Position numbers and translations under genes: made by a program
Source of the DNA: Acidimicrobiia bacterium
Lineage (GTDB): Bacteria; Actinomycetota; Acidimicrobiia; Spongiisociales; ZC4RG35
Direction of reading: 5' to 3'
Length of the DNA: 64,000 nucleotides
Assembly: GCA_036396655.1 (NCBI GenBank)
Contig: DASWKK010000098.1
Location: 14,592-78,591 of the forward strand
Notes under the pieces: model-generated
Seen by the model: the letters and a program-made list of their open reading frames with translations, nothing else
The model's database searches: none
Told to the model about the DNA's origin: nothing
Shown: positions 1 to 64,000 of the stretch, one piece after another
How the letters are laid out: every line of letters begins with the position of its first letter
Numbering within the stretch: position 1 is the stretch's first letter

Positions 1-456
1 CTTTGGCTCACCAGCTTCCCGGATAGTCAAGTGTTTGCCGCCGCGGGGAACGAGGTCTCGACGTCACCGTTCTGGCCCGCAGGTCTCTCCGCCTTCGAAC
101 TCGACCAGGCAATCCCCCGGGACCGGATGCATGGCGTTGGCGCGGTCAACGAAACGGGCGAAGAGGTGGTCTGGGAAGGCACGGCCACCACTGCATCCAT
201 CCTCGCCAAAGCTGCCCCGGTCCGCTCCTGGGCTACCAACGCGGCGCCCGGTTGCGATCTGTTGGGACTCCGTGGTGGCGTCGACCTCGAAGGTGCGACG
301 GTCGTGGCCTGGAGCGGCTCGTCGTTTGCCAGCGCAGTCATGGCGGCACTTACTGTTGCAGCCGTACCGCCGACGTCGGTTGGGCCCCCCGTTCAGTACG
401 GCTACAACCTTTCGAGCCTCGCTTTCGAACGCCACGGCTCGTGCGACCTGCCGTGA
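1..456 (+). CDS. 3' part of a gene entering from the left edge; possibly the C-terminus of an S8 (subtilisin-like) serine peptidase
   Basis: Frame 1 is open from base 1 to TGA 454-456, with G/C-rich third positions. NAAPGCDLLGL...WSGSSFASAVMAALTVAA weakly resembles the APG...GTSMAAP catalytic-Ser block. Overlapping minus-strand ORFs are Arg/Pro-rich shadows. Confidence 0.35.
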   Translation, partial: LWLTSFPDSQVFAAAGNEVSTSPFWPAGLSAFELDQAIPRDRMHGVGAVNETGEEVVWEGTATTASILAKAAPVRSWATNAAPGCDLLGLRGGVDLEGATVVAWSGSSFASAVMAALTVAAVPPTSVGPPVQYGYNLSSLAFERHGSCDLP

Positions 457-462
457 GCGTTC

Positions 463-675
463 TCAGATTGCCGGCAATCGTGGCCGGCGATCGACCTTGA
501 AGCTCTCTCCGATCGAGGCCAAGCCACGATCGATCGCATGGACCATCCGATCCACGGCCCCGGGTCGCTGTCCGTTGGCAATCCTCGCTCTGCGGTGGCT
601 CTCCGCCTCGGCTTGAAGCCGATTCATGCGGTCGTGAGCCAGGGCCAGTTGCATGTCACCACTCATGAAGTTCAT
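463..675 (-). CDS. small hypothetical protein (70 aa)
   Basis: ATG 675 is preceded by AGGAGG with a 6-nt spacer (ccataggaggaatcaaATG on the minus strand). No family recognised. Confidence 0.55.
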   Translation of the reverse strand: MNFMSGDMQLALAHDRMNRLQAEAESHRRARIANGQRPGAVDRMVHAIDRGLASIGESFKVDRRPRLPAI

Positions 676-757
676 TTGATTCCTCCTATGGAATTCGCGT
701 GGCAGACGCCACGTCGGGAAGGAGCGGTGGGCTGAAGTCCTGATACATTTCGTCGGT

Positions 758-1291
758 TTGCCCGACGATTCCGCCGTGCTCGATGCCCACCTGCCTGAGT
801 ACCACCACAGGGCCCGTTACTCGATCGAGACCGTCGCCCCGCCCGAGGTCGTCTACCCGATCGCCCGCAATCTCGACCTCTCCGGGTCGTGGCTCACCCG
901 ATCACTGTTGGCGGCTCGAGGTCTTGGTCGCCACACGCGTCTTGGCGACCTGGAGAGAATCGGCTTCACCCTGCTCGCCGAAGACCCTCCCAACGGATTC
1001 GTCCACGGTGTGATCGGCCGTTTCTGGAGACCTTCGGGTGAGTTGGTCGACTTCGATCGGGAGTCATTCCCTGACTTCGCCCGGTCAGGATTCGCCAAGG
1101 CGGCATGGAGTTTTGAGATCATGGCCACCGAGACCGGCGCCGGCCTGTCCACCGAGACCCGGGTGTTGTGCCTAGACGAGGCGAGTCGTCGCAGCTTCCT
1201 GCGCTATTGGCGTTTGATCGGGCCGTTTAGTGGTCTGATCCGCAAGGAGGCGCTGCGAGTCATCAAGACCCAAGCCGAGGGGCACCTCTGA
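758..1291 (+). CDS. SRPBCC/polyketide-cyclase-like superfamily protein (hypothetical)
   Basis: 177-aa ORF with good GC3. The N-terminal pattern YHHRARYSIETVAPPEVVY is typical of SRPBCC-fold proteins. The TTG start is uncertain. Confidence 0.55.
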   Translation: MPDDSAVLDAHLPEYHHRARYSIETVAPPEVVYPIARNLDLSGSWLTRSLLAARGLGRHTRLGDLERIGFTLLAEDPPNGFVHGVIGRFWRPSGELVDFDRESFPDFARSGFAKAAWSFEIMATETGAGLSTETRVLCLDEASRRSFLRYWRLIGPFSGLIRKEALRVIKTQAEGHL

Positions 1292-1294
1292 CCG

Positions 1295-1852
1295 TCAGGC
1301 CTGGTCCCGCTGTCGGGCCCGGTGTGCGGCCACGTTCTCGCGCGTGGTGCAGGTGTCCGAGCAATGGAGACGAGACTTGTTGCGTGAGTTGTCGACGAAC
1401 ACGTCGGCGCAAGAGGATGACTGACAGATCCCGAATCGCTCGAACCCCCCTTCTATCAGGGCAACGCTGAGCCCCATCGCGGTGATCGCACCCAGGTATC
1501 TCCATAGGCTGTCACCTTCGGACTCGAAGTGGAGATGTGGCCCCGGACCGTGGACACTCAACCTGGGCACGGCGTTGACATCCGACAGGAGATCGTTGAG
1601 CACGGCCGCCGCCTCCGCATCGTCGGCAGACTCGAACACCTGGCGCAGCCGCGCTCGCAACGCCCGGGTTTCGTGGAGGTCCCGCTCGCTCGGCTCCCAG
1701 CCGGGCCGCGACCATTCGCCGTCGTGAGACTCGATGAACGCGGCAACATCGACAGGAGTCGCCAGTTTGTCCACACCGCTGACCACGTCCAATGAATTGA
1801 CGAGGTCGACGGCCGTTTGCACCGGCTGATCGCTGTAATGCGAAAAGTCCAT
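1295..1852 (-). CDS. CGNR zinc-finger (ABATE + zf-CGNR) domain protein
   Basis: C-terminal CQSSSCADVFVDNSRNKSRLHCSDTCTTRENVAAHRAR matches the zf-CGNR pattern. Start moved to the internal ATG at 1852 (MDFSHY...), because the upstream extension is hydrophobic junk. Confidence 0.8.
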   Translation of the reverse strand: MDFSHYSDQPVQTAVDLVNSLDVVSGVDKLATPVDVAAFIESHDGEWSRPGWEPSERDLHETRALRARLRQVFESADDAEAAAVLNDLLSDVNAVPRLSVHGPGPHLHFESEGDSLWRYLGAITAMGLSVALIEGGFERFGICQSSSCADVFVDNSRNKSRLHCSDTCTTRENVAAHRARQRDQA

Positions 1853-1925
1853 TTGGACCCTTACCCGGTTCCGACTATTGTGTAAGGCACAACCCGAGTA
1901 TAGCCCCATACAGGTAGACGTGACA

Positions 1926-2885
1926 ATGAAGACCTCCACTGCCACCACGCACATCGCAAGAGCGCCCAAGGCATTGGTCGTGGGTGCCCTGTTGGCGGTC
2001 TATTTCATCTGGGGCTCGACCTATCTCGGCTTGCGGTTCGGGCTGGAGAGCTTTCCACCTTTCTTGCTCAACGGCTTCAGATTCCTGATCGCAGGCGGGA
2101 TCCTCTTCCTCATCCTGGCCGTGCGTGGCCGGGCGATTGCCACCCGTCGCCAGTGGTGGAATGCGGCCCGGATGGGACTGGTCCTCCTGGTCGGTGGCGT
2201 CGGTCTGGTCACGATCGCCGAAGACGTCGGTGTGGGCTCAGGGGTCGCCGCCACCGCGGTCGCGGTGATCCCGGTGTGGATCGCATTGATCAGCGGGCTT
2301 TTCGGAAACTGGCCACATCGTCGAGAGTGGATCGGCCTGGCCATCGGCCTCGCCGGGGTTCTGGTGCTGGCACAGGAGGGTGACTTTCAGGCCAGCACCA
2401 CGGGCATGATCCTCCTCATCATCTCACCGATCATCTGGGCGTTTGGGTCGATCTGGGGAGCGAGACTCGACCTTCCCGAGTCTTCGATGACCACCGCGAT
2501 CGAACTGGTCTCGGCGGGTCTTGTGATGACGATTGTCGGCCCCCTCATCGGCGAGCGAATCACCGAGCCGCCAACCACCGTGGCCTGGATTGCGCTTGGC
2601 TACTTGGCGATCATGGGCTCCCTGGTCGCCTTCACCGCCTACATCTATCTCCTCAAGACAGTTCGCCCAGCCCTGTCCACCAGCTACGCATACGTCAATC
2701 CCATCGTGGCGGTGGCGCTTGGGGTCACTCTGGGACGGGAGACGCTCACCGGTCCGGTCTTCATCGCCCTCCCGCTCATTCTCACCAGTGTGGCCCTGGT
2801 TGCGACCACGCGACACCGTCGATCACTGAGAGCCAGTGACTCCCCTCCTTCCTTGACACCGATTCACCGAGAAGACGCGGCCTAG
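1926..2885 (+). CDS. EamA/DMT-family transporter
   Basis: About 10 predicted TM helices and a duplicated EamA-like organisation. ATG 1926 chosen (MKTSTATT...). Divergent from the CGNR gene. Confidence 0.85.
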   Translation: MKTSTATTHIARAPKALVVGALLAVYFIWGSTYLGLRFGLESFPPFLLNGFRFLIAGGILFLILAVRGRAIATRRQWWNAARMGLVLLVGGVGLVTIAEDVGVGSGVAATAVAVIPVWIALISGLFGNWPHRREWIGLAIGLAGVLVLAQEGDFQASTTGMILLIISPIIWAFGSIWGARLDLPESSMTTAIELVSAGLVMTIVGPLIGERITEPPTTVAWIALGYLAIMGSLVAFTAYIYLLKTVRPALSTSYAYVNPIVAVALGVTLGRETLTGPVFIALPLILTSVALVATTRHRRSLRASDSPPSLTPIHREDAA

Positions 2886-4942
2886 CCGAATGCTCTGGTC
2901 ATGAAGGTGGCCGTCTCGGCCCTGGTGAGCAGACCCTGGGGACAGAAACGGTCGTTGGCTGGAGGATTGCACCCCTTGGTGATTCCGGCTTCGGCGAGAC
3001 GATTGATGGCACCCTCGAGGACGTGGCCGTTGTCGTCGACGAAGTAATCGGTGTTGGTCGCAGGTAATCCCAGCGCCCTGACGATGAACGTGGCGAACTC
3101 GGCTCGGGTCATGCGCCGATCGGGGCAGAAACTCGTGTTGTCCGGTGGGTTGCACCCGGTCGTGATGCCGGCCTCGGCGACACGGTTGATCCCACCCTCG
3201 AGTATGTGTCCGTTGTCATCGCCGAAGTAGTCCTGTAACGGCTCGGGAAGATTCAGCGCACGGGCGAGGAACGTGGCAGCCTGGGCCCGGGTGAGCACGT
3301 CTCCCGGGCAGAACTTGTCGTTGAACGGCGGGTTGCATCCGACGGTGATCCCCGCAGCAGCGATTGCTTCGATGCCATTGCGATGGATACTTGTCTCGTC
3401 GTCGTAGAAACGACCCTCGAAGAGCAGTACCACCGGGTCGACACAGTCGGGGTTGGGGAGCGCGAACCAATCCTCGACAGGTCGGCCGGTTGAGGTATTG
3501 CCCAGATACACCTCGAGCCGACCCTCTGAGTCGAGGGTTTGGATGTCCGCTCGCCCGTCGCCGTCGTAGTCGCCGGCGCCCAGGGCAAGGATGTCGCCTG
3601 CAGTCTTGTTGATCGCATGCGTCTGCTCGGTCACCCAAAGACCGCCCGTCAGACGCAGGACCTCGATCCGGGCCGCGCCACCGCCATACAGGGCGAACAC
3701 CTCGGGGAGGTTGCCGCCGTCGCGGTCCGCCACCGCGATTCGAGCCGGAGCGCCCGAAGGCAACGGTCCTGCGTAAAGAAGTTGGTTCCAACCCTCACCA
3801 CCGTGAACCTGAAGGGTCCCGTCGGGAGTCACACTCCAGAGATCGGCACGGTGGTCACCGTCGAAGTCGGCCCCTGACACGGTGACCAGGTCAGAAGGCA
3901 ACGATGTGCTCGAAGCGGTGACATCATCGAATCCACCGCGTCTGGTAGCCACGCGTGCAGTCACCGGGGAGCTTTGAGTCAGGGTGATCAGGTCCTGGCC
4001 GGAGTCGCCGTCGATGTCGGCGAACAGAATGTGGTCGGCTCCCAGAACCGATGAGTCGGGAATGTGCCACCGGCTGATCGAACATGACCCGAACAACCGG
4101 GATCCGGTGGCAATGTCGATCACCGCCCCGGTGGGGTGGCCACGGAGACCGACCACGTCCGGCGCCCCACTCCCGGTGGCATCGGTCACCACGAACGAGT
4201 AGCGCTCGAGAACGGGGCCGAAGACCGTAGAACGATTCGAGCTGGCTGATCCGAAAGGTCGCGAAGAGGTTGCCGGGGCACGTGGGGCCATGGCGTCGGC
4301 GTCATCCGCCGTGGTCACCGGGCCCATCCAGGAGAAGTGCATCGGGTCCTTGGCGCCCAGCCAATCTCCCCCCCAGCAGAACCCGGCGTCCTTCCAAACC
4401 TGGACAAACCAGGCGGGCATGTTGGTGATCAACTTCCCGTCGGAACGGTAAGGGTTCTGCGGATAGTTGATATCGATCGCGGTGCCCAGGGCATGTCGCG
4501 ACAGTGAGTGGGATCCACCAATCGTGCGTCCGAAGAAGGCGCTAGCCAGGGTGACTGTATAGACCCGACCAGCGGCGGCTTGGGCGGCAAGCCCATCGGC
4601 CACCCTCTGGAAAGCGGGCAAGGCCGCCCGGTGGACCTGGACCCGTCGGCCCCCGCTGTGCGGGACGGTCCAGGAGACGAGCTCATTTCGCACCTGGCTG
4701 ATCGTGCGCCCGAAGTAGGTGCCGAAGGGGCCGAGGATCGGTTCGGTGGTGGAAACGATGCCCGTCTTCGACATGACCGGGGTACGAGTGAACGGCTCAC
4801 CGCAGGCGCTCGACTCGGAGAAGTTCTCCCACCTGGTCGACGTGTCTGAGGCGTCGGCCCGACCCGGGACCAGGACCAACACGACCGCCACAACGGCTCC
4901 GACCATGACCGAAGTGAAAACGCCGGAAGAGCGAGAGCTCAC
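2882..4942 (-). CDS. secreted M15 (VanY/D-Ala-D-Ala carboxypeptidase-like) peptidase with FG-GAP/VCBS-like repeats and three C-terminal SLH-like repeats
   Basis: Signal-like VSSRSSGVFTSVMVGAVVAVVLVLVPGRADA. Zinc-ligand blocks SRHALGTAIDIN and KDPMHFSW. Repeats DIDGDSGQDL, DFDGDHRADL and DYDGDGRADI. Three roughly 57-aa repeats (F.DD.G...GI..IA.AGIT.GCNPP.N..FCP....TRA..ATF..RA). GTG 4942 overlaps the upstream stop (GTGA); ATG 4906 is the alternative start. Confidence 0.8.
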   Translation of the reverse strand: MSSRSSGVFTSVMVGAVVAVVLVLVPGRADASDTSTRWENFSESSACGEPFTRTPVMSKTGIVSTTEPILGPFGTYFGRTISQVRNELVSWTVPHSGGRRVQVHRAALPAFQRVADGLAAQAAAGRVYTVTLASAFFGRTIGGSHSLSRHALGTAIDINYPQNPYRSDGKLITNMPAWFVQVWKDAGFCWGGDWLGAKDPMHFSWMGPVTTADDADAMAPRAPATSSRPFGSASSNRSTVFGPVLERYSFVVTDATGSGAPDVVGLRGHPTGAVIDIATGSRLFGSCSISRWHIPDSSVLGADHILFADIDGDSGQDLITLTQSSPVTARVATRRGGFDDVTASSTSLPSDLVTVSGADFDGDHRADLWSVTPDGTLQVHGGEGWNQLLYAGPLPSGAPARIAVADRDGGNLPEVFALYGGGAARIEVLRLTGGLWVTEQTHAINKTAGDILALGAGDYDGDGRADIQTLDSEGRLEVYLGNTSTGRPVEDWFALPNPDCVDPVVLLFEGRFYDDETSIHRNGIEAIAAAGITVGCNPPFNDKFCPGDVLTRAQAATFLARALNLPEPLQDYFGDDNGHILEGGINRVAEAGITTGCNPPDNTSFCPDRRMTRAEFATFIVRALGLPATNTDYFVDDNGHVLEGAINRLAEAGITKGCNPPANDRFCPQGLLTRAETATFMTRAFG

Positions 4943-6039
4943 GACTGGGGCTCCCGAATCACGACCAGGCTGTCGGCCGCCGACTCCGGAGCCCACACCT
5001 CCCCCGACCTGCCCAGCATCTGGCGCACCTCCCCCGGGTCGTGAGGGAGCGGAAACGCGTCGAATGTCTCGGTTGTGGGATCGAAGCGAACGATCGAGTT
5101 CGACCCGAAGTCGCTGACCCACACCAGGTCCTGGTCGTCGACGTACACGGCATAAGCCTGGGGGCCGTCGCCGGGCAGATGCCAGGTGGCCCAGGTGCCG
5201 GTGTCGGGCGTGTACCTGCTCAAGTTGCCGGTGTTCCACTCACTGACCCAGATCTGACCAAGGGAATCTGACCAGACGCGTCGTGCTCCTTGATCTGGGC
5301 TGGGTGGCTCGAGCACCGTGGTGGTCCCGTCCTCGGTAATGGCTCCCACGAACGAGCCGGCGAGTGAAGCGTAATAGACCGCTCCCTCAGGGGTGGCGGT
5401 GATCCCGTATGGCCCGCGGCCTTCGGGAGCATCGAACACCTCGATGTCGCCGGTGGCGTGATCGAGTCTTCCGTAGATCCCGCGCTGACCCGTGAACCAA
5501 AGGTCGCCGGCGTCGTCAAAGGTGGCGGTGTTGAGATTGGCATCGGGGCGGTCGTCGGGAAGCGGGTAGACCGTCACCGCCTCGGTGATCGGGTCGACGC
5601 TGACGATCGAGTTCAGCCCGCTGTCAGTGATCCAGAGAACACCGGTGGGGTCGACGATCACCCCGTGAGGTCGCGAGCCAGAACCGAGGTCGGTGTGCCT
5701 GGTCTCGCCGGTGGCCGGGTCGAGCCTGCCGAGCGCAGCGGCGCCTTGGGCCGTGTACCAGACCTCGCCATTGTGGCCGGGCGCCACATCGTGAGGCCTG
5801 GATCCGGATGGGACCGGGAAGGAAACGAGCTCGAGGTCCGCGGGGTCGGGCACCGGCGGCTGCACAGTGGTGGCTGTCGTGTCGGCCGGAGGGGCTGGCG
5901 CGGTAGTGGTGGGCTCCCGATCGGTGGAAATGGTGGTGGTATCAGGCGGTGATGTCGGCGTGGTATCGACCCGGTCATCGCTGGCAACGGTGCAGGCTGC
6001 GGCCGATACGACAACTAGCACCAGAAGCGAACGGGGCAT
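4939..6039 (-). CDS. Vgb (streptogramin lyase)-like beta-propeller lipoprotein
   Basis: Lipobox-like LLVLVVVSAAAC, a Thr/Pro-rich linker, and repeated blades RPHDVAPGHNGEVWYT / RPHGVIVDPTGVLWIT / GPYGITATPEGAVYYA. Confidence 0.75.
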   Translation of the reverse strand: MPRSLLVLVVVSAAACTVASDDRVDTTPTSPPDTTTISTDREPTTTAPAPPADTTATTVQPPVPDPADLELVSFPVPSGSRPHDVAPGHNGEVWYTAQGAAALGRLDPATGETRHTDLGSGSRPHGVIVDPTGVLWITDSGLNSIVSVDPITEAVTVYPLPDDRPDANLNTATFDDAGDLWFTGQRGIYGRLDHATGDIEVFDAPEGRGPYGITATPEGAVYYASLAGSFVGAITEDGTTTVLEPPSPDQGARRVWSDSLGQIWVSEWNTGNLSRYTPDTGTWATWHLPGDGPQAYAVYVDDQDLVWVSDFGSNSIVRFDPTTETFDAFPLPHDPGEVRQMLGRSGEVWAPESAADSLVVIREPQS

Positions 6040-6121
6040 CGGGGCAGACTATGCCTGTCGCTGCACTAGTGGCTGCCGGAGAGACGCCACAAGCATTTGC
6101 GCGAGGGGCCACTCGCCTCGG

Positions 6122-6838
6122 TCAGCTCTCGGTTGCCACTAACCGAATCCGGCGTAGTGCCTCGGGCACTCCGCCGCTCCACGGCGGTCCATGACCGGGA
6201 AGCACCCAGGTGGCCGTGATCGTTTCGAGATTGGCGAGCGCGGCCAATGCCTCTGCCGGCGCCAGAGTGAACGGCGCCGGGCGAGGGCCACCGGCCCCGG
6301 TGAGGACATGACCGGTTGTCATCGCGTCGCCGACGAAGAGGGCATCTACGTGAGGCACATGGAAAGCGACACTGCCCGGTGTGTGACCCGGCAGGTGGAC
6401 GACCCTTGGCGACCCCGGAAGATCGAGGGTCGCTCCGTGTCCGAAGGTCGTGACCTCAGACACAGGTGTGATCTTCAGCCCGCCCCGTCGAGCGAAGTAC
6501 CAGATGAATCGGGACATTGGACCGATCTTGATCGGACCCCAGGAGACCCTCTTCTTGACCTCACCTCGAGCTCGGGCGGCGTCGTCCTCATGGACATGGA
6601 CCGGCACTCCGCCCTCGTGGAGACGATCGGCGAAGCCGATGTGATCGGTATCGCCATGGGTGAGGACGACAGCGCGGACGTCGTTGAGCGAGCGTCCCAT
6701 CGCCCCGAGCTCGGCGACGAGCTCTCGCCAGTGACCGGGCAAACCGGCGTCGATAACGGTGATCTCCCCCGCTTCCTCCACGAGATAGATGTTGACGAGG
6801 TCGGAACCGACGCGATGGAGGAAGGGGGCAAGCTTCAT
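6122..6838 (-). CDS. MBL-fold metallo-hydrolase
   Basis: The LTHGDTDHIGF (HxHxDH-type) motif, with downstream His and Asp ligands (HLPGHTPG, GD). Confidence 0.85.
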   Translation of the reverse strand: MKLAPFLHRVGSDLVNIYLVEEAGEITVIDAGLPGHWRELVAELGAMGRSLNDVRAVVLTHGDTDHIGFADRLHEGGVPVHVHEDDAARARGEVKKRVSWGPIKIGPMSRFIWYFARRGGLKITPVSEVTTFGHGATLDLPGSPRVVHLPGHTPGSVAFHVPHVDALFVGDAMTTGHVLTGAGGPRPAPFTLAPAEALAALANLETITATWVLPGHGPPWSGGVPEALRRIRLVATES

Positions 6839-6857
6839 TTATGGCCCGGCTGAGACC

Positions 6858-8114
6858 TCAGTAGGCATTGGCCACCATCAGCTCCTCACACGGGAAGAGA
6901 GTGATGACCTTGCAGCCATCGGCCGTGACAACCACCTCCTCCTCGATCCGAGCGGCTGACCGACCGTCAGCGGCAGGAGCGTAGGTTTCCAGAGCGAAGA
7001 CCATCCCCTCCTCGATCTCGACGGGTGTTTCGAGCGAGTTGAGGCGACTGATTATCGGTCGTTCGTGGAGACCGACCCCGACACCATGACCGAACTGGAG
7101 ACCGAAAGCATCCATCTCGTTCTCGAAGCCGAACTCCTCGGCACGCGGCCATACCTTGGCTATCTGGTCTGTTGTGGTCCCCGGCTTGACCAGGTCGATG
7201 GCCGCGTCCATCCATTCCCGTGATTGTTTGAACGCGTCGCGCTGGGCCTGGGTGGCCCTACCCACGACGAAGGTGCGGTAGTAACAGGTCCGATACCCGT
7301 TGAACACATGAATGATGTCGAAATAGGCCTGATCACCGGGGCGAATCAGGCGATCCGAGAAGACATGGGGATGAGGGCTGCAACGCTCCCCGGCGATGGA
7401 GTTGATCGCTTCGACGAACTCGGAGCCCATCTCGAAGAGCCGGGCGTGGGCCAGCCCCACCACATCGGACTCCCGAATCCCGGGCTTGAGGGCCTCGAAT
7501 ATGTCCTGATAGACACCGTCGACCATGGCGCACGCCTGGGTGAGGAGAAGGATCTCATCGGAGCTCTTTATCTCCCGAGCTTTCATCATCGCCTGTTGTC
7601 CATCCACGACGTTGAGCCCCTCGGCCTGTAGGGCGAGAAAGACTGCGGTCTCCGCCATGTCGACACCGAGACGCTCACCCGCCAGGCCCTCAGCCTCGAG
7701 AACCTGTCGTATCTCGGCCGCCGCACGACTGTGGAGTCCGGTCTCGGGGCCGATCGCCCCCTGGAGCCCGGTGTTGCCGCCAACCGAGTTCTCGGTGTCG
7801 TACATGTGTGGCAGCTGAAGCCGGTGGGCCTTTGCCGCAGACCCAAAGTCCCAGATACGGGGCCGTCCTTGCTGGGTGACGAGCGCGTAGCGCTCGCCTT
7901 TGTTGAACGCCCAATAGCCGATCTGGGTCGCGGTGGCATAGCGGATGTTGGACGTCTCGAAGAGAAGGATCGCGCCCAAGTCTTCCTGCTCGAGCATTTG
8001 CCTGGTACGCGCCAGACGATGCTGACGGAGGCGCTCGTAATCGACACGGGTCTCCCAATCGACCCCCATCACACCCGGGGCAGGGCTGGTCGCCACAGGG
8101 AACTCATCGGCCAT
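6858..8114 (-). CDS. M24-family metallopeptidase/creatinase-prolidase-like hydrolase
   Basis: Pita-bread fold blocks GDQAYFDIIHVFNGYRT, HGVGVGLHE, FALETY and ARIEEEVVVT. Confidence 0.8.
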   Translation of the reverse strand: MADEFPVATSPAPGVMGVDWETRVDYERLRQHRLARTRQMLEQEDLGAILLFETSNIRYATATQIGYWAFNKGERYALVTQQGRPRIWDFGSAAKAHRLQLPHMYDTENSVGGNTGLQGAIGPETGLHSRAAAEIRQVLEAEGLAGERLGVDMAETAVFLALQAEGLNVVDGQQAMMKAREIKSSDEILLLTQACAMVDGVYQDIFEALKPGIRESDVVGLAHARLFEMGSEFVEAINSIAGERCSPHPHVFSDRLIRPGDQAYFDIIHVFNGYRTCYYRTFVVGRATQAQRDAFKQSREWMDAAIDLVKPGTTTDQIAKVWPRAEEFGFENEMDAFGLQFGHGVGVGLHERPIISRLNSLETPVEIEEGMVFALETYAPAADGRSAARIEEEVVVTADGCKVITLFPCEELMVANAY

Positions 8115-8243
8115 CTGTGTCTCCTCTCATGGGGTCAACTTTCAACTCACGGGACAGACGACGATCGGCCGAAGCCATGCCACCGTCCCGACGAGTCTCT
8201 GTGCCGCTCACTGCTTAGTGACACTACACACTTGGGCGAAGTC

Positions 8244-9446
8244 TCACCTACCGAGCCGGCGGCCGGCGATAGCAGCGATGTGGGCGCCAATGGCGAGACT
8301 GGAGGTGGCTCCGGGTGACGGGGCATTCAACACGTGGATGCTCGGGCCTGCTTCCTCGATCACGAAGTCGTCGATCAGGCGGCCATTCGGGTCGACGGCC
8401 TGCGCTCGCACTCCGGCCCCACCTCTGACGAGGTGCCGGGTCTCGACCTCGGGGACCAGGGCGCGGGCCGCCCGGGCATACATCGATCGCGATCGCGACC
8501 TGACCATCTCACTCGCACCGGTCCACAGATGCCGGCGCGCCAGCTTGCGAAACCCGGGCATACCCAGGGTCTCACGAAGCTCCGCCCAATTCGGGCTCGT
8601 GCCGCGATAGTGCTCCCTCCCTATGGCGAGCACGGCATTGGGGCCTACCTCGACTGTGCCGTCGATGCCTCTGGTGAAATGCACGCCGAGAAAAGGGAAA
8701 CGCGGGTCGGGCACGGGATAGATCAGGGCGCGCACCAGGTGGGCCGCCTCGGGCGTCAGGGTGTAGTACTCACCCCGGAAGGGAACGATGCGAACATCGC
8801 TTCGCACTCCGGCAAGGGAGGCGATGCGGTCGGATTGAAGACCCGCGCAATTCACCGCGACTCTGGCACGAATCTCCATATCGCCCGATCGAATCCGGGC
8901 ACCCTGCCCGTCAAGCGAAACCGCCTCGACTCTCTGCCCGGTCAAGATGTCGGCGCCTCCAGAAGCGAGGGTCTTGGCCAGGCTCGTCGCCACCTGAGGG
9001 AAGTCGACGACGCCCGCCTCCGGCACATGAAGCGCCGCCACTCCAATTGCTGCTGGTTCGATGTCTCGTAGACCCGCCTGGTCCAGTCGCCTCAGGCCGA
9101 TGAGCCCGTTGGCGACACCTCTCCGCTCCAACTCATCCAAGGCCGCCAGTTCGGAGCGATGGGTAGCGATCACCACTTTTCCCGATTGGTGGAAGCTGAT
9201 TCCCTCGGCACTACAGAGCTCTTTGAGCGCCCGCCTCCCTTCGACGCAGAGCTTGGCCTTCAGTGATCCGGGGCGGTAATAGAGACCCGAGTGCACGACA
9301 CCGCTGTTGTGACTGCTCTGGTGCGCAGCCACGGTTGGCTCTTTGTCGAGAATGACGAGTCCGATGCCGGGATGAGACTGGGCGAGAGCGCGACCGACAC
9401 CCAAACCAACGAGCCCGGCGCCGATGATGCACACGTCATAGCTCAC
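8244..9446 (-). CDS. lhgO: L-2-hydroxyglutarate oxidase (FAD-dependent)
   Basis: YDVCIIGAGLVGLG Rossmann motif and HNSGVVHSGLYYRPGSLKAKLC, as I remember LhgO. Confidence 0.8.
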   Translation of the reverse strand: MSYDVCIIGAGLVGLGVGRALAQSHPGIGLVILDKEPTVAAHQSSHNSGVVHSGLYYRPGSLKAKLCVEGRRALKELCSAEGISFHQSGKVVIATHRSELAALDELERRGVANGLIGLRRLDQAGLRDIEPAAIGVAALHVPEAGVVDFPQVATSLAKTLASGGADILTGQRVEAVSLDGQGARIRSGDMEIRARVAVNCAGLQSDRIASLAGVRSDVRIVPFRGEYYTLTPEAAHLVRALIYPVPDPRFPFLGVHFTRGIDGTVEVGPNAVLAIGREHYRGTSPNWAELRETLGMPGFRKLARRHLWTGASEMVRSRSRSMYARAARALVPEVETRHLVRGGAGVRAQAVDPNGRLIDDFVIEEAGPSIHVLNAPSPGATSSLAIGAHIAAIAGRRLGR

Positions 9447-9587
9447 ACAGGCGCCTGATTTCTGTCGATCTCAATCTCCTCGCTCCGAGGCGCGGCACAA
9501 CTCGAAACCATCGAGTGCTCAGTCTCACTGCACAGTGGATGCCGCGCCAGGTTAGGATCGGAGCGTATTCAACGAGGAGCGAGATTG

Positions 9588-10280
9588 ATGGCCGATGGTG
9601 CGGTTGTGATCATTGGGGGTACCGGTGGGATGGGGCGTGAGCTCGCCGTCCACTACCTGGAGAAGGGGCGCAACGTCGTTGTAACCGGCCGGGACGCCGA
9701 GAAGGCTCGAGCCGTCGCCTCCGAGTTGGGTGAGAACGCCAGCGGAATCGGATTCAACTTGGCCCGACCAGAGACAATCGCATCGGCGCTTGCCGACCTT
9801 GGACCCGTGGACAGGCTGGTGCTGTCTGCCATCGACCGAGACAACAATCCGGTGCGGGAGTACAACTACGAGAGTGCCACCAATCTGGCGACGATGAAGA
9901 TCGTCGGATACACCGAGACCGTTCACGCCCTCATCCCGAATCTCTCCGACGACAGCTCGGTGGTGCTGTTCGGTGGGCGGGCAAAGGACAGGCCTTACCC
10001 TGGATCGACCACGGTTACCGCGGTAAACGGCGCCGTCGCCACCATGATCACCACCCTGGCGATAGAGCTGGCCCCGATCCGGTTCAACGCGATTCATCCC
10101 GGCATCGTGGGTGACAGCCCGTTTTGGGAAGGAAAGGCCCTCGACGCCATCCTGGCCCGGACCCCGACCAATCGGCTTGCCACCATGAGCGACGTCGTCG
10201 ACGCCACAGTGTTTCTGTTGGAGAACCGCTCGGTGAACGGAGTCAACCTGTACGTAGACGGTGGCTGGCTGCTCATGTAG
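9588..10280 (+). CDS. SDR-family oxidoreductase
   Basis: IIGGTGGMGRE nucleotide-binding motif. GAGGAG lies 8 nt before ATG 9588. TTG 9585 is the alternative start. Confidence 0.8.
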   Translation: MADGAVVIIGGTGGMGRELAVHYLEKGRNVVVTGRDAEKARAVASELGENASGIGFNLARPETIASALADLGPVDRLVLSAIDRDNNPVREYNYESATNLATMKIVGYTETVHALIPNLSDDSSVVLFGGRAKDRPYPGSTTVTAVNGAVATMITTLAIELAPIRFNAIHPGIVGDSPFWEGKALDAILARTPTNRLATMSDVVDATVFLLENRSVNGVNLYVDGGWLLM

Positions 10281-10328
10281 CGCCGGAGTCGGGCGCCCTA
10301 ACCTCGCTCCACATGGAGGAGCCGTGAA

Positions 10329-10955
10329 ATGACTGAGGAACTCGACGGCATTGGCGGCCGGCTCCGCGCAGAGCGCACCAAAGCGGGTATCAGCCAGCGC
10401 GAACTGGCGAGACGGCTCGGGCTTTCGGCCAGTCTCATCTCCCAACTGGAAAGCGGTCTCTCCAAACCGTCGGTGGGAACCCTCTACGCCATTGTCACCG
10501 AGCTCGACGTCTCACTCGACAAGCTGCTTCGAGGCAACGAGCATCTAGGCCCCGACGATTCGAGCCCCGACCGGGCCGACGACTTCGAACGTCCAAGCCC
10601 TCTGGTCCACCCCGAACAGCGAAAGTCCATCGACCTGGCTTCCGGGGTGCGCTGGGAACAGCTCACCTCCGACACCGAGGAGGGAGTGGACTTCCTCCAT
10701 GCGATTTACGAAGTGGGTGGGGCGTCCACGCCCGACGAGTCGCTGATGAGACATCACGGGCGCGAGTACGGATATGTCATTTCGGGCAGAATGGGTATCC
10801 AGCTTGGCTTCGACTTCTACGAGCTGAACCCCGGAGACTCGATCGCGTTCGACTCCACCAAACCGCACCGACTCTTCAACATCGGCGACGAGCCGGTCAA
10901 CGCCATCTGGTTCGTAGCCGGCCGCGGTGCGGATGATCGCTCACCCTCAGTCTGA
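10329..10955 (+). CDS. XRE-family HTH regulator with C-terminal cupin domain
   Basis: ISQRELARRLGLSASLISQLESG HTH, and a cupin block GDSIAFDSTKPHRLFN. Confidence 0.85.
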   Translation: MTEELDGIGGRLRAERTKAGISQRELARRLGLSASLISQLESGLSKPSVGTLYAIVTELDVSLDKLLRGNEHLGPDDSSPDRADDFERPSPLVHPEQRKSIDLASGVRWEQLTSDTEEGVDFLHAIYEVGGASTPDESLMRHHGREYGYVISGRMGIQLGFDFYELNPGDSIAFDSTKPHRLFNIGDEPVNAIWFVAGRGADDRSPSV

Positions 10956-11001
10956 CCAGCCCGGCAGGAGACTGATCGACGATCGCCACCTGTAGCGTGA
11001 A

Positions 11002-12063
11002 GTGATGAACAGAGACCCGATCAGCCGGGCACACGTGCTCGTCACCGGGGTCTCCGGATTCATCGCGTCACACATCGTCGAACAGCTGCTCGAATCCGGA
11101 CATCGGGTGCGGGGCACGGTTCGTGATACCGAGAAAACCCGGGCCGCAGGTCATGTCATGGGTTTGGCCGGAGCCGCCGAAGGTCTCGAGCTGGTTCAAG
11201 CGGATCTACTGAGCCCCGACTCTTTCGACGATGCAGTCCTCGGATGCGAGTATTTGATCCACACTGCGTCACCGTATGTGGTCGATGTCGAGGACCCACA
11301 GCGCGATCTCGTCGACCCGGCGGTCAACGGCACGATGGCCCTGCTGGGAGCAGCTACCCGAGCAGGAGGGGTGAAGCGGGTGGTTCTCACCTCCTCGGTG
11401 GCCGCGATAACCGATCAGGCCGATGGGCATGTCAACACCGAGGAGGATTGGAACACACGGTCGTCCCTCACCAGGAACCCCTACTACTACTCCAAGCTCC
11501 TCGCCGAGCGGGCTGCCTGGGAGTTCATGGACAACCACCAGACGAGTTTCGATCTGGTCGTGATCAACCCTTTCCTTGTCATCGGCCCCTCCTTGGTGCC
11601 CGGCGTCAATGCCAGCGCCAGGTCTCTGGTCGCTCTGACCAATGGTGGGATGCCGGGAATCCTGGCCCTGGACTGGCCGCTGGTAGATGTGCGCGACGTG
11701 GCCAGAGCCCACATCCTCGCAATGAAGAAAGGGGAGGCGTCAGGCCGTTACATAGTGGCCGCCGAGTCACGCACGGTGCGCCAGGTGGTAGAGCTCTTAC
11801 GGTCCCACGGGTGGAGTGAGCGGTACCGGCTGCCATCGCTGGGTCTCGACTCCGGCATCGGAGTTGGCCTCACCCGCTTGGCAGCCAACTTTCAATCGGC
11901 GGGCACCCGGTCGTATCTCAAGACCCACCTCGGCGGGGAGATGCGATTTAACAACTCCAAGGTCCGCAAGGAGTTGGGACTGGTGTTCAGGGACGTCGAC
12001 CAGACGATTCTCGACACCATGGAGGATCTCGATCGCTGGGGCTATCTCGGCAGAAAGCGATAG
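11002..12063 (+). CDS. NAD-dependent epimerase/dehydratase family (aldehyde/dihydroflavonol reductase-like)
   Basis: VTGVSGFIASHIV Rossmann motif and the YYYSK catalytic motif. Confidence 0.85.
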   Translation: MMNRDPISRAHVLVTGVSGFIASHIVEQLLESGHRVRGTVRDTEKTRAAGHVMGLAGAAEGLELVQADLLSPDSFDDAVLGCEYLIHTASPYVVDVEDPQRDLVDPAVNGTMALLGAATRAGGVKRVVLTSSVAAITDQADGHVNTEEDWNTRSSLTRNPYYYSKLLAERAAWEFMDNHQTSFDLVVINPFLVIGPSLVPGVNASARSLVALTNGGMPGILALDWPLVDVRDVARAHILAMKKGEASGRYIVAAESRTVRQVVELLRSHGWSERYRLPSLGLDSGIGVGLTRLAANFQSAGTRSYLKTHLGGEMRFNNSKVRKELGLVFRDVDQTILDTMEDLDRWGYLGRKR

Positions 12064-12072
12064 CCTGAGCCC

Positions 12073-12324
12073 GTGGAGCATCACGCAGATTTTGCTATCA
12101 CGGTCAGCCGGAAGCTGGACGTCGAGACCAGCGCCGACCCCGGAGATGGCAAACCGGCGATCGCCGGTCGGGTGATCGCTCTCGGTTGGTGGGTCGACTC
12201 CGGGACAGCGCACGATCCCGAGCATGTCGCTTCGGGCACCCTCTATCTGGTGGCCGACCAACGTCGCACGCGCCCCTATTGGGTCAAGCAGTCCGATCTC
12301 ACCGCGATCCGGTTGGTCGAATAG
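12073..12324 (+). CDS. hypothetical small protein (83 aa)
   Basis: GTG-initiated ORF with reasonable GC3 in an otherwise empty gap. Overlaps the convergent neighbour by 26 nt. No family recognised. Confidence 0.35.
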   Translation: MEHHADFAITVSRKLDVETSADPGDGKPAIAGRVIALGWWVDSGTAHDPEHVASGTLYLVADQRRTRPYWVKQSDLTAIRLVE

Positions 12325-13663
12325 GCGCCTCGGGCCGGCTCTGAGGCCCTATCCGGCTGATCTCGTAATGGAGAACGAGGAAAACCGATCCGGCCAGGGT
12401 GAACCGATGCTCGGTCTTCAGCTCCCCGTCGATCACGAATACGTCGATCTCCTCGCCAAATGCCCTCAGTTGAAGAGTGGTCAACTCGCCAGTGGGCTCG
12501 ATGAACGACAGGTAGTGACCAGCGTGTGGGGCATCGGCGTGCGATCGGAGCCGAAGACCGTCGCCGAGATGATTGGATGGCAGCAGGGTCGCGGTGAAGT
12601 TGGCGGTCGGTAGGGGGAAACCCACGGCCACATAGGGAACGCCTTCGACCTCCTGGACGGTGTAGATGCCGACGTACAGCGGCTCGCCATCCTGGTATGC
12701 ACGAATCCAAGCGCGGAAGTCGGCTCGCTCATCGCCGTCGACATCAATGGTGTCGATCCACGAGACGACCCCTCTCTGCACCTCTTCGATCTCGAAGGGC
12801 GCATTGGCCTGACCTAGCGGTCGCGCCACCGTGCGGCGGTAGACCAGGTAGGGAAGACGCATCCAGGGCCGCCACTGCGGGATGATCGAAAGGGTGAACC
12901 TGCTGGTGTGCTCGTAGAACTCCCTCACCAGGGGATGGGTCATGTCAGGCTCAAAGCTCGGTCCGCGGAGAAGGTCGAGGCTCTCGATAATCCCGATGCC
13001 CTCCGGGTTGCGGGTGAACGTGGCCCCGACGGTCAGGGCATAGCGCTCCAGATAATCGACGCCCACGTAGCCGGTCGCCTCAGCAAAAGGGACCACATAT
13101 CGTGCTTCCGTCTGGGTCATCCGCTCGCCCATGATCCGGACCTGATCACGGCCTCGCCACCACCATCCGGCGAGAGAGCGGTAAATCAGGACGGTGAGAG
13201 CGACCGGCAAACCCCAACCAAAATCCCATGCCGTGAGATCGAATCCGACGCCGACAACGACGCCGACCCCGGCGCCGAGCAGCAGCTTGACCGGCCGGAA
13301 ACCAATCGCCCCCGCCAACGCACCGATCGAGGTCGCCGGAACCCAAGCCGGCCAGTCGGGGAGGACGAGTTCCAGCAACCATCCGACAATGGCGGCCAGG
13401 GCCACCGAGGCGGCGATTCGGATCCCGATCGGCTGTGGCCTCCCGGGAATACGCCGCGCATCCGCCCAAGCCGACACCAACCCGAGCGCTACAGCCCCGA
13501 CGATCATTGCCGGGAGTGGTCCCCGACTCGAGGCCGAACTGATGGCAGCTCCCCCTCCCGCTCCGATCAGGCCGCCGGCGATTCCTGCGGCCGCTACCTG
13601 ACCGGGGGTCCGAGTCGACGCGGGTTGCGGGAGGCTCTTCGATCCAATGCCATTCTCAGCCAA
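12299..13663 (-). CDS. membrane protein with a large C-terminal soluble domain (possibly DUF4166-like)
   Basis: The N-terminal half is Gly/Ala-rich TM helices and the C-terminal half is beta-rich. Its start overlaps the stop of the upstream gene by 8 nt. Confidence 0.7.
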   Translation of the reverse strand: MAENGIGSKSLPQPASTRTPGQVAAAGIAGGLIGAGGGAAISSASSRGPLPAMIVGAVALGLVSAWADARRIPGRPQPIGIRIAASVALAAIVGWLLELVLPDWPAWVPATSIGALAGAIGFRPVKLLLGAGVGVVVGVGFDLTAWDFGWGLPVALTVLIYRSLAGWWWRGRDQVRIMGERMTQTEARYVVPFAEATGYVGVDYLERYALTVGATFTRNPEGIGIIESLDLLRGPSFEPDMTHPLVREFYEHTSRFTLSIIPQWRPWMRLPYLVYRRTVARPLGQANAPFEIEEVQRGVVSWIDTIDVDGDERADFRAWIRAYQDGEPLYVGIYTVQEVEGVPYVAVGFPLPTANFTATLLPSNHLGDGLRLRSHADAPHAGHYLSFIEPTGELTTLQLRAFGEEIDVFVIDGELKTEHRFTLAGSVFLVLHYEISRIGPQSRPEAPIRPTGSR

Positions 13664-14039
13664 GCCGGGAGAAGAAGTCCGTTATGGCCTGAGTGTCGTC
13701 GGAGAACGCCCAGCGCTCGGTGACCTTCCCGTCTCTGACGTGGGCGATCTCGGCGGTCCGATAGGTGAAGGATGAGTCGCCGACCGTGACCGTCGCGGTG
13801 ACCAGCCCCACAAGGTGCTCGTCATTGGCGACGACATCGTGCAACTCCACCTCGAAGGCCACGTCCTCCATGGCCTGCATCGACTGAAGGAGCGCCTCCT
13901 TGCCCCGGATTGGCTCGGCGACGCCGATCTGCCACCAAACCACATCGTCGGCTATGGATTCGGCAAAGGCAGTGGTATCTCCTTGGCTGAATCTCTCCAT
14001 GACCTGTCGATACAAGGCAGCATTGGGATGCTCGCTCAT
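13656..14039 (-). CDS. SnoaL/NTF2-like fold protein
   Basis: 127 aa with a typical SnoaL-like N-terminus (NAALYRQVMERFSQGD). GAGGAGG SD upstream. Confidence 0.75.
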   Translation of the reverse strand: MSEHPNAALYRQVMERFSQGDTTAFAESIADDVVWWQIGVAEPIRGKEALLQSMQAMEDVAFEVELHDVVANDEHLVGLVTATVTVGDSSFTYRTAEIAHVRDGKVTERWAFSDDTQAITDFFSRLG

Positions 14040-14241
14040 GATTCCTCCTCTGAAATGGAGCGATCCTCAGGAACCTACCAGTGGTCTGTCGCTGAAATAG
14101 GGCGAGGGTGTCTCCGAGTCATCGGCGTGATCTGGCAAGGAGAAAAGCGCAGTCGCAGTCGGGGCCCGCGTCGAGCATTTTGGACGCAGCCAGGCGCGTC
14201 GAGGGCCGGAGAGACACCGCCAGTATTTCTGCGACGGGCCA

Positions 14242-14422
14242 CTAGTGCCCGGTCCGGCAGATCATGCTCGTATTTCACCGGCCCTTGTCCCCCCTGGCGG
14301 CATCCTCGTCCTTGACGAACGGCCCAGTGCGCCTGCGTCCTGCGTCTTTGCCAGGAACGACAATTGCTCGCCGAAATAACAAGCGAATCCACCGGACCGG
14401 ACACTAGGCGAGAATCGCACCA
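14242..14422. repeat. copy A of a two-copy hairpin-forming intergenic element (structured RNA or MITE-like)
   Basis: The reverse complement of 14242-14407 aligns without gaps to 39943-40108. Terminal inverted repeats are CTAGTGCCCGGTCCGG / CCGGACCGGACACTAG. Confidence 0.8.
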
Positions 14423-14475
14423 TCGCTTCCGACCGTTTACCCCGACTGCGCAGGATCTGCACCGCTCTCCCTTCG

Positions 14476-14784
14476 GTGGAGGAGCGCCCCAGCCACGGAG
14501 AACCATCGTGGTTCGTAGCGGGAAAACGGATGTTCGTCACGTACGCCGAGCACCATCATGACGATCGGGTCGCAATTTGGGGTGCCGCTCCCGAGGGGAT
14601 GCAACCGACACTGGTCGAATCCGATCCCGAGCATTACTTCGTCCCCCCGTATGTTGGAGGACGCGGGTGGGTCGGGTACTACCTCGACGGGGCGGTCGAC
14701 TGGGACGAGGTGAACGAGCTGGTCCTCGATGCGTTTCTGACAGTGGCACCGGCTCGGCTCGCGGCTCTCGTCAAAAGTGACTGA
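14476..14784 (+). CDS. MmcQ/YjbR-family protein
   Basis: EPSWFVAGKRMF...GRGWVGYYLDG is typical of YjbR-like proteins. The GTG start is uncertain (see findings). Confidence 0.75.
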   Translation: MEERPSHGEPSWFVAGKRMFVTYAEHHHDDRVAIWGAAPEGMQPTLVESDPEHYFVPPYVGGRGWVGYYLDGAVDWDEVNELVLDAFLTVAPARLAALVKSD

Positions 14785-14787
14785 GGC

Positions 14788-15219
14788 TCACTGGACACAG
14801 AACCAGTTTCCTCCCGGATCGATCATCTCGATCCAGTACTCGCCCGCGATCCCAGTCGCCTCCCTCTTGAAGCGGGCCCCAAGCGCCTCGAGTCTGGCCC
14901 TCTCCTCAGCGAGGAGGTCGAGTCGCTCCTCGTCGGTGGCATTCGCCCCAATCACATTGACGTCGATGTGAACGCGCTGATTCGGCTCGCCCCCGTCGTA
15001 TCGCTCGAAGAGAAAACGCGGCCCGATTCCGTCGGGATCGATCACGGCGCCGATGTCGTTGAGGTTGGCCTCTGGAATCCCGATGGCGTCGGCGAAATCG
15101 TGCCACGTGTCGAATCCCTCGGGCGGCGGCTCCGGGATGTACCCCAGGGCCGACGCCCAGAACTCCACCAGACGTGAGGGATCTTCACAGGCGATGACGA
15201 CTTGGATCGAATGGCTCAT
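14788..15219 (-). CDS. VOC/glyoxalase-like domain protein
   Basis: VEFWASALGY...PRFLFERY...VHIDV...DPGGNWFCV pattern. Confidence 0.8.
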   Translation of the reverse strand: MSHSIQVVIACEDPSRLVEFWASALGYIPEPPPEGFDTWHDFADAIGIPEANLNDIGAVIDPDGIGPRFLFERYDGGEPNQRVHIDVNVIGANATDEERLDLLAEERARLEALGARFKREATGIAGEYWIEMIDPGGNWFCVQ

Positions 15220-15260
15220 CCGCCGAACCTACCGCGCGGTCTACGAATGGGATGCCGGCC

Positions 15261-15443
15261 TCAGGCAGCCAGCGACGCCAGCTCCTGGGCTGTCTCACGA
15301 TCGAGCTCGAACTCGTCGATCAGGCACTCCACCACCTCATCGATCTCAAGACCGTTCTTCTCCAGATAGATCACGGCCCGACTGGCGAAATCGAAGTCCG
15401 CCGGCTCGGGGTTGGTCATATGCTCAAGGGAGTTGACAGTCAT
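15261..15443 (-). CDS. small acidic hypothetical protein (60 aa)
   Basis: ATG 15443 is preceded by AGGAGG with a 6-nt spacer. The longer 166-aa ORF upstream of it is low-complexity. Confidence 0.55.
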   Translation of the reverse strand: MTVNSLEHMTNPEPADFDFASRAVIYLEKNGLEIDEVVECLIDEFELDRETAQELASLAA

Positions 15444-15533
15444 ACGGGACCTCCTTTGCATCTCACCCTTACCCATCACCGGGTGAAGGAAAACGGCCGC
15501 GCTCCGTGGCAGCATCCTCGGTAGGTTCGACGG

Positions 15534-15865
15534 ATGGGCCCATCTGGACCTGGCTGGTTGGTAACCAAGCTCGACGACGGAAACGGTGCCTTGGACGGGG
15601 TTCTCCAAGGCACGACCCTCACTCTCGCGTACGACGGCGAGCGGATAGCCGGATCTGCCGGGTGCAACAACTACACGGGGGCCGGCCACGATCGAGGACG
15701 AGGTCCGGATCGGACCGCTCGTTATGACCTCGATGATGTGCGCCGAGCCGGAAGGGATCATGGAGCAGGAGAAGAGATTTCTCGATCTTCTCCAGCAAGC
15801 GGACTCGGTTCACTCCGATGGCGAACTGCTCCAGCTGGGGCGCGGGGGGCGAGTGTTGGCAGTGA
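15534..15865 (+). pseudogene. META-domain (HslJ-like) gene interrupted by a frameshift
   Basis: WLVTKLDDG...RIAGSAGCNNYTG is in one frame. IGPLVMTSMMCAEPEGIMEQEKRFLDLL is in the next frame. The switch lies at the G5 run 15677-15681. Confidence 0.55.
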
Positions 15866-15912
15866 TGATCCCGATGGGCATAGTCGTACCCTGGTCTGGC
15901 GAGAACCAACCG

Positions 15913-16974
15913 TCAGCCCACAACCCTCAATCCGGGCTCGGGCAGCTCGCGGACCCTCTCTTCGATAGGGACGAGCCCTTCCACGTGTTCACGCCCGGTT
16001 TGCTCGCTCATCCGGGCGAGCTGTGGTGCCACCCTGCTCCCCCACGACCCGATCGCCCCGTTGTAGGCGCACACCGCATTGGTCAATCCGGCCCCCACCC
16101 CCTGAAGGTGGGAAGCAAAAGTGGTCATCCGCTTGTGCAACTCCCGGGCGTCCTCGAGAATCTGATCGGCCTGTTGCAGTGCCTTGAACTCGGTGAGGAG
16201 GGAGGCGACATTCAACAGCAGCGCATAAAGGGCGCTCGGCCCGGCAATGATCACCCTCATCGCCATCAACCGATCGAGGAGCTCGGGATGAGCCGACGCC
16301 GAAGCCTCGTAAACCGCCTGTGACGGGAGATACATCACGACATACCCACCCGAGGCCATGTCGGCATATCCCTTGGTGGCCAAGGTCTTGCCCACCCGCT
16401 CCAGCTCTTTGCCCTGCTCCATGAGCAAGCGAAGACGACGATCGGGGTCCTCCTCCCGCAAAGCCTCGGCGAACCGCGCCACGGGGAACTTGGCATCGAT
16501 CACGATGTTCCGGCCACCCGGGAGGTGAACGACGGCATCGGGCTGGATCTCCCCACCACTCATCTGCAACGTGAAGTCTCGACCTTCGACCAAGCCCCCC
16601 TGTTCGAACACCCGCTTCATGCTGATCTCGGCCCACCCTCCCCGGGCACGGTCGTTGGTGAACAGCGATGTGATCCCCTGCATCTGAGCCCCGATCCCAC
16701 GAACCTGCTCATCCAGGGCCGCCTCGCGACCGGTTACCGACTGCTGGAGAGCGGCGAGCTTGGCGTCGAGCTGTTCGACCTGAGCCCCCAACGCCCCATC
16801 GCGGCCGGCGAGAGCCGTCTGCATCTCCTCCAGACGGCGCGCCATGTCCGGCGTCGAAGCCAAAGGATCGATCGTGGTCCGTCGGCTCCTGGTCACGAGC
16901 ACCGCGATGGCGACCAGAACCACACCTATCACCGACGCGGTCGCGATCACAATGGCCAAAGTCTCAGTAGTCAT
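15913..16974 (-). CDS. rmuC: DNA recombination protein RmuC
   Basis: N-terminal TM helix, a coiled coil, and an RmuC-type C-terminal domain. ATG 16974 chosen (MTTETLAIVI...). Confidence 0.85.
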   Translation of the reverse strand: MTTETLAIVIATASVIGVVLVAIAVLVTRSRRTTIDPLASTPDMARRLEEMQTALAGRDGALGAQVEQLDAKLAALQQSVTGREAALDEQVRGIGAQMQGITSLFTNDRARGGWAEISMKRVFEQGGLVEGRDFTLQMSGGEIQPDAVVHLPGGRNIVIDAKFPVARFAEALREEDPDRRLRLLMEQGKELERVGKTLATKGYADMASGGYVVMYLPSQAVYEASASAHPELLDRLMAMRVIIAGPSALYALLLNVASLLTEFKALQQADQILEDARELHKRMTTFASHLQGVGAGLTNAVCAYNGAIGSWGSRVAPQLARMSEQTGREHVEGLVPIEERVRELPEPGLRVVG

Positions 16975-17053
16975 GTCTCGATCCTCACTTCTGGGACGCT
17001 TCGTTGAGTGCCCTGCCGTCATGCTCCCAGCGGGGTGTGACAAATCGCGGATC

Positions 17054-17059
17054 TAGTGT
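17054..17059 (+). promoter_or_regulatory. -10-like TAGTGT, 7 nt before ATG 17067 (leaderless-type geometry)
   Basis: TANNNT hexamer with no SD between it and the start codon. Confidence 0.3.
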
Positions 17060-17066
17060 CGGGACG

Positions 17067-17579
17067 ATGATCCACTCCGAGAACCCGTTCCAGCCCGAAC
17101 CGGCTGACCGGGATAACGCGCGACGATTCCGGGGACGTCTCCCCGCAGGTGTCACCATCGTCACCGCCGGAGCAGGAGCAGCTACCACCGGTCTCACGGT
17201 TTCCTCGTTGTTCGTGGTCGAAGGCGTGCCCGCCCTGGTCCATTTGGTGGTGGGCCCGACCACCGACCTCTGGACGTCGACCGCCGACACCGGGCGCTTC
17301 ATCGTCCACCTCTGCCGTTATGAGGACCATCGACTGGCCGAGGTGTTTGCCGGCCTATCACCTTCGCCTGGTGGCCTGTTCACGACCGTCGAGAGCACCC
17401 CCTCCGAGTGGGGTCCCGTCCTGACCGACCTGGGCGACCGTCTCTACTGCAGCTTCCTCACCCGGGAGGAAACCGGGTGGTCGGGTGTGGTGGTGGGCCA
17501 GGTCGATCGGGTCGAGGTGTCCGACCTCACCGACCCACTGATCCACTTCCGCAGTGGCTACCACCGGCTCATGCCGTAG
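17067..17579 (+). CDS. flavin reductase-like domain protein
   Basis: FRGRLPAGVTIVTAG...GLTVSSL is typical of the flavin reductase (FMN-binding split barrel) family. Confidence 0.8.
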   Translation: MIHSENPFQPEPADRDNARRFRGRLPAGVTIVTAGAGAATTGLTVSSLFVVEGVPALVHLVVGPTTDLWTSTADTGRFIVHLCRYEDHRLAEVFAGLSPSPGGLFTTVESTPSEWGPVLTDLGDRLYCSFLTREETGWSGVVVGQVDRVEVSDLTDPLIHFRSGYHRLMP

Positions 17580-17637
17580 CGAGCCGCGTCGGCGGTGCAC
17601 TGTGCTCCGACGGCTCAACCTATTAGCTTTCCTGCTC

Positions 17638-18549
17638 GTGAACCGACCTGAGCTGCGACCCCTGGCCGTGGGGGAGATAATCGATGCCGCCATCAAGGTG
17701 GTTTCGAGCAACGCCCGGGTCTTGTTCACCATCGCAGCGATGATCTTCGCCCCTCTCGGGATCTTGCAGCTCATGGCATACACCGCTTTCGGAGCGGGTG
17801 ACATTGCATCGCTGGTGAACACGCTGGCAGTGGACTCCACCATCACCGATGAGCAGTTCGACCTCTTCGTGGACTCAGCGGTGCAGTTGCTGATCCTCGG
17901 GTTGGCGCTGGCCGTGCTCGCCGGTGTGGGAACCGTCCTGGCGCAAGGGGCGACGGTCAAAGCGGTGGCCGATGTCTACCAGGGCTCGGTGCCGGAGTGG
18001 CAGGAGTCGATCAGATTCGGGTTTCGTCGGTTCTTCGCCATCCTCGGCGCCGTCCTCATGGTGTTCATTGGATCAACGTTCGGTTTGATCTTCTGCCTGG
18101 TCCCTGGAGTGTGGCTCTACATTTCATGGTCGGTCACCGTCCCCGCCCTGGTGGTCGAACACCTCGGGGCCTTCGAAGCCATACAAAGGTCGTACCGATT
18201 GGTGAGACAGCGATTCTGGCCGGTGCTCGGGGTGGTGCTCCTGTCGGTCCTGCTATATGGGACCGTCAGTTACCTGTTCAGCTTGGCGGGTTCGCTGTTC
18301 ACATTCCTCGGTGACGAGACCAGCGTGGGGATCCCCGTTGCCGCCTCCGTAATCTCGTCGACATTGAGCTCCATCGTCGTGCAGCCCTTCATCGCCGCGG
18401 TGCTGATCGTCCTCTACTTCGATCTGCGGGTGCGGGCAGAGGGTTACGACCTTCGTGTGATGGCGACAGAGTTGGGCGATGGCACTCCCCCACCGCCCCC
18501 AACGAGCAGTCCAGACGACCCGTTCGGCCTCGGCTCGCCCGGCACCTGA
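17638..18549 (+). CDS. polytopic membrane protein, first gene of the MoxR cluster
   Basis: N-terminus LRPLAVGEIIDAAIKV followed by multiple TM helices, with a Pro-rich tail. The start is GTG 17638 or 17602. Confidence 0.7.
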   Translation: MNRPELRPLAVGEIIDAAIKVVSSNARVLFTIAAMIFAPLGILQLMAYTAFGAGDIASLVNTLAVDSTITDEQFDLFVDSAVQLLILGLALAVLAGVGTVLAQGATVKAVADVYQGSVPEWQESIRFGFRRFFAILGAVLMVFIGSTFGLIFCLVPGVWLYISWSVTVPALVVEHLGAFEAIQRSYRLVRQRFWPVLGVVLLSVLLYGTVSYLFSLAGSLFTFLGDETSVGIPVAASVISSTLSSIVVQPFIAAVLIVLYFDLRVRAEGYDLRVMATELGDGTPPPPPTSSPDDPFGLGSPGT

Positions 18550-19166
18550 TGACCCTGTTTCAAGCGGTCGACTCCGATCGACTGCGGGCCGAAGCAGAGC
18601 AGATCCTCTCCCAGGCCAAATATCGGGTCGAGACCACCACCTCGGAGCGAGTCAGCGCCTGGCTCAGAGATCTGTGGTTTCGCTTCCTCGAATTCCTCGA
18701 CTCGGTCGCCGGTCTGGTCGGCGGCCCAATCGTGCTGGGATCGATACTGGTCGTGACAGTCGTTGCGGTCTCAGTTCTCATCGCCCGCAATCTCGGAAAG
18801 CGTCGTGCCCGGGAGATGGACCAGCGAATCAGGCGCGAGCACGCCCTCGCCCGCGGCGCCGACCCCGGCGTCCTCGAAGAGGCGGCCGACCTGGCCGCGG
18901 AACGCGGCGAGGTCGGCGAAGCTGTCCGTCTCCGCTTCCGCGCCGGATTGCTTCGTCTCGATGAAGCCGGGCTCATCAGATTCCGCACCGGTCTGACCAG
19001 CGCGGAGATCACCGACTCGTTGCAGTCGCCGGTCTTCGAGAGCCTGGCCGTCCGATTCGACGAGATCGTCTATGGGCACCAGTCAGCCACCGCCGAGGAC
19101 TACCAGATCGCTCAGAATGGTTGGAGAGACCTCCTCGACCAGAGGATCGGGGCAGGTGCAAGGTGA
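18549..19166 (+). CDS. DUF4129-like domain protein
   Basis: The ATG overlaps the previous stop (TGATG). One TM helix, and a C-terminal block TSAEITDSL...FDEIVYG. Confidence 0.65.
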   Translation: MTLFQAVDSDRLRAEAEQILSQAKYRVETTTSERVSAWLRDLWFRFLEFLDSVAGLVGGPIVLGSILVVTVVAVSVLIARNLGKRRAREMDQRIRREHALARGADPGVLEEAADLAAERGEVGEAVRLRFRAGLLRLDEAGLIRFRTGLTSAEITDSLQSPVFESLAVRFDEIVYGHQSATAEDYQIAQNGWRDLLDQRIGAGAR

Positions 19167-20290
19167 TCATTCCGAGATCGACGACCCTCGGCGCAGAAGG
19201 CAGGCGGCTGCGCAAGGTGCTGGTCGTACTCGGCCTAGTCCTGATAGTCGGCAACCTGACGGCTTTCATCGTTGGCGGTCTGGTGCGGGGCGAGACGGTG
19301 GCCGGTCCCCCCGGTTCGTCATACGTGACCACCGCTTTCGGGAGCGCTGCCCTGGCCGAGCTGATCGAATCCGAGGGCGACGGAGTTGAGCGGCTTCGGG
19401 CGCCATACACCACATCCCGCCTCGATCCGACCGAGACCTTGCTGCTGATCGAAGTGGGTCTCTCCAGCTTCAGCGAAGCCGAGGCCGCGATCGTCGGCCA
19501 GTACCTTCGTGACGGAGGCCGACTGGTACTCGCCGGCCCGGATCCGGATCGGATCGTTGCATCAACCGGCAAGGGGGCGGACGAGGTCCCGGCATGGGAG
19601 CCGGGCGGGCCGGCGATCGCCATCGGCACCCACCTCGATGTCGGCGAGGTGCCTCTCAGTGGGCGGGGCCAGTTTGGCTCGTCGAACGGAGCGACACCGA
19701 TTCTCGAAGGGGACGAAGGCGAAGTTGTCGGAGTCGAATGGACGGTTGGCCGCGGCGTGTTCGTCTGGCTGGCTGATTCGACACCGCTCCAGAACACCGG
19801 CCTGGCCGGCGGAGACTCCGCCGGACTCGCCATGACGCTGACCGGCGGCCGCGACGTTGTCTTCGACGAGTTCCGGCACGGTTACGGAGGTGACACCTTC
19901 TGGCAGCTGCTACCCGACGGGTGGGTGGGGGCGATTGCGCTCCTGACATTTGCCGCTGGGGCATGGGTGCTCGCTTATGGGCGACGGCTGGGGCCACCGG
20001 AAGACACCGAGCGCAAGCTGCAACCCGAGCGCGCCGCCTACGTCGAGTCCGTGGCGGCGATACTGGGAAGGACGGGACCCGCCCGTGAGGCGATCGACCC
20101 GGTTCGGGCCCGAGTGAGGCGTTTGTTGGCCAATCGGGCCGGATTGGGACCGGAGGCGACGGAGGACGAGCTGAGGAAGGCGGCCCACGACGCCGGCGTC
20201 GATCCCGGTGACATGGAGGCGGTGCTCGATCCTCTCGGGGACCCGGTACCGGCCGGTAGGGCTCTCGCCCACATCAGCGCTAGGAGATGA
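19163..20290 (+). CDS. DUF4350-like domain protein
   Basis: GTGA overlap with the upstream gene. N-terminal TM anchor. Placement next to MoxR. Confidence 0.65.
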   Translation: MIIPRSTTLGAEGRRLRKVLVVLGLVLIVGNLTAFIVGGLVRGETVAGPPGSSYVTTAFGSAALAELIESEGDGVERLRAPYTTSRLDPTETLLLIEVGLSSFSEAEAAIVGQYLRDGGRLVLAGPDPDRIVASTGKGADEVPAWEPGGPAIAIGTHLDVGEVPLSGRGQFGSSNGATPILEGDEGEVVGVEWTVGRGVFVWLADSTPLQNTGLAGGDSAGLAMTLTGGRDVVFDEFRHGYGGDTFWQLLPDGWVGAIALLTFAAGAWVLAYGRRLGPPEDTERKLQPERAAYVESVAAILGRTGPAREAIDPVRARVRRLLANRAGLGPEATEDELRKAAHDAGVDPGDMEAVLDPLGDPVPAGRALAHISARR

Positions 20291-20291
20291 C

Positions 20292-21221
20292 GTGAAGGAA
20301 GTCAGGGAGAAAGTCCACGCCGAAGTGGCCAAGGTCGTCGTGGGGCAGACGCCGACCGTCGACGCGATGCTCGCCGCCGCCGCGGTGGGGGGTCATGTTC
20401 TGCTCGAAGGTGTGCCTGGCACCGCCAAGACCCTTCTCGCCCAAGCCGTAGCCCGAGCTTTGGGTCTCACCTTTGCCCGCGCCCAATTCACCCCGGACAT
20501 GCTTCCCTCCGATTTGACCGGCACGATGACTCTGCGCGGGCACGATCTGGTCTTTCGTCGTGGACCGGTGTTCACCCAACTCCTTCTCGCCGACGAAATC
20601 AATCGCACCCCACCCAAGACCCAGGCGGCACTGCTCGAAGCAATGTCCGAAGGCCAGGTCTCCGTCGACGGGGTGAGCCACCCGCTCCCCAAGCCGTTCC
20701 TGGTCGTGGCCACTCAAAACCCGATCGAATATGAGGGGACCTATCCGCTCCCGGAGGCACAGCTCGACCGCTTTCTGATGAAGATCGAGGTTGGGTATCC
20801 CAACGAAGACCAGGAGAGAGACATGCTCCGCATGGAGCGGGACGGTCTCGCCCCGGCCACCTTGAGCAAAGTGGAGGCGGTCACCGATGCGGATGGCCTA
20901 CTGACTCGACGGCGTCTGGTGGAGACGACCACGGTGAGCGACGAGGTTGTCTCCTACGTCACCTCGATCACCCGAGGTTCCCGGGACCTGCCCTCGGTCG
21001 AGCTCGGCGCCAGCCCCAGATCGTCGGTCCACCTCTTGGCGGCCGCCAAGGCCATAGCCAGAATGTCCGGGCGGGACTTCGTGACCCCCGACGATGTTGC
21101 CCGAATGGCAGTGCCGGTCCTACGACACCGCATCCTGGTCCGGCCCGAAGCCGAGCTCGACGGGTACACCCCCGACGACGCAGTGCGAGCGGTCCTGGCG
21201 GCGGTGGAGGTCCCGCGCTGA
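20292..21221 (+). CDS. moxR: MoxR-family AAA+ ATPase
   Basis: Walker A LLEGVPGTAKTLLA and Walker B LLADEINRTPPKTQAALLEAM. AGGAGA SD before GTG 20292. Confidence 0.9.
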   Translation: MKEVREKVHAEVAKVVVGQTPTVDAMLAAAAVGGHVLLEGVPGTAKTLLAQAVARALGLTFARAQFTPDMLPSDLTGTMTLRGHDLVFRRGPVFTQLLLADEINRTPPKTQAALLEAMSEGQVSVDGVSHPLPKPFLVVATQNPIEYEGTYPLPEAQLDRFLMKIEVGYPNEDQERDMLRMERDGLAPATLSKVEAVTDADGLLTRRRLVETTTVSDEVVSYVTSITRGSRDLPSVELGASPRSSVHLLAAAKAIARMSGRDFVTPDDVARMAVPVLRHRILVRPEAELDGYTPDDAVRAVLAAVEVPR

Positions 21222-21234
21222 GACCGGCCGTAAC

Positions 21235-22497
21235 TTGAGTCCGACCCCGCGCGCGGCAGCGATCCTGGCGTTGACGGCGTTGACGGCGTTGTTAGTGCCC
21301 TTCCCGGTTGCCGGACTTCTTGTGCTGGCAGCCGCCGCCGCCACGGTTGCCGATGCCTGGTTGGTTCGAGAAGTGCCTGACCTCGTGACCCGTACCCCTT
21401 CCATCCTCTCTCGAGGTGTGGCTTCCACACTCACCATCAGACCCTCGGAGCCGAGCAAGGATCTGCGCATCCGACAGCCATCGGGGCCCGACATCCGCAT
21501 CCTCCCCCAAGAAGACGACGGCGAAATCGAGGCGGAGATCATGGCGCTGCGTCGGGGAAGGCACATCCTGCCCGCCCCGGCCACACGCGCCCGGGGACCG
21601 CTCGGCCTTGGATGGTGGTTTCACCGAACCGGCCAATCGGCCGAAATCGTGGTCTACCCCGACTTGCCCGCCGCCCGGCGACTGGCGATCGAGGTGCGCA
21701 TGGGGAGATTTCGCGGTGAGGGCCGGCGTTCTCGGGGACCCCTCGGGCTTGGCACGGAGTTGGAGTCGATCCGCGAGTACTCGCCCGACGACGACATCCG
21801 GCAGGTGAACTGGCGGGCGACCGCCAGGGTGGGCCATCCGATGTCGAACACCTATCGCGTCGAACAGGATCGAGAGGTCATCTGCCTGCTCGACACCGGC
21901 CGTCTGATGGCAGCGCCACTCCCCGGGCGAGACGGGAGGCCGGAGCTGACCCGTTTGGATGCCGCTGTCGACGCCATTGCCGCGATGGCTGCCGTGGCGG
22001 ATGAGATCGGCGACAGGGTGGGTGTTCTCGCCTTTCATAGCAGGGTGGTGCGATGGCTCACACCGCGTCGGGACGGCGCACGGGCGGTGCTTCAGGCGAT
22101 CTACGATCTCGAGCCGGAACCCACCGACAGCTCATACGAGTTGGCCTTCCAGACGGTGACCCACGCCAAGCGTGCCTTTGTCCTGATCATGACCGACCTT
22201 CTCGACGAGTCCGCGGCAAGGCCCTTGGCCGACGCGATGCCGATGTTGGCCAGGCACCACGCCGTGGCGGTGGCGTCAGTGGCCGATCCTACGGTGCAGG
22301 CAGCCTTGCTTCTGGCCGAGGAGACAACGGCGGGGGTCCTTCGCCAGTCTGTTGCGGTGGACGTGATCGAAGCCCGTGAGCGGGTGGCGGCGCTACTGGC
22401 GGGATTGGGAGTGCGGGTGATAGAGGCTCCACCTGAGCGGCTGTCGGCGGCGTGCGTTTCCGCCTACCTGACCGCCAAACGACGCGCCCGTCTCTGA
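21235..22497 (+). CDS. DUF58 domain protein (vWA-like partner of MoxR)
   Basis: IREYSPDDDIRQVNWRATAR signature with N-terminal TM helices. The TTG start is uncertain. Confidence 0.8.
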   Translation: MSPTPRAAAILALTALTALLVPFPVAGLLVLAAAAATVADAWLVREVPDLVTRTPSILSRGVASTLTIRPSEPSKDLRIRQPSGPDIRILPQEDDGEIEAEIMALRRGRHILPAPATRARGPLGLGWWFHRTGQSAEIVVYPDLPAARRLAIEVRMGRFRGEGRRSRGPLGLGTELESIREYSPDDDIRQVNWRATARVGHPMSNTYRVEQDREVICLLDTGRLMAAPLPGRDGRPELTRLDAAVDAIAAMAAVADEIGDRVGVLAFHSRVVRWLTPRRDGARAVLQAIYDLEPEPTDSSYELAFQTVTHAKRAFVLIMTDLLDESAARPLADAMPMLARHHAVAVASVADPTVQAALLLAEETTAGVLRQSVAVDVIEARERVAALLAGLGVRVIEAPPERLSAACVSAYLTAKRRARL

Positions 22498-23438
22498 GGC
22501 AGCCACCCCCGCCAGAGGTAAAGACCCCAGAACAGGCCACCGAGAATGAGGCCGATGATCGTGGTCGACACCGGGCCGAGACCGACCCGGCTCACGTAGC
22601 CCTCCACCAGGCCGGCCAGGACCAGCCAGGGTGCCGTGGCCGCGGCGATGGTCAACGCCGGCACCGCCTCGGCGGCGAGAGCTGCCCGGCGAGTCATGGT
22701 TCCCGGGCGCAGCATCGCTCGGGCCATCGAGAGCCCGGCCCCTGCCCCAACCACGATGCAGGTCAATTCGAGCACTCCATGGCCAACCACTGCCGCCACC
22801 AAGAGCCCACCATTGCCCGAGGCAAGAGCCAGACCGGAGACACCGCCGAGCAACACTCCGTTATAGGCCACGAGGAATGCGGTCCCAAGCCCGAACGTGA
22901 TCCCGAGGGCGAACGCAGCCAGTGAGACCCGGATGTTGTTGACGAGCACATAGGTGGAGAAGCCGGCCAGGCCGAGCGGGCCCAGACCCTGCTCGGTGCT
23001 CTCCGCTTCCGCCACCCAGAGAAAGTCGGGAGGGAGGAGCTCGGCCATTGTTTCGGGATCGGCCACGCCCCACCAACCGGAGAGGACCGCGGGGACGAGG
23101 AGGAGAAGACCGGCCAGTGCCAGGGGACGGGACCTCTGGAACAGGAGGAGCCAGTAGCGGTCGGCAAACAGATCGATCAGGTTGGCGCGACGGGTGGCCC
23201 GCTCGTAGACCAGGCCGCGTCCCTGGCGGACCATTCCTTCCAGTCTCTGCACCAGGGGATCATCGGGAAAACGACGCCGCGCCATGGCCAGATCGGCTGC
23301 AGTCGCCCGGTAGAGTCCAGCCAATTCGCGCAGCTCTCCTGGTGCGAGCCGCTCGGGTCGTCGTCCTGCCGCTGTCAGAAGCTCGTCGAAACGGTCCCAA
23401 CTCTCTTCTCGCTCGTCCAGATAGCGGGTTAGCTTCAT
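22464..23438 (-). CDS. stage II sporulation protein M-like (DUF95) membrane protein
   Basis: NNIRVSLAAFALGITFGLGTAFLVAYNGVLLG core and six TM helices. Confidence 0.75.
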   Translation of the reverse strand: MKLTRYLDEREESWDRFDELLTAAGRRPERLAPGELRELAGLYRATAADLAMARRRFPDDPLVQRLEGMVRQGRGLVYERATRRANLIDLFADRYWLLLFQRSRPLALAGLLLLVPAVLSGWWGVADPETMAELLPPDFLWVAEAESTEQGLGPLGLAGFSTYVLVNNIRVSLAAFALGITFGLGTAFLVAYNGVLLGGVSGLALASGNGGLLVAAVVGHGVLELTCIVVGAGAGLSMARAMLRPGTMTRRAALAAEAVPALTIAAATAPWLVLAGLVEGYVSRVGLGPVSTTIIGLILGGLFWGLYLWRGWLPQRRARRLAVR

Positions 23439-23441
23439 AGG

Positions 23442-24197
23442 GTGGTTTTCGAAGACCGTCTCAGAATCGATACCCCCGAGGGGGTCGAGCTGGAATTGAC
23501 GCTAGCTGGGCTCGGGTCCCGGGTCGGGGCGGCAGCCATCGACGGAGTGATCCTCGCCATCGCGACGATCGTGGTGCTGATCGCGGTGGTGATGATTGGC
23601 TCGGCGAGCGTGTCCGAGGACATGTCCAGCCTGGTCATCGGGTTCGGCGCATTGCTGGTGTTCGTGATTCTCTTCGGCTATTACCTGCTGTTCGAGACAT
23701 TGAACTCGGGCAGGACCCCGGGTAAGTCGGCCCTCGGCATCCGGGTGATCAAGGCCGACGGAACCCCGCTCGGATTCGGTGCCGTGGCAATAAGGACGTT
23801 GCTCAGGATGGTCGATTCCCTCCCCGCCTTCTATGCGACCGGAATCGTCAGCATCCTCGCTACTCCACGAAATCAAAGAGTTGGCGATCTCGCCGCGGGC
23901 ACCGTGGTGATCCGTGACCGCGCTCCCGGTACCCTCCTGGCCACAGCCGGGTTGATCGGCACCGAGGATCTAGCCCGGTTGCCGAGATGGGACACATCGG
24001 CCCTCCACGACGAGGACGTCGCATTGCTACGCCGATTCGCCGAGAGACGGAATGCCTTGACCGGGCAGAGTCGTTCGGACCTGGCCGACGTGATCGCGGA
24101 CCGGCTGCGAGCCAAGGTGGTCGGAGCGGATGCGCCCGACGACAACGAGGCGTTCCTCCTCAGACTGCTTTCGGAGAAGATGCACCGCGAGCGATGA
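23442..24197 (+). CDS. RDD-family membrane protein
   Basis: AAAIDGVILAI...GRTPGKSALGIRVIK is typical of RDD proteins. The GTG start lies 3 nt from the divergent start at 23438. Confidence 0.8.
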   Translation: MVFEDRLRIDTPEGVELELTLAGLGSRVGAAAIDGVILAIATIVVLIAVVMIGSASVSEDMSSLVIGFGALLVFVILFGYYLLFETLNSGRTPGKSALGIRVIKADGTPLGFGAVAIRTLLRMVDSLPAFYATGIVSILATPRNQRVGDLAAGTVVIRDRAPGTLLATAGLIGTEDLARLPRWDTSALHDEDVALLRRFAERRNALTGQSRSDLADVIADRLRAKVVGADAPDDNEAFLLRLLSEKMHRER

Positions 24198-24199
24198 CC

Positions 24200-24907
24200 C
24201 TAGGCCTGGATCTCCCAGATGCGGGCGGTCCACAGGTAACGGCTGCCTCGTTCGGTGAGCTCGATCACCCGGTCGCGTATGAGACGTATCACTGCCGGCT
24301 GCTCGGCCAACGCAGAGGGCAGCGGGATGGGGCGTTCGCTGAGCATCTTGATCGAACCGAAGACAGATCGGGCCTTGTCCATGATCGACGTCTCGTCCTG
24401 GAGCGAGCCGGTCGGCAACAACAGCCTTCCCCCTTTGCGAAGCAGTCTCTTCGCCTCGTCCAGCATTCGCATAGGCAGCTCCGCCCCGGTGGGCCCACCC
24501 GCCAGCCCTGAGGGGAACCACCCGGACACGGTGGCCAGGTCATCGGGGATCCCGGAGACGTCGCCGATAACGACATCGGCGAACTCTCCCTCGGGAAGCG
24601 CATCGAACATGTCGCTCTGAAAGAACTCGACTCGGTCGGCGACACCCTGGGCGGTGGCGTTGGCGGTGGCCACCTCGACTGTGCCTTCCGCCGCATCGAC
24701 GCCATAGACCTTTCCGGCACCGAGTTTGGCGGCGACGATCGAGAGGACCCCTGAGCCGCAGCCGGCGTCGATCACGACCGATCGGTCCTCGATATCCAAC
24801 GCATCGGCAAGGAGCGTTGAGATCGTCGAAGGTCGGAAGGTATGAGGTCCAAGTTTCAACTCGAAAGGACCACAGCGTCCCTTCCAGACAACGGTGTCGG
24901 ATTCCAT
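24200..24907 (-). CDS. class I SAM-dependent methyltransferase
   Basis: VIDAGCGSGVLS motif I. ATG 24907 chosen; GTG 24928 is the alternative start. Confidence 0.8.
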   Translation of the reverse strand: MESDTVVWKGRCGPFELKLGPHTFRPSTISTLLADALDIEDRSVVIDAGCGSGVLSIVAAKLGAGKVYGVDAAEGTVEVATANATAQGVADRVEFFQSDMFDALPEGEFADVVIGDVSGIPDDLATVSGWFPSGLAGGPTGAELPMRMLDEAKRLLRKGGRLLLPTGSLQDETSIMDKARSVFGSIKMLSERPIPLPSALAEQPAVIRLIRDRVIELTERGSRYLWTARIWEIQA

Positions 24908-24913
24908 AGGAGG

Positions 24914-24919
24914 ACTATA
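24914..24919 (-). promoter_or_regulatory. -10-like TATAGT, 6 nt before ATG 24907 (leaderless-type geometry)
   Basis: The minus strand reads TATAGTcctcctATG. Confidence 0.3.
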
Positions 24920-24961
24920 CGAACCCACGACTCCTGGACAAAAGTCTGGATCCTGGGTGGC

Positions 24962-25609
24962 TCAACCGAGGGTCTCCTGGACGACCCCGATCGTGACTCG
25001 ATTCATCATTCCAAGATGGCTGATTTGGAGGGCAACCACGTTCAGACCCGCCTGTTTCAGCTCGAGGGGGACGTCACGGTTGTTGCGACAGGCGGAACGT
25101 CGGTAGACGCGTTCGATATTGCGATCCTGACGCCGGGCGATCCAACCGGCCGACGACCGGCCATGCTCCAGGAGCAGAATGCGCCCTCCGGGTTTGGTGA
25201 CCCGGACCATCTCCGTGAAAGCCGCCCGATGATCGGGAAAGGTGCATGAGGACAGCGCAGAGATCACGGTATCGAAGCTGTGATCGGCAAACGGCATCTC
25301 TTGGGCGTCCCCCACCATCAGTCTGACCTCCATCCGCATCTGTCGTGCCCTGCGCTGGGCCTGGTTCACCATCTCCGGCGACAGGTCGAATGCCGTCACG
25401 GATCGACATTGCTCCACGTGCTCGAAGTTCTCCCCCGTGCCACACGCGACGTCCAATACGTCACCCGTGGCGCTCGAGAAGTGCTTCTTTCGCAGCCTGT
25501 TGACCATCAGCAGTGCGTCGACCATCCCCAGCAGACGCCAATTCCCGGCCATCCCGTCGTAGAGCACGCGCACGTCCCCGGTGGTCAAAAGCCGCATCAT
25601 GGGTCGCAT
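24962..25609 (-). CDS. class I SAM-dependent methyltransferase (Methyltransf_11-like)
   Basis: VLDVACGTGENF motif I. ATG 25609 chosen. Confidence 0.8.
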   Translation of the reverse strand: MRPMMRLLTTGDVRVLYDGMAGNWRLLGMVDALLMVNRLRKKHFSSATGDVLDVACGTGENFEHVEQCRSVTAFDLSPEMVNQAQRRARQMRMEVRLMVGDAQEMPFADHSFDTVISALSSCTFPDHRAAFTEMVRVTKPGGRILLLEHGRSSAGWIARRQDRNIERVYRRSACRNNRDVPLELKQAGLNVVALQISHLGMMNRVTIGVVQETLG

Positions 25610-25657
25610 GCCGGCATCCCGACCGGTCTCCTCTGGTTCTGCCTCTGGTTGGAGTTG

Positions 25658-25734
25658 CACTGTAAGCGCAGTGATGGTGATTTGCATACACCGTAAGTTC
25701 CGCAACCCGCCGTTGCCGAACCCGCTGACTTACG
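25658..25734. promoter_or_regulatory. inverted repeats in the methyltransferase/TetR divergent intergenic region (candidate operator)
   Basis: CACTG-N6-CAGTG at 25658-25673. CGTAAGT-N29-ACTTACG at 25692-25734, enclosing GCAAC-N5-GTTGC. Confidence 0.25.
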
Positions 25735-25742
25735 ATGCAGTG

Positions 25743-26378
25743 ATGCCCCCGACTGAGACCCGTCTCCCGCTGAACCGTGAGAGGATCATCGACGCCGCGG
25801 TCACATACGCCGATGACAACGGGGTCGAGGAGTTGTCGATGCGAAAGCTCGGTGCCGAACTCGGGGTCGAAGCCATGTCGCTCTACAACCACGTCAAGAA
25901 CAAGGACGACATTTTCGATGGCATGATCGATCGGGTCTTTGCATCCGTGCCGCTTCCCGCAATCGATGCCGAATGGACAACAGCGATCCGAGAAACCGTG
26001 TTGAAGGCCATGGATCAGTTCACCGCTCACCCCTGGATGGTGAATCTCCTGATGCAGCGTGGCAACTACGGCAACTCTTCGTTGCTTTTCATGGATCGTG
26101 CCCTCGGGCTCCTGCGGAACGCCGGCTTCAGCGACGAGGACACCCACCATGCATGGCAGATGCTGGCCAGTCACACCATGGGCTACGCCTTCCAGATGGT
26201 CTCCGGGGGTCCCAAGGACAAGGACTGGGAAGGAATCGAGGGGCAGCTCGCCGATCTGGCCGAGGACTATCCCAACGTTGCTCGGCTCGCCCCCTACCTG
26301 GGTGACTGTGAGTTTGCCGGCGAGTTCGCCTTCGGGCTCGAGATCATCATCGACGGTCTCAACGCACGATTACATTGA
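25743..26378 (+). CDS. TetR-family transcriptional regulator
   Basis: HTH LSMRKLGAELGVEAMSLYNHVKNKDD and a tetracycline-repressor-like C-terminal domain. Confidence 0.85.
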   Translation: MPPTETRLPLNRERIIDAAVTYADDNGVEELSMRKLGAELGVEAMSLYNHVKNKDDIFDGMIDRVFASVPLPAIDAEWTTAIRETVLKAMDQFTAHPWMVNLLMQRGNYGNSSLLFMDRALGLLRNAGFSDEDTHHAWQMLASHTMGYAFQMVSGGPKDKDWEGIEGQLADLAEDYPNVARLAPYLGDCEFAGEFAFGLEIIIDGLNARLH

Positions 26379-26902
26379 CTCGAATGGGTGGACGCGGAGA
26401 CGACACGTTGAGTAAAGAAGAACCGAGCAGGTTTCGCGCCATTCCCAGTGTCGCCGCCATCGCGCTGCTCGTCACCACGCCATTGGCCGTGTTCCTCTAC
26501 GTGATGGGCTTGGTCGTGTCGGAGAACATCATCTACCCCGCGGCGGCCCTGGCCACGGCGGCACTCACTGCCCTGGCCGCCGGCTGGGCCGCGAACAGCG
26601 TCACCCACGACGAGACACGCACCGACCTCGCAACCGTTGTGATCCGCAACCTGGTGTTGGGCGTGCTCCCGGCCGGGGCAGCGGCATTTCTTGCGGCGAG
26701 CTTGGATCGGAGCGTGTGGCTCATCGCTCTCACCCTCGTCTATTGCAGTGCCACCGCCAGCGTTCTCGCCTTCCGTCATCGGAGCGGCGAGGCCACGGCA
26801 GTTCAGGATGGCAAGCTCACCGTCAATTGGCTGGTGGGGACCGTGGTCGGCGTCGGCGTGATCATCTTCGTGGCGTCCCTGTTCGGTCTCACCGGAGCCT
26901 GA
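26375..26902 (+). CDS. hypothetical membrane protein
   Basis: Four or five TM helices. The start overlaps the TetR stop (TTGA); ATG 26384 is the alternative start. Confidence 0.6.
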   Translation: MTRMGGRGDDTLSKEEPSRFRAIPSVAAIALLVTTPLAVFLYVMGLVVSENIIYPAAALATAALTALAAGWAANSVTHDETRTDLATVVIRNLVLGVLPAGAAAFLAASLDRSVWLIALTLVYCSATASVLAFRHRSGEATAVQDGKLTVNWLVGTVVGVGVIIFVASLFGLTGA

Positions 26903-27167
26903 TCGCCGACGTAGAAGAAACGGTTGGTGACGTGAGAACGACGGGAAGACCCCGGACGCGAAGAACCCCGAGGGAGTGCTGGCCGAAGCCCTCACCCTCT
27001 CGGGATTCTCGACCCGTCTGACACTCCAACCCCGAAAGGCTGGTCTCCCAGATGGGTTCCAAAGTGACCTCTCGGTCGCTTCGATTCCGGTCCGGGGTTG
27101 CCCCCGATCCGGCTACGCCACCATAGGATCGCTGCACCCGGCGGGCAAGTAGAAGGCCTGATTTGTT

Positions 27168-27195
27168 TTCGCGATTTAGCCCCTATTCTCGCGAA
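27168..27195. promoter_or_regulatory. inverted repeat TTCGCGA-N14-TCGCGAA overlapping a TATTCT -10-like hexamer
   Basis: AT-rich island in GC-rich DNA, 37 nt upstream of ATG 27232. Confidence 0.25.
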
Positions 27196-27231
27196 CCGCA
27201 GGAAGAGGCGGTTTGCCTATCCTGAGAGCAC

Positions 27232-27516
27232 ATGGCGGACAGAGACAGCGTGACCCAACTTGGCCGGCTCCTGGCGGCCGTGGCTCGGGCGCATCATGAA
27301 GCGACGGGTGGAGTGAACGAGCATTGGGCTGAGTGGTATGCCTCTCGACTCGTGGGCGAGATCGATTCCCACGTTGGCTTCAGTCCCAGCCTCGACCAGG
27401 TCAGAGAATGGCTGACCAGCGCCGACGAGAAGTACCGCGCCGAGGCATCCGAAGCGCGCTGGCCCTTCTACTACGCGGAGCTCATCCTCGACACGATCGG
27501 CGGGTCGACCGGCTAG
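27232..27516 (+). CDS. hypothetical protein (94 aa)
   Basis: Clean ORF with good GC3. No family recognised. Confidence 0.55.
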   Translation: MADRDSVTQLGRLLAAVARAHHEATGGVNEHWAEWYASRLVGEIDSHVGFSPSLDQVREWLTSADEKYRAEASEARWPFYYAELILDTIGGSTG

Positions 27517-28544
27517 ATGTGTGCTGATTGCACGATCGGCGCCACCTCTTTGCCCAACAGCTCGATGGCGTGGAGGACCTGGTCGTGGGGCAGTGTGCCC
27601 ACACTTATGTGAAGCATGAAGCGCTGGATCCCGAGGACCTCTCTGATGTGGAGGATCTTGGCGGCCACGGTCTCGACGTCACCGAGCACGAGTGACCCGC
27701 CCGGGCCTCGCATCATGTCGTATTGCGGTCGGGTCATAGGCCCCCAGCCCCGCTCCCGACCCAGTTGGGTCATGGCGACGGCGTAGGAGTTGTAGTACTC
27801 GTCGGCCGCCTGCTCGCTGCTGTCGGCGATATACCCATGAGCATGGACGGCCAGAGGCGCCGCTGCCGGGTCGTGGCCAAAGTCGACGAGTGTCGACCGG
27901 TGAAGATCGGCGAAGTCCGCGAATCGATCCGGATTGCCTCCGATGATGGCCAGAGCGACCGGCAGACCGCGGGTGGCGGCTCGAACGATCGAGGTCGGGC
28001 TACCACCTACACCGACCCAAATCGGCAACGGGTCTTGCTCGGGGCGGGGATAGATCGACTGGTCATGAAGGGCGGGGCGATGCTTGCCCGACCAAGTGAC
28101 CCGCTCTTGGTCCCGGATCGCAAGGAGCAGATCGAGTTTCTCGCTGAACAACTCGTCGTAATCGGAGAGTGAGTATCCAAAAAGTGGAAACGACTCGATG
28201 AACGAGCCCCGCCCCACCAGCAGCTCGGCCCGACCCGACGAGACCAGGTCGAGGGTGGCGAAATCCTGGAAGGTCCGAACCGGGTCGGCGGAGCTGAGAA
28301 TGATCACCGCCGGGGTGAGACGGATGCGCTCGGTCCTGCCCGCAGCGGCAGCCAGCACTACCGCTGGCGCGGAAGAGGCGAAGTCAGGTCGGTGGTGCTC
28401 ACCCACTCCGTACACCGCGAGACCGACGCGCTCGGCCAGCACGACCTCCTCGAGCACCTGGCGAAGCCGCTCCCCGTGGCTGATCGTCTCCCCGGTCTTG
28501 GGGTCGCGGTAGGTCTCGGCGAAGGTGGTGATTCCCAGTTCCAT
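27513..28544 (-). CDS. LLM-class (luciferase-like) flavin-dependent oxidoreductase
   Basis: MELGITTFAE...GVGEHH N-terminus typical of the luciferase-like monooxygenase family. Confidence 0.85.
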   Translation of the reverse strand: MELGITTFAETYRDPKTGETISHGERLRQVLEEVVLAERVGLAVYGVGEHHRPDFASSAPAVVLAAAAGRTERIRLTPAVIILSSADPVRTFQDFATLDLVSSGRAELLVGRGSFIESFPLFGYSLSDYDELFSEKLDLLLAIRDQERVTWSGKHRPALHDQSIYPRPEQDPLPIWVGVGGSPTSIVRAATRGLPVALAIIGGNPDRFADFADLHRSTLVDFGHDPAAAPLAVHAHGYIADSSEQAADEYYNSYAVAMTQLGRERGWGPMTRPQYDMMRGPGGSLVLGDVETVAAKILHIREVLGIQRFMLHISVGTLPHDQVLHAIELLGKEVAPIVQSAHI

Positions 28545-28591
28545 GTGCCGGCCATTGTGGTCAACCAGAAGCTATGACCAAGCCGAAGGCC

Positions 28592-28810
28592 CTATCTCGC
28601 TTCTTGCACGCCCATGGGTCCTTCATCCGCCAGGTCGGTGCGGTTGCGTTTCAGCCAGGCTCGAACCCACCACAACTCGTCATCAGTGACACCGGCACCG
28701 GGTAGTGGCCTTCCTGCTCCGGGAAGATCCTCGAACTCTCCGGCAGCGATCGCCTCCTCGATCAGACGCTCGGCCAAAGACCAGGGGCGACTCGAGTGGT
28801 CTGACTCCAT
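28592..28810 (-). CDS. DUF1992 (DnaJ-C28-like) domain protein
   Basis: LIEEAIAAGEFEDLPGAGRPL motif. Confidence 0.7.
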   Translation of the reverse strand: MESDHSSRPWSLAERLIEEAIAAGEFEDLPGAGRPLPGAGVTDDELWWVRAWLKRNRTDLADEGPMGVQEAR

Positions 28811-28925
28811 CCGGTCACGCTACCCACCCGGAATGAGTAGCACGCGCGTTGGATTGTGGACCTTCGACTCTGGGCGAGTCGGCCCGCGAACAGCGACGAT
28901 GAGCTGACCGTCCGAGGAGCTTGTC

Positions 28926-29444
28926 ATGGTCGATTCCGCTTCGAGTCCCACCCGCCGCCGGCCTCCGGTTGAAGGCGGGGGACCACTCACCTTCGGTCGA
29001 GGTGCGACAGCGGCGAAACGACGCGCCCGGACCAGAGCCGGCTACGTGGCCGCGATCACGGTCAACGCGATCCTGCTGGTCGTCGCCAACAATCTTCTCG
29101 GCTGGAGTCTGCTGCCATTTCTGACTGAGGATTTCGCACGGGTGTTGTGGCTGATCAACATCTCGTTGCTGGCAACGATCGCAGTGAATGCCGGCTACCT
29201 GGCGTATGACCGGGGGTGGTTCAAGTCGTTGTGCCAGATCGGATTGGGTGGGATCAGCATGGCAGTGGTGGTGCGGATGTACCGGGTGTTCCCGTTCGAC
29301 TTCAGCCACTCCCAGTTCGACTGGACCTGGACAGCCCGCTTGGTGCTGGTCCTGGCCATGGTGGGAATAGGTATTGGAATCGTCGTGGAGCTGGTCAAGC
29401 TGGTCAGGGACCTGGCTCACATCTCGGGGACCGCGCCAGAATGA
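28926..29444 (+). CDS. hypothetical membrane protein
   Basis: Basic N-terminus and four TM helices. Confidence 0.6.
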   Translation: MVDSASSPTRRRPPVEGGGPLTFGRGATAAKRRARTRAGYVAAITVNAILLVVANNLLGWSLLPFLTEDFARVLWLINISLLATIAVNAGYLAYDRGWFKSLCQIGLGGISMAVVVRMYRVFPFDFSHSQFDWTWTARLVLVLAMVGIGIGIVVELVKLVRDLAHISGTAPE

Positions 29445-29467
29445 TCCTCACCCATAGGAGGACCAAC

Positions 29468-29788
29468 ATGACAGAGAACAGCCAGAACCGACCCGAGGAG
29501 GGCCCCGACCGCAGTCGTTGGGTCGACGAGGTGCAAGAGGCGCTCGATCGGACCGGCGAGGCTATCCGAACCGCTTGGGAAGCCACCCGTGAAAGCCGAA
29601 TGAGCGCTCTCGAGGCGGCTAAGCAGGCAGCCTCAGAGCTGTCCGACGTGATCGACCAGGGGATCGCCGCCGCGCGAGAGCGTTGGGCCGCCAGCGAATC
29701 GCCCGGTGGCGATCCCGCACCAGGGGACCAGACCGCAGACGAGATTTCTCGAGAAGCGAATCACGGCCACGAGCCGCCGGATCATTGA
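29468..29788 (+). CDS. hypothetical helical protein (106 aa)
   Basis: AGGAGG 6 nt before ATG 29468. The longer track ORF from 29216 is an out-of-context extension. Confidence 0.6.
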   Translation: MTENSQNRPEEGPDRSRWVDEVQEALDRTGEAIRTAWEATRESRMSALEAAKQAASELSDVIDQGIAAARERWAASESPGGDPAPGDQTADEISREANHGHEPPDH

Positions 29789-31170
29789 GTCAGCCCGGGG
29801 CCGGTGGATGACTCGATATCGGAAAGTCTGCGCACGCTTTCCACAATTCGGTCGCGGTCGTTGAAGATCACCAGCGGTCGATCGACTTCGGCCGAGTCGG
29901 CCGGGACACAGACCAGGGTGACTCCCTCGAGGGTAATCGGGACGGGTACCTCTCCCTCGTAGAGGACGAGCACCGTCAACCCCACGGGCTCGAGGTGAGT
30001 CGCTCCGATCACCGCCGCGCCGAGCAGGGTCTCGTCAGCGCCCACCCACTCGTCGACAGCCAGTATCGACCTGTGAGCTTCGGGGTGCTCGAGCATCAGC
30101 AGGGCCAGGACCAACTCGTCCCTGGCCTCGGGCACGGTCTCAATCGGTAGACGCTCTCGCAGCACCGGCCGTGCTTCCGCACCCCAGCCCCGGGCCAGGG
30201 CCCAGTAGGCGTGGCCACGGATCATGGAGGAAGGGTGGGTCGTGTGAGCCAGAGCGGGGCTCCAGCTCCCGGCCTCCCCGGCGTTGCCCGCGGCAACCAG
30301 AAGGTTGCGGCGAATGAACCGGCCTTGTCGGCGCGGGACATACCACCATGAGAAACTGTCCAGAAGCTCCTTGTCGTCGAGGGCGAGCATCTCGGCAAAC
30401 ATCAGACCCGTGGGCCGGTTCCCTGCTTCGGCAAGAGCCCGCGTGCCGGGCGGGCAGACGGTGAGACAGTCATCGCAGCCATAGATCCTTCGGCCGAGCA
30501 GAGGTCGGATCCACTGCGGGATGGAGCCCGGTGTCTGGAGCCATGTCGAGAGACAACGTCGTGCATCGAGACCGTGCTCGTCGAGAGCCTGGGTGGGACA
30601 GGCCGGAATGCACGCAACACAGGTCCCACATGAACGTTGCATTGGATCTGTGGTGGCCAGCGGGGCGTCTGTGACCACCGAGCCGAGCAGCATCCAGGGA
30701 CCGTGTCCCGGGGCAAGCACCATGGTGTTCCTACCCGACCATCCCACTCCGGCGCGTACCGCCGCTGCCCGGTCCACCAGGCGGTTGTCGTCGATGAGAA
30801 TCTCGGCCCGATACCCCTTCCGTCGGAGATGAGCAGCGAGGGCCTCGGCGACCTGTCGCACCGGCTGGTACTGATCGGAGGTGGCGAACCGGCCAACAAG
30901 TGGCCCGGTGATGTCAGGGGAGGCAGCAACGGCCAGATAATTCCATCCCACCACGACGAGCCGTTCCGCCCAAGGAAACGACGCTCTGATGTCGGTGGCG
31001 GATTCCGGGGCCCCATAGGTGAAACGAAGCGGCCCGGCCCGGCCCGAAGCCTTGTGGTTGTGGAGTGCCAGGAGCTCTCTCTGGAATCGATCGGCCCCCG
31101 CCACACCGAAGCCGGCGGCCCCGACACTCTCGGCCAAGACACGTAGCTCGGCCGTCAGTCTCTCGGACAT
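29782..31170 (-). CDS. queG: epoxyqueuosine reductase QueG-like, with an extra C-terminal domain
   Basis: CGTCVACIPACPTQAL and CDDCLTVCPP ferredoxin motifs. HEAT-like HPSSMIRGHAYWALARG. About 100 additional C-terminal residues. Confidence 0.75.
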   Translation of the reverse strand: MSERLTAELRVLAESVGAAGFGVAGADRFQRELLALHNHKASGRAGPLRFTYGAPESATDIRASFPWAERLVVVGWNYLAVAASPDITGPLVGRFATSDQYQPVRQVAEALAAHLRRKGYRAEILIDDNRLVDRAAAVRAGVGWSGRNTMVLAPGHGPWMLLGSVVTDAPLATTDPMQRSCGTCVACIPACPTQALDEHGLDARRCLSTWLQTPGSIPQWIRPLLGRRIYGCDDCLTVCPPGTRALAEAGNRPTGLMFAEMLALDDKELLDSFSWWYVPRRQGRFIRRNLLVAAGNAGEAGSWSPALAHTTHPSSMIRGHAYWALARGWGAEARPVLRERLPIETVPEARDELVLALLMLEHPEAHRSILAVDEWVGADETLLGAAVIGATHLEPVGLTVLVLYEGEVPVPITLEGVTLVCVPADSAEVDRPLVIFNDRDRIVESVRRLSDIESSTGPGLTQ

Positions 31171-31297
31171 CGCCCCAGTCTGCCAGCGGGCCAGAATCGG
31201 CCTCCAACCAGTGGCGAGTGGTCAGCCGAGATGAGACGAGGCTCCTTTCGCGCGGGTCTGTAGGCGGTTGGGTCTTCTGGCCCGTCGCCGAAGCCTC

Positions 31298-31705
31298 TCA
31301 ACGCTCTCGTAGCGGCACGATGGCGTCGATCTCCACCAGGAATTCGGGTTGGGCCAACCCAGCGACCACCAGCAAGGTATTGGCCGGGGGTGGTGATGGG
31401 AAGAACGCTTCTCGGACCTTGCTCACCTGGCCGCGGTCCTCGATCCGGGTCAGATAGAGGGTGGTCCGGGCGACGTCCGCCATAGTGCCACCGGCCGACT
31501 CGATCACACGCTTCAGATTGGCCAGCACCTGGTGCGCCTGGGCCGCGGCATCGTCGCCACCCACTAGCTGGCCGTTCTCGTCGAGCGCCACCTGGCCGGC
31601 CACAAAGAGCAATCGTCCCGATGCAATGACGCCATGGGAGTAATGACCCGCGGGTGGGGCCGCCCCGGTCGCATCAACCACGGTACGTTCGAATCTGCCA
31701 GTCAT
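31298..31705 (-). CDS. RidA/YjgF-family protein
   Basis: PAGHYSHGVIASGRLLFVAGQVALD motif. ATG 31705 chosen. Confidence 0.85.
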   Translation of the reverse strand: MTGRFERTVVDATGAAPPAGHYSHGVIASGRLLFVAGQVALDENGQLVGGDDAAAQAHQVLANLKRVIESAGGTMADVARTTLYLTRIEDRGQVSKVREAFFPSPPPANTLLVVAGLAQPEFLVEIDAIVPLRER

Positions 31706-31804
31706 ATCGGACCTTCTCGGCTCGAGCCCGACCATACCGCATCGAGCCAATCACAGACGCGGGGATCAATAGGATCGGAGTCGGCACCGAACCAGGAGGT
31801 AATC

Positions 31805-32197
31805 ATGCTGGGTTGGCTCGACGACATGACGAAGATCACACTGGACAACACCAACTTCCGGACAGTGGTGTTCACCGGCGGGCACACCCAGCTGACCCTG
31901 ATGAGCCTCGCTCCCGGCGAGGAGATCGGGTGGGAGGCCCATGACCATCTGGATCAGTTTCTCCGCCTCGAGCAAGGATCTGCTCGAGTGGAGCTGGGCA
32001 AGACCGAGGATGGGGTCGACGAGACCCACGAGGTCGAAGACGACTGGGCGTTCATCGTGCCCGCCGGGGTGTGGCACAACGTGGTCAACATCGGAGAGGA
32101 CGCCGTAAAGCTCTACTCGCTCTACTCGCCACCGGAGCATCCAGATGGAACTGTCCACGTGACCAAAGCGGAGGCCGACGCGGCCGAAGACCAGTAG
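31805..32197 (+). CDS. cupin domain protein
   Basis: AGGAGG SD before ATG 31805. GEEIGWEAHDHLDQF...PAGVWHNVVN cupin motifs. Confidence 0.8.
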   Translation: MLGWLDDMTKITLDNTNFRTVVFTGGHTQLTLMSLAPGEEIGWEAHDHLDQFLRLEQGSARVELGKTEDGVDETHEVEDDWAFIVPAGVWHNVVNIGEDAVKLYSLYSPPEHPDGTVHVTKAEADAAEDQ

Positions 32198-32321
32198 TGC
32201 ACCACTAGGGCCGGGCTCTCATCCCTACTCGGGCATGGGGCCTGGCGTCATTTGTCGTGGCGGTCTGTCGCGCACCATTGGCCACCGGGTTTAGGACACC
32301 CCAGGCAGACCTGAAACAAAC

Positions 32322-32340
32322 CTGAGCGAGTTAGGCTCAG
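32322..32340. promoter_or_regulatory. HAIR-like inverted repeat CTGAGC-N7-GCTCAG upstream of lon
   Basis: Resembles the HspR operator CTTGAGT-N7-ACTCAAG. Lies 67 nt before ATG 32407. Confidence 0.35.
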
Positions 32341-32406
32341 ATCCGGAATAGGGTGCCCCCCACCGGGGTTGTCCTGAAACCCGTATAGCCAAAGGAATCG
32401 GTCCGG

Positions 32407-34749
32407 ATGCCTGAAACCGCTCAACTCACCCTTCCCGTCCTTCCCCTTCACAACGGCGTGGTCTTTCCCCACATGGTGGTCACGCTGCGCATCGAGACAG
32501 ACGAGGGCAAGATTGCCCTCGCCGCCGCCCAGACCGACGGCCGACTCCTCTTGGTGCCCCGCCTCGATGGCCGATACGCCTCTGTTGGCACCATCGCCGA
32601 GATTCAACAGTCTGACGACAGCGACAACGTGGTGGTGTCCGGTGTGACCCGCGCCCGCGTGGGTGCCGGGTCGGTCGACGAGACCGGCGCCCTCTGGGTC
32701 GAGGCCGAGCCATACCCCGAAATCGACATGCTCGACGACGAATTCGACGCATTGGTAGCCGAGTATCGGGCGGTGGTGAGTGCCGTGCTCGAGAACCGTG
32801 GCTTGGCCGGGGTGGCCGAGCGTCTTCTCGCGGTGGACAACCCTTCCCAGCTCGCCGACTTCGCGGTGTACTCCCCCGACCTCAACCTGGAGCAGAAGAT
32901 CGAGCTCCTCGAAGCACTCGATATCCGCCAGCGTCTCGGGATGCTCTTGGTTTGGATGCGCGAGGTTCTCGCCGACCTCGAGCTGCGCCGCAAGGTGCGG
33001 GACGACGCGACGGAACGGATCGAGAAGGGTCAGAAGGACTACATCCTCCGCCAGCAGCTCGACGCCATCCGAAAGGAGCTCGGCGAGGAAGGCGATGTCG
33101 CTTCCGAGTACCGGGCCAAGCTCGCCCAGCGGGAGCTGCCGGAGAAGGTCCACGAGGCGATCGAGCGTGAGATCGACCGGCTCGAGCGGATGAGTGAGCA
33201 ATCCCCTGAGACTTCCTGGGTCCGGACCTGGCTCGACACGATGTTCGAACTGCCCTGGGGGACACTCTCCGAGGATCGACACGACCTCGATGAGGCTCGC
33301 GGGGTGCTCGACGCCGATCACACCGGGTTGAAGGATGTCAAGGAGCGGATCATCGAGCACCTGGCCGTGCGAAAGCTGCGTGCCGAGCGGGGTCTCAGTG
33401 ACGAGGCCGACCGCAATGCTGGCGCGATCCTCTTGTTGGTAGGCCCACCTGGCGTCGGAAAGACTTCCTTGGGCGAGTCGGTGGCGAGGGCCCTCGGCCG
33501 CAAGTTCGTGAGAGTTGCCCTGGGTGGGGTGCGGGACGAGGCCGAAGTCCGAGGCCATCGTCGCACCTATGTTGGTGCTCGACCCGGCCGCATCGCCCGC
33601 GCCCTCACCGAAGCTCAGACCATGAACCCCGTCTTCTTGCTGGACGAGATGGACAAGGTTGGAAATGACTGGCGGGGCGACCCGTCCTCGGCGCTGCTCG
33701 AGGTGCTCGACCCGGCACAGAACCACACATTCCGCGACCACTATCTCGAAGTCGACCTGGATCTGTCCGACGTGCTGTTCATTGCCACCGCCAACGTGGT
33801 GGAGACCATTCCCGGCCCTCTCCTCGACCGAACAGAGCTGATAACGATCGACGGATATACCGATGCGGAAAAGGTCGATATCGCCCGAGACCACCTCCTG
33901 CCCCGCCAACTGCGCGGAGCCGGTCTGCAACCGGAAGAGCTGGAGGTGACCGAAACCGCTCTGGCCGCAATCGTCGACCGGTACACCCGGGAGGCCGGGG
34001 TGAGGAACCTGGAACGTGAGCTGAGCAAGCTGGCCCGAAAGGTAGCCACCGAGGTGGCCCGGGGCGGCGACGCCGTCGGCTCAGACCGGGACCCGGTCGT
34101 GGTCGACGAGCCAGCGGTCAGGGAGTATCTCGGCAAGCCCAAGGTGTGGAAGGACGAGGCGTCGGATCGCACCGACGTGCCGGGAGTGGCGACAGGTTTG
34201 GCGGTCACCGGTGCCGGTGGCGACGTGTTGTTCATCGAGGCCACCGCCATGGATGGGGAGCCGGGACTCACCTTGACCGGTCAGCTCGGCGATGTGATGA
34301 AAGAGTCGGCCCGAATCGCCCTCTCGTATGTCGAGGCGCACTCCGATGATCTGGGAATCGACCCGGCCGTCCTCACCCGGAGATATCACGTGCACGTCCC
34401 GGCAGGCGCCATCCCCAAAGATGGCCCCTCGGCCGGGGTGACCATGCTGACCGCCCTGGTGTCTCTGCTAACCGGTCGCAAGGTGAAGGGCACTGTCGGA
34501 ATGACCGGGGAGATCACTCTTCAGGGAAAGGTGTTGCCCATTGGCGGGGTGAAACAGAAAGTGTTGGCCGCATACCGGGCGGGTCTGAAAGAGGTGATCG
34601 TGCCACGTAGAAACGAAGCCGATCTCGATGACGTCCCGGACAAGGTGCGGGAGGACATGACATTCCACATCGCCGACACCGTCAGCGACGTTCTGGACGC
34701 CGCACTGGGCGAGCCGGGGGATGACCGGTCAGAGCAGCCGGCGGCCTGA
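32407..34749 (+). CDS. lon: ATP-dependent Lon protease
   Basis: Walker [16 protein letters not shown] and the catalytic block [15 protein letters not shown]. 780 aa. Confidence 0.95.
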
Positions 34750-34762
34750 CCGACCGCAGGAG

Positions 34763-35005
34763 CTACTCCTCGTCGAACTCGTCGTCGACCAACCCGTTGC
34801 CCGGCACCAGGTGCTTTCCCTCGACCCTCTCCACCGGACGGGCAAAACGGTCTCGCTCCACCTCACCGGCCAGATCGGCCACGAAGTGGACGCTGACATG
34901 CCCGCATGACTCGCAAACCACACGTTCAACGCCCGAGCTCTGAACGGAGACGGTGCTGCGATGGGCGCACTTGCCTTGCCGCCGAAGGCGACGCTGAACC
35001 CGCAT
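34763..35005 (-). CDS. small Cys/His-containing hypothetical protein (80 aa)
   Basis: GGGAGGG SD 8 nt before ATG 35005. KCAH...CESCGH could form a zinc site. Acidic tail. Confidence 0.45.
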   Translation of the reverse strand: MRVQRRLRRQGKCAHRSTVSVQSSGVERVVCESCGHVSVHFVADLAGEVERDRFARPVERVEGKHLVPGNGLVDDEFDEE

Positions 35006-35307
35006 TACAAATACCCTCCCAATTGATAACCACCCGTCGGACATTCTGCCCCAACCGCATTGGAATTCAATAGGCCACGTGGCCCAGCAGCGAACGAAGC
35101 ACAGTTCCAGGTGGGAGCCGCTAGCCAACGGTTCGCAACGGCCCCATCCGCTCGTCGACAGGGCCAACACGTCGGCGGCCAACGCACCGCGTTCGGCGGC
35201 TCTCACGCTCTCCCTCAGCTGCGCCGAGCCGAGACGGGCCTGCCACCGGTAGCATCCCCGGCCGCGATTCTCCCGGAGGGTGTCTGGCGGTCTCCGAAAA
35301 GTATGAC

Positions 35308-36423
35308 GTGATCGTTATGGGCGTGGGCGCGATGGGCAGCGCCGCGCTTTACCACCTCGCCGGCAGAGGACTTCGCGTGTTGGGGCTGGAGCAGTTCGAC
35401 ATTCCCCACGACAAAGGCTCTTCACACGGCGTGAACCGGATCTTTCGCTTGGCTTACTACGAGCACCCTTCATACGTCCCGCTGATGCGCCGGGCCCGCG
35501 ATTTGTGGATCGAGCTGGAGACCACAGTCGATGAGAGGCTGGTCTATGTCACCGGATCGATCGACGCGGGAGCTCCGGACAGCGAGGTGTTCGCCGGCTC
35601 CCGGGAATCCTGCCTGATCCACGCGCTGGACCATGAGGTGTTGGACAGCGACCAGCTCACCCGACGTTTTCCCGGCTATCGCCTACCCGAGGACATGATG
35701 GCGCTGTTCCAACCCGAGGGAGGTTTCGTGCTCTCGGAGAGGGCCATCGAGGCACAGGTGAGGGTTGCCGTGGCCAACGGCGCCGACGTCGAGACCCGCC
35801 AACCGGTGAGGCAATGGCGCCCGACACCAGATGGGGCAGTGCAAGTCGAGACCGCTACGGCGAGTTACGAAGCCGGAAAGCTGATCATCACCGCCGGTGC
35901 CTGGGCCGGCGCGCTGGTTCCCGGGCTGGAGAGCCTGGCAATCCCGGAACGTCAGGTTCTGGGCTGGTTTCAGCCGATTCACGCTCAGCTCTTCACCCTC
36001 GACAGGTTCCCGGTGTTCAATCTCGCCGCCCCCGAGGGCCGCTATTACGGGTTCCCCGTGTTCGGTGTTCCCGGGTTCAAGATCGGCCGCTACCACCACC
36101 TCGACGAGGCCACCACACCAGAGACGATCGACCGTGACCTCCACGATCGGGACGAAGCGATCCTGCGGCTGGCCATCACGCGCTATTTCCCGGAGGCCGG
36201 CGGGCCGACCATGGCGTTGCGAACATGCATGTTCACCAACACGCCCGACGAGCACTTTCTGATCGACACCGTGCCGGATGAGCCTCAGGTTGTCTTCGCA
36301 GCCGGATTTTCGGGACACGGGTTCAAGTTCGCCTCGGCTGTCGGCGAGATCCTCGCCGACATGGCCCAAGAGGGCCACACCGATACCGACATCTCCATGT
36401 TCAGCCTCAGCCGTTTCACGTGA
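35308..36423 (+). CDS. solA: monomeric sarcosine oxidase / N-methyl-L-tryptophan oxidase family flavoprotein
   Basis: GVGAMGSAA dinucleotide motif. RTCMFTNTPDEHFLID (the covalent-flavin Cys block). GFSGHGFKFASAVGEILADMA. The start is ambiguous: GTG 35308 leaves a very short beta-1 strand, and KYDV is encoded in-frame just upstream. Confidence 0.8.
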   Translation: MIVMGVGAMGSAALYHLAGRGLRVLGLEQFDIPHDKGSSHGVNRIFRLAYYEHPSYVPLMRRARDLWIELETTVDERLVYVTGSIDAGAPDSEVFAGSRESCLIHALDHEVLDSDQLTRRFPGYRLPEDMMALFQPEGGFVLSERAIEAQVRVAVANGADVETRQPVRQWRPTPDGAVQVETATASYEAGKLIITAGAWAGALVPGLESLAIPERQVLGWFQPIHAQLFTLDRFPVFNLAAPEGRYYGFPVFGVPGFKIGRYHHLDEATTPETIDRDLHDRDEAILRLAITRYFPEAGGPTMALRTCMFTNTPDEHFLIDTVPDEPQVVFAAGFSGHGFKFASAVGEILADMAQEGHTDTDISMFSLSRFT

Positions 36424-37093
36424 GTTCGAGATCGACCACAACTGCAGCGTGATCCGATCCCCGCACCGGCTCGACCCAAGCTGCGACTCCGCGGACCCCC
36501 GTACCCAGGACATGGTCGATCCGCAGCAGTCTTGGCCATCCCGGTCGCCAACCCCAGGTGGGCGCGGGCCGGCCCCCCGAGAGCTCCGCGGCCTGGAGGG
36601 CCAGATCCTCCCACCTTTCCGCCAGACGCCGATATGCCGGCCACCTCGGAGAGGCGTTGAGGTCGCCGGCAACGACCAGGGAGTCCTCACCAACCGTGTC
36701 GTCGACCCAGGAGGTCAATGCGTCCATCTGATCGGTGCGTCTCCGCACTGAGACCCACCAGGGAAAGTCGATCGCGTTGATCAGGTGAACGGTGGCAAGA
36801 AGCAGGCCGCGAGACCCGATCTCCACTCGCGCCCATCTCCCCGAACGCCAGGGCATCGACAACTCGCCGAATTCTGACTCGAATCGGGTGGCGAATCCCA
36901 TCCCCCGATGGTCGAGTGACGGATGGAGATCATGGTGGTCATAGCGCGCAGCGATCACCTCGGCGGCGTCCGGCCCCAACTCTTGACTGGCGATGATGTG
37001 AGGTTGACAACGATCGAGAATCTCGGCGAGATGTCCGGCATCAGCCCTGCCGTTGAGCAGATTCCCCGTCATCAGCCGTACCGGCACGTCCAT
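36416..37093 (-). CDS. endonuclease/exonuclease/phosphatase (EEP) family protein
   Basis: LMTGNLLNG...IIASQE...SDHAAVVVDL blocks. Confidence 0.8.
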   Translation of the reverse strand: MDVPVRLMTGNLLNGRADAGHLAEILDRCQPHIIASQELGPDAAEVIAARYDHHDLHPSLDHRGMGFATRFESEFGELSMPWRSGRWARVEIGSRGLLLATVHLINAIDFPWWVSVRRRTDQMDALTSWVDDTVGEDSLVVAGDLNASPRWPAYRRLAERWEDLALQAAELSGGRPAPTWGWRPGWPRLLRIDHVLGTGVRGVAAWVEPVRGSDHAAVVVDLELT

Positions 37094-37125
37094 GGGCGGG
37101 CACGCTAACCGTGCCCCCGAGCCGC

Positions 37126-39906
37126 TCAGTCACCCGCCAGAAGATCGAGCAACTGTTCGCCGTAGGCGTCGAGCTTGGCGGGGCCGATCCCGGGGACGCC
37201 GAGCAGAGCGGCCTCGCTCGAGGGTCGGATCGAGGCGATCGCCTCCAGCGTCCTGTCGTTGAACACGACATAGGCGGGAACTCCTTGTGACCGCGCTTGC
37301 TCCAGACGCCACTTCTTCAGTCGCTCTACGACCTCGGGGTCAGACGGATCGCCTTCACCTGGGGCGAGACGCCCTGAGTCGTTCGCCCGGCGCACCTTCT
37401 CGCCCCAAGGCACCGCCACTGTGGCGCCGGTCTCGACCACCTTGACGAGGACACCTGTCACCAGGATCTCGTCAACCGTGCCCCGATAACCGCCGCTGAG
37501 CACGATCTCCTCGCCGATGGATACAGACACGGCGTCCGACGGCGAGCGCGCTGCCCGACGATCACTCCGAGCCGGGCGCGGTTCGGCCAGCATTGGGGCG
37601 CTTCCATCGATCTCGTTGAGAAACCGGGACGGTCGCTCTGCGTCAGCCAGGATCGTCACCGATCGCCGCCCCCGGGTGATGGCAACGTGGAACACCCTGC
37701 GTTCCTCTTCGGTGTCGTCGGACAGCTCGTGTGGCATGGACCCCCGGTCGGCCCCAAACACCAAGACATGGTTCCACTCGAGGCCCTTGACCCGATGCAC
37801 TGTCGACAACGTCACGCCGTCGGGCGAACCGGGAGCACGCAGCCGCTCCCGAAGCCACGTCTCGAACTCCGATGGTGCCGGGCCGAGTGCCGCCACCCTG
37901 AGCAGTGCAGTCAGGTCGTCACCCTGAGCGGCGCGATCGGCCCGGGTACGTCCGGCGTCGAGTGCCGCCGCGGCGCGATCGAGCCCGATATGAGCAGCCA
38001 GCACTTCGACGAGATGAGCCGTGGAGTTGGTCGCCCTGGAGGCGATGAGTATGTCCTCGCAGAACTTGTTCCATCGGTCACTGCGACGACCCTCGAGGTC
38101 CCGGCCCAAGACGACCAGGTCATCCAATGAGAATGGGCCGCGACGACGTCCGATCATCTCCCCGAACAGCCTGGTGATCCCCCGACCAGGACGTCGGATT
38201 GCTTCGAAGAGGTCGTTGCGACTCATCGCTCCCGGTTCGACAGCAATCCGGATCCACGAGAGCGCCGCCCGAAGCAGGGTCCGTTCCAGGACGGCCATGG
38301 ACAGTGGGCTGTGGAATCTGATGTCGTGCATGGAAAGGGCGACGTGAGCGGGGAGAAGACCGGAGTTCACCCGGGACAGGACGGCGATGTCTGCCGGCTC
38401 GACTCCCGCTTCGACCAGGACCCCGATGCGCTCGACCGCAACCACGCCCAGCTCGACACCGGGGGCCAGAACCACTTGCAGACCATCTGTCTCCGAGTCG
38501 GCCCGGATCGTCTTGGCAACTCGTCGTTGGTTGTAGCCGAGCAGATTGGCGGTGGACTCGACGACGTCCACGGGGCACCGGTAGTTGACCTCGAGAGCGT
38601 GGACTTCTGCCCCCGGGAACAGTTCCTCGAACTCGATGAGAAAGGCCGGGTCGGCGCCGGCATAACCGTAGATCACCTGGTCGTCGTCACCGACCCCGAA
38701 CACGTTCATGCCGGGGGCGCTCACCAGCCGGATGAGCAACAGGTATGCCGGTGTCAAGTCCTGAAACTCATCAACCAACAGGTGCCGGCATTGAGATTGC
38801 CAGTGAGCTCGTAGGTCGGGATACCGGCACAGGGCTTCGATTGCCCCGTAAATCTGCTCGGCGTGATCCGCTTCGCCCTGATGCTCCAACACAGCCCGAT
38901 AGCGGCTGAAGGTTTCCACGAAGCGCGGAACGTCATCACGCTCGGCCTCGACCTCTTCGGGATCGCGCAGCCCGATGCGCACTTCGTCGAGCGCCTCCAG
39001 ATAGGGCCCGATCACATCGGTGTTGGCGCGAGGAGGGGCGGTTGCGATGGGCTCGAGCCTCCTTCGCTGCTCCCGGTCGTCGATCAACCTGAGGTGAGGC
39101 TTGACCATTCTCAGAATCTCCCAACCAAGCGAATGGATGGTCCGCACACTCAGGCCACTGTCAGTGGGAAGTCGTTCGACCATCTCGCGCGCCGCCCGTC
39201 GGTTGTAGGCAAGGGCGGTGATCAACTCTGGCTCGACCCCGCGATCCTCGATCAGGTGACGGGCCCGGGCGGTCAAGACACGGGTCTTGCCCGAACCGGC
39301 CGGGGCGATGACCCGGGCGGGGCCCACCAGATGTGACACGGCTTCGAGCTGGTCAGGGGCCAGATCGAAGGAGGGTGCCTTGAAACTCGGGATCGGGTCG
39401 GCGCGGCCCAGGTCGACTGTCTCGTGATGAATCACCATTCCCTCGATGTCGAGTGGCTGTCGAGGCCCACCATCGATCCACGCCGGCGTGCCCTCCGTTG
39501 TGACCACATCTGCCGGGGCACCGACGGTGACCGAGAGACGCGAGGCCGCCTTGTGTCCCCACCACCAGATCGGTGGTTGTGCTCTGGCGTCATAAGAGTT
39601 GTGCCAGACCGCCTTGATCAGCCGCTCACGGAGAAAGGTGAACCGCCCTCCCAATTCGTGAGGTGCAGCTTCTGTCGTCCCGGGCGTCGTCAGCTCCCCC
39701 GGTTCCACATCCAGCTCGTAAACGGTCGGGGTCCTGCGCACATACCGTCGCTGCAGGTCGGCGACTACCACGGCCAGACGCAATGGGTCGGACAGGAGCG
39801 CCACGTCGATCCGGATCCGATCAGCCCCCGCCCAAGCTGTCGGCGTGGGCGCTCCGGGACCCACCACCACGGAGCGACCGAGTTCGGAAGGGCCCGGTGC
39901 AGTCAC
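37126..39906 (-). CDS. UvrD/Rep/PcrA-type SF1 DNA helicase with N-terminal extension and C-terminal HRDC domain
   Basis: Walker A APAGSGKTRVLT, motif II LLVDEFQDLT, VHRVKGLEWNHV and FHVAITRGRRS. C-terminal VVFNDRTLEAIA...GIGPAKLDAYG. About 190 residues precede the helicase core. Confidence 0.9.
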   Translation of the reverse strand: MTAPGPSELGRSVVVGPGAPTPTAWAGADRIRIDVALLSDPLRLAVVVADLQRRYVRRTPTVYELDVEPGELTTPGTTEAAPHELGGRFTFLRERLIKAVWHNSYDARAQPPIWWWGHKAASRLSVTVGAPADVVTTEGTPAWIDGGPRQPLDIEGMVIHHETVDLGRADPIPSFKAPSFDLAPDQLEAVSHLVGPARVIAPAGSGKTRVLTARARHLIEDRGVEPELITALAYNRRAAREMVERLPTDSGLSVRTIHSLGWEILRMVKPHLRLIDDREQRRRLEPIATAPPRANTDVIGPYLEALDEVRIGLRDPEEVEAERDDVPRFVETFSRYRAVLEHQGEADHAEQIYGAIEALCRYPDLRAHWQSQCRHLLVDEFQDLTPAYLLLIRLVSAPGMNVFGVGDDDQVIYGYAGADPAFLIEFEELFPGAEVHALEVNYRCPVDVVESTANLLGYNQRRVAKTIRADSETDGLQVVLAPGVELGVVAVERIGVLVEAGVEPADIAVLSRVNSGLLPAHVALSMHDIRFHSPLSMAVLERTLLRAALSWIRIAVEPGAMSRNDLFEAIRRPGRGITRLFGEMIGRRRGPFSLDDLVVLGRDLEGRRSDRWNKFCEDILIASRATNSTAHLVEVLAAHIGLDRAAAALDAGRTRADRAAQGDDLTALLRVAALGPAPSEFETWLRERLRAPGSPDGVTLSTVHRVKGLEWNHVLVFGADRGSMPHELSDDTEEERRVFHVAITRGRRSVTILADAERPSRFLNEIDGSAPMLAEPRPARSDRRAARSPSDAVSVSIGEEIVLSGGYRGTVDEILVTGVLVKVVETGATVAVPWGEKVRRANDSGRLAPGEGDPSDPEVVERLKKWRLEQARSQGVPAYVVFNDRTLEAIASIRPSSEAALLGVPGIGPAKLDAYGEQLLDLLAGD

Positions 39907-39926
39907 ACCCTGAGGTTACGAGGGAG

Positions 39927-40108
39927 TGGTGACGGTTTCGATCTAGTGTCCTGTCCGGTGGATTCGCTTGCTATTTCGGCGAGCAGTTGTTGTTCCTGGC
40001 AAGGACGCAGGACGCAGGCGCACTGTTCCGTTCGTCAAGGACGAGGACGCTGCCAGGAGGGACAAGGGCCGTTGAAATACGAGCACGATCTGCCCGACAG
40101 GGCACCAG
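39927..40108. repeat. copy B of the two-copy hairpin-forming element
   Basis: See copy A. Ends about 20-35 nt from the helicase start codon (GTG 39906, minus strand). Confidence 0.8.
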
Positions 40109-40182
40109 CGCCGCACCGGGTTGCGACCGAGGGCCGGGATCAGGTCCGGACCGTGATGATCACCGCCCCGATCGAATAGGGC

Positions 40183-40255
40183 CATATCGCGCCCAAGGCG
40201 GCGCGATATGACGACATGGAGCCGGAGGTTGGGCTGGGAGGACCGGCTCCATGTC
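40183..40255 (-). terminator. two adjacent perfect hairpins (11-bp and 13-bp stems), possible factor-independent terminators or an attenuator
   Basis: CATATCGCGCC-N6-GGCGCGATATG at 40183-40210. GACATGGAGCCGG-N17-CCGGCTCCATGTC at 40213-40255. No U-tract follows. Confidence 0.3.
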
Positions 40256-40274
40256 CGGTGTGAATACCCCCAGG

Positions 40275-40367
40275 TCAGCTCATGTCGCGAACCGATGCCA
40301 GCGCTGGGGCGGCGGTGATCAAGGCGCTGATCACGGCAAGGACGACAACGATGAGACGACGACGCAT
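40275..40367 (-). CDS. 30-codon ORF encoding a signal-peptide-like sequence MRRRLIVVVLAVISALITAAPALASVRDMS
   Basis: GGGAGG 6 nt before ATG 40367. Below the ORF-track size cut-off. Canonical n-h-c signal regions ending in ALA. Confidence 0.35.
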   Translation of the reverse strand: MRRRLIVVVLAVISALITAAPALASVRDMS

Positions 40368-40470
40368 TTTGGACCTCCCTGAGCCCGACTGCAGTTTTCA
40401 CTGTCGACTATGAGGGAGGACTGTCTCGCAGCTGTCTCAGTCGGAAGGGCGGATCAGCCCTGACCTTCCG

Positions 40471-43400
40471 TCACGACGCCTGTTTTCTCTGTCCTCTGCT
40501 GCTCACCATGTGACCCTCCTCCCGCAGCGCCGCCAGATCTCGCCGCACCGTGGAGTCGCTCACCTCCAGGGCGGCAGCCACCTGCTCGATTGCGGGCACG
40601 GCACCCCGATCGTCGGCCTCCGCCAACAGCCGAAGCAACCGATGACGTCTCCGGTCGATCGGCGAGACGAATCTGGCATCCTCGGGATGGTCGATCGTCC
40701 ACACCACCCGACGGGTTTCGTCATCTCCGAGGGGGCGCCCGGTGGGAGCCTCGACCGCCGGTAGCCGAACCTCTACCGTCCGGGGCGCGATCAGAGTCGC
40801 CGCCGCAACGATCTCACGGTGCTCTGGCACCCTCACCATTGCTTCCGCCCGGTGCTCGGGCGACAACCCGGCCAGGGAGACCTCGAGCGAGCGGTGTGCC
40901 TCCGACAATGCCCGACGAGCCTCCTCTTCGTTCCCGGTTGCCCGAGCGGCGGCCGAGTGCCAGTGATAGACCAGATAGGGTCGCTCCACGCCTGGAGTGA
41001 GGTGCTCGACTGCCCGCCGAGTGAGGAGGTAGGCCTCTCCAGCGCGACCAATGGCGAGCAGAGTGGCGCCCCGGATCGCCATCAGCTCGACAGCCAGGTC
41101 GTCGAGCCCGACTTCTGCACACAGCCGATCCGCCCGATCCAGAGTGGCAAAGGCCGCCTCGTACTCTCCCAGAGCCAGGTGGAAACGGGCCAACGAGCGA
41201 AGATGCTGACCCTCGAGGGCCCGATCGCCGCTCCCAGCAAGGGCTTCGAGGCTCTCCTCCAACAACCCTCTCGCCTGGTCGGGTCGACCCCTGCGCATCG
41301 CTACACCGGCCTGAATCTCCATGCACTGGGCTTCACCGACCCGATCACCGATGTCCGCGAAGTGCTTCATCGCCCGCCCCGCATCGGCAAACGCCCGATC
41401 GTCGTCGCCGAGCAGGGTGTGCCTTGCCGAGGCAGCGTTGGCGAGCACCATCGCCTCGCCTCTCAGGTTGCCCAACTCGGCAAAGATCTCAGCGGCACGG
41501 TCGTATCCGGACAGAGAGTCGGCCACCCGGCCCAAGAGATGATGGAGATTGCTCAGGTTGACCAGGTTCACCCCCTCGCCGTGGCGGTATCCGATCCTGC
41601 GACACAGCTCGATGGCTCGCTGGTAGCCGACAACTGCCTGGTCCCGGTCTCCATCCTGACGCAGCGCACGGGCGTGGATCCCTGCCAGCTCCGCTTCGCC
41701 CCTCAGGTCGCCCAACTCGCGTATCAGTGCGAGAGCTTGATCGATTAGGGGCATCGCCTCCGCCGATCGCTGCACTTCGACCAGGGTGCTGCTCAGCTCG
41801 GTGAGGGCCTCGGCCCGCCGCCGCTGGTCCCCTGTCGCGGCCTCCACCGCCGCCTCGAGGTGAGGCACCGCATCCAACGGGCGCCCCGACCACCTGAGAG
41901 ATGTGCCCAACGCGACGAGGGAAGCGGCCAGGGCGGCTTGGTCCCCCCGTTTTCGCTCGACGCGAACTGATCGTCGAGCCGCCTCTTCAGCCCCGGTGAA
42001 GTCACCACTGTGGGCCAGCAGCCATGCGCTTCGCCGTTCGATGTCGCCCATCCGCTCCGGGCTGCTCCCGGTGAGCGGGGCCATCTCCTCGATCACCTCG
42101 CGCTGTTCCGAGCGCCGTCCTAGGACGCTCAGCACCGCTTCGAGGTGCGCCAACACCTGAAACTGGTCTTCCGGTGGCCAGGCCGCCTTGGCTGCCGCCA
42201 GCCGGGCGGCCTGCAGGTGGGTGCGGGCCGTGGCGTAAGCATTGAGCTCCTCGGCGCGGAGACCTGCTTTCTGCAGATAGGAAGCGGCGCGCTCGTGGAC
42301 CCCGCCCTCACGGAAGTGATGGCCGATCGCCTCGACGTCGTCGGGTGTGTTCTCGGCCAGTGTCTCGGCCAGTCGGCGGTGGAGTTGCCTTCTTCGCCCC
42401 CGTCCGATCCCCTCGTAGACCACCTGGCGCACCTGGTCGTGGGCCATGCGATAGCGGCCGTCGCCCTCGTCCCGAATGAGACCACGATGCAACAGCTCAT
42501 CGACTGCGTCGACCACCGAGCGTCTGTGCAGGTCAGAGCCAATGGCCAGCAGGTCGATGTCAACCGGGTCTCCGCACACCGCCGCCACCTCGTAAACGGC
42601 TGATACGTTGTCGGCGAGCAGCGACATCCGCGAGTCGATGACCGACCGCACTCGGGGTGCCACCGGAATCGCCTGGACAGCCAATTGGTGTTCGAGCACT
42701 TCTGCGAGGTCTTCACCCGTCTCGAACAGTCCTTGGTCCCGGAGGGCTAGGAGGGTCTCGAGAGCGAAGAGAGCGTTACCCCCGGTTCGGCGGTGGAGCA
42801 ATGAGGCAGCGGCCGGCTCCAGATGGCTCATCCCCAGGAACCGCTTGACCATGTCCCCCAGTTCGAAGACAGAGAGCGGGGAGAGCACGACTCGCCCCAG
42901 GCCGGCCGTGCGATCGAGGTCACGGAGGACGTCCCACACCTCAGGGTCGCCGCGAGCCTCTTCGCTTCGGTAGAGCAGTAGCAACAGGATCCGGGAGGCG
43001 GCCAGGCGCGGGCCGAGCTGGGTGAGGACGCCAAGAGTGTCCTCGTCCGCCCAATGCACGTCGTCGACGATCACCAGATGCGGTGCGATACGGCCCAGCG
43101 CTCCCAGGGTGTGCACCAGGGCCTCTTTCATGCGCGAGGATTCCTCCGCTGGTCGCAACGATGCGGAGATCGAAGCGGGGAGGACCTGTCTCCCGAGTGC
43201 CGGCGCCAGCCGCATGGCTTCGCTCAGCCACACCGGCGTCACCTGTTCGGACAGCTGCTCCGCGCGGAGTGGGCTCAGCGATTCGAGGACTTCGACCAGA
43301 GGGGCGAACGGCCGCAACGCACCCGAGGTGCAGCTCCCCCAACTCACTTCGAATCCGCGCCACTGTGCGTCTTCGGCTGCCTCGAGGGCTAGGCGGGTCT

Positions 43401-44328
43401 TCCCCACCCCAGGCTCGCCCTCGACCAGGACCACCCCGCCGGGCCCCGCCAATACACGCTCCAGATGGTCGACCATGCTGCGTCGCTCGTGCTCGCGTCC
43501 AACGAAAGGGGTGGTCGAGCGTCCGGCCACGGGCAATGCCCGATGCTCCCCGGGCAGGGGTCGGATCCCCGCGCCTCGATGTCGCACGATCTTCTCGTAG
43601 AGCTCGGACGTGGCTTCCGAAGGTTCGGCGCCCATCTCCTCGGCCAGGACCGAACGACACCGATCGAACTGCTGCACCGCATCGCTGATTCGCCCGAGCA
43701 GGAAGCACAGCCGCATCACTTCCTGATGGGCTTCCTCGGAGAGAGGGTCGTAATGGGTGAGACGGCGGGCGTAGCCCAGTGCCTCCTCGTAGGCCCCGTT
43801 GGCCTTGGTCACGTCGACGAGTCGACTGAGAGCGACCAGGTATCGCTGGCGATAATGGTCCTGGTCGACCACCACCCAATCGTCGAAGAAACCGGCCAGC
43901 AGGTCGCCTCGATAGAGGTCGACACAAGATCGCAAGGCGGCAGCGTCGAGATCGGCTGCAGCTACTGCCTCGCCCCGCGATGGCTGGGTCGCGTCGAAGA
44001 AACGGTCGAAGTCCTCCACATCGAGCCAATAGGGACTGCTCGTGTCGAAGGCGAGTGTGTCGGCTGTTACTACCAGATGTGACGACTGACCGTCGCTCAC
44101 CGCGTCCTGGATCTGCCACAGCGTGTGGGAGAGGCGACGCCGCGCTTTGCCGTCGGGTAGGTCGGGCCAGAACGAGCCGGCCAACAGGTCCCGCTGCAAC
44201 GGGTGCCCCCTCTGCATCACCAGGTAGGCAAAAAGTGAGCGTCCCGCCCGCGAGACGATTGGGGGCAGGGCGACACCGCCGCGCTCCAGGAAGAACCCGC
44301 CAAAGAGGTGAATGCGAAGCGCCTCCAT
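40471..44328 (-). CDS. SARP/BTAD - NB-ARC-type ATPase - TPR regulator with an extra C-terminal DeoR-like HTH
   Basis: N-terminal winged helix plus BTAD ([10 protein letters not shown]...[10 protein letters not shown]). Walker [27 protein letters not shown] long TPR-like region. C-terminus [21 protein letters not shown]. Confidence 0.9.
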
Positions 44329-44464
44329 ACCCCAACGCTACCCCGGATGTCGTCGTGAGTTCCGCCAGGCCCAACGGTCGTGGCTCAAAAGACCCTGGGG
44401 GCGACTTAGCCGTGGCGGGAAAGATGATTTACCGTCACCTTTCGTCGAGGAGGCGCTGAGCACA

Positions 44465-45610
44465 ATGCGGATAGGAATCCTTACTGGCGGCGGAGATGTC
44501 CCTGGACTGAATGCCTGTGTCAAGTCGGTGGTGACCAGAGTGGCCGAAGAGGGTCACGAGGTGGTCGGGATCCGCCGCGGCTGGGGTGGGCTCACTTCGA
44601 CCGACCCCGACGACCAACAAACTGTCGCCGAGAACCTGATCCCGCTCGACTCGCAGTACGTTCGAAAGATCGACCGCACCGGCGGCACCGTCCTCCACAC
44701 TTCCCGGACCAACCCGGCACGCATGAAGAAGGACGACATAGCTCCATTCGTTGCCGGCGATTTCTCGGGGCCAGGTCCCCACGATGTCACCCCACACGTC
44801 CTCGAGGTGCTGGAGAGAAACCACATCGACGTTCTCATCCCGATCGGTGGGGACGACACCCTCTCATATGGTCTCCGGCTCCACCAGGAAGGGGTGCCGG
44901 TCATCGCCATCCCCAAGACCATGGACAACGATGTCCACGGCACCGATTACTGCATCGGCTTCTCGACCGCCGTCTCCCGTGGCGTGCAGTTCATACACAG
45001 TCTTCGCACGGCCGCCGGCTCTCACGAGAGGATTGCAGTGATCGAGTTGTTCGGCAGGTACAGCGGCGAGACGTCGTTGATCACGGCTTATCTGGCTGGT
45101 GTCGACCGGGCCGTGATCTCAGAGGTCCCGTTCGACATCGACAAGCTGGCGGCCCTGCTCGTCAAGGATCGCGGCTCGAACCCTTCCGGGTACGCCATGG
45201 TCACCGTGTCTGAGGGGGTACAGATCGAAGGAGACATGGTGTTGTCCGGCGAGGCGGATGCCTACGGACATCGCAAGCTCGGCGGGGTCGGGATGCTGAT
45301 AGGTGAGCTGATCACCGAGAAGACCGGCCACGACATCCTCTACCAACAGATCGGTTACCTGATGAGATCAGGGGAACCGGATTCGTTGGACCTGATGGTC
45401 GCCACCAATTACGCGGTGACCGCTGCGGACCTCGCGATGGAAGGAAGTCATGGTCGGATGGTCGCTCTTCGCGGTGGCACCTACACCCATGTGCCGATCG
45501 GGGTCACCAGCGAAGGCGTGAAGCGGGTCGATGTCGACGAGCTCTACGACACCGAGGCATATCGACCCAAAGTCCGTCATGTCCTCGGCAAGCCGATGTT
45601 CCTCTACTGA
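44465..45610 (+). CDS. 6-phosphofructokinase, probably PPi-dependent
   Basis: [23 protein letters not shown] and [11 protein letters not shown] 44465 with GAGGAGG upstream. Confidence 0.9.
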
Positions 45611-45641
45611 CGGCCGCGATCAGGCCCCCCAAACCTACGAA

Positions 45642-45660
45642 GGCGGGCCCCGAACCCGCC
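45642..45660. terminator. GC hairpin GGCGGG-N7-CCCGCC between convergent pfk and ligase genes
   Basis: Seen directly. No clear U-tract. Confidence 0.3.
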
Positions 45661-45683
45661 GGAAAACGGGAGGCTGAGCTTCG

Positions 45684-47195
45684 TTACTTGGTCAGGAAGC
45701 CGAGGACAGTGTCGATAGTGTCGGCCTCTTCCGCAGACTTGTCGTCGCGGAGGCGCTTGACCCGGGCGAAGCGAAGCGCGACGCCCTCTGGATAGCGGGT
45801 GCTGCGCTGCAAACCGTCGAAGGCGATCTCGTATACCACTTCGGGCTTGAGATGGACGACATGACCTTCCCGGTGGTCCTCGATGGCCAAGAACCGGGCG
45901 GTCTGCCACTCCAACATCTGGTCGGTGAGGCCCTTGAAAGTCTTTCCCAGCATCACATATCCCCCCCGCCCATCGCTAGCACCCAGATGGAGGTTCGACA
46001 GCCAGCCTTGTCTCCGCCCCGATCCCCACTCGGCGGCCAGGATCACCAGATCGAGTGTGTGAGTTGGCTTCACCTTCAGCCAGCCCGAACCGCGACGGCC
46101 GGCCTCATATGGTTGCCGCGGATCCTTGACGACCACCCCTTCAAAGCCGGCGGCAACGGCATCGTCGAAGAATCGCTCGGCAAGTGTCGGGTCGTCCGTG
46201 GTGAGCGACTCGACCAACGAGGCAGTTGGGACCGCCGAGGCGAGCGCGAGACGGCGTTCCCGGAGGGGAGCGTCGATGAGGTCGGAGCCATCGAGATGAA
46301 GACAGTCGAAAAAAAAGGAGCTGAGAGCGACTCCCCCCTCCGACTGGTCCGACCCGAAGCTGCTCATCGAGTCTTGGAACTGCTGTGGCGATCCTGTTGG
46401 GCCGATCAGGAGAACCTCGCCGTCGAGGATGAGCGCGTTGGCGGGAAAGCCGAGCACGGTCGCCACCACCTCGGGCAGCCCCTCGGTCACATCTCTCAGA
46501 TTCCGGGTGAACACCGCCACCCGATCACCTTCCCGATGAACCTGGATCCGGGCACCGTCGAGCTTTCGCTCGACGAGCGCCTCCCCCAACGCGGTCACCG
46601 CCTCGCCTGCGCTGGTGGCGGTCTTGGCCAGCATGGGCTGCACCGGTGTGAACAGGTTGATCCGGGAAAGACCCAACGAATCAGGCCCCTCGGCAAGTGC
46701 CCGGGAGGCCACCGCGACGAGATCGCCTTGCAGCATCGCCGCACGACGCACCCGGTCGGGATCGACGCCCACCGCGGCAGCTACGGCGTCGGCCATCACG
46801 CCTTCAAGTGCGCCCTGGCGGAGATTGCGCAGGATCAAACCCCGGAGGAAGTCCTGCTCGGCTTTGGTGGCTCGGGCCAGGAGCCCGCAGAGCAGCTCCT
46901 CACGACGTTGCTTGGAGCCTGCGCCCGAGGTGATGGACAGGCCTTCGAGGACAGAGTCGACTTCGAGGATCTCCAACCCGGGCTCGGCCGCGGGAGCGCA
47001 CTCCATCCCGTATACGGTGGCCCACCCCGCCCCGAGCCGCCCCTGCCGTGGCTTCCCGGTCAGATAGGAGACGGCAACGGGCGCCTCGACCGGGACGAGC
47101 CGTCGCAAGGTGTCGGCCAGCAGCTCGATCTTCTTCGACCTCGAGCGCGTCGAAGAGACGGATTGCGAGACGCTGACGAGATCGATCAGGAGCAC
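45684..47195 (-). CDS. ATP-dependent DNA ligase with N-terminal DNA-binding domain
   Basis: Adenylation motif ERKLDGARIQVH, EGVVVK, and OB-fold blocks WLKVK. Confidence 0.9.
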   Translation of the reverse strand: MLLIDLVSVSQSVSSTRSRSKKIELLADTLRRLVPVEAPVAVSYLTGKPRQGRLGAGWATVYGMECAPAAEPGLEILEVDSVLEGLSITSGAGSKQRREELLCGLLARATKAEQDFLRGLILRNLRQGALEGVMADAVAAAVGVDPDRVRRAAMLQGDLVAVASRALAEGPDSLGLSRINLFTPVQPMLAKTATSAGEAVTALGEALVERKLDGARIQVHREGDRVAVFTRNLRDVTEGLPEVVATVLGFPANALILDGEVLLIGPTGSPQQFQDSMSSFGSDQSEGGVALSSFFFDCLHLDGSDLIDAPLRERRLALASAVPTASLVESLTTDDPTLAERFFDDAVAAGFEGVVVKDPRQPYEAGRRGSGWLKVKPTHTLDLVILAAEWGSGRRQGWLSNLHLGASDGRGGYVMLGKTFKGLTDQMLEWQTARFLAIEDHREGHVVHLKPEVVYEIAFDGLQRSTRYPEGVALRFARVKRLRDDKSAEEADTIDTVLGFLTK

Positions 47196-47219
47196 GACGT
47201 CGAGAGTACGTTGCCCGGT

Positions 47220-48125
47220 TCAGGATCGAAAACGGTCGAAGGGCTCGAGCTCTATGCCCTGGTCTTCTAACGACCGCTGCACCAATTCCGCGACCGGTGT
47301 CAGGTTGACCGGCTCGCTCTTCGCCCACGGATCGGAGCCGAGCCGTTGCTCGATCTCGGGAAGACGGATCTGGTCCGGAGCCACCGAGCCCAGCTCCTCC
47401 CACTCCAGCGGAACGGCCACTGGCGCACCGGGCCGAGGGCGAAGCGACCACGGAACCACGGTGGTGGAGCGGGGCGTGTTCCTCATCCAGTCGACGAACA
47501 CCCGGTCACCGCGGTCCGACTTGCGGAAAGCCAAGGTCAGCAGATCGTCGTGTGCGGCGGCCGCCAGAGCCGCGGTGCCCCGGGCGATCAGGCTGACCGT
47601 CTCGATTCCCAGCGAAGGCTGAATCTTCGCCCGGAGGTGATAGCCCTTGGACCCCGAGGTCATGAGCATGGTGGGAATCCGATACTGGTCGAGGAGCGAG
47701 CGCATCTCCTCGGCTGCGGTGCGGACCAGGTCGACCCGGTCGGGTGGCGGGTCCAGGTCCCATATCGCCCAATCGGGATGGGCCTCGTCGTCGACCTTGA
47801 CCGGTGGGACGTGAAAGGTGATCACCCCGAGGTTGGCGAAGAACGCGATGCCTTCGGCCGAGCTGACCACCGGGTAGACGGTGGTGCCTCCATCCTCCTT
47901 GGGCACCTGGTACCGGCCGATCAGATCCTCCGGGGCGTGATCGGGGACGTTCTTCTGCATGAAACCCTGGCCGCCGATTCCGCGGGGAAACCGCTCAACG
48001 CTCAGCGCGCGACCCTCGATGAAGGGCAGCATCCGATCGGCAGCCGATTGGTAGTAGGCGACCACTTCGCCTTTGGTGACTCCATCATCGGGGAACACCA
48101 CACGGTCAGCGTTGCTCACCTCCAT
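47220..48125 (-). CDS. stand-alone LigD-type polymerase/primase (Prim-Pol) domain protein
   Basis: SNADRVVFPDDGVTKGEVVAYY...LPFIEGRALSVERFPRGIGGQGFMQKN is typical of the LigD Pol domain. Confidence 0.85.
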   Translation of the reverse strand: MEVSNADRVVFPDDGVTKGEVVAYYQSAADRMLPFIEGRALSVERFPRGIGGQGFMQKNVPDHAPEDLIGRYQVPKEDGGTTVYPVVSSAEGIAFFANLGVITFHVPPVKVDDEAHPDWAIWDLDPPPDRVDLVRTAAEEMRSLLDQYRIPTMLMTSGSKGYHLRAKIQPSLGIETVSLIARGTAALAAAAHDDLLTLAFRKSDRGDRVFVDWMRNTPRSTTVVPWSLRPRPGAPVAVPLEWEELGSVAPDQIRLPEIEQRLGSDPWAKSEPVNLTPVAELVQRSLEDQGIELEPFDRFRS

Positions 48126-48131
48126 GACCCC

Positions 48132-48137
48132 AGCTTA
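48132..48137 (-). promoter_or_regulatory. -10-like TAAGCT, 6 nt before ATG 48125 (leaderless-type geometry)
   Basis: The minus strand reads TAAGCTggggtcATG, with no SD. Confidence 0.3.
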
Positions 48138-48151
48138 TGGATGCCAGCCCC

Positions 48152-48230
48152 GTTTCTCCCCCGTTTCTCCCCCCAGCGAACGAAGTGAGCTATCTCTCCC
48201 CCCAGCGAACGAAGTGAGCGTTGGGGGGAG
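48152..48230. repeat. nested tandem repeats: 11-mer x2 (48152-48173) and an exact 25-mer x2 with a 29-nt period (48166-48190 and 48195-48219), plus a 9-bp hairpin
   Basis: GTTTCTCCCCC x2. TCTCCCCCCAGCGAACGAAGTGAGC x2. CTCCCCCCA (48196-48204) pairs with TGGGGGGAG (48222-48230). Confidence 0.85.
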
Positions 48231-48268
48231 TACCCCGGTGAGGGGACGGTCGCCACCCGCTGGTGGCC

Positions 48269-49297
48269 TCAGGTCAACCGCTTGCGGGCCTCGGTCTCCT
48301 CATCCACGATCTTGCCAGTCGGCTTGAACCCGTTGCGAAGATAGAACGGTCGCGGCGAGCCCTTGCCTTCGGTCCAACTGGTGAGCAAGGTCTCATCTCC
48401 CATCCGAAGGCACTCCTCGGCGATCAGTCCGAGAACTCGCCCCCCTATCCCCCGTCGCTGATGGAGACGATCTATCAAGAGTCGCCAAAGGTAGGGCTCC
48501 GCGTGATGGTCGGTTCTCAGGGCGAGCATCACGAAGCCAACCACTTCCCCGTCGGCGGACACCCCGCGCATCCAGGGCACCAGCGGAGCGCCGTCGACCA
48601 CCTCGGGGAAGAGTGCATCGGCATATGAGCCGGCCATCGGAGCCACAAACGCTTCCTGCGTCTTGTGGGTCCGCAGCTTGTACACCACCCGCTCGTTGCC
48701 GACGGTGACGTCGAACAGGCTCACTTCATCCGGGGGCCGGAGAGGTCGGTCCACCCAGGCCTGCCAGTCGGGTCGGGTCATACCGTAGATCCAGTCGTCG
48801 GAGACCTCGTCTCCCACCCAAAAGGACGACCTGGTGTGCCCTTCGAACAGCATCCCGCTCCGCTCCAACACCATGGCCGAGGCGATGTTGTCCGGGTGGA
48901 GCATGCCGAAGACACGTGTCACCCCCAGCCCGGCGAACAGATACTCGATCAGGGCGCCCAGCGCCTCGGTGGCATAGCCATTCCCCCAGAACTCCCTGGC
49001 CAGCGTGTACCCCACTTCAGCCGTGCGAGCCTGCCATGTGAGATGGAGGGCCAGATCGCCGTACACCTGACCGCTGTCGCCGTCGGCGACCACCGCCATC
49101 CACCATTGGTCGTCGGTGGGGCCCTCCATGGCGACCAACTCGGACACCACCTCCTCCGCCCTTTTCAGCGGGTAGGGAAGCTCCCAGTTCTGAAGCCGGG
49201 CCACCTCCGGGTCGTTGCGTCGCGCGGCCAAGCCGTCGGCGTCGGCCGTGGTGAAAGGGCGAATGATTAGCCTCTCGGTGCGGATCGGGGCGAACAT
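48269..49297 (-). CDS. tandem GNAT-domain N-acetyltransferase
   Basis: RimJ/RimL-like N-terminal domain (TERLIIRPFT). A second GNAT domain with LHQRRGIGGRVL. Confidence 0.85.
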   Translation of the reverse strand: MFAPIRTERLIIRPFTTADADGLAARRNDPEVARLQNWELPYPLKRAEEVVSELVAMEGPTDDQWWMAVVADGDSGQVYGDLALHLTWQARTAEVGYTLAREFWGNGYATEALGALIEYLFAGLGVTRVFGMLHPDNIASAMVLERSGMLFEGHTRSSFWVGDEVSDDWIYGMTRPDWQAWVDRPLRPPDEVSLFDVTVGNERVVYKLRTHKTQEAFVAPMAGSYADALFPEVVDGAPLVPWMRGVSADGEVVGFVMLALRTDHHAEPYLWRLLIDRLHQRRGIGGRVLGLIAEECLRMGDETLLTSWTEGKGSPRPFYLRNGFKPTGKIVDEETEARKRLT

Positions 49298-49394
49298 CCA
49301 CCCGATTCAACCAGCGGATGAGGCCGAAAACGTCCGCTATTTTCGCCGGACCAACTGGTCATGGGCAGCGGGTCGTCCACCTAGGGTTAATCCC

Positions 49395-50372
49395 ATGCGG
49401 GCATTCGCCGCCGCGACGCTGTTCATGGCCACCACCGCCTGTGTCACCGTGATGGTCGACGATTCGTCCTCGACCACCACTCCCGACTCTCCGACAACCA
49501 CCACGGCTCCGACGGGGTGGGTCGAGGTAGCACCGATGAGGGTCGCTCGCAGCGAGCATCCCGGAGTCGTTCTGGACGGTGAGGTGGTCGTGATTGGGGG
49601 TTTCATCGAAGAGGGAGTGGGACGGATCGGGGTGACCGACACCGTCGAGGCCTACTCCCCCGACACCGACACCTGGCGCGACCTGCCCAACCTCCCCGAG
49701 CCGATACATCACGGGATGGCAGCCGTGTTCGCCGAACGTCTCTTTGCCTTGGGCGGATACTCGTCGGGAGGAGACCCGGTCGACTCCATGTGGGAATTGG
49801 TCGGCGACGCCTGGATCGACCGTCCTCCGCTGCCAGGTGCGGTCGGCGCCGGAGCAGCGGTGGTCGTGGACGATTGGGTCTACGTGGTGGGCGGGAGCCC
49901 CGACGGTGGCTTCTACCGCTACCACCCGGAGAGCAATGCCTGGGCCGAGCTGCCCGGGCCGGCCGTGCAGAGAGAGCATCTGACGGCGGCTTCTCGGGAC
50001 GGCGAGGTGTGGGCGATCGCCGGTCGGTGGCAGGGCGAGATCTTCGACACCATCGAGATCTACAACTCCGAGTCTCAAACCTGGCGCTCGGGGCCGAACC
50101 TGAATGAAGCCCGCTCCGGGTTCGGAGCCGTGGCCATCGGCGAACGGATAGTCGTGGCGGGAGGCGAGCTGTTCTCGCCGGAAGCAGCGCTCACCTCCGT
50201 GGAAATGCTCGACGCCGACGGCGCTGCATGGGTGCTCATCGATCCGCTGCCCCACGGGCTGCACGGCAACCCGCTGGTCGGATTGGGTTCGGATCTGCTG
50301 CTGCCGGGCGGTTCGACCAGGGCCAGGGATGTGATCAACGACGGTCGCACCTACCGGCTGACCGGGGAGTGA
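49395..50372 (+). CDS. Kelch-repeat lipoprotein
   Basis: Lipobox LFMATTAC, a Ser/Thr/Pro linker, and repeated Kelch-like blades (VVIGG, LFALGG, VYVVGG, VWAIAG, IVVAGG). Confidence 0.8.
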   Translation: MRAFAAATLFMATTACVTVMVDDSSSTTTPDSPTTTTAPTGWVEVAPMRVARSEHPGVVLDGEVVVIGGFIEEGVGRIGVTDTVEAYSPDTDTWRDLPNLPEPIHHGMAAVFAERLFALGGYSSGGDPVDSMWELVGDAWIDRPPLPGAVGAGAAVVVDDWVYVVGGSPDGGFYRYHPESNAWAELPGPAVQREHLTAASRDGEVWAIAGRWQGEIFDTIEIYNSESQTWRSGPNLNEARSGFGAVAIGERIVVAGGELFSPEAALTSVEMLDADGAAWVLIDPLPHGLHGNPLVGLGSDLLLPGGSTRARDVINDGRTYRLTGE

Positions 50373-50430
50373 GCCCAGCGGCCAACTCCTAGTCGCCAAT
50401 CTCCCAAAGGATGACTGTTAGCGTGACGAT

Positions 50431-53400
50431 GTGGATTCGGGCGCACAGCCGAGCCCGTCCTCGTTGCGCGAGGAAGTCCTCGAGCGAATAGGCGAAACTT
50501 CGGAGCCGCTGGCCGCGTTGGCCCGCGCCTACCTTCATCGCATTCCCTGGGACGTGGCCCTCTCTCCCGACCTCGCATATCGAGAGGTAGTGGGACTGTT
50601 CGACTTCATCGAGAACCGCGTCGGCCCCGTTGCAGTGCGGGTTTTCAATCCCAGTGTCGCCATCCACGGCTATGAATCATCGGGCACGGTCGTCGAGATC
50701 CATGTCGACGACGGGCCCTTCCTGGTGGATTCGGTCACCGGCGAGCTTCATGCCCACGGGCTGGCGGTGGTGCGGGTGCTCCACCCTGTCATTGGGACAG
50801 TCCGGGACGCATCAGGTGCCCTGGTTTCGATTCAACCTGCCCGGGATGCAGCAACGAGAGAGTCGGTCCAGCACTACCTGCTCGACCGCACCCTCGACCC
50901 AGCCGACCATCTTTCCCTCGCGACACGTCTGGAGACCGTGCTCGGCGACGTGTTGCTCGCCGTACGTGACTTCCCGGCGATGATCGACGCCACCACTCGA
51001 ATGGCCGAGATGGCCCGGGCCGGTCGAGCCCACTATCCGGATATCGACGTCGAAGAGGCGGTGGCCTTTCTCGATTGGCTAGGCGACGAGAACTTCGTGT
51101 TTCTCGGCTACCGCGAGTACCGGATACTGACTCGACCCGACGGTCCGGTCGTGGAAACGGTCGCGGACTCGGGTCTCGGCATCCTCTCCGATCCCGCACA
51201 CTCCAGATCCTCCGAGCCAATCCCTCTTTCTTCGATGCCGCCGGAGCTTCGGCAGCGATACGAAGAGGGTGATCTGCTCACCATCACCAAGACCAATCGC
51301 CTCTCGACCGTGCATCGTCGGGCCAGGATGAACTACGTCGGGGTCCGGCTGGTTGGCCCCGAAGGTGAGACGGTGGGAGAAGCCCGGCTGCTAGGTCTGT
51401 TCACGTCCAAGGCCTATATGGAAAGCGTCTCGCGCATCCCCATTCTCCGCCACAAACTTGCCGAGATCATCTCCACAGGAGACCTCATCGAAGGCTCGCA
51501 TGATCACAAGGCCATCACAGCCTTACTCGAGAGCTTCCCCAAGGACGAGTTGTTCGGACTGCCGACTGAAGATCTCAGCAGTCTCCTGATGGGCTTGCTG
51601 GCCCTCGAAGAGCGGGCCAAGGTCCGGCTGTTCGTCCGGCGCGAGCTTCTCGACCGTGGGGTGCGGGTCCTGGTGGCGATGCCCCGGGAGCGCTACTCGG
51701 CGGAGCTCGCCGAGCGACTCCAGGATCTCTTCCTCGAACGTTTCGGAGGCTCCACGGTTGACCACCATCTCACCCTGGGCAAGAGCGACATAGCCCGACT
51801 CCATTTCGTGGTGTGGAATGCCAAGGGCAACATCCCCGACCCGGCATTCGAGGAGCTCGAAGCCGAGGTGATGGCACTCACCCGCTCCTGGGCTGAGCAT
51901 GTAGCAGGACAGTTGGATCTGCGGCACGATCCGGACGAAGCCAAGGCCATGGTTGGCCGCTGGGCGGCGCGGATGCCCGACTACTACAAGGCCTCGACTC
52001 CGCTGACCGTCGCCGCCGGAGACTTCGAGCGACTCGACGAGTTGATGGCAAGTGGGGCCCGATCTCTGGTTGGCCTTCAAAACGAAGATGCTGGACCCGA
52101 CATCCTGACCAGGGTCACCTTGTACGAGGTCCGCGGCAAGCGGCCGCTATCGGAGTTGACACCCGCCTTGGAGGACATGGGGATGCAGGTGGTCGAGGAG
52201 GTGTTCACCCGGCTGTCCGGCGATGAGAACTTGTTCATCCACGACTTCGGGGTCCTCGACGCCCAAGGGGAGCTGATCGACATCGAAACCGCCGGGGAGC
52301 GGATCGCACGCTGTCTGGAGGCGGTGTGGGCCGATCAAGCGGAAAGCGACTCCTTGAACCGGTTGGTGATGGTGGCCGGTCTCGATCACCATCAGGTAGG
52401 CATCCTGCGCGCCTACCACACCTACTGGCGGAGGGTCAGCTCCATCTTCACTGTGAACTACGTCAATGCCGCTCTGGTTGCGCATCCTGAGATAGCCGCC
52501 CGCCTGATCCGACTATTCGAGCTGAGATTCGATCCGGCCTTGGAGGGAGACGGACACGAGCAGCAGCGTATCGAGGTGCTCGAACGTCTCGACGCGGTTC
52601 CCTCACTCGACGAGGATCGCATCCTCAGGGGGTTCTTCCGCATGATCGAAGCCACCCTCCGAACCAACGCCTATCAACAGGACCGAGGGGCGCTGGCCAT
52701 CAAGCTGCGCTCAGCCGACATACCCGACATGCCCTCACCCAAGCCTTATGTCGAGGTGTTCGTGATCGGCGACGATGTGGAGGGAATCCATCTCCGCGCC
52801 GGTCCCCGGGCACGGGGAGGAATTCGGTGGTCAGAGCGGCGGGAGGACTACCGCACCGAGGTAGTTGGGTTGATGAAGGCGCAGATAACCAAGAACGCGA
52901 TCATCGTCCCCACCGGAGCCAAGGGCGGCTTCGTCCTGCGTCACACCCCCGAACCAGGAGCGATGAACGAAGCGGTGCGCTCCGCTTACGAGGTCTTCAT
53001 CAGGGGGCTCCTCGACATAACCGACAATCTGGTCGAAGGCGAGATCGTTCATCCCCGGAGTGTCCGGGTGCACGACGGCCCTGACCCCTATCTGGTGGTG
53101 GCCGCAGACAAGGGGACCGCCCGGTTCTCCGATCTCGCCAACCTGATCGCCGACGAATACGGGTTCTGGCTTGACGACGCTTTTGCCTCCGGCAGCGCCA
53201 CCGGGTACGACCACAAGGGTCTTGGCATCACCGCCCGGGGTGCTTGGAAGTCATTGGAGCGTCACTTTCTCACAGAGGGAATCGACCCTCACCGACACAA
53301 TTTCACCGCGGTGGGGATCGGCGACATGTCGGGTGATGTCTTCGGGAATGGCATGCTGGGCTCCGAGACCATCATGTTGGTGGCTGCGTTCGACCATCGC

Positions 53401-55188
53401 CATGTCTTCGTGGACCCCGACCCGGAGCCGGCGACCTCGTTTCAAGAGCGGAAGCGGATCTTCGATCTCCCGTCATCGAGCTGGGACGACTACGACCGGA
53501 GCCTCATCTCCGAAGGGGGAGGTGTGTTCGCCCGGTCGCTGAAGCAGATCAACCTGTCCGAGCCGGCGCGGATGGCGTTGGGCACCGAAGCCGGCGCCGT
53601 CACCCCGGCGGAGCTGATCCGGATCGTATTGAAGGCGCCGGTGGATCTGTTGTGGAACGGTGGAGTTGGCACGTACGTCAAGGCCACCGAGGAGACCCAC
53701 GAGCAGGTCGGGGACCGGAGTAATGACTCGGTTCGGGTCGACGGATCGGAAGTTCGCGCTCGGGTGGTAGTGGAAGGAGGGAACCTTGGCCTCACCCAGC
53801 GAGGTCGGGTGGAGTATTGCCAGACAGGAGGACGGATCAACACCGATTTCATCGACAACTCCGGTGGGGTCAACTGCTCGGATCGTGAGGTGAACCTGAA
53901 AATCCTCCTCCGTCTCGCCGAGCAGAGAGGTGAGATCGGGCGCAACGAGGCCGAGAAGTTGCGGGAGCGAGGCGCGGACAGCGTGGTGGAGGCGGTGCTG
54001 CTCGACAGCCTCGAGCAAACCCAACTCCTGGCGCGGGCGGAGCGCGCCTCGGCCGACTCAATGGATGCTTACGAACAGCTCATGGTGTCGCTCGAGCACG
54101 AAGGGATGCTGGTCCGTGACCTGGAATGGCTGCCCTCCACCCAGGGAATGACGGAACGGGCCCGGGCCGGCACCGGCCTCAGCGCACCGGAGTTGGCGGT
54201 GCTGGTGGCGTATGCCAAACGGAGTGTGGCCGATCAGGTGCTGGCATCTGATCTCCCCGACTCGCGCTCCATGCTCTCTGACCTGGCCAGCTACTTCCCC
54301 AACGAGATCAGCGAACGCTTCGGCGATCTGATCTGGGACCATCCGCTTCGTCGTGAGCTGATCTCGACCATCGTCGCCAAGGATGTGGTCGACTCCCAGG
54401 GCCCAACGTTCGTGCTCCGTCTGGTTCTGCGCAGCGGGGCAGCCCCCGCCGCAGTGGTCGCTGCCTATCGGGCCGCGCGCGATCTCGTGGGCGGCACAAT
54501 GCGACGACGGGAAATCGAGCAGTTGTTCGGCTCGGTCGATCATCGAGTGTGGAACGAGATGATGGACGCCAACGAGAGACTGGTCGGGGCGTTGACCCGC
54601 TGGCATCTCGGTCGCCTCCCCGGGAAACCTCTCGACGGCGTCGCCGATCTCGAGCACGAGATGGAGGAGTGGGGCTCGCCAGAGTGGCGTCAGGAGAGAG
54701 ACCAGCGAATCCAAGGTTTCGAAGCAGCCGGTGTCCCGACGGCCGTGGCCCGTCAGACGGTCTCCGCTTCCGACTTGTTGCATGGGCCCAACATCATCGA
54801 GGTTGCTCGCGCGTCCGGTCGCCCCCAGATCGATGTGGGCCGTGTTTTCCACCGAATCGGTCGTGTGCTCGGTCTCGACGACCTGGAGAAGGCGCTTTAC
54901 GAATTGCGGTCGGCAGACCCCTGGCAACGGTGGGCGCTCGAGACGATCGAGGACGACGCTCTGGCGGTCCGTCGCTCACTGGCGGAGCGAGTCCTAGGGG
55001 ACACCGGGCTGCCACCGGCCGACGAAGCCCTGGAACGGTTCCTTGCCGAGCGAGCCGACGCCGTAGCCAGGGTGGTCGAGCTGGTCCAATCCCTGGAGGC
55101 CGGAACCATCGGGGACACAGCTCCGCTGCTGGTGGTCATTCGTCAGATCCAGGCCCTGGCGAGCGACCATGACCGGACTGCAGAGTGA
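50431..55188 (+). CDS. large NAD-specific glutamate dehydrogenase (180-kDa class)
   Basis: 1585 aa. Catalytic block RGGIRWSERREDYRTEVVGLMKAQITKNAIIVPTGAKGGFV. Confidence 0.95.
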   Translation: MDSGAQPSPSSLREEVLERIGETSEPLAALARAYLHRIPWDVALSPDLAYREVVGLFDFIENRVGPVAVRVFNPSVAIHGYESSGTVVEIHVDDGPFLVDSVTGELHAHGLAVVRVLHPVIGTVRDASGALVSIQPARDAATRESVQHYLLDRTLDPADHLSLATRLETVLGDVLLAVRDFPAMIDATTRMAEMARAGRAHYPDIDVEEAVAFLDWLGDENFVFLGYREYRILTRPDGPVVETVADSGLGILSDPAHSRSSEPIPLSSMPPELRQRYEEGDLLTITKTNRLSTVHRRARMNYVGVRLVGPEGETVGEARLLGLFTSKAYMESVSRIPILRHKLAEIISTGDLIEGSHDHKAITALLESFPKDELFGLPTEDLSSLLMGLLALEERAKVRLFVRRELLDRGVRVLVAMPRERYSAELAERLQDLFLERFGGSTVDHHLTLGKSDIARLHFVVWNAKGNIPDPAFEELEAEVMALTRSWAEHVAGQLDLRHDPDEAKAMVGRWAARMPDYYKASTPLTVAAGDFERLDELMASGARSLVGLQNEDAGPDILTRVTLYEVRGKRPLSELTPALEDMGMQVVEEVFTRLSGDENLFIHDFGVLDAQGELIDIETAGERIARCLEAVWADQAESDSLNRLVMVAGLDHHQVGILRAYHTYWRRVSSIFTVNYVNAALVAHPEIAARLIRLFELRFDPALEGDGHEQQRIEVLERLDAVPSLDEDRILRGFFRMIEATLRTNAYQQDRGALAIKLRSADIPDMPSPKPYVEVFVIGDDVEGIHLRAGPRARGGIRWSERREDYRTEVVGLMKAQITKNAIIVPTGAKGGFVLRHTPEPGAMNEAVRSAYEVFIRGLLDITDNLVEGEIVHPRSVRVHDGPDPYLVVAADKGTARFSDLANLIADEYGFWLDDAFASGSATGYDHKGLGITARGAWKSLERHFLTEGIDPHRHNFTAVGIGDMSGDVFGNGMLGSETIMLVAAFDHRHVFVDPDPEPATSFQERKRIFDLPSSSWDDYDRSLISEGGGVFARSLKQINLSEPARMALGTEAGAVTPAELIRIVLKAPVDLLWNGGVGTYVKATEETHEQVGDRSNDSVRVDGSEVRARVVVEGGNLGLTQRGRVEYCQTGGRINTDFIDNSGGVNCSDREVNLKILLRLAEQRGEIGRNEAEKLRERGADSVVEAVLLDSLEQTQLLARAERASADSMDAYEQLMVSLEHEGMLVRDLEWLPSTQGMTERARAGTGLSAPELAVLVAYAKRSVADQVLASDLPDSRSMLSDLASYFPNEISERFGDLIWDHPLRRELISTIVAKDVVDSQGPTFVLRLVLRSGAAPAAVVAAYRAARDLVGGTMRRREIEQLFGSVDHRVWNEMMDANERLVGALTRWHLGRLPGKPLDGVADLEHEMEEWGSPEWRQERDQRIQGFEAAGVPTAVARQTVSASDLLHGPNIIEVARASGRPQIDVGRVFHRIGRVLGLDDLEKALYELRSADPWQRWALETIEDDALAVRRSLAERVLGDTGLPPADEALERFLAERADAVARVVELVQSLEAGTIGDTAPLLVVIRQIQALASDHDRTAE

Positions 55189-55238
55189 TCGAGCCCCGGA
55201 CCGGCATCGCTCTCTCAGCCCCTGGTCGCTGAGGCGCT

Positions 55239-56519
55239 TCAGTGCCGGGCGGCGGGCAGGGCCAGGCGGAAGTAGCCGAGATCGCCTTGGCGCCGGTAGT
55301 CGAGACTGCCTCGCATCAGTAGGGCCAGCTGGCGGGAGATGGCAAGACCGATCCCAACCGATCCGGGCAAGCCGGGATTGTCAGCTATCCGGTAGTAGGG
55401 CTCGAAGATCCTCTCCCTTTCGATGTTGGCCAAGACCGGGCCATCGTCGGCAACGTCCACATACACCCGGCCGTCGTCGCTGGTGACGCGAACGGTCACG
55501 GTCGAGCCGCCGTAGCGCTCGGCGTTGGTGAGCAGGTTGCGTAGGATCTGTCGGATTCGCGTCGGGTCGCCGATCGCCCAAATCGGGTCGGCTTCGGACT
55601 CGACGGTGACGTCCGCGGTGAACGAGCCTCCGGCTTGCAACGTCTTGACAAGCTGAGCGGCGACGTCGAAGCGAATGTTGGCGACTTCGAGCTGACCCAT
55701 ATCGGCCCTCGCCGCGACCAACAAGTCCTCCACGAGGTCGGCGACTTCCTGGGAGTACTGGACAATCGACGAGATCATCAATGCGCGGTCGTCGTCATTC
55801 AGAGTCCGGTCATCCTCGATGATGCGAGCGAACCCCAGAATCGCAGTCAGAGGTGTCCGGATCTCGTGACTGACCGAGGCAAGAAACCGGTTCTTGGCCT
55901 CCATCAGCTCCTGCATGCGGCGCTCCTCGTTCCGGTGACCGGTCACATCGAAGACGGTGAACACGACTCGCGAGAAGTCGGGCTCACCATCGATCAGTGG
56001 TGCCGACAAGATCGACTCGGCGTCGTAGATCTTCCCGTTGGCCGTCGCTGCGGTGTATGAAGAATGGGCTTCGGGCTCTCGATTCCAGACGGCATCGAGC
56101 TGATTGAGCCATCCGCCCTCGGAGCCCTCGTTGACGATCCGGGGGTCGATTGGTCCGATCAACGACTCCAAAGGCAATCCGACCGCGATCACCGCTGCCG
56201 GATTGGCAGCCACGATTCTGATCATCGGGACGATTTCCCGGATCGCTTCGATGTCGTCGCCCAAGTGCTCCCTCAGACTGGTCACTCCTTGGTCCCGGAG
56301 ACCTCCCATCCAGTCTTCGAGCGCCGAGTAATCCTGTTCCATGATGGGCACAGGCGAGATGCGGAAGAGATTCTCGAAGCTCGACCAGCCTCGCATTGCG
56401 TCGATCGATTCGAGGCCGGCCTCATCCCATTTCAGATAACGCTGATTTACCGCCTCGACGAGACGGTCCCACGATGCTTGATCGGGTGATCCGTCGTCGG
56501 TGAGAGTGAGACTGGCCAT
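55239..56519 (-). CDS. cytoplasmic sensor histidine kinase (PAS-like N-terminus)
   Basis: H-box SHEIRTPLTAILGF, N-box LLTNAERYG, G-box GSVGIGLAISRQLA. No TM helices and no adjacent response regulator. Confidence 0.85.
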   Translation of the reverse strand: MASLTLTDDGSPDQASWDRLVEAVNQRYLKWDEAGLESIDAMRGWSSFENLFRISPVPIMEQDYSALEDWMGGLRDQGVTSLREHLGDDIEAIREIVPMIRIVAANPAAVIAVGLPLESLIGPIDPRIVNEGSEGGWLNQLDAVWNREPEAHSSYTAATANGKIYDAESILSAPLIDGEPDFSRVVFTVFDVTGHRNEERRMQELMEAKNRFLASVSHEIRTPLTAILGFARIIEDDRTLNDDDRALMISSIVQYSQEVADLVEDLLVAARADMGQLEVANIRFDVAAQLVKTLQAGGSFTADVTVESEADPIWAIGDPTRIRQILRNLLTNAERYGGSTVTVRVTSDDGRVYVDVADDGPVLANIERERIFEPYYRIADNPGLPGSVGIGLAISRQLALLMRGSLDYRRQGDLGYFRLALPAARH

Positions 56520-56697
56520 CTCGGCCTCGAGTCGGGGATGGAGCCTCTTCTGTCTCGAGCTCACTTTCACTCGAAAGGGACCGGCAACAGGGGCGGCTGT
56601 GCAGATGGAGGCATGACCTGGTATCGGCAGAAACGGCTCTCTTGTTGAGTGGGGCAGCCCGGCCCCTCTTCCTGTCACAGGAAGGAAGGCAATCGCC

Positions 56698-59181
56698 TCA
56701 CTCGTCCCCTTCGGGCTCTGGCTTGATCACCGGCTGCATCTCGGTGGTGGTTGGGAACGACCGGTGCCAACCGGAGCCCTCCACCACCCTCCTGGTGAGT
56801 CGACGCCATGCCTCCGGCTCTGTCGGAGGATGCTCGCGGAGAAGCTCCGGGACCACTTTGGCCCATCCCACCGCCCGAAGGGCAAAGATCATCACCGTGC
56901 CGGTGACCGCCACGATCCCCACCGCAGCGAGCAGGACTACGGTCCTGGGCAAGTCGAGTGCGAAGAAGTCCCGCAGTGGCGGGCTCGCCATCACCACCAC
57001 CAAGCTCCCGGCCATAGTGGCGATCAGGCCCTTCTTCCATGGGACCAGTGGCCGACTGACGATGCCCAGGGCGAAGAGCCCGATAGCGGCGAGGATGAGG
57101 GTTGCGGTAGTGCGGGACTCGCCGATCGATGATCTTTCGAGGTCGGCAAGCCAATACCCGGCAAAGGTTGCAAACGTTGCCACCAACCCGGTCGGTGCTG
57201 CGAATTTGAGAACCCGAAGCACGAACCCCGATCTGGTCCGGCGGCGGGAAGGGGCAAGGGCGAGGAAGAAAGCCGGGATGCCAATGGTGAGACTCCCGAC
57301 CAGGGTCAGATGGCGGGGGAGGAACGGAAACGGCAGGGTGGAGCCGACGATTGCCAAGGAGAGGCCAAGGGCATAGACAGTGCTGGTGATGAAGAGGTTG
57401 GCAACCCTTTCGATGTTTGAGGTGACCCTTCGCCCCTCCCCGACGATTCCGGGGAGGCTGGCGAAACGACCGTCGATGAGAACCAGCTGGGCCACGGCGC
57501 GCGACGCTGGCGCCCCACCACCGATGGCGATCCCGATGTCCGAGACCTTGAGGGCGAGGACGTCGTTTACACCGTCCCCGGTCATCGCCACGACGTGACC
57601 TCTGGCCTGCATGGCGCGCACCATGGCACTCTTCTGGTGGGGCGCCACCCGGCCGAATACGTTGCTTCGCTCCATGATCGCGGCCAGTTGGTCGAGGTTC
57701 TTGGGGAGGCGACGCGCATCCACGACCTCGTCGGCCCCATCGACGCCCACCTCTCTGGCCACCGCCCCGACTGTCTCTGGGTGGTCTCCCGAGATCACCT
57801 TGACCCGGATCCCTTGGTCGGCGAAGTAGCGGAGCGTCTCGGCAGCATCGGACCGCACCTGGTCGGAGAGAACCAGGATGGCCACCGGCGCCAGATCTGG
57901 CGGGAGTTGCCCGTCGCTCAGCGGTGTCTCGCCCCTGCCCAGCAGGAGGACCCGATTGCCACCTGCGGAGACGCCGGAGGCGACGTCCATGGCTCTTCCG
58001 TCCCTGGGGGCGACGATGTCTGGGGCCCCGATGACCCAGGTGCCGTCACCGAAGAAGGTGACTCCGCTCCATTTGCGCGCCGATGAGAAGGGGACCGCAG
58101 TTTGCACACCCCAACCGGGGCTCTCGGGGAAAGCAGAGGCGATCGCAGTCAAAGTGGCGTTCGGATGCGGCTCGGCTGCGGCGATGGCCGCCAACGCCGG
58201 GAGCGGGTCCTGCTCGGTGAGGAGAATCACCTCTTCGACCGTGAGCCGTCCTTCGGTCAAGGTCCCGGTCTTGTCGAAGCAAACGGTGTCGACCCGGGCC
58301 AGCCCTTCGATCGCAGGAAGCTCCTGGACCAGGACGTTGCGTTTTCCCAACCTGATCACCCCAACCGCGAAGGCAATCGAAGCGAGCAAGACCAGGCCCT
58401 GGGGGATCATTGCCACCCCGGCCGCCACCGCACCACCGAGACCTTCGAGGAAGGTGCCCCCACCCCGGATGGAGCTCCACACCAGAAGGGCGCCCATCGG
58501 CACCACAGCCCAGCTGACCACCCCGAGGATCCAGTCGATGCCCTCGCGGAGCTCGGATCGCACCAGAGTGAATCGTTTGGCGGCGTGAGCGAGCCGGGCG
58601 GCATACGAGTCGTTGCCCACCCGGGTGGCCCGGTAGCGCCCGGAGCCGGCAGCCACGAAGCTTCCCGACAGACAGTGGTCATCCGCACTCTTGAGCACCG
58701 GATCCGCCTCTCCGGTGAGCAGCGACTCGTCGATCTCCAATCCGCGAGAGGTGACCACCACGCCGTCAACAGCGAGTTGATCGCCCGACCGGAGCTCGAT
58801 CAGATCGTCGACGACGATCTGATCGACCTGCTGTTCGGAGACTGTCCCCGATCGCATCACCCGCACCCGGGGCGAATTGAGGAGCTCCAGCCGATCCAAG
58901 GTCCGCTTCGCCCGCAGTTCCTGGATCGTCCCGATGGCGGAGTTGGTCAGAAGGACGATCCCGAAAAGAGCGTCCCGGGGCTCACGCAAGACGAGGAGAA
59001 CGACGATGACCAGCGCACCGAGAAGGATGTTGAATCGAGTGACGACGTTGGCACGGATGATCTCTCCCGTGGTCCTGCTCGGGCTCTCGGCCACCTCGTT
59101 GACCAACCCGGCCGCGATCCTCTGGCGAACCTCGGCGGGGGTGAGTCCTTCTTCGGGAGTGGCTAGCTCGGTGATCGTCAT
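56698..59181 (-). CDS. cation-transporting P-type ATPase
   Basis: CFDKTGTLTEG phosphorylation site, TGEADPV, and the MTGDGVNDVLALK hinge. Confidence 0.9.
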   Translation of the reverse strand: MTITELATPEEGLTPAEVRQRIAAGLVNEVAESPSRTTGEIIRANVVTRFNILLGALVIVVLLVLREPRDALFGIVLLTNSAIGTIQELRAKRTLDRLELLNSPRVRVMRSGTVSEQQVDQIVVDDLIELRSGDQLAVDGVVVTSRGLEIDESLLTGEADPVLKSADDHCLSGSFVAAGSGRYRATRVGNDSYAARLAHAAKRFTLVRSELREGIDWILGVVSWAVVPMGALLVWSSIRGGGTFLEGLGGAVAAGVAMIPQGLVLLASIAFAVGVIRLGKRNVLVQELPAIEGLARVDTVCFDKTGTLTEGRLTVEEVILLTEQDPLPALAAIAAAEPHPNATLTAIASAFPESPGWGVQTAVPFSSARKWSGVTFFGDGTWVIGAPDIVAPRDGRAMDVASGVSAGGNRVLLLGRGETPLSDGQLPPDLAPVAILVLSDQVRSDAAETLRYFADQGIRVKVISGDHPETVGAVAREVGVDGADEVVDARRLPKNLDQLAAIMERSNVFGRVAPHQKSAMVRAMQARGHVVAMTGDGVNDVLALKVSDIGIAIGGGAPASRAVAQLVLIDGRFASLPGIVGEGRRVTSNIERVANLFITSTVYALGLSLAIVGSTLPFPFLPRHLTLVGSLTIGIPAFFLALAPSRRRTRSGFVLRVLKFAAPTGLVATFATFAGYWLADLERSSIGESRTTATLILAAIGLFALGIVSRPLVPWKKGLIATMAGSLVVVMASPPLRDFFALDLPRTVVLLAAVGIVAVTGTVMIFALRAVGWAKVVPELLREHPPTEPEAWRRLTRRVVEGSGWHRSFPTTTEMQPVIKPEPEGDE

Positions 59182-59277
59182 CCCGATTCAGCTTACGGTC
59201 GCGGCGGCGATGAGAGACGGTGGGGTCCCAGCCGATAGATACGACGTGGGCCCGATGCCGTCCGGTAGCTTTAGCCG

Positions 59278-59430
59278 GTGAATTCTGAGCCCATAGTCCC
59301 GGTCCCGCCCCCACCCCCCGAACGGAACCGAGTCCTCCGGGGCTGTCTCATCGCCCTCGCCATCATCGGAGGTCTGGTGATCCTCGTCGGCGGCATTTGT
59401 GTCTTCCTCGTGATCAACTCGGGCCTGTGA
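59278..59430 (+). CDS. 50-codon ORF: Pro-rich N-terminus plus one TM helix
   Basis: VNSEPIVPVPPPPPERNRVLRGCLIALAIIGGLVILVGGICVFLVINSGL. GC3 is very high. Its TGA overlaps the GTG of the next gene (GTGA at 59427-59430). Below the ORF-track cut-off. No obvious SD. Confidence 0.4.
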   Translation: MNSEPIVPVPPPPPERNRVLRGCLIALAIIGGLVILVGGICVFLVINSGL

Positions 59431-60242
59431 TCCCGCTCCTGTTCCATCTCGGCCCCTTTGCGGTGGCCACCCACGACTTCTTTGTGGTCCTCGGTGTGGC
59501 CACCGCGATATTGGTGCTCTGGCTCAGGGCCAGGGGGCGGCCCCGCGACCCCGATATGCCGGCTCTGGTCGGCGGGGGTCTGCTCGCCGGAGCCGTCTTC
59601 GCCAAACTGGGCACGGGCTGGCAGTACTTCGCCCTCGCCGACGATCCCAACCTGTTCGGGCTGTGGCTGTACGGGGGCCAAAGCGTTCTCGGAGGTCTCG
59701 CCGGGGCCTATCTCGGCGTGGTCCTGACCAAGCGGCTCATCGGGTATCAGGGCTCCACCGGATACCGGTTTGCCCCGGCCGTGGCGGCAGGGCTGGCCGT
59801 CGGGCGGGTGGGGTGCTTTCTCACCGAGCAGATCGGGTCCTCGACCACGATGCCCTGGGGCATCACCGTGTCCGCGGAGACAGCAGCCGGGATGGCCTAC
59901 TGCCCGAGTTGCGCTGCTGGGCTCCCGATGCATCCTTCGTTCCTCTACGAGATCATCTTCCACGTCGCCGCATTCGTGGTGCTCACACGCCGCGCGGACC
60001 GCTTCGGTGAGCCGGGAGATGGTTTCAAGCTCTACCTGTTGGGTTATGCGCTGTTTCGATTCGGCGTCGAGTTCGTGCGGGACAATCCGGAGATGGCACT
60101 CGGGTTGACCGGATCGCAGGTCTTCCTGTTGGCCACGGTTCCCGTCGGGCTGATCTACTACCTGCGGCGAAGAGCGGATGGTGGCCGGTACCCGAGCACT
60201 AGGCCCCTAAAGGTTCCCGTTCTGGTAGAGCAAGAGAGATGA
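59427..60242 (+). CDS. lgt: Lgt-family (prolipoprotein diacylglyceryl transferase-like) membrane protein, divergent
   Basis: LGPFAVATHDFFVVLG, GGQSVLGGLAG, GRVGCFLTEQ, HPSFLYE and LGYALFRFGVEFVR follow the Lgt block order. TTG 59397 is the alternative start. Confidence 0.8.
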   Translation: MIPLLFHLGPFAVATHDFFVVLGVATAILVLWLRARGRPRDPDMPALVGGGLLAGAVFAKLGTGWQYFALADDPNLFGLWLYGGQSVLGGLAGAYLGVVLTKRLIGYQGSTGYRFAPAVAAGLAVGRVGCFLTEQIGSSTTMPWGITVSAETAAGMAYCPSCAAGLPMHPSFLYEIIFHVAAFVVLTRRADRFGEPGDGFKLYLLGYALFRFGVEFVRDNPEMALGLTGSQVFLLATVPVGLIYYLRRRADGGRYPSTRPLKVPVLVEQER

Positions 60243-61807
60243 CCGGCGGCATGCCCGTCAGGGAAGACCGCATCCTCCGCTATGTCAACGCGTTCTGCCC
60301 GCATTGCCATGAGGAGGAGCCACAGCGCTCGCTTCACGAGGTACAACGTCTCAGCGGCTATCTATCCGAAGCGGAGGGGCAGGTGTGGCTGGTCCGGGGC
60401 TGTCCCCGACACGGCAAGGTGGTGACCCATTATGACGAAGACCCCGAGATCCTTCAGTATCTCGAGCAGTGGACCGCGCCGACCAAGGTCCACGTTCCCG
60501 ACACGCCGGGCAACTACGCCCCGGTGCCGTCGGCCTACCTGGGTGGCTTGGGAGAGATGCAGACCCAGCACACCTGCATCCTGCTCGAGGACATCAACGA
60601 GAGCTGCAACCTCAATTGTCCGACGTGTTATGCCGGCTCCAGCCCGCAGTTGAGTGGTGTGGCCACCGTCGAGGAGATCACGGCCAACATCGACCAGAGG
60701 CTAGCCAGAGAGGGAGGACGTATCGATGTGCTCATGCTCAGCGGTGGGGAGCCGACCATCCATCCCGACTTCGCGACCATCCTCCAAGCCGCTCTCGAGC
60801 GCGACGTGGTTCGCATCCTGGTCAACACCAACGGAGTCACTCTGTCTCGTGACGACGAGCTCTTGGATCTGTTTCGCTCGCATCGGGACCGGGTCGAGAT
60901 CTACCTCCAGTTCGACGGGTTTCGCAAGGAGACCTATCTCCACCACCGCGCCGCCGACCTGCGCACCATCAAAGAACGGGCGCTCCACCGGCTCAGTGAC
61001 GCCGGTGTCTTCACCACGTTGACCATGACCGCCGCTCTCGGGGTGAACGACGACGAGATTGGGCAGGTGGTGCTCACGGCATTGGAGACTCCCTACGTGG
61101 GAGGCGTCTCCATCCAGCCTCAGTTCGGTTCTGGTAGGTCGGGACCGATCAACCCACTCGAACGGCTCACCCATACCGGAGTGCTCAAACGTCTCGGGCC
61201 ACAGACTGGTGGCGTGGTCGACTGGATGGACTTGACCGCACTCCCGTGCTCTCACCCTCATTGCGCCAGCGTCGGGTACATGATCCGATCCGACAATGGG
61301 GAGTGGAGATCGCTGGCCAGGGTGATCGGGCACGATCGACTGAAACAGCATCTCGGCCTGATCAGCAATCGGATCAACGACACCGAGCTCACGACGGAGC
61401 TCCAGGAGCTGGTCAAGGCCTCATTGCTCGGTCTGCTCAGCGAACAGACCTCGCTCAGCCGCCCCACGGTCCTCGACCTGTTTCGCGACGTGTGCGAAGC
61501 CTGCGACCTCGGGTTGAGCACGCTGCTCAAAATGGCCTCCGGATCCAAGCGGCGGCACGCAATGATGCGGGAGATGGTGGGGACGCGGATCAAACGAATC
61601 ACGGTCAAGCCGTTCATGGACATGAACACCATGCTCGAGGAGCGGCTGTTGCAATGTTGTGTCCATGTCGGGACCAGGTCGGTCGACCAGGACCAGTGCG
61701 CTCCGTTCTGTGCGGTGCAGGCGTGGCGGCCACTGGGCGAGATGAAGATCGCCGAAGCGACCCGCAGAACCGGGAACCGCTCCATCCCGCTGGTGATCGC
61801 ACCATGA
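60239..61807 (+). CDS. radical SAM enzyme with N-terminal CxxC...CxxH ribbon and Cys-rich C-terminal domain (Tes/GDGT-MAS-like layout)
   Basis: ATGA overlap with lgt. CPHC...CPRHG. The radical SAM triad CNLNCPTC. GGEPT. YLQFDG. Further Cys groups PCSHPHC, CEAC and QCCVHVG...QCAPFC. Confidence 0.9.
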   Translation: MTGGMPVREDRILRYVNAFCPHCHEEEPQRSLHEVQRLSGYLSEAEGQVWLVRGCPRHGKVVTHYDEDPEILQYLEQWTAPTKVHVPDTPGNYAPVPSAYLGGLGEMQTQHTCILLEDINESCNLNCPTCYAGSSPQLSGVATVEEITANIDQRLAREGGRIDVLMLSGGEPTIHPDFATILQAALERDVVRILVNTNGVTLSRDDELLDLFRSHRDRVEIYLQFDGFRKETYLHHRAADLRTIKERALHRLSDAGVFTTLTMTAALGVNDDEIGQVVLTALETPYVGGVSIQPQFGSGRSGPINPLERLTHTGVLKRLGPQTGGVVDWMDLTALPCSHPHCASVGYMIRSDNGEWRSLARVIGHDRLKQHLGLISNRINDTELTTELQELVKASLLGLLSEQTSLSRPTVLDLFRDVCEACDLGLSTLLKMASGSKRRHAMMREMVGTRIKRITVKPFMDMNTMLEERLLQCCVHVGTRSVDQDQCAPFCAVQAWRPLGEMKIAEATRRTGNRSIPLVIAP

Positions 61808-62109
61808 GCGGGAGAACATCGCCCCCATCGGCGTTCGATCCGGTGACACCTCCCAGACCGGAATTGTTCGACCCGTTCCGGCTCTGTGTGTACACCACCG
61901 TGGCGGTGCTCGCCTGGTTGCTTACCCCGGCCGCCGTCGTAGCCCTGTTCAGTGGGGTGGCGCTGGTGGCCTACCTCCGTGCCCGGCGAGCCGGCCTGGT
62001 CAAGTCGAAGTGCAAGCTCGGGGACACCCGGCTGGTGATGGCATATCTGACGGTGGCGTTCTTGGCTGGCGTCTACTTCTCGGTGCAGCGGCTGACCACG
62101 ATGTTTTGA
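61804..62109 (+). CDS. small polytopic membrane protein (101 aa)
   Basis: ATGA overlap with the radical SAM gene. Two or three TM helices (VYTTVAVLAWLLTPAAVVALFSGVALVAYL, LVMAYLTVAFLAGVYF). Confidence 0.6.
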   Translation: MSGRTSPPSAFDPVTPPRPELFDPFRLCVYTTVAVLAWLLTPAAVVALFSGVALVAYLRARRAGLVKSKCKLGDTRLVMAYLTVAFLAGVYFSVQRLTTMF

Positions 62110-62145
62110 TGCTCGGCGGCGATTGGGATTGGCTCGTCGCCTCCG

Positions 62146-62151
62146 TATATT
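62146..62151 (+). promoter_or_regulatory. -10-like TATATT, 9 nt before ATG 62161
   Basis: A rare AT-rich hexamer in the 51-nt gap. Confidence 0.2.
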
Positions 62152-62160
62152 TCGCTCGCG

Positions 62161-64000
62161 ATGCAGACAATTCTGTTCACCGACATCGAGTCGAGCACCC
62201 GTTTGTGGGAGGAGCAACCCGGAGAGATGACGGTGGCGCTGGCTCGACACGATTCCATCCTCACCGAAGCGGTGGAACACGGCCACGGCCAGGTGGTCAA
62301 GACCACCGGCGACGGCATGATCGCGGTATTCGACTCGGTGGCCGACGCGATCGTCACCGCGATTCGCGCCCAGAAGGCCCTCCACGCCCAAGAATGGGGG
62401 CCGACCGGCTCGCTTCGGGTCCGCATGGGAGTCCACAGCGGGGACACCGAGAGCCGCGATGGTGATTACTTCGGGCCGGCGATGAACCGCACCGCCCGGA
62501 TCATGGCGGCTGGCCACGGGGGCCAGGTGCTCCTGTCTGGAACCGCCGCTCGTCTCGCCGAGGTCAGCCTGCCAAAAGGCACCGTCCTGCGGGACCTGGG
62601 GACCCATCGGCTCAAAGATCTGACGCTGCCCGAGCATCTCTATCAATTGGTCCATGATGATCTTGAATCCGACTTCCCGGCACCGGGCACTCTCGATGCC
62701 AGACCGCACAACCTCCCCCTGCAGACCACCGAGTTCCTCGGGCGGAGCAACGAGATGGCATCTATCCGGGTCATGCTGGAATCTCCGAGCACCCGACTGT
62801 TGACGATCGCCGGGCCTGGTGGAGCCGGCAAGACACGTCTCGGTCTCCAGGTGGCCGCCGAGCAGATCGATCGTTTCCCCGATGGAGTGTTCTTTGTCGA
62901 CCTATCGGCGGAGCGTGATCCCGACGCCGCCTTCGAGACGATCGTCCGCACCCTCCACCTCCCCATGTCGGGAGGCGGTGAACCGCTGGGAATGCTCAAG
63001 ACCAGATTGCGGGACCTCCAAATGCTGCTCCTGCTGGACAATCTCGAACAGGTGACCGCCGCGGCGGTCGGTCTCTCAGAACTTCTTCAGAGCGCACCAG
63101 GGCTGAAGATCATGGTCACCAGTCGAGAGACATTGCGGGTCCGTGCCGAACACGTCTTCCCGGTTCCCCCTCTCTCGCTTCCCCACCCCAAGGATGATGC
63201 AGCTTCGGTGGCAGAGTCGGAGTCGGTGCAGCTGTTCACAGAGCGCGCCCGAGTTGTCCGACCCGGGTTCGCCATCACCGAAGAGAACGCCGCCGTGATC
63301 GCCGAAATCTGCCTTCGTCTCGATGGGCTCCCCCTTGCCATCGAGCTGGCCGCGGCTCGGCTCAAGGTGTTCACGCCATCCGATCTCCTGGACCGGCTCC
63401 GGGAGAGGCTCGACGTCCTCGGAGCGGGCGGCCGGGACCTGCCCGACAGGCAACGCACCCTGTGGGGGGCGATCGGATGGAGCTTTGAGCTGCTCGATCG
63501 GGACGAGCGCGAGATTTTCGAGCTGATGTCCGTGTTCTCCTCGGCCGACCTGCCGGCCATTGAGGCGGTATCGGCCTCGGCGCTCGATGTCGCCGACGTA
63601 GTGGACGCCCTCTCCTCTCTGGTGGACAAGAGCCTGATCAGAAGTGATGACCGCGGCCCCTCCCAACGCTTCTCGATGCTTTTGATGATCAAGGAGTACG
63701 CCGAGACACGGCTCGCCGAGTCCTCACAACGCGATCTGGCTGTCCGACGAGCCCACGCTCTTCACTTCTCGGGCTTCGCCCAACGTCTGCAAGAGCGGCT
63801 GCGTGGCGTCGACCACGATGCTGCTCTCGACGAATTGGCGTCGGAGATCGGCAACCTGAGGACCGCCTGGCGCTTCTGGGTCGATCAGGGTGACCTGGAG
63901 CAGCTGTTCCAGCTCATCGACGGTCTCTGGGCGTTGCACGAGGCCAGAGGCTGGTATCACGCTGCAATCGAGCTCGCCACTGACACTCTCGCAGTCCTGG
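62161..64000 (+). CDS. class III adenylate/guanylate cyclase domain fused to an NB-ARC-type ATPase and helical/TPR region (partial; continues past the window)
   Basis: My own translation gives no stop from ATG 62161 to the window end. ILFTDIESSTRLWEE...VVKTTGDGMIAVF...VRMGVHSGD...DYFGPAMNRTARIM cyclase blocks. Walker A IAGPGGAGKTRLG. LLLLDNLEQV. Not in the ORF track because it is open-ended. Confidence 0.85.
   Translation, partial: MQTILFTDIESSTRLWEEQPGEMTVALARHDSILTEAVEHGHGQVVKTTGDGMIAVFDSVADAIVTAIRAQKALHAQEWGPTGSLRVRMGVHSGDTESRDGDYFGPAMNRTARIMAAGHGGQVLLSGTAARLAEVSLPKGTVLRDLGTHRLKDLTLPEHLYQLVHDDLESDFPAPGTLDARPHNLPLQTTEFLGRSNEMASIRVMLESPSTRLLTIAGPGGAGKTRLGLQVAAEQIDRFPDGVFFVDLSAERDPDAAFETIVRTLHLPMSGGGEPLGMLKTRLRDLQMLLLLDNLEQVTAAAVGLSELLQSAPGLKIMVTSRETLRVRAEHVFPVPPLSLPHPKDDAASVAESESVQLFTERARVVRPGFAITEENAAVIAEICLRLDGLPLAIELAAARLKVFTPSDLLDRLRERLDVLGAGGRDLPDRQRTLWGAIGWSFELLDRDEREIFELMSVFSSADLPAIEAVSASALDVADVVDALSSLVDKSLIRSDDRGPSQRFSMLLMIKEYAETRLAESSQRDLAVRRAHALHFSGFAQRLQERLRGVDHDAALDELASEIGNLRTAWRFWVDQGDLEQLFQLIDGLWALHEARGWYHAAIELATDTLAVL

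Follow-up and report, generated by a model that had tools for sequence, protein, structure and literature searches.

A dispersed, almost fully palindromic 160-bp element at TA/CTAG sites in Acidimicrobiia, very probably a MITE

Two inverted copies in the window and their neighbors

The 64-kb window, meaning the whole stretch of DNA that was analyzed, carries two near-identical copies of a hairpin-forming element, here called MITE1, which lie in opposite orientation beside a YjbR/MmcQ-like gene (copy A) and a gene for a UvrD-like helicase with an HRDC domain (copy B) (Table 1). A repeat search of the window aligned them as inverted arms of 166 nt that are 91% complementary without a gap; the pair stands far above chance, the runner-up repeat spanning 54 nt at 74%. 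The first-pass annotation had described this ungapped pair, together with its terminal inverted repeats, its long hairpin and the two neighboring genes, and its description was borne out by the repeat search, by sequence and folding of both copies and by domain matches. The weaker similarity that it saw continuing for a further 15 nt (14408-14422 versus 39927-39942) is due to chance: similarity ends at the flanking CTAG and, since 29 copies have nothing in common beyond it, the extension lies outside the element.

On folding, the whole of MITE1 forms one long imperfect hairpin, with terminal inverted repeats (TIRs) and a TA on both sides. The two strands fold unequally, with -103.1 kcal/mol (z -6.8) for the minus strand of copy A versus -76.7 kcal/mol for its plus strand, and -94.0 kcal/mol (z -5.4) for the plus strand of copy B versus -69.0 kcal/mol for its minus strand. 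Both copies have the same polarity towards the next gene, as had been claimed, and the end of copy B lies 36 nt upstream of the uvrD GTG start; in both, however, it is the opposite strand, antisense to yjbR or uvrD, that folds better. The element is 160 bp long and non-coding, since copies vary by 1-nt and 5-nt indels and there is no real open reading frame (ORF), the overlapping ORFs being spurious and only 44-47 aa in length.

Table 1. Features of the window (coordinates are window positions)
Feature	Coordinates	Strand	Remarks
Probable MITE2-like remnant (weak assignment), internally deleted, ~48 nt	6066..6116	+	CTAG-TGGCTGCC...GGGGCCAC-TCG; 81% over 37 nt to MITE2 end
SnoaL-like gene	13656..14039	-	PF12680, E 1e-13; adjoins MITE2/MITE1 pair, outside element
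MITE2, distantly related hairpin MITE	14078..14245	+	Ends GTGGTCTGTCGC...GCGACGGGCCAC; flanks CCAG...CTAG; end-to-end with copy A
MITE1 copy A	14242..14407	- (well-folding strand)	Flanking CTAG tetranucleotides included; aligned with 28 other copies
MITE1 copy A, element proper under TA-duplication model	14245-14404		TA duplicates 14243-14244 and 14405-14406
YjbR/MmcQ-like gene	14476..14784	+	PF04237, E 9e-10; adjoins copy A, outside element
UvrD-like helicase gene with HRDC domain	37126..39906	-	Adjoins copy B, outside element
MITE1 copy B	39943..40108	+	Element proper 39946-40105; left flank CTAG, right flank decayed to CCAG

Copy A is separated from the SnoaL-like gene by 152-158 nt, which were considered as a unique spacer until they were found to be a second element, MITE2. 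The TA at 14243-14244 is common to MITE2 and copy A. MITE2 has four further copies, 90-95% identical, in L150, L068, L060 and L073, and its strands differ in folding as well (-88 versus -60 kcal/mol).

Family, insertion sites and polymorphism

Collections of metagenomes and genomes were scanned with two invariant, exact 18-mers from the apical core of the hairpin and then searched with BLAST and nhmmer, a design that under-samples families without that core, from which the seeds come. Rather than the two copies of the first description, there are at least 29 distinct full-length copies of MITE1, nearly all outside the window, with pairwise identities of 87-99% (mean, 94%). They come from several soil metagenomes and from at least seven species-level metagenome-assembled genomes (MAGs) of Acidimicrobiia, those with copies being SMAG_U14446, SMAG_U14487, LejiaB_2_63_13, Lejia_A_62_27, al_S4C811, JTS-RE398 and JTS-RE118. 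This distribution places the source of the window among the uncultured Acidimicrobiia. Matches to the 18-mers in other phyla (e.g., L091, L107 and L119) were set aside as mostly chance, the similarity being limited to the seed. The related sequences are mostly short metagenome contigs from mixed populations, in which repeats invite assembly chimeras. The SnoaL-like neighbor of copy A, for instance, is found on 22 public contigs, all of them metagenomic, and several of these stop inside the element; metagenome contigs L007, L008, L039, L057, L076 and L118 break within it, as expected of a repeat. In L005 the flanks are 100% identical and the element is divergent, for which a chimera is a possible caveat.

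By sequence comparison, MITE1 belongs to a superfamily of hairpin MITEs of ~165 nt. A third family, MITE3 (L077, L126, L082, L096 and L043), equals MITE1 in length and has similar termini; the ~60-nt apical core of the two is ~90% identical, whereas the mid-stems are ~40% identical and yet still pair. A combined MITE1 and MITE3 profile in nhmmer matches MITE2 over its full length, in a single orientation, with an E value of 9e-8. In addition, L051 carries a 200-nt superfamily variant, and a MITE1 subfamily (L131, L142, L188 and L116) has a 70-nt insertion that folds into three small hairpins, their loops being of GAAA type. All families keep the motif CTGGCAAGGA...GGACGCnGCCAG at the base of the apical domain. 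Newer elements have inserted at the CTAG beside older ones, as in the MITE2|TA|MITE1 arrangement of the window and in L077, where MITE3 stands beside a mini-MITE3; such end-to-end pairs would arise because a new CTAG is left on either side by every insertion. This MITE family, or small superfamily, of Acidimicrobiia was apparently not described previously.

The ends of MITE1 are sharp. Similarity stops at the identical base in 29 copies, which gives the architecture C-TA-(GTGTCCTGTCCGG...CCGGACAGGGCAC)-TA-G, with GTGTCCTGTCCGG... and ...CCGGACAGGGCAC as the terminal inverted repeats. An intact CTAG borders 17/29 copies on the left and 17/29 on the right, and TA borders 19/29 on either side, with 12 of the 29 copies retaining TA on both; the remaining flanks are mostly single transitions, CCAG or CTGG (TA to CA or TG). 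CTAG is rare in this genome of 64% GC. The window holds 32 such sites versus ~212 expected from base composition, a depletion of ~6.6-fold, and 3 of the 32 flank these elements. The TA of 5'-CTAG-3' is the preferred target of IS630, and IS630-family elements duplicate TA (PMC2170065, citing Tenzen & Ohtsubo 1991).

Three allelic states were found across strains at the site of copy A. The window and L001-L005 have MITE1 plus MITE2; in L078, whose flanks are 94-96% identical, MITE2 is absent and MITE1 has lost internal sequence, with CTAG-TAGG coming directly after it; and L006 has just CTAG-TGACA-CTGG between equivalent flanks. At a second polymorphic site, a full copy in L073 corresponds to CTAG-AGGGCA-CTAG, a 6-nt footprint, in L060. 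From their sequences, these short residual alleles look like excision footprints that keep a few terminal nucleotides between duplicated TAs. Alternatively, they could be ordinary deletions, and their sizes of 1+7 nt and ~3+4 nt do not match the canonical 2-3-nt footprints of Tc1/mariner elements. No pristine empty site was recovered; a look-up of the copy-B site through a 225-aa neighbor gene returned filled sites only, and the contigs of the same population all carry the copy there. In L200, the flank of copy B switches within the last ~20 nt of the element, as a recombinant or an assembly chimera would.

With genes called by a simple, self-trained codon-usage caller, which is a heuristic, all 27 of the distinct MITE1 sites are intergenic, apparent overlaps being over-extended ORF starts or a shared TAG. 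At 24 of the 27 sites a stop codon is found no more than 30 nt from one end of the element, and 7 sites have their stop codon supplied by the TAG of the flanking CTAG. The well-folding strand has the sense of the gene that ends beside the element 13 times and is antisense to it 12 times; between tandem genes the two orientations number 10 and 7, and three sites each are convergent and divergent. The scarcity of CTAG, its frequent position over or next to a TAG stop and a presumed tolerance of insertions at such places would together explain why copies collect immediately 3' of genes, whichever way they point. The genes beside different copies bear no relation to one another. Following up copy number and contexts, as had been suggested, yielded many copies; the link of the two window copies to DNA-related genes is a coincidence. 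Copy A would have entered a divergent promoter region, and copy B the site 36 nt upstream of uvrD, by chance.

Stem structure and competing explanations

Covariation, another check that had been proposed, gave a divided result. Within MITE1 there is almost none, which is attributable to the youth of the family. Private substitutions of MITE1 copies include 11 that form G·U and 4 that form A·C (p = 0.12), plus 18 pair-breaking transversions, and there is no evidence within MITE1 of selection on structure after insertion. Between MITE1 and MITE3, on the other hand, 24 of 46 stem pairs are changed on both sides with pairing retained, and 96% of stem cells are paired, versus 35-44% with slid partners and 85% in shuffles. 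Because a transposon is by nature an inverted repeat, this signal is confounded, and taken alone it is expected of transposon ends that match one transposase, or of fold-back copying or template switching. A second feature of the stems is a strand bias. Among transitional arm mismatches, read on the strand defined by homology, G·U outnumbers A·C by 8:1 in MITE1, 9:1 in MITE3 (L077), 7:1 in MITE2 and 4:2 in L051. The three main families pooled give 24 G·U versus 3 A·C (binomial p = 5e-5), and MITE3 plus MITE2 alone, whose orientation was set by MITE1 homology and not by folding, give 16:2 (p = 0.0013). The one-sided wobble accounts for the gap of 25-35 kcal/mol in minimum free energy (MFE) between strands. 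Such a bias is unexpected, because purely double-stranded cut-and-paste movement predicts none, and it suggests that one strand is single-stranded, as DNA or RNA, in some phase of propagation. Since inserted copies appear to decay freely and show no orientation preference towards genes, it is apparently the propagating lineage that is constrained.

[quoted passage not shown] The first-pass annotation had offered an IS630/Tc1-like MITE with TA flanks as one of its readings, and it had named beforehand the signs of a plain MITE, namely many copies in random contexts, TA duplications and the absence of a strand bias relative to genes; this is the pattern found, and at the level of the family the reading is supported by sharp TIR ends, TA/CTAG flanks, dispersed copies and insertion polymorphism. 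Overall, the best explanation, to which we give a probability of roughly three in four, is a non-coding TIR element of ~160 bp that is moved in trans into TA/CTAG sites by a DDE transposase of the IS630/Tc1-mariner type. Under this explanation, a transposase encoded elsewhere would bind the terminal 12-15 bp, which are the part of the arms that families have in common, excise the 160-bp element and reinsert it at a TA, mostly within CTAG, with duplication of the TA. Judged by analogy of the TA/CTAG target, an IS630/Tc1-like mobilizing enzyme is somewhat better than an even bet, and the enzyme family, like cut-and-paste movement, is what we infer, whereas the ends, flanks, copy number, polymorphism and context were observed. 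Searches for a transposase with matching terminal repeats, or for an autonomous partner, returned none in the window and ~1.5 Mb of related loci, whether by fuzzy TIR matching, by a screen for inverted TIR-like pairs 250-3500 bp apart or by a regular expression for the IS630/Tc1 DDE 'NPIE' motif in six-frame translations; a scan of IMG/VR with a degenerate TIR and a blastn search of PLSDB likewise gave no partner.

Two alternatives concern what is duplicated and what the element does. IS5 and IS701 generate 4-bp YTAR duplications, and a transposase of either type could have duplicated the whole CTAG, leaving TGTCC...GGGCA as the element proper; most copies indeed have CTAG on both sides, and the variants TTAG and CTAA fit YTAR. 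However, none of the 29 copies departs from the inner G and C (columns 4 and 163; 0/58), while the outer C and G vary in 8/58 (Fisher p = 0.006) and columns 1-3 and 164-166 are each variable in 3-7 copies, as would be expected if only TA is duplicated and G and C are part of the element. In addition, the flanks TTAG...CTAA in L068 do not form a direct repeat and have the pattern predicted for TA duplication in a TTAA target. The simplest reading of the flanks would therefore be a 2-bp TA duplication inside a preferred CTAG target, and movement by an IS5- or IS701-type enzyme appears highly unlikely. That the element is a small RNA gene or a conserved cis-regulatory RNA linked to genes of DNA repair, as the first-pass annotation had entertained for its position 5' of DNA-related genes, has next to no chance of being correct. 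The appeal of this reading lay in a very stable hairpin with a significant z-score, in the shared polarity of the window copies towards the next gene and in a compensatory pair between them. That pair (G:C versus A:T at alignment columns 10:160) is real, but it reflects one event, confined to the locus of copy A, and the substitutions of copy B that seemed to improve pairing to an 8-bp helix are ordinary family polymorphisms. Against regulation stand the dozens of copies beside unrelated genes, with neighbors at the other ~27 sites unrelated and orientation random, the antisense position of the strong-folding strand relative to yjbR and uvrD and the related strain L006, which is without the element at the copy-A site. 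Rfam 15 gave no match over the element either at gathering thresholds or at E <= 10, in agreement with the earlier impression that no Rfam family was recognizable, and none at E <= 1 fell on the elements across loci carrying related families. A scan of both intergenic regions found no promoter-like (sigma-70-like) site and one terminator-like match in each, at chance level.

The remaining alternative takes the strand bias at face value. It holds that a hairpin mobile element propagates via a folded single strand, as ssDNA or RNA, with the aid of a structure-recognizing enzyme (e.g., of HUH/Y1 type or with an RNA-dependent step), CTAG/TA being the target or cleavage motif. Double-stranded cut-and-paste leaves unexplained the one-sided G·U pairs, the conserved apical core between divergent yet pairing mid-stems and the 70-nt hairpin insertion. 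In favor of a folded strand are the 24:3 wobble count over three families, the MFE difference between strands, the double changes at 24/46 stem pairs with 96% of cells paired, the retention of CTGGCAAGGA...GGACGCnGCCAG in all families, the GAAA-type loops on the inserted hairpins and the three private changes of L142, all of which are G·U on one strand; the 18 pair-breaking transversions within MITE1 again seem to place the constraint on the propagating lineage. On the other side, the TIRs and the TA flanks are symmetric, and the combination of TIRs with a target-site duplication (TSD) is absent from IS200/IS605-type and REP/RAYT elements. The L006 allele resembles excision of a MITE1+MITE2 composite bounded by two 'left' ends, which favors an enzyme that treats both ends alike. 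Arms can also stay complementary in the absence of selection through repair by template switching or on a hairpin template, as outlined in a preprint (bioRxiv 10.1101/2021.04.15.439925). The within-family G·U excess, moreover, is 11 versus 4 (p = 0.12), and no candidate enzyme was found in the searches made. Taken together, propagation through a folded strand is rather unlikely as an account of MITE1. The related proposition, that spread of the superfamily needs a folded single strand whose TA/CTAG-targeting machinery reads the three-way junction CTGGCAAGGA...GGACGCnGCCAG and a G·U-tolerant stem, so that the element is not a passive IS630 derivative, we would call unlikely.

Significance and relation to known elements

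The hosts belong to a poorly studied, uncultured class of actinobacteria, the Acidimicrobiia, whose metagenome assemblies such repeats break and in which they can create chimeric contigs, as L200 may illustrate. Annotation of MITEs also prevents false ncRNA calls, since repeats of this kind can be mistaken for regulatory RNAs. A 55-bp hairpin placed behind many stop codons could, to judge from its sequence and position, influence termination or mRNA decay, and by analogy with Correia and ERIC elements it would be added to the 3' or 5' untranslated regions (UTRs) of neighboring transcripts (PMC3049150). One-sided G·U pairs and an apical core common to stem-divergent families are unusual for a cut-and-paste MITE; if a single-stranded intermediate does exist, the mobilization mechanism would be one not yet described for TA-duplicating elements.

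Bacterial MITEs are characterized by TIRs, direct-repeat flanks, small size, multiple copies, the lack of a transposase and a long stem-loop at the RNA level (PMC3184786). MITE1 shares each of these features, with TIRs, TA flanks, a length of 160 bp (below ~400 bp), no transposase, multiple intergenic copies, mobility polymorphism and a stem-loop. Among its closest likenesses is RUP of Streptococcus pneumoniae (107 bp), another small, non-coding TIR element that is present in many intergenic copies and is predicted to form a stable hairpin. RUP has TIRs like those of IS630-Spn1 and was proposed to be mobilized in trans by the transposase of this IS630-family element (PMC3049150, PMC3184786). 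In contrast to RUP, MITE1 resides in high-GC Acidimicrobiia, has no sequence similarity to it, is longer (160 bp) and is almost fully palindromic; RUP has a known partner IS, whereas none was found for MITE1 in the window, ~1.5 Mb of related loci, IMG/VR or PLSDB. To our knowledge, strand-biased wobble and an apical core shared between families have not been reported for RUP.

IS630 of Shigella sonnei, ISY100 and Tc1/mariner elements insert into TA and duplicate it by cut-and-paste with staggered cuts, which may leave short footprints (PMC2170065). These are autonomous elements of 1.1-1.3 kb with a DDE transposase, unlike the 160-bp, ORF-free MITE1, and the likeness lies in the target site. 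The Correia elements of Neisseria (CREE/NEMIS) are flanked by TA. They are TIR MITEs of 100-157 bp with no cognate transposase known, are transcribed within neighboring mRNAs, where their long hairpins are RNase III substrates, and contain internal functional motifs (PMC3184786, PMC3049150). They are unrelated to MITE1 in sequence and host, and RNA-level processing has been demonstrated for them. ERIC (IRU) elements are imperfect palindromes of ~127 bp, intergenic, transcribed and found in both orientations, with orientation-dependent effects of the RNA hairpin on mRNA stability (PMC3049150); being enterobacterial, they too have no sequence relation to MITE1.

REPINs, mobilized by RAYTs, resemble MITE1 as dispersed, extragenic hairpin repeats (~100 nt) at the 3' ends of genes. 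Their substrate is thought to be a single-strand hairpin, which would fit the strand-biased wobble pairs of MITE1. REPINs, however, lack the combination of TIRs and a TSD, and each of their short REP palindromes is preceded on the 5' side by a conserved GTAG, whereas MITE1 has TA/CTAG on both sides and symmetric, long TIRs. The PATEs derived from IS200/IS605 have neither TIRs nor a duplication, and their subterminal hairpins are distinct at left and right; MITE1 differs from them in forming one hairpin over the whole element, bounded by TIRs and with TA on both sides.

MITE2 and the surroundings of copies A and B

The stretch adjoining copy A of the MITE1 family, which the first-pass annotation had taken for ordinary spacer, is instead a second hairpin MITE, MITE2, a distant relative of MITE1, with further copies at four other loci from public metagenome contigs or MAGs. 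A shorter MITE2-like stretch, inside the intergenic region 5240-6121, is probably a remnant left after internal deletion. On the side of copy B, two hairpins lie between the element and the 3' end of a BTAD/AAA/TPR regulator gene (40471-44328, minus strand), and may be terminators or additional small palindromic repeats. The two ORFs listed near copy A yielded no match at E <= 0.001 in a Pfam search.

Hairpin elements and neighbouring features (L-numbers are metagenomic loci)
Feature	Location	Strand	Remarks
MITE2	window 14078-14245	+	end to end with copy A, sharing one TA
MITE2, further copies	L150:3010-3178; L068:906-1073; L060:2394-2562; L073:10065-10233		
MITE2-like stretch, ~48 nt	window 6066-6116		CTAG-flanked; ends GTGGC...GGGGCCAC resemble MITE2 termini
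MITE1 subfamily	L131:1401-1625; L142:6439-6663; L188:1097-1324; L116:1-390		left-arm insertion, ~70 nt
MITE3	L077:131-298; L126:4827-4994; L082:1024-1188; L096:5194-5358	- (L126)	
Core-less MITE3 mini-derivative, ~60 nt	L077:295-355		directly after full MITE3; CTAG common to both
Two G+C-rich perfect hairpins	window ~40175-40255		CATATCGCGCC...GGCGCGATATG and GGAGCCGG...CCGGCTCC
ORF, 454 aa	window 12299-13663	-	scores well; near copy A
ORF, 166 aa	window 15261-15761	-	scores well; near copy A

Variation within and between families

MITE3 matches MITE1 in length, termini, and apical core but differs from it in stem sequence. Within MITE1, one subfamily is set apart by an insertion that comprises three small perfect hairpins, of which two have GAAA-type loops; in L116 this insertion is present as a tandem duplicate spanning a scaffold gap. 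In L142, one insertion hairpin has three private changes, each of which gives a G·U pair on the strand with the clearly better predicted hairpin. A fragment of group II intron domain 1-4 (1-88; Rfam RF02003) stands at the start of the L131 contig, which comes from MAG al_S4C811, a carrier of MITE1b. At L051, a 200-nt variant element lies 16 nt away from a tRNA gene (12155-12228 and 12244-12450).

Two loci call for caution as possible artefacts. In L200:590-860 (contig ena:ERZ27254865:k141_1739703), uvrD and most of copy B are identical to the window; a different flank, which ends in CTAA and adjoins a Spore_YtfJ-like gene, takes over in the last ~20 nt of the element. Either two MITE copies have recombined here or the contig is chimeric, misassembled at the repeat. 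At the copy A site in L005 (126-286), the flanking sequence shows 100% identity to the window, yet the element carries three substitutions and a 5-nt deletion, which suggests that the repeat was collapsed or made chimeric in assembly or, alternatively, that the hairpin has changed unusually fast.

Scarcity of CTAG

The tetranucleotide CTAG is ~6.6-fold rarer than expected across the whole window (32 observed versus ~212 expected at 64% GC), and the most frequent decayed MITE flanks are CCAG and CTGG. Judged from sequence, this combination of scarcity and flank decay is reminiscent of CTAG loss of the very-short-patch-repair type.

Follow-up and report, generated by a model that had tools for sequence, protein, structure and literature searches.

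What does an Lgt-family gene do when it is joined to a radical SAM gene and to genes for two very small membrane proteins? The question is raised by positions 59278-62109 of the window, the 64-kb stretch of Acidimicrobiia DNA that was analysed. Lgt has been regarded as a housekeeping enzyme with one function and as a target for antibiotics. A second Lgt copy is found in ~1,300 genomes and is mostly unexplained (PMC13251419).

Coupling and conservation of the gene module

The region holds four forward-strand ORFs (a to d) joined by three 4-nt start/stop overlaps, all present as an earlier note, made from the sequence alone, had described them. The stop of ORF a (59278..59430) shares GTGA (59427..59430) with the GTG start of the Lgt-like gene b (59427..60242), the stop of the latter shares ATGA (60239..60242) with the start of the radical SAM gene c (60239..61807), and a second ATGA (61804..61807) joins the stop of c to the start of d (61804..62109). 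The a/b overlap is kept in four other Acidimicrobiia loci (L004, L005, L006 and L008), and L004 also has the same c/d junction. The ORF listing runs the Lgt-like frame back to a TTG at 59397; the GTG at 59427 is favoured as the start because homologues align from its residue 1 and because the a/b overlap recurs. Third-position GC is 0.76-0.81 across the four ORFs and 0.79 in the neighbouring ATPase gene. The gene 51 nt downstream, previously called a cyclase-STAND gene, does encode Guanylate_cyc and NB-ARC domains, and has no conserved adjacency to the module in other loci.

We compared 82-83 related loci from Actinomycetota, Chloroflexota, Gemmatimonadota and Acidobacteriota. The Lgt-like gene immediately precedes the radical SAM gene in every one of these loci that has upstream DNA; synteny of b and c holds in 76/82, the remainder being truncated at contig ends, and protein d follows the radical SAM gene in 68. 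In the zone upstream of the radical SAM gene, the C-terminal motif of ORF a and its relatives is enriched ~20-fold: 81/1583 frames have it, compared with 14/4792 and 12/6764 in the controls. The b-c synteny, the recurrence of d and this enrichment together put the arrangement beyond chance adjacency. No other gene is a conserved neighbour across the related loci, and the module Lgt-like gene was never found adjoining lsp or lnt in the loci examined. A distant Bacteroidota version has the same triad of Lgt-like protein, radical SAM enzyme and small protein, with a radical SAM enzyme only 27-29% identical. Junctions are 4-nt overlaps or few-base gaps in the window, M. kansasii, Persicobacter and Chondrinema. 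The module is present in at least several hundred species, including M. kansasii, and its hosts, among them Nocardia, Mycobacterium and Nonomuraea, are bacterial and largely aerobic. Mycobacterial plasmids carry the same module, one copy being on a mobilizable M. avium plasmid.

A lack of synteny elsewhere had been named as a possible refutation of the module; it is instead syntenic in four phyla, with the distant form in a fifth. Gene composition, coupling and cross-phylum synteny are shown. The core is a triad of Lgt-like protein, radical SAM enzyme and a-like protein; the a-like protein belongs to the deeper core and d is a clade-specific addition. None of the curated families or literature searched describes the combination of these four genes, and within those bounds the claim of an undescribed composition holds.

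An Lgt paralogue class and its cysteine-bearing small proteins

The 271-aa product of gene b is a divergent member of the Lgt family, as had been proposed. Its match to the Pfam LGT family at the sequence level is nearly full-length (PF01790, E 9.8e-31, residues 3-245 against model positions 1-238 of 240), and it also matches PDB 5azb (E 1e-7). Its TIGR00544 score is 70.1 bits, under the cut-off of 118.9, all other NCBIfam lgt models are far below cut-off, and the M. kansasii and Chondrinema copies likewise fall short of the NCBIfam lgt cut-offs. Public annotation names relatives "prolipoprotein diacylglyceryl transferase".

A residue census of 72 family members, in E. coli Lgt numbering, distinguishes this class from canonical Lgt (E. 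coli, PDB 5AZB/5AZC). R143, E151, G154, H196, Y235, R239, E243 and R246 are kept in 72/72, and the window protein also keeps G142 and the sequence H196-P-S; these residues are tied to phosphatidylglycerol binding and transfer. Y26, H103 and N146, which are reported to be essential or active-site residues in E. coli Lgt (PMC13251419), are replaced: Y26 by His in 72/72 (window His16, codon 59472-59474), N146 by Cys in 72/72 (window Cys130, codon 59814-59816, in the motif GRVGCF) and H103 by Leu in 69/72 and in the window. The Bacteroidota protein again has His at the Y26 position and the motif GRIGCF. The R73 position is Ala, a CPxC motif lies in the outer head region (present in 64/72), and the D129 position is Tyr in the window copy and Asp in 70/72 family members. 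A further difference from canonical lgt is that the gene is always encoded with the radical SAM gene and a G-x-C mini-protein. This residue conservation is shown, and the protein represents a distinct paralogue class. The invariance of the transferase residues R143, R239, E151, Y235 and E243 argues for retained catalysis, with transfer itself being inferred.

The paralogue family occurs widely in Mycobacterium and Mycolicibacterium. M. smegmatis has a second Lgt, MSMEG_5408, which is reported to carry Y26H and N146C and to have a "presumed low Lgt activity" (PMC13251419), and which is dispensable for growth (10.1101/2025.01.07.631728). These two substitutions are those fixed in the module family. 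Two Mycolicibacterium queries returned no relative named MSMEG_5408 in their top 120, and its orthology to the module family, as well as the presence of an adjacent radical SAM gene in M. smegmatis, is an inference that has not been shown.

The simplest alternative is that b is a housekeeping lgt lying beside unrelated genes by chance. The Pfam LGT domain and the annotation of relatives speak for it. We rejected this candidate, which is all but excluded by synteny in five phyla, lgt scores below cut-off, family-wide substitutions and plasmid copies; the Lgt-like gene of the mycobacterial plasmid module must be an extra copy. The possibility that this is the only, housekeeping lgt, which had been set as part of a second refutation, is not borne out. 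As to whether the genome has a second, canonical lgt, none is present within the 64-kb window, the only part of the genome that was covered.

ORF a encodes a 50-aa membrane protein, and the earlier claim of a Pro-rich, single-TM peptide held: it is real, as its third-position GC (0.76), the a/b overlap and its orthologues show, and it belongs to a conserved family with a G-x-C tail. Its N-terminus is rich in Pro, it contains basic residues, and its one TM helix ends ..VGG-I-C41-VFLVINSGL (Cys41 codon at 59398-59400); it has no family match in the Pfam search. In L004, L006 and L008 the orthologues are 47-50 aa long and overlap the Lgt-like gene by the same 4 nt; the ORF as listed in L005 is 100 aa, with the same overlap. 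Small proteins of this family are present in 71/84 loci and are often duplicated beside the module. The last helix ends in G-x-C, with an invariant Cys, G at -2 in 80/82 copies, a bulky residue (not G/A/S) at -1, K/R at about -21 and a tail of 6-17 aa, a combination that makes a an unlikely client of the housekeeping Lgt/Lsp pathway. Actinobacterial members have a glycine-rich last helix (GLGLGLMIGW) and a conserved tail after the Cys (C-TGLNPELYT), and the Bacteroidota counterparts, of 59 and 64 aa, end in VIGAGVCGSFF or VIGTGICGSLLS.

Protein d is the 101-aa membrane protein that had been described, now shown to be clade-specific and absent from most mycobacterial loci. The motif DP-x-R-x-C28 (codon 61885-61887) begins its first hydrophobic stretch, which is broken at Pro42, and a basic loop, RAGL..S.C70.L.D.RLV (C70 codon 62011-62013), precedes the last helix. 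Cysteines C28 and C70 are its sole invariant residues among 56 diverse representatives. In a set of 1.84 billion representatives, clustering at 50% identity gives 114 clusters for the family. It has no Pfam or NCBIfam match, and the AF2 model, of low confidence (pLDDT 67), places helices at 24-38, 44-62 and 75-100. Since the invariant features of a and d are only cysteines, both are candidate substrates or thiol partners, which refines their earlier description as two tiny membrane subunits.

A partial parallel exists in MYXO-CTERM proteins, where an invariant Cys by a C-terminal TM helix is the proposed target of non-canonical Lgt-type lipidation (PMC11980579). There the Cys stands before the helix, the client is large and secreted, and a sortase-like protease comes next. 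The module Cys instead closes the helix of a tiny protein, and the enzyme paired with it is a radical SAM protein.

A radical SAM enzyme with Tes-like architecture

The 522-aa product of gene c matches Pfam Radical_SAM (E 3e-20) and Zn_ribbon_HMPTM (PF23545, E 2e-8), and the extra Cys clusters noticed earlier are confirmed. A rubredoxin-like C20-x2-C23...C55-x2-H58 (60296-60412) and the CX3CX2C motif C123/C127/C130 (60605-60628) are invariant in alignment A1, as are cysteines 113, 337, 342, 419, 422, 473, 474, 487 and 491. Family identity is 63-70% across phyla. A search for hydrophobic segments found no TM segment. The best, and only full-length, sequence relative is GDGT-MAS/Tes (E 6e-33, ~21% identity). 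Foldseek with the AF2 model places the GDGT-MAS structures 7tol/7tom first (E 3e-21, TM 0.57-0.63), followed by radical SAM cores only. The fold class rests on these matches, and a shared overall four-domain fold is only suggested, the model being of low confidence, with a mean pLDDT of just 60.5 and residues 79-140 and 460-522 below 50.

GDGT-MAS carries out C-C coupling of lipid tails via an auxiliary cluster (PMC9433317). In common with Tes/GDGT-MAS (MJ0619) the module enzyme keeps the rubredoxin-like motif, CX3CX2C and a C-terminal CC...C. Against the Tes model (NF045702) it scores 142.7 bits and does not reach the cut-off of 450. The N-terminal auxiliary [4Fe-4S] cluster of Tes is ligated by C73, C77, C80 and a His (PMC9433317); the three cysteines are missing from the window enzyme, where VPSAYLGGLGE is aligned and is invariantly non-Cys in the family, in contrast to the Bacteroidota module enzyme, which keeps CPYDCGLC at this site. 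Met439 and Tyr459, completely conserved in 1000 archaeal GDGT-MAS homologues (PMC9433317), are replaced by invariant Lys457 and Val477. The module enzyme also differs from Tes in its extra invariant cysteines (C337, C342, C419, C422 and C487) and in that its gene is always paired with an Lgt paralogue. The label Tes-like, given from sequence alone, is correct for architecture and not for orthology. Because Met439, Tyr459 and the N-terminal cluster cysteines are absent, Tes-type C-C coupling is not assured.

The best-scoring curated model is TrsS (NF045646), a radical SAM (seleno)protein, at 193.5 bits for the window enzyme and 341 bits for the Bacteroidota one, both below the cut-off of 490; the window ORF is uninterrupted, without an in-frame TGA. 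TrsS relatives include ones paired with DVU_1556-type methyltransferases. TrsS-like genes on M. vanbaalenii and Haloarcula plasmids lie with an ArsM-like methyltransferase gene and with redoxin or CcdA genes, and not beside an Lgt-like gene. The pairing of relatives with ArsM-like methyltransferases and redoxins indicates a chemically diverse superfamily. One unlikely explanation draws on these neighbours: a relay of thiols, metal or electrons through the membrane would serve the radical SAM clusters or a metal/metalloid substrate, with the Lgt-like protein as a transferase-dead scaffold. Besides the CcdA, redoxin and ArsM-like neighbours of related enzymes, the invariant N146C, the cysteines brought by the Lgt-like protein, a and d at defined membrane depths, and the presumed low activity of the second M. 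smegmatis Lgt (PMC13251419) support a relay. Opposed to it are the invariant transferase residues of the paralogue family and the absence of a conserved metal-handling gene beside the module.

A known cofactor or RiPP pathway had been the other part of that second refutation and is likewise not borne out: no score against the curated cofactor and RiPP families exceeds its cut-off, and in the SPASM/twitch test only radical SAM core matches of 28-44 bits were found, against cut-offs of 170-850, with no SPASM Pfam match. These results count against a RiPP-like maturation, in which the radical SAM enzyme would modify the small proteins, with thioether or other cross-links at the invariant Cys, and the Lgt-like enzyme would lipidate them to give an anchored or released lipopeptide. 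The short length, adjacency and occasional duplication of the small proteins, their conservation mainly at cysteines and the conserved actinobacterial tail after the Cys are what this explanation would expect. Many radical SAM enzymes make Cys-derived thioethers. It remains improbable: there is no conserved protease or exporter near the module, conservation in a falls on a transmembrane helix and not on a soluble core peptide, and the predicted fold, at low confidence, matches a lipid enzyme.

Possible functions of the module

The gene products probably cooperate in a reaction on a lipid or on a protein that bears one. Our main reading, which we consider a little more likely to be wrong than right, is that of a single co-translated membrane machine dedicated to thiol-lipid and lipid-tail radical chemistry; its function is inferred. 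The Lgt-like enzyme would retain phosphatidylglycerol-binding and transfer residues and have a remodelled substrate side (Y26H, H103L and N146C). The last helix of a would be its private, signal-peptide-like substrate, with a basic loop inside, ~20 hydrophobic residues and a non-canonical G-x-C "lipobox" at the outer leaflet, and a diacylglyceryl group would be put on the G-x-C cysteine. Protein d would hold the cytoplasmic radical SAM enzyme at the membrane, and this enzyme would take H from an unactivated lipid-tail carbon to form a C-C or C-S bond, as GDGT-MAS does, the product being either a lipid anchor that is cross-linked or macrocyclic or a conjugate of lipid and protein. Substrate identity, lipidation of a, the role of d and the bond formed are all inferences, as is the radical chemistry on a membrane lipid or lipoprotein anchor that had been suggested earlier.

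In favour of the main reading, the only full-length sequence and fold relative of the radical SAM enzyme couples lipid tails. No experiment supports or opposes any step. In many members, the window copy among them (C-VFLVINSGL), the G-x-C Cys sits several residues within the helix, and it could equally be a ligand, redox partner or packing residue. Plain Lgt-type transfer offers no obvious role for the invariant N146C. The Lgt active site faces outward and the radical SAM enzyme is cytoplasmic, so that a substrate common to both calls for an explanation. Most mycobacterial loci lack protein d, the window Lgt-like copy has Tyr at D129, and both structure models are of low confidence.

It is also possible that the module is a pure lipid pathway making a modified membrane glycerolipid, for example a diacylglycerol lipid that is macrocyclic or has its tails coupled to each other (diabolic-acid-like, membrane-spanning). 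In that case the Lgt-like protein would be a lipid-binding or lipid-delivering subunit, or would transfer diacylglycerol to a non-protein acceptor, and a and d would be structural or redox subunits rather than substrates. The sole full-length relative being GDGT-MAS fits this pathway as well; bacterial Tes homologues are proposed makers of membrane-spanning lipids, and the ends of iso-branched acyl tails resemble those of phytanyl tails (PMC8941075). The GLGLGLMIGW helix of actinobacterial a-like proteins resembles a helix-packing surface. Against the pathway, no membrane-spanning lipid is known, to our knowledge, from the module hosts Nocardia, Mycobacterium or Nonomuraea, the brGDGT-linked bacterial Tes homologues are 40-42% identical to archaeal Tes (PMC8941075) versus ~21% here, Met439 and Tyr459 are lacking, and the cysteine-only invariance of a and d is left unexplained.

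A bolder form of the main reading, no more than possible, is a new protein lipidation in which the Lgt paralogue would attach a glycerolipid to the non-canonical G-x-C of the dedicated mini-protein and the Tes-like enzyme would then make a C-C or C-S bond within or onto the lipid tails, giving a covalently cross-linked lipid-protein anchor, either macrocyclic or membrane-spanning.

The second Lgt copies with Y26H and N146C form one class that is no spare: it is firmly tied to a Tes-like radical SAM enzyme and to Cys-bearing mini-proteins. Second copies that had lacked an explanation thereby become a concrete system that can be tested in bacteria that grow in culture. The GDGT-MAS/Tes family also reaches further than was known, which bears on the use of bacterial "Tes homologues" as tetraether lipid markers in environmental genomics. 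If the bolder reading were true, the Lgt family would gain its first function outside housekeeping, and Tes-type chemistry would be seen for the first time in common aerobic bacteria, Nocardia and Mycobacterium among them.

Layout and conservation of the module

The four same-strand ORFs that the earlier note placed at 59278-62109 were upheld, as were, to the nucleotide, its three 4-nt junctions (GTGA at 59427-59430, ATGA at 60239-60242 and ATGA at 61804-61807). On the forward strand these are ORF a, a 50-aa mini-TM ORF with a GTG start (59278-59430); gene b, encoding a 271-aa Lgt-like paralogue, also from GTG (59427-60242); gene c, encoding a 522-aa radical SAM (rSAM) enzyme (60239-61807); and gene d, encoding a 101-aa membrane protein (61804-62109). 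A mechanical ORF listing runs gene b upstream as far as a TTG at 59397, but the GTG at 59427 is preferred because homologues align from residue 1 of that start, and because the 4-nt a/b overlap is also present in Acidimicrobiia loci L004, L005, L006 and L008. GC3 is 0.76-0.81 across the four ORFs versus 0.79 in the adjoining ATPase gene.

That ATPase gene, of the P type (56698-59181, reverse strand), diverges from the module; farther upstream lie a histidine kinase gene (55239-56678) and, on the strand opposite to it, a large-type NAD-specific glutamate dehydrogenase gene (50431-55188, forward strand; 1585 aa, ACT1-3 domains). The cyclase-STAND gene noted 51 nt downstream of the module was likewise confirmed: a gene that joins a class III nucleotidyl cyclase domain to an NB-ARC/AAA STAND region follows gene d on the forward strand at 62161-64000, where it runs off the window. 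A promoter/terminator scan found a sigma-70-like promoter match at 62123-62151, inside the 51-nt gap, and, upstream of ORF a, no informative site. None of these four flanking genes is kept beside the module at the other loci compared. Elsewhere in the window, at 40471-44328 on the reverse strand, is a gene for a 1285-aa regulator with BTAD, AAA_16, TPR and C-terminal HTH domains (SARP/LuxR-like STAND type), which with the cyclase-STAND gene makes two large STAND-type signalling genes in 22 kb.

Searching one genome per species gave at least 577 rSAM relatives; the best 80, together with loci from look-ups, were compared by tblastn and all-against-all ORF clustering. The nearest public relative is L004, an Acidimicrobiia soil MAG with rSAM identity of 97%, and identity between phyla is 63-70%. 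Carriers occur in the Actinomycetota (Acidimicrobiia, Nocardia, Mycobacterium, Mycolicibacterium, Nonomuraea, Microbispora, Janibacter, Nitriliruptoria and others), the Chloroflexota (Herpetosiphonaceae, Oscillochloris, Chloroflexaceae), the Gemmatimonadota and the Acidobacteriota (Blastocatellia, Thermoanaerobaculia). In 76 of 82 loci the Lgt-like gene lies directly 5' of the rSAM gene; the remainder are truncated at contig ends or, at one locus, represented by a fragment only. Gene d lies directly 3' of the rSAM gene in 68 loci and is absent chiefly in Mycobacterium and Mycolicibacterium. Clustering of ORFs at the related loci revealed no further gene family common to different taxa. The alternative that a housekeeping lgt merely adjoins the other genes by chance can be all but excluded. 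The fragment belongs to the Oscillochloridaceae MAG locus L025 (4303-5001), where just the last ~50 Lgt-like residues are detectable between the a-like and rSAM genes despite ~700 nt of space; this could be a frameshifted or degenerate copy.

Two families of small membrane protein

ORF a, which the earlier note had read as a 50-aa gene, proved to be a genuine conserved component with counterparts at related loci. The a-like gene is found either upstream of gene b, as in the window, other Acidimicrobiia and Nonomuraea, often in two copies, or between b and c; wherever b and c do not abut, a small membrane-protein gene fills the gap. The N-terminus is variable and often Pro-rich, and the C-terminus is constant, consisting of a basic loop, a last hydrophobic helix, a G-x-C motif and a short tail. 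The C-terminal sequence is ...SVGFCTGLNPELYT in mycobacteria, ...YGTCLIIIAKST in Gemmatimonadaceae, ...FFGICLAIIYSSY in Herpetosiphonaceae and ...LVGGICVFLVINSGL in ORF a of the window. A rule-based scan recovered 82 a-like proteins at 71 of 84 loci, 80 of them with Gly at -2, with Lys or Arg ~21 residues before the Cys and a tail of 6-17 residues. We wrote the rule ourselves, and Cys with a nearby Gly is partly built into it; the fixed -2 position of the Gly is not, nor is the enrichment over controls (5.1% of frames upstream of the rSAM gene match; elsewhere the figure is 0.3% for the same strand and 0.2% for the opposite one). ORF a has no Pfam or NCBIfam match above noise.

The last helix is laid out like a lipoprotein signal peptide, with basic residues inside, ~20 hydrophobic residues and the Cys towards the outer leaflet. 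The canonical lipobox has small residues at the positions that here hold Gly (-2) and a bulky residue (-1). A rival in which the small proteins are the targets of a RiPP-like modification seems to us unlikely.

Protein d belongs to a small and specific family (114 clusters at 50% identity among 1.84 billion representatives) and matches nothing above noise in Pfam or NCBIfam. The sole invariant residues in 56 diverse members are C28, which lies in DP-x-R-x-C where the first hydrophobic stretch begins, and C70, within a basic loop that is inferred, by the positive-inside rule, to face the cytoplasm. The model, of low confidence (pLDDT 67), has helices at 24-38, 44-62 and 75-100 and is interrupted at the near-invariant Pro42. 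Apparent fusions of d to other domains (proteins P0313, P0316 and P0333) were put down to gene calls that had been merged or frameshifted in high-GC DNA, although P0333 does record the alternative gene order rSAM-d-Lgt-like; another candidate relative, P0321, was rejected as an unrelated repeat protein.

The Lgt-like paralogue and the radical SAM enzyme

Protein b carries a full-length Pfam LGT domain (E 1e-30) and falls under every NCBIfam lgt cut-off, the best being TIGR00544 with 70 bits against 118.9. When 72 rSAM-linked Lgt-like proteins were aligned to E. coli Lgt, Y26 was replaced by His and N146 by Cys in all 72, R73 by Ala in 71 and H103 by Leu in 69; three residues altered in the paralogue have been described as essential or active-site residues of the E. 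coli enzyme (PMC13251419). G142, R143, E151, G154, H196-P-S, Y235, R239, E243 and R246 are kept in all 72, and 64 of the 72 possess a CPxC in the outward-facing head region. From sequence alone, this pattern of conservation suggests that the lipid-donor side of the active site has been kept. A thiol or metal relay in which the Lgt-like protein is a non-catalytic scaffold is also conceivable, and we judge it unlikely. The window copy has Tyr (TAC, 59763-59765) at residue 113, equivalent to E. coli D129, where 70 of the 72 have Asp, as does the 93% identical L004 protein; the change is possibly a strain-specific, perhaps impairing, substitution or an assembly error.

A search for a second, canonical lgt, which had been proposed as a check, could be run within the 64-kb window only and found none there: a fragment of E. 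coli Lgt and the window Lgt-like protein, used as tblastn queries, matched only the one copy; the rest of the genome was not covered. Members of the Lgt-like family abound in mycobacteria, with M. kansasii, M. decipiens and M. simiae among the carriers. MSMEG_5408, the second Lgt homologue of M. smegmatis, is dispensable (10.1101/2025.01.07.631728), and its membership of the rSAM-linked family is inferred solely from its published Y26H and N146C substitutions; a 2026 study reports N146C in distant Lgt proteins. When the Lgt-like proteins of M. psychrotolerans and M. wolinskyi served as protein-search queries, many species of Mycobacterium and Mycolicibacterium came up, with none named M. smegmatis among the top 120. 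The literature on MSMEG_5406-5410 yielded a zinc-starvation expression table for MSMEG_5406 alone, without gene identity: this hypothetical gene, two genes from MSMEG_5408, is ~9-fold down under TPEN zinc starvation in M. smegmatis (PMC7174638), and its membership of the module is not established.

Protein c comprises the Pfam domains Radical_SAM and 'Zn_ribbon_HMPTM', the latter so named because MJ0619, the archaeal tetraether lipid synthase (Tes, or GDGT-MAS), was formerly called HMPTM (PMC9433317). Its best curated models are both sub-threshold: TrsS, an NCBIfam rSAM family (NF045646), with 193 bits (cut-off 490), and Tes with 143 (cut-off 450). MJ0619 (7TOL, E 6e-33) is its sole full-length PDB relative. 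The AlphaFold model, also of low confidence (mean pLDDT 60.5), matches 7TOL/7TOM (E 3e-21, TM 0.57-0.63), and the structural matches that follow cover the radical SAM core alone; this model and that of d were used solely for fold class and helix boundaries. No hydrophobic segment was found in protein c.

Protein c and GDGT-MAS have in common a rubredoxin-like C20-x2-C23...C55-x2-H58, the CX3CX2C at C123, C127 and C130, and the C-terminal C473, C474 and C491. Met439 and Tyr459 of GDGT-MAS, reported to be completely conserved in archaeal homologues (PMC9433317), are lost in protein c, where they align to invariant Lys457 and Val477; gained are invariant C337, C342, C419, C422 and C487, plus C113. 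The invariant cysteines would be enough for three [4Fe-4S] clusters and one Fe of rubredoxin type. Acidobacterial homologues for which a part in brGDGT synthesis has been proposed (PMC8941075) are much closer to archaeal Tes than this enzyme is. We rejected its identity as a Tes orthologue and regard it as a distinct subfamily with a GDGT-MAS-like build. A possible alternative is that the module works in a pathway of lipids alone, in which the small proteins are subunits.

Mobile copies, distant versions and a putative function

A protein search of plasmid records supplied the plasmid and distant versions. The module is found on pS2b of M. avium subsp. hominissuis (NZ_CP076860.1), a mobilizable (MOBP) plasmid from human sputum with two a-like genes, and on pJCM12687 of M. 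branderi, with two tandem a-like genes and two adjoining DUF3558 genes. Both are large plasmids on which the module adjoins IS110 or IS200/TnpB elements, and they may reflect its horizontal spread. Another copy is on a Nonomuraea gerenzanensis replicon.

Bacteroidota plasmids of Chondrinema litorale and Persicobacter psychrovividus encode a module rSAM that is merely 27-29% identical. There the Lgt-like gene comes first and the rSAM gene second, followed by a gene for a small protein of 64 or 59 aa that ends in VIGAGVCGSFF or VIGTGICGSLLS; neighbouring genes overlap or nearly abut, and the Lgt-like protein once more carries His in place of Y26, together with GRIGCF. The ancient core is therefore the triad of Lgt-like protein, rSAM and G-x-C small protein, with d an addition of the window-type clade. 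Just upstream of the Lgt-like gene on the C. litorale plasmid (locus L085, 3679-4194) is a gene whose 171-aa product has a signal peptide and the motif FLIDTGSS; judged by eye, the product looks like an aspartic protease of the retropepsin type and might be a processing enzyme for the module.

A related TrsS/Tes-like system occurs in a bacterium (M. vanbaalenii plasmid, L087, 3977-6345) and an archaeon (Haloarcula halophila plasmid, L088, 3983-6093), where translational coupling links the rSAM to a methyltransferase of the DVU_1556 (ArsM-like) family and the pair neighbours redoxin, protein disulfide oxidoreductase and CcdA genes. Relatives in such company indicate that the rSAM superfamily is not uniform in function, this context being drawn solely from the TrsS-like loci examined.

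Each enzyme of the module falls in a known superfamily, and we did not find the combination described in the literature and databases searched. Neither NCBIfam nor Pfam has models for the Lgt subclass, the rSAM subfamily, a or d; no paper found joins Lgt (diacylglyceryl transferase) with Tes or GDGT-MAS; and a search for bacterial homologues of Tes in a 2026 review on radical SAM enzymes that modify lipids yielded Mss alone.

The reading we prefer, slightly more apt to be wrong than right and with every function in it inferred, is that a private Lgt paralogue-substrate pair lipidates the G-x-C cysteine and that the rSAM acts on the lipid tail. The Lgt paralogue would lipidate the cysteine of the a-like protein as a dedicated enzyme-substrate pair. 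The rSAM would sit at the inner membrane face, possibly with the cysteine-bearing loop of d as its docking site, and would perform a GDGT-MAS-like hydrogen abstraction on the lipid tail followed by formation of a C-C or C-S bond. It is possible that the module represents a categorically new form of protein lipidation.

Follow-up and report, generated by a model that had tools for sequence, protein, structure and literature searches.

The window, i.e. the whole 64,000-nucleotide stretch of DNA that was analyzed, contains three adjacent genes encoding an Lgt-like membrane protein, a radical SAM protein (hereafter rSAM) and a small membrane protein (Table 1). The open reading frame assigned to rSAM in the preliminary description was present in full, and the proposed operon with an Lgt paralogue was borne out by a 4-bp overlap (ATGA) between the Lgt-like gene and the start of rSAM. 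The stop of rSAM overlaps the start of the third gene likewise by 4 bp. For the Lgt-like gene, the mechanical open reading frame begins at a TTG (59397), while a GTG at 59427 is favored by the family alignment and by the orthologue in locus L001; the GC3 of this gene is 0.80. Scans of positions 59000–62600 for promoters and terminators gave none above shuffled expectation, and a second, canonical lgt was not found within the window.

Table 1. Position of the three genes and of the features of rSAM in the window.
Feature	Position	Strand	Remarks
Lgt-like membrane protein, about 271 aa	59427..60242	+	LGT Pfam; alignment to E. coli Lgt
rSAM gene	60239..61807	+	522 aa; GDGT-MAS/Tes fold; catalytic component
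Rubredoxin-like ribbon, C20-x2-C23...C55-x2-H58	60296..60412	+	Zn_ribbon_HMPTM; four residues invariant
Segment replacing the N-terminal auxiliary [4Fe-4S] motif, residues 96–113	60524..60577	+	alignment to GDGT-MAS
Radical SAM cluster, C123-x3-C127-x2-C130	60605..60628	+	aligns to GDGT-MAS C98/C102/C105
C-terminal Cys-rich domain, residues 337–491	61247..61711	+	alignment, invariance
Small membrane protein, 101 aa, two hydrophobic segments	61804..62109	+	GC3 0.81; conserved motif

For comparison, 80 loci with rSAM homologues (62–97% identity) were kept. The Lgt-like gene is located immediately upstream of rSAM in all 74 loci that were informative for this linkage, i.e. those whose upstream sequence extends over 1.5 kb or more, and these loci belong to four phyla. 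The small protein, which contains two conserved cysteines, is encoded downstream of rSAM in 62 of the 74 loci with enough downstream DNA. The P-type ATPase, the histidine kinase and the glutamate dehydrogenase of the window were kept in just 1–3 of the 80 loci. The three genes form a conserved membrane module, extended to four genes in many taxa, and rSAM is probably its catalytic subunit. "Cluster 7" from the ORF clustering was rejected as a universal fourth gene, because shadow ORFs are grouped in it with various accessory membrane proteins that are not related to each other. In Nocardia and Mycolicibacterium, the frame of rSAM is open back to the stop of the Lgt-like gene, but a 140-codon N-terminal extension was likewise discarded: its translation is Arg/Gly-rich and out-of-frame, and the gap is filled by a separate gene for a Pro-rich membrane protein in another frame.

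The nearest locus (97% identical) was found in an Acidimicrobiia MAG, in line with the actinobacterium-like genome that had been suspected. The family is present in at least 577 species genomes of the Actinomycetota, Chloroflexota, Gemmatimonadota and Acidobacteriota, the last with MAGs of Blastocatellia and Thermoanaerobaculia. Many cultured actinobacteria are among its carriers, including numerous Nocardia, Nonomuraea, Mycolicibacterium and Microbispora, so that its occurrence in an actinobacterium is not in itself new. Linkage to an Lgt-like gene was also observed for relatives with about 27–38% identity to rSAM (P0126, P0150, P0175, P0199 and P0260), and in the sister lineage P0126 it is kept in a changed gene order. 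Relatives without an Lgt-like neighbor (P0236 and P0258) are located in FabA/ketosynthase/ACP clusters, which points to lipid chemistry as a common theme of the superfamily.

All motifs previously quoted for rSAM were found in its translation. The N-terminal ones start at residues 19 (FCPHCHEE), 54 (GCPRHG), 123 (CNLNCPTC), 169 (GGEPT) and 222 (YLQFDG), and the C-terminal ones at residues 336 (PCSHPHC), 418 (VCEACD), 454 (ITVKPFMD), 470 (LLQCCVHVG) and 486 (QCAPFCA). The protein contains 15 cysteines, eight of which (337, 342, 419, 422, 473, 474, 487, and 491) are located in the C-terminal half, where at least nine had been counted before. The Cys and His residues of the motifs are all invariant in 59 homologues, and these features are far beyond chance. 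Pfam identified a Radical_SAM domain (E = 2.7e-20, residues 122–278) and a Zn_ribbon_HMPTM domain (E = 2.1e-08, residues 13–65). The latter, together with the invariance of its four ligands, supports the rubredoxin-like site that had been suggested for the N-terminus, and C55 and H58 of this site align to C33 and H36 of the archaeal GDGT-MAS (Tes, MJ0619), whose corresponding site is C9-x2-C12...C33-x2-H36. The AlphaFold model of rSAM had a mean pLDDT of 70.5 and a pTM of 0.76. A pLDDT below 50 was obtained for residues 373–434, where the second lipid pocket would be expected.

By sequence, the best PDB match of rSAM was GDGT-MAS (7TOL, E = 6.4e-33, rSAM residues 35–494), which catalyzes biphytanyl C-C bond formation in hosts with tetraether or macrocyclic lipids. 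The same enzyme was obtained when the model was compared with solved structures by Foldseek, with TM scores of 0.72–0.75 to 7TOM/7TOL over ∼540 columns (E = 1.5e-27) versus 0.35 or less for the remaining radical SAM enzymes. GDGT-MAS is the sole full-length match, and other radical SAM enzymes match the barrel only. Since GDGT-MAS ranked best among solved structures by sequence and by fold, best matches to another radical SAM subfamily with a similarity to Tes confined to the core barrel, named beforehand as the outcome that would contradict the relationship, were not obtained. Judged from the modeled full-length similarity, rSAM has the four-domain architecture of GDGT-MAS (rubredoxin, N-terminal cluster, RS barrel and C-terminal cluster). 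These results support that rSAM is a member of the Tes/GDGT-MAS superfamily, with a similarity that extends well beyond the core barrel.

The correspondence of single residues was read from a 61-sequence MAFFT alignment. Besides the whole-chain fold, rSAM shares with GDGT-MAS the CX2C...CX2H site, the CX3CX2C cluster and the C-terminal FMD...CC.H...PFC region. C338, C455, C456, and C470 of GDGT-MAS align to C342, C473, C474, and C491 of rSAM, and both proteins have a non-Cys residue at the position of the labile ligand. However, the identity between the two is only 21–26%, and all four ligands of the N-terminal [4Fe-4S] cluster are missing in rSAM (C73/C77/C80/H83 correspond to V96/G102/G105/Q108). 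Residues 96–113 contain no Cys ligands and carry instead the clade-invariant sequence Y100-L-x-G-L-x-E-x-Q-T-Q-H-T-C113. The C..C..C..H pattern at these columns is kept in most other representatives of the superfamily, but lost in the rSAM clade. In addition, C438 is replaced by V456, and Met439 and Tyr459 by K457 and V477, which are both invariant in the rSAM family; Met439, a labile ligand of the cluster, and Tyr459 are fully conserved in 1000 archaeal homologues (PMC9433317). Conversely, rSAM has extra invariant residues, namely C113 and, in the C-terminal domain, C337, H339, H341, C419, C422, and C487, of which C337 is common in bacterial relatives and a Ser in MJ0619. Two clusters might be bound by the eight cysteines of the C-terminal half.

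The Tes equivalog model (NF045702) gave only 142.7 bits for rSAM, compared with a cutoff of 450. The scores of 20 other superfamily representatives ranged from 147 to 361 bits, and those outside the rSAM clade reached about 192–361 bits, which makes this clade the lowest-scoring branch of the superfamily. Also unlike archaeal Tes, rSAM is bacterial and always accompanied by an Lgt-like partner, which archaea do not have. In the preliminary description rSAM was said to follow exactly the plan of Tes/GDGT-MAS. This is correct for the radical SAM triad and the rubredoxin-like site, and three cysteines assigned to the C-terminal cluster are probably conserved as well, but it does not apply to the N-terminal cluster ligands, Met439, Tyr459, and C438, nor to the score with the Tes model. 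Therefore, rSAM is a bacterial cousin and not an orthologue of archaeal Tes.

Among curated families, rSAM scored best with TrsS (NF045646), above Tes, although its 193.5 bits (residues 35–493) stayed below the cutoff of 490. TrsS radical SAM (seleno)proteins belong to the same superfamily, but no in-frame TGA or selenocysteine is present in the rSAM gene of the window. Of the representatives with visible context, P0199 had the highest TrsS score (353 bits) and is adjacent to an Lgt-like gene with the N146C exchange described below; the ArsP-like and YedE-like transporters of its neighborhood are not present in the window. A comparison with SPASM/twitch proteins had also been suggested. No SPASM domain was detected in rSAM by Pfam at E 0.01 or better, matches to the NCBIfam models of the SPASM family are confined to the N-terminal barrel (about residues 110–280), and the spacing CX4C...CX2C...CC...CX3C differs from the seven-Cys SPASM motif CX9-15GX4C...CX2CX5CX3C. 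SkfB, a thioether-forming enzyme, was the second-best PDB match, over the core only. Mss, the bacterial membrane-spanning lipid synthase of Thermotoga and Thermoanaerobacter (Sahonero-Canavesi 2022), is likewise a radical SAM enzyme; it modifies bacterial acyl tails by C-C coupling, a reaction type considered here for rSAM. Mss differs in that it comes from anaerobes and that no Lgt-like partner is reported for it, and its relationship to Tes is described as remote (PMC13159169).

The partner protein matched the LGT Pfam domain with an E value of 1.1e-30, but did not reach any of the NCBIfam cutoffs for Lgt (71 bits vs 118.9 for TIGR00544). Compared with E. coli Lgt (5AZB), it carries the exchanges Y26H, R73A, H103L, and N146C, whereas G142, R143, G145, E151, G154, Y235, R239, E243, and R246 are kept (E. 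coli numbering). In E. coli Lgt, Y26, H103, R143, N146, G154, and R239 are absolutely required (PMC13251419). Three of these six residues (R143, G154, and R239) are retained in the Lgt-like family and the other three are replaced: Y26H and N146C were found in 72/72 members, and H103 is substituted in all of them, by Leu in 69. Both by score and by required residues, the partner is thus not an Lgt equivalog. All partner proteins combine R143, G154, Y235, R239, and E243 with N146C and have a basic residue at position 246 (Arg; Lys in L094). Unlike E. coli lgt, their genes are tied to rSAM and not to lipoprotein-processing genes. The exchanges Y26H and N146C are also reported for MSMEG_5408, the second Lgt homologue of M. 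smegmatis (PMC13251419), to which the residual lipoprotein labeling in an MSMEG_3222 mutant was attributed (PMC11741404). The cassette is present in M. goodii and M. fortuitum, and from the gene order in M. goodii we infer that the cassette of M. smegmatis comprises MSMEG_5408 to about 5411.

The small membrane protein has two invariant cysteines in 66 sequences, one in DPxRLC, ahead of the first hydrophobic stretch, and one in S-x-C-x-L-R-D in the basic loop. It matched no Pfam or NCBIfam family, and homologues are also present in the sister lineages L081 and L082.

The homology of rSAM, its fold, its pattern of retained and absent metal ligands and its linkage to neighboring genes are compatible with a Tes-type radical enzyme acting on lipid tails together with a phosphatidylglycerol-binding Lgt-like partner, a reading to which we give about an even chance. 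In this case, the reaction and the contribution of the partners would be as follows. The lipid tail would be held in a hydrophobic pocket of rSAM, as GDGT-MAS binds phospholipids in such a pocket (PMC9433317). The radical SAM cluster would cleave SAM, and the 5'-deoxyadenosyl radical would take a hydrogen from an unactivated carbon of the tail. The substrate radical could be caught on the C-terminal auxiliary [4Fe-4S] cluster, which would have a non-Cys position (Lys457) in rSAM, giving a C-S intermediate that would resolve into a new C-C or C-S bond. For GDGT-MAS with archaetidylglycerol as substrate, an intermediate between a lipid carbon and a cluster sulfur is described (PMC9433317). The substrate of rSAM is probably a phosphatidylglycerol-type diacylglycerolipid, because archaetidylglycerol is the phosphatidylglycerol analogue on which GDGT-MAS acts and because the arginines for binding of the phosphatidylglycerol head group are preserved in the Lgt-like protein. 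The latter might present this lipid, or move its diacylglyceryl unit onto a thiol acceptor. With the N-terminal cluster lost and Met439 and Tyr459 replaced, the reaction may differ substantially from that of Tes. In E. coli Lgt, the catalytic cavity is on the side of the outer leaflet, whereas a SAM-dependent enzyme must be cytoplasmic, so a direct hand-over between rSAM and its partner would be topologically awkward. Further points against this reading are the absence of the small two-Cys protein from 12 of the 74 loci and the low model confidence for residues 373–434. Moreover, we know of no report of membrane-spanning or tail-linked lipids in the well-studied Mycolicibacterium species with the cassette.

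A more specific and rather improbable proposal is that the cassette makes an undescribed class of envelope molecules, either a thioether lipid that is branched or spans the membrane, or a lipoprotein with two anchors. The Tes-like enzyme would functionalize the methyl end of an acyl chain via a cluster sulfur, giving a tail-thiolated lipid or a thioether between tail and Cys. The N146C Lgt-like enzyme, by ancestry a thiol:phosphatidylglycerol diacylglyceryl transferase, could then couple a diacylglyceryl unit to the tail thiol or to the small two-Cys protein. Such a product would occur in many aerobic soil bacteria and would explain the "second Lgt" of fast-growing mycobacteria.

Alternatively, in line with the preliminary description, rSAM might be a functional equivalent of Tes, i.e. 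a bacterial synthase of membrane-spanning lipids that links two acyl chains tail to tail to form diabolic-acid-type or tetraester/tetraether lipids. Bacterial Tes homologues were proposed as brGDGT synthases by Zeng et al. (PMC8941075). A Tes-like function would agree with the overall fold of rSAM and with its cysteines that align to those of the C-terminal region of GDGT-MAS, and also with the presence of the cassette in the Acidobacteriota, a phylum with producers of iso-diabolic acid. For these producers, no Mss and, in most species, no stringent Tes homologue was found (PMC13159169). We consider a Tes-equivalent function unlikely, as the Tes model was missed widely, one of the three [4Fe-4S] clusters was lost together with the archaeal-invariant Met439 and Tyr459, and nothing in the biology of archaeal Tes corresponds to the obligatory Lgt-like partner. 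Most carrier taxa (Nocardia, Nonomuraea, Mycolicibacterium, Microbispora, Chloroflexota, Gemmatimonadota) are not known for membrane-spanning lipids.

A role in protein modification appears quite unlikely, even though several observations could be explained by it. The Lgt-like protein would add a diacylglyceryl group to a Cys of the small protein or of a subset of lipoproteins, and rSAM would cross-link or otherwise alter this anchor or make a thioether to the Cys of the protein. Lgt chemistry is the S-alkylation of a Cys thiol beside a membrane helix, the partner retains most of the catalytic cavity of Lgt, and the second match to the thioether-forming SkfB would fit as well. The small two-Cys protein is translationally coupled to rSAM in the window and accompanies it in most loci and in sister lineages, and the labeling ascribed to MSMEG_5408 (PMC11741404) is also consistent with such a function. 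On the other hand, neither Cys of the small protein is in a lipobox-like context, 12 loci have the Lgt-like and rSAM genes without it, and a conserved membrane protein with two segments resembles a subunit more than a substrate. Moreover, Pfam gave no RiPP-recognition or SPASM domain match for rSAM. Finally, activity as a pterin methyltransferase is highly improbable: its likeness to rSAM is at the level of names only, i.e. the name of the N-terminal Pfam domain and the JGI product name "7,8-dihydro-6-hydroxymethylpterin dimethyltransferase" of several homologues, and the annotation stems from MJ0619, which was formerly classed as a class D radical SAM methylase. Lloyd et al. could not reproduce this activity and identified MJ0619 as GDGT-MAS, in which lipids are accommodated by a long hydrophobic pocket (PMC9433317). 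In addition, the conserved neighbors of rSAM are membrane proteins and not pterin or folate genes.

Thus, a Tes-like gene in an actinobacterium is not new, but its gene context, the linkage to an N146C Lgt paralogue, is, and the remark on this paralogue is the most valuable part of the preliminary description. The rSAM clade is a large bacterial branch that was probably missed by the published homology thresholds, with a different cofactor set in which one cluster is lost and new invariant cysteines are present. It is firmly coupled to an Lgt paralogue that has long been puzzling in mycobacteria. The role of bacterial Tes homologues is a question raised by both discovery papers and bears on the source of lipid palaeoclimate proxies. 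The cassette is carried by M. goodii, M. fortuitum and, by inference, M. smegmatis, all of which grow fast and are genetically tractable, and its role is therefore directly testable. The operon of the Lgt-like and rSAM genes points to an uncharacterized modification of membrane lipids in many soil bacteria, including fast-growing mycobacteria. A role in lipid modification, if true, would mean that lipids undergo a new kind of radical chemistry and that an enzyme of the Lgt family has a function other than in lipoproteins.

The gene of the radical SAM protein (rSAM) overlaps a gene on either side. On the 5' side lies an ORF of the LGT family (Pfam, E 1.1e-30), whose stop and the rSAM start share a 4-bp overlap; on the 3' side, a 101-aa ORF with a coding-type GC3 of 0.81 begins in overlap with the rSAM stop. 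Since an unrelated cyclase/NB-ARC regulator follows downstream and a P-type ATPase is divergently transcribed upstream, the operon is confined to these three ORFs overlapping in series, and the proposed operon with an Lgt paralogue was confirmed. The nearest public locus is that of an Acidimicrobiia MAG (97% identity). The motifs quoted in the preliminary description were all recovered from the translation in the given order: C20-x2-C23 and C55-x2-H58 at the N-terminus, the radical SAM motif C123-x3-C127-x2-C130, GGEPT at 169, YLQFDG at 222, and the C-terminal PCSHPHC (336), VCEACD (418), ITVKPFMD (454), LLQCCVHVG (470) and QCAPFCA (486). The C-terminal half contains eight cysteines, not at least nine. 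Pfam matches were Radical_SAM (E 2.7e-20) and, N-terminally, Zn_ribbon_HMPTM (E 2.1e-08).

Features of the window and of other loci (L numbers; P numbers are superfamily representatives)
Feature	Location	Strand	Description
BTAD/AAA_16/TPR/HTH protein	window 40471-44328		1285 aa; large signal-transduction ATPase regulator
DNA ligase and LigD primase-polymerase domain protein	window 45684-48125	-	ATP-dependent ligase; the pair is a split non-homologous end-joining ligase D arrangement
Kelch-repeat protein	window 49215-50372		385 aa; beta-propeller, uncommon in bacteria; adjoins glutamate dehydrogenase gene
Glutamate dehydrogenase-like ORF	window 50431-55188		1585 aa; reads like large actinobacterial-type NAD-specific enzyme (translation judged by eye)
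HisKA/HATPase_c histidine kinase	window 55239-56678		opposite strand, after glutamate dehydrogenase-like ORF
P-type ATPase	window 56698-59181		divergent; adjoins operon
Operon	window 59427..62109		Lgt-like, rSAM and 101-aa ORFs
Lgt-like C-P-x-C motif	window 59850-59930		residues ~160-175, YCPSCAAGLPMHP; predicted head domain
rSAM	window 60239..61807	+	522 aa
101-aa ORF	window 61804..62109		
Adenylate/guanylate cyclase and NB-ARC regulator	window from ~62161 (62161-64000)		large signal-transduction ATPase; next gene downstream of 101-aa ORF; extends past window end
Actinomycete fourth gene, examples	L036:5627-5995, L052:5600-5998, L077:5417-6004, L093:5366-6004		
M. goodii genes preceding cassette	L093:982-4558		P-type ATPase, ArsR/SmtB-type regulator, ZIP-like membrane protein
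P0199 locus	L086:829-5408		rSAM and N146C Lgt-like gene, then two transporter genes
H/Y-type relative clusters	L087:248-3239 (P0236), L088:1360-8148 (P0258)		

Among all PDB sequences, the archaeal tetraether synthase MJ0619 (Tes, GDGT-MAS; 7TOL) was the best match to rSAM (E 6.4e-33, residues 35-494), followed by SkfB, which matched residues 118-278 only. An AlphaFold2 model built from 59 homologues (pLDDT 70.5, pTM 0.76) matched 7TOM/7TOL along its full length (TM 0.72-0.75, E ~1e-27), and query-normalised TM values of the remaining radical SAM structures were at most 0.35. Similarity to Tes is therefore not confined to the core barrel, and this whole-length match of sequence and fold establishes rSAM as a member of the Tes superfamily. 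rSAM is not Tes itself. It scored 142.7 bits on the NCBIfam Tes equivalog (cutoff 450), and its top curated family, the radical SAM (seleno)protein family TrsS, gave 193.5 bits (cutoff 490). Relatives were drawn from 1.84 billion 50%-identity representatives and 20 full-length ones were scored on both models; those outside the rSAM clade reached 194-361 bits for Tes and 233-356 bits for TrsS. As rSAM scores below them, its family is the branch that has diverged furthest within the superfamily.

The ligand positions of GDGT-MAS (PMC9433317) were mapped using a 61-sequence alignment, which was preferred over a locally shifted pairwise alignment. The rubredoxin site (GDGT-MAS C33/H36, rSAM C55/H58, with C20/C23 upstream), the RS triad and C338/C455/C456/C470 (rSAM C342/C473/C474/C491) are retained. 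The N-terminal auxiliary cluster ligands C73/C77/C80/H83 are replaced by V96/G102/G105/Q108, C438 by V456, the labile ligand Met439 by K457 and Tyr459 by V477. In a column table of 54 representatives, the N-terminal C..C..C..H motif was present in most of the superfamily and lost from the rSAM clade including P0121, P0122 and P0126. K457 combined with a small aliphatic side chain at position 477 marks a bacterial subgroup, H/Y at these positions a second one, and MJ0619 has M/Y; C487 is limited to the rSAM family and P0121, and C422 to the family and P0122. All rSAM residues in this table are invariant in 59 family members. The lost N-terminal ligands together with the substituted and extra invariant residues thus indicate that the cofactor complement differs from that of GDGT-MAS. 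Judged by its sequences, the family is predicted to lack one cluster of the GDGT-MAS set, and its eight invariant C-terminal cysteines (CX4C...CX2C...CC...CX3C) could be ligands of one or two clusters.

Conservation of the window neighbours was analyzed by tblastn against 80 loci. The Lgt-like gene was located 5' of rSAM on the same strand in 74 of the 74 loci with at least 1.5 kb of upstream sequence; five loci lacking a match are truncated contigs. The small two-Cys membrane protein encoded by the 101-aa ORF was found in 62 of the 74 loci whose downstream sequence was long enough and missing from 12, mostly Mycobacterium and Mycolicibacterium; in L044 and L069, two inspected loci without it, a convergent gene lies directly 3' of rSAM. 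Conservation of further neighbours was not found in this search. In many loci a fourth gene, encoding a small membrane protein, separates the Lgt-like gene from that of rSAM; the window, in which these two overlap, lacks it. Its actinomycete product (39 loci) has a long Pro-rich N-terminus, a membrane domain and a conserved C-terminal GW.LVT.C..G.CT..NP.LY motif, and matched no curated family. The Acidobacteriota and Chloroflexota version has an N-terminal 'FAYLREHSGRYSLAALREQL' domain, and that of more distant lineages a zinc ribbon.

The Lgt-like partner was aligned to E. coli Lgt (5AZB) and 72 family members. Y26H and N146C are invariant, R73 is replaced by A in 71/72 and H103 by L in 69/72, while G142, R143, G145, E151, G154, Y235, R239, E243 and R246 are retained. 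N146C and the retained arginines were common to all seven rSAM-linked LGT proteins examined, distant ones included, and the partner scored under every NCBIfam Lgt cutoff. The C-P-x-C motif is kept in 60-90% of family members and is not found in E. coli Lgt. Exactly the same Y26H and N146C occur in MSMEG_5408, the second M. smegmatis Lgt homologue, which is presumed to have low Lgt activity (PMC13251419) and was speculated to have a different lipid preference (PMC11741404). Since a Leptospira Lgt with N146C keeps partial function (PMC13251419), N146C by itself does not prove loss of Lgt activity. The gene order in M. goodii is LGT, 212 aa, rSAM, 86 aa, DUF1942 protein, ppx, DUF501, divIC, eno, SLT, FTR1. 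MSMEG_5418 was named an iron permease, and MSMEG_5408 to MSMEG_5418 spans ten genes, the same distance as LGT to FTR1; from this equal spacing, that is from gene order and not sequence, we infer that MSMEG_5408 is the Lgt-like gene of the cassette and rSAM approximately MSMEG_5410. MSMEG_5406, near this inferred cassette, was reported to be ~9-fold lower under zinc starvation (PMC7174638). The cassette may be linked to metal homeostasis, but a P-type ATPase adjoins only 3 of 80 loci.

A word-indexed search with rSAM matched 3382 proteins at E ≤1e-5; the best 120, of 66-99% identity, belong to Acidimicrobiia, Herpetosiphonaceae, Gemmatimonadota and others. Scanning one genome per GTDB species gave at least 577 loci encoding the family. 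The 80 kept (62-97% identity) include cultured Nocardia, Nonomuraea, Mycolicibacterium, Microbispora, Planobispora, Janibacter and Longivirga, and MAGs of Chloroflexota, Gemmatimonadota and Acidobacteriota. A second search, with a Mycolicibacterium orthologue as query, returned M. fortuitum, M. goodii, M. wolinskyi, M. mageritense, M. peregrinum, M. septicum and many others, whose proteins carry no annotation beyond 'radical SAM protein'. The family is very common, and given these species loci, many from cultured actinobacteria, its occurrence in an actinobacterium is not new, contrary to what had been supposed. Zeng et al. counted 456 bacterial Tes homologues at E < 1e-50 versus MA_1486 (PMC8941075); as the E value of the rSAM family against MJ0619 is no better than 6e-33, even with a database as small as the PDB, the family is probably absent from that set. 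A 2026 review of lipid-modifying radical SAM enzymes makes no mention of an Lgt-linked group. Of the proposed Tes identity, superfamily and fold therefore stand, while "exactly this plan" fails on the metal-site layout and rarity does not hold. We regard the rSAM family as an uncharacterised branch of the Tes superfamily that is widespread, linked to Lgt and distinct in its metal-site layout.

The Lgt/rSAM linkage is old. At P0126 (41% identity), rSAM is followed by LGT, a Zn-ribbon membrane protein and an 86-aa two-Cys protein, in this order; in P0122 (49% identity) a homologous small protein is next (HMM E 3e-17); and an LGT gene adjoins each of P0150, P0175, P0199 and P0260 (~27-33% identity in the multiple alignment). 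No LGT neighbour was found at P0236, P0258, P0185 or P0228; a methyltransferase adjoins each of the latter two, and the H/Y-type P0236 and P0258 lie in FabA/ketosynthase/ACP/KR clusters with additional radical SAM genes. In a rough NJ tree, calculated without support values, the rSAM family groups with P0121, P0122 and P0126, the sister of this group contains P0150, P0175 and P0260, Lgt-linked P0199 falls outside in the unresolved base, and the H/Y enzymes group apart in a clade of their own. At positions 457/477 the bacterial H/Y homologues are nearer to archaeal Tes than the rSAM family. The P0236/P0258 clusters encode a FabA/ApeI-like dehydratase, ketosynthase, ACP, ketoreductases, a PEMT/ICMT-like methyltransferase and up to three further radical SAM proteins; they look like dedicated lipid-tail biosynthesis plus coupling, and the H/Y homologues may be better candidates than the rSAM family for bacterial membrane-spanning lipid synthesis. 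At the P0199 locus (TrsS model, 353 bits) the transporters are an ArsP/SaoE-like efflux permease and a YedE/TsuA-like sulfur/selenium transporter fused to an isoprenylcysteine-methyltransferase-like domain, a hint of a tie between some Lgt-linked systems and the handling of sulfur or selenium.

In this module, the radical SAM enzyme has the Tes fold, an intact SAM cluster motif, a rubredoxin-like site and, at the C-terminal cluster site, a non-cysteine position; genetically locked to it are a membrane protein of phosphatidylglycerol-binding type and, usually, a two-Cys membrane protein. GDGT-MAS holds phospholipids in a hydrophobic channel, its substrate archaetidylglycerol is a phosphatidylglycerol analogue, and the lipid radical is trapped on a sulfide of the C-terminal cluster (PMC9433317). 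By analogy, rSAM would abstract a hydrogen from an unactivated lipid-tail carbon and hold the radical on its C-terminal cluster until bond formation, and the task of the Lgt-like partner would be to supply or process the diacylglyceryl lipid; we give this reading about an even chance. Tail-to-tail coupling to membrane-spanning lipids would be the Tes-like outcome, but is unlikely given the altered cofactors and the taxa involved, and it leaves the need for an Lgt-like protein unexplained. A protein-directed role, in which the small two-Cys protein is lipidated or cross-linked, is a serious rival, albeit of low probability. The legacy annotation of rSAM as a pterin methylase is very unlikely to be correct. 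Lipid-tail hydrogen abstraction, like every lipid model, faces two difficulties: the Lgt cavity is expected on the outer-leaflet side and rSAM is cytoplasmic, and residues 373-434, a putative second lipid pocket, are poorly modelled. Fast-growing mycobacteria offer a direct test system for this Lgt-linked branch.
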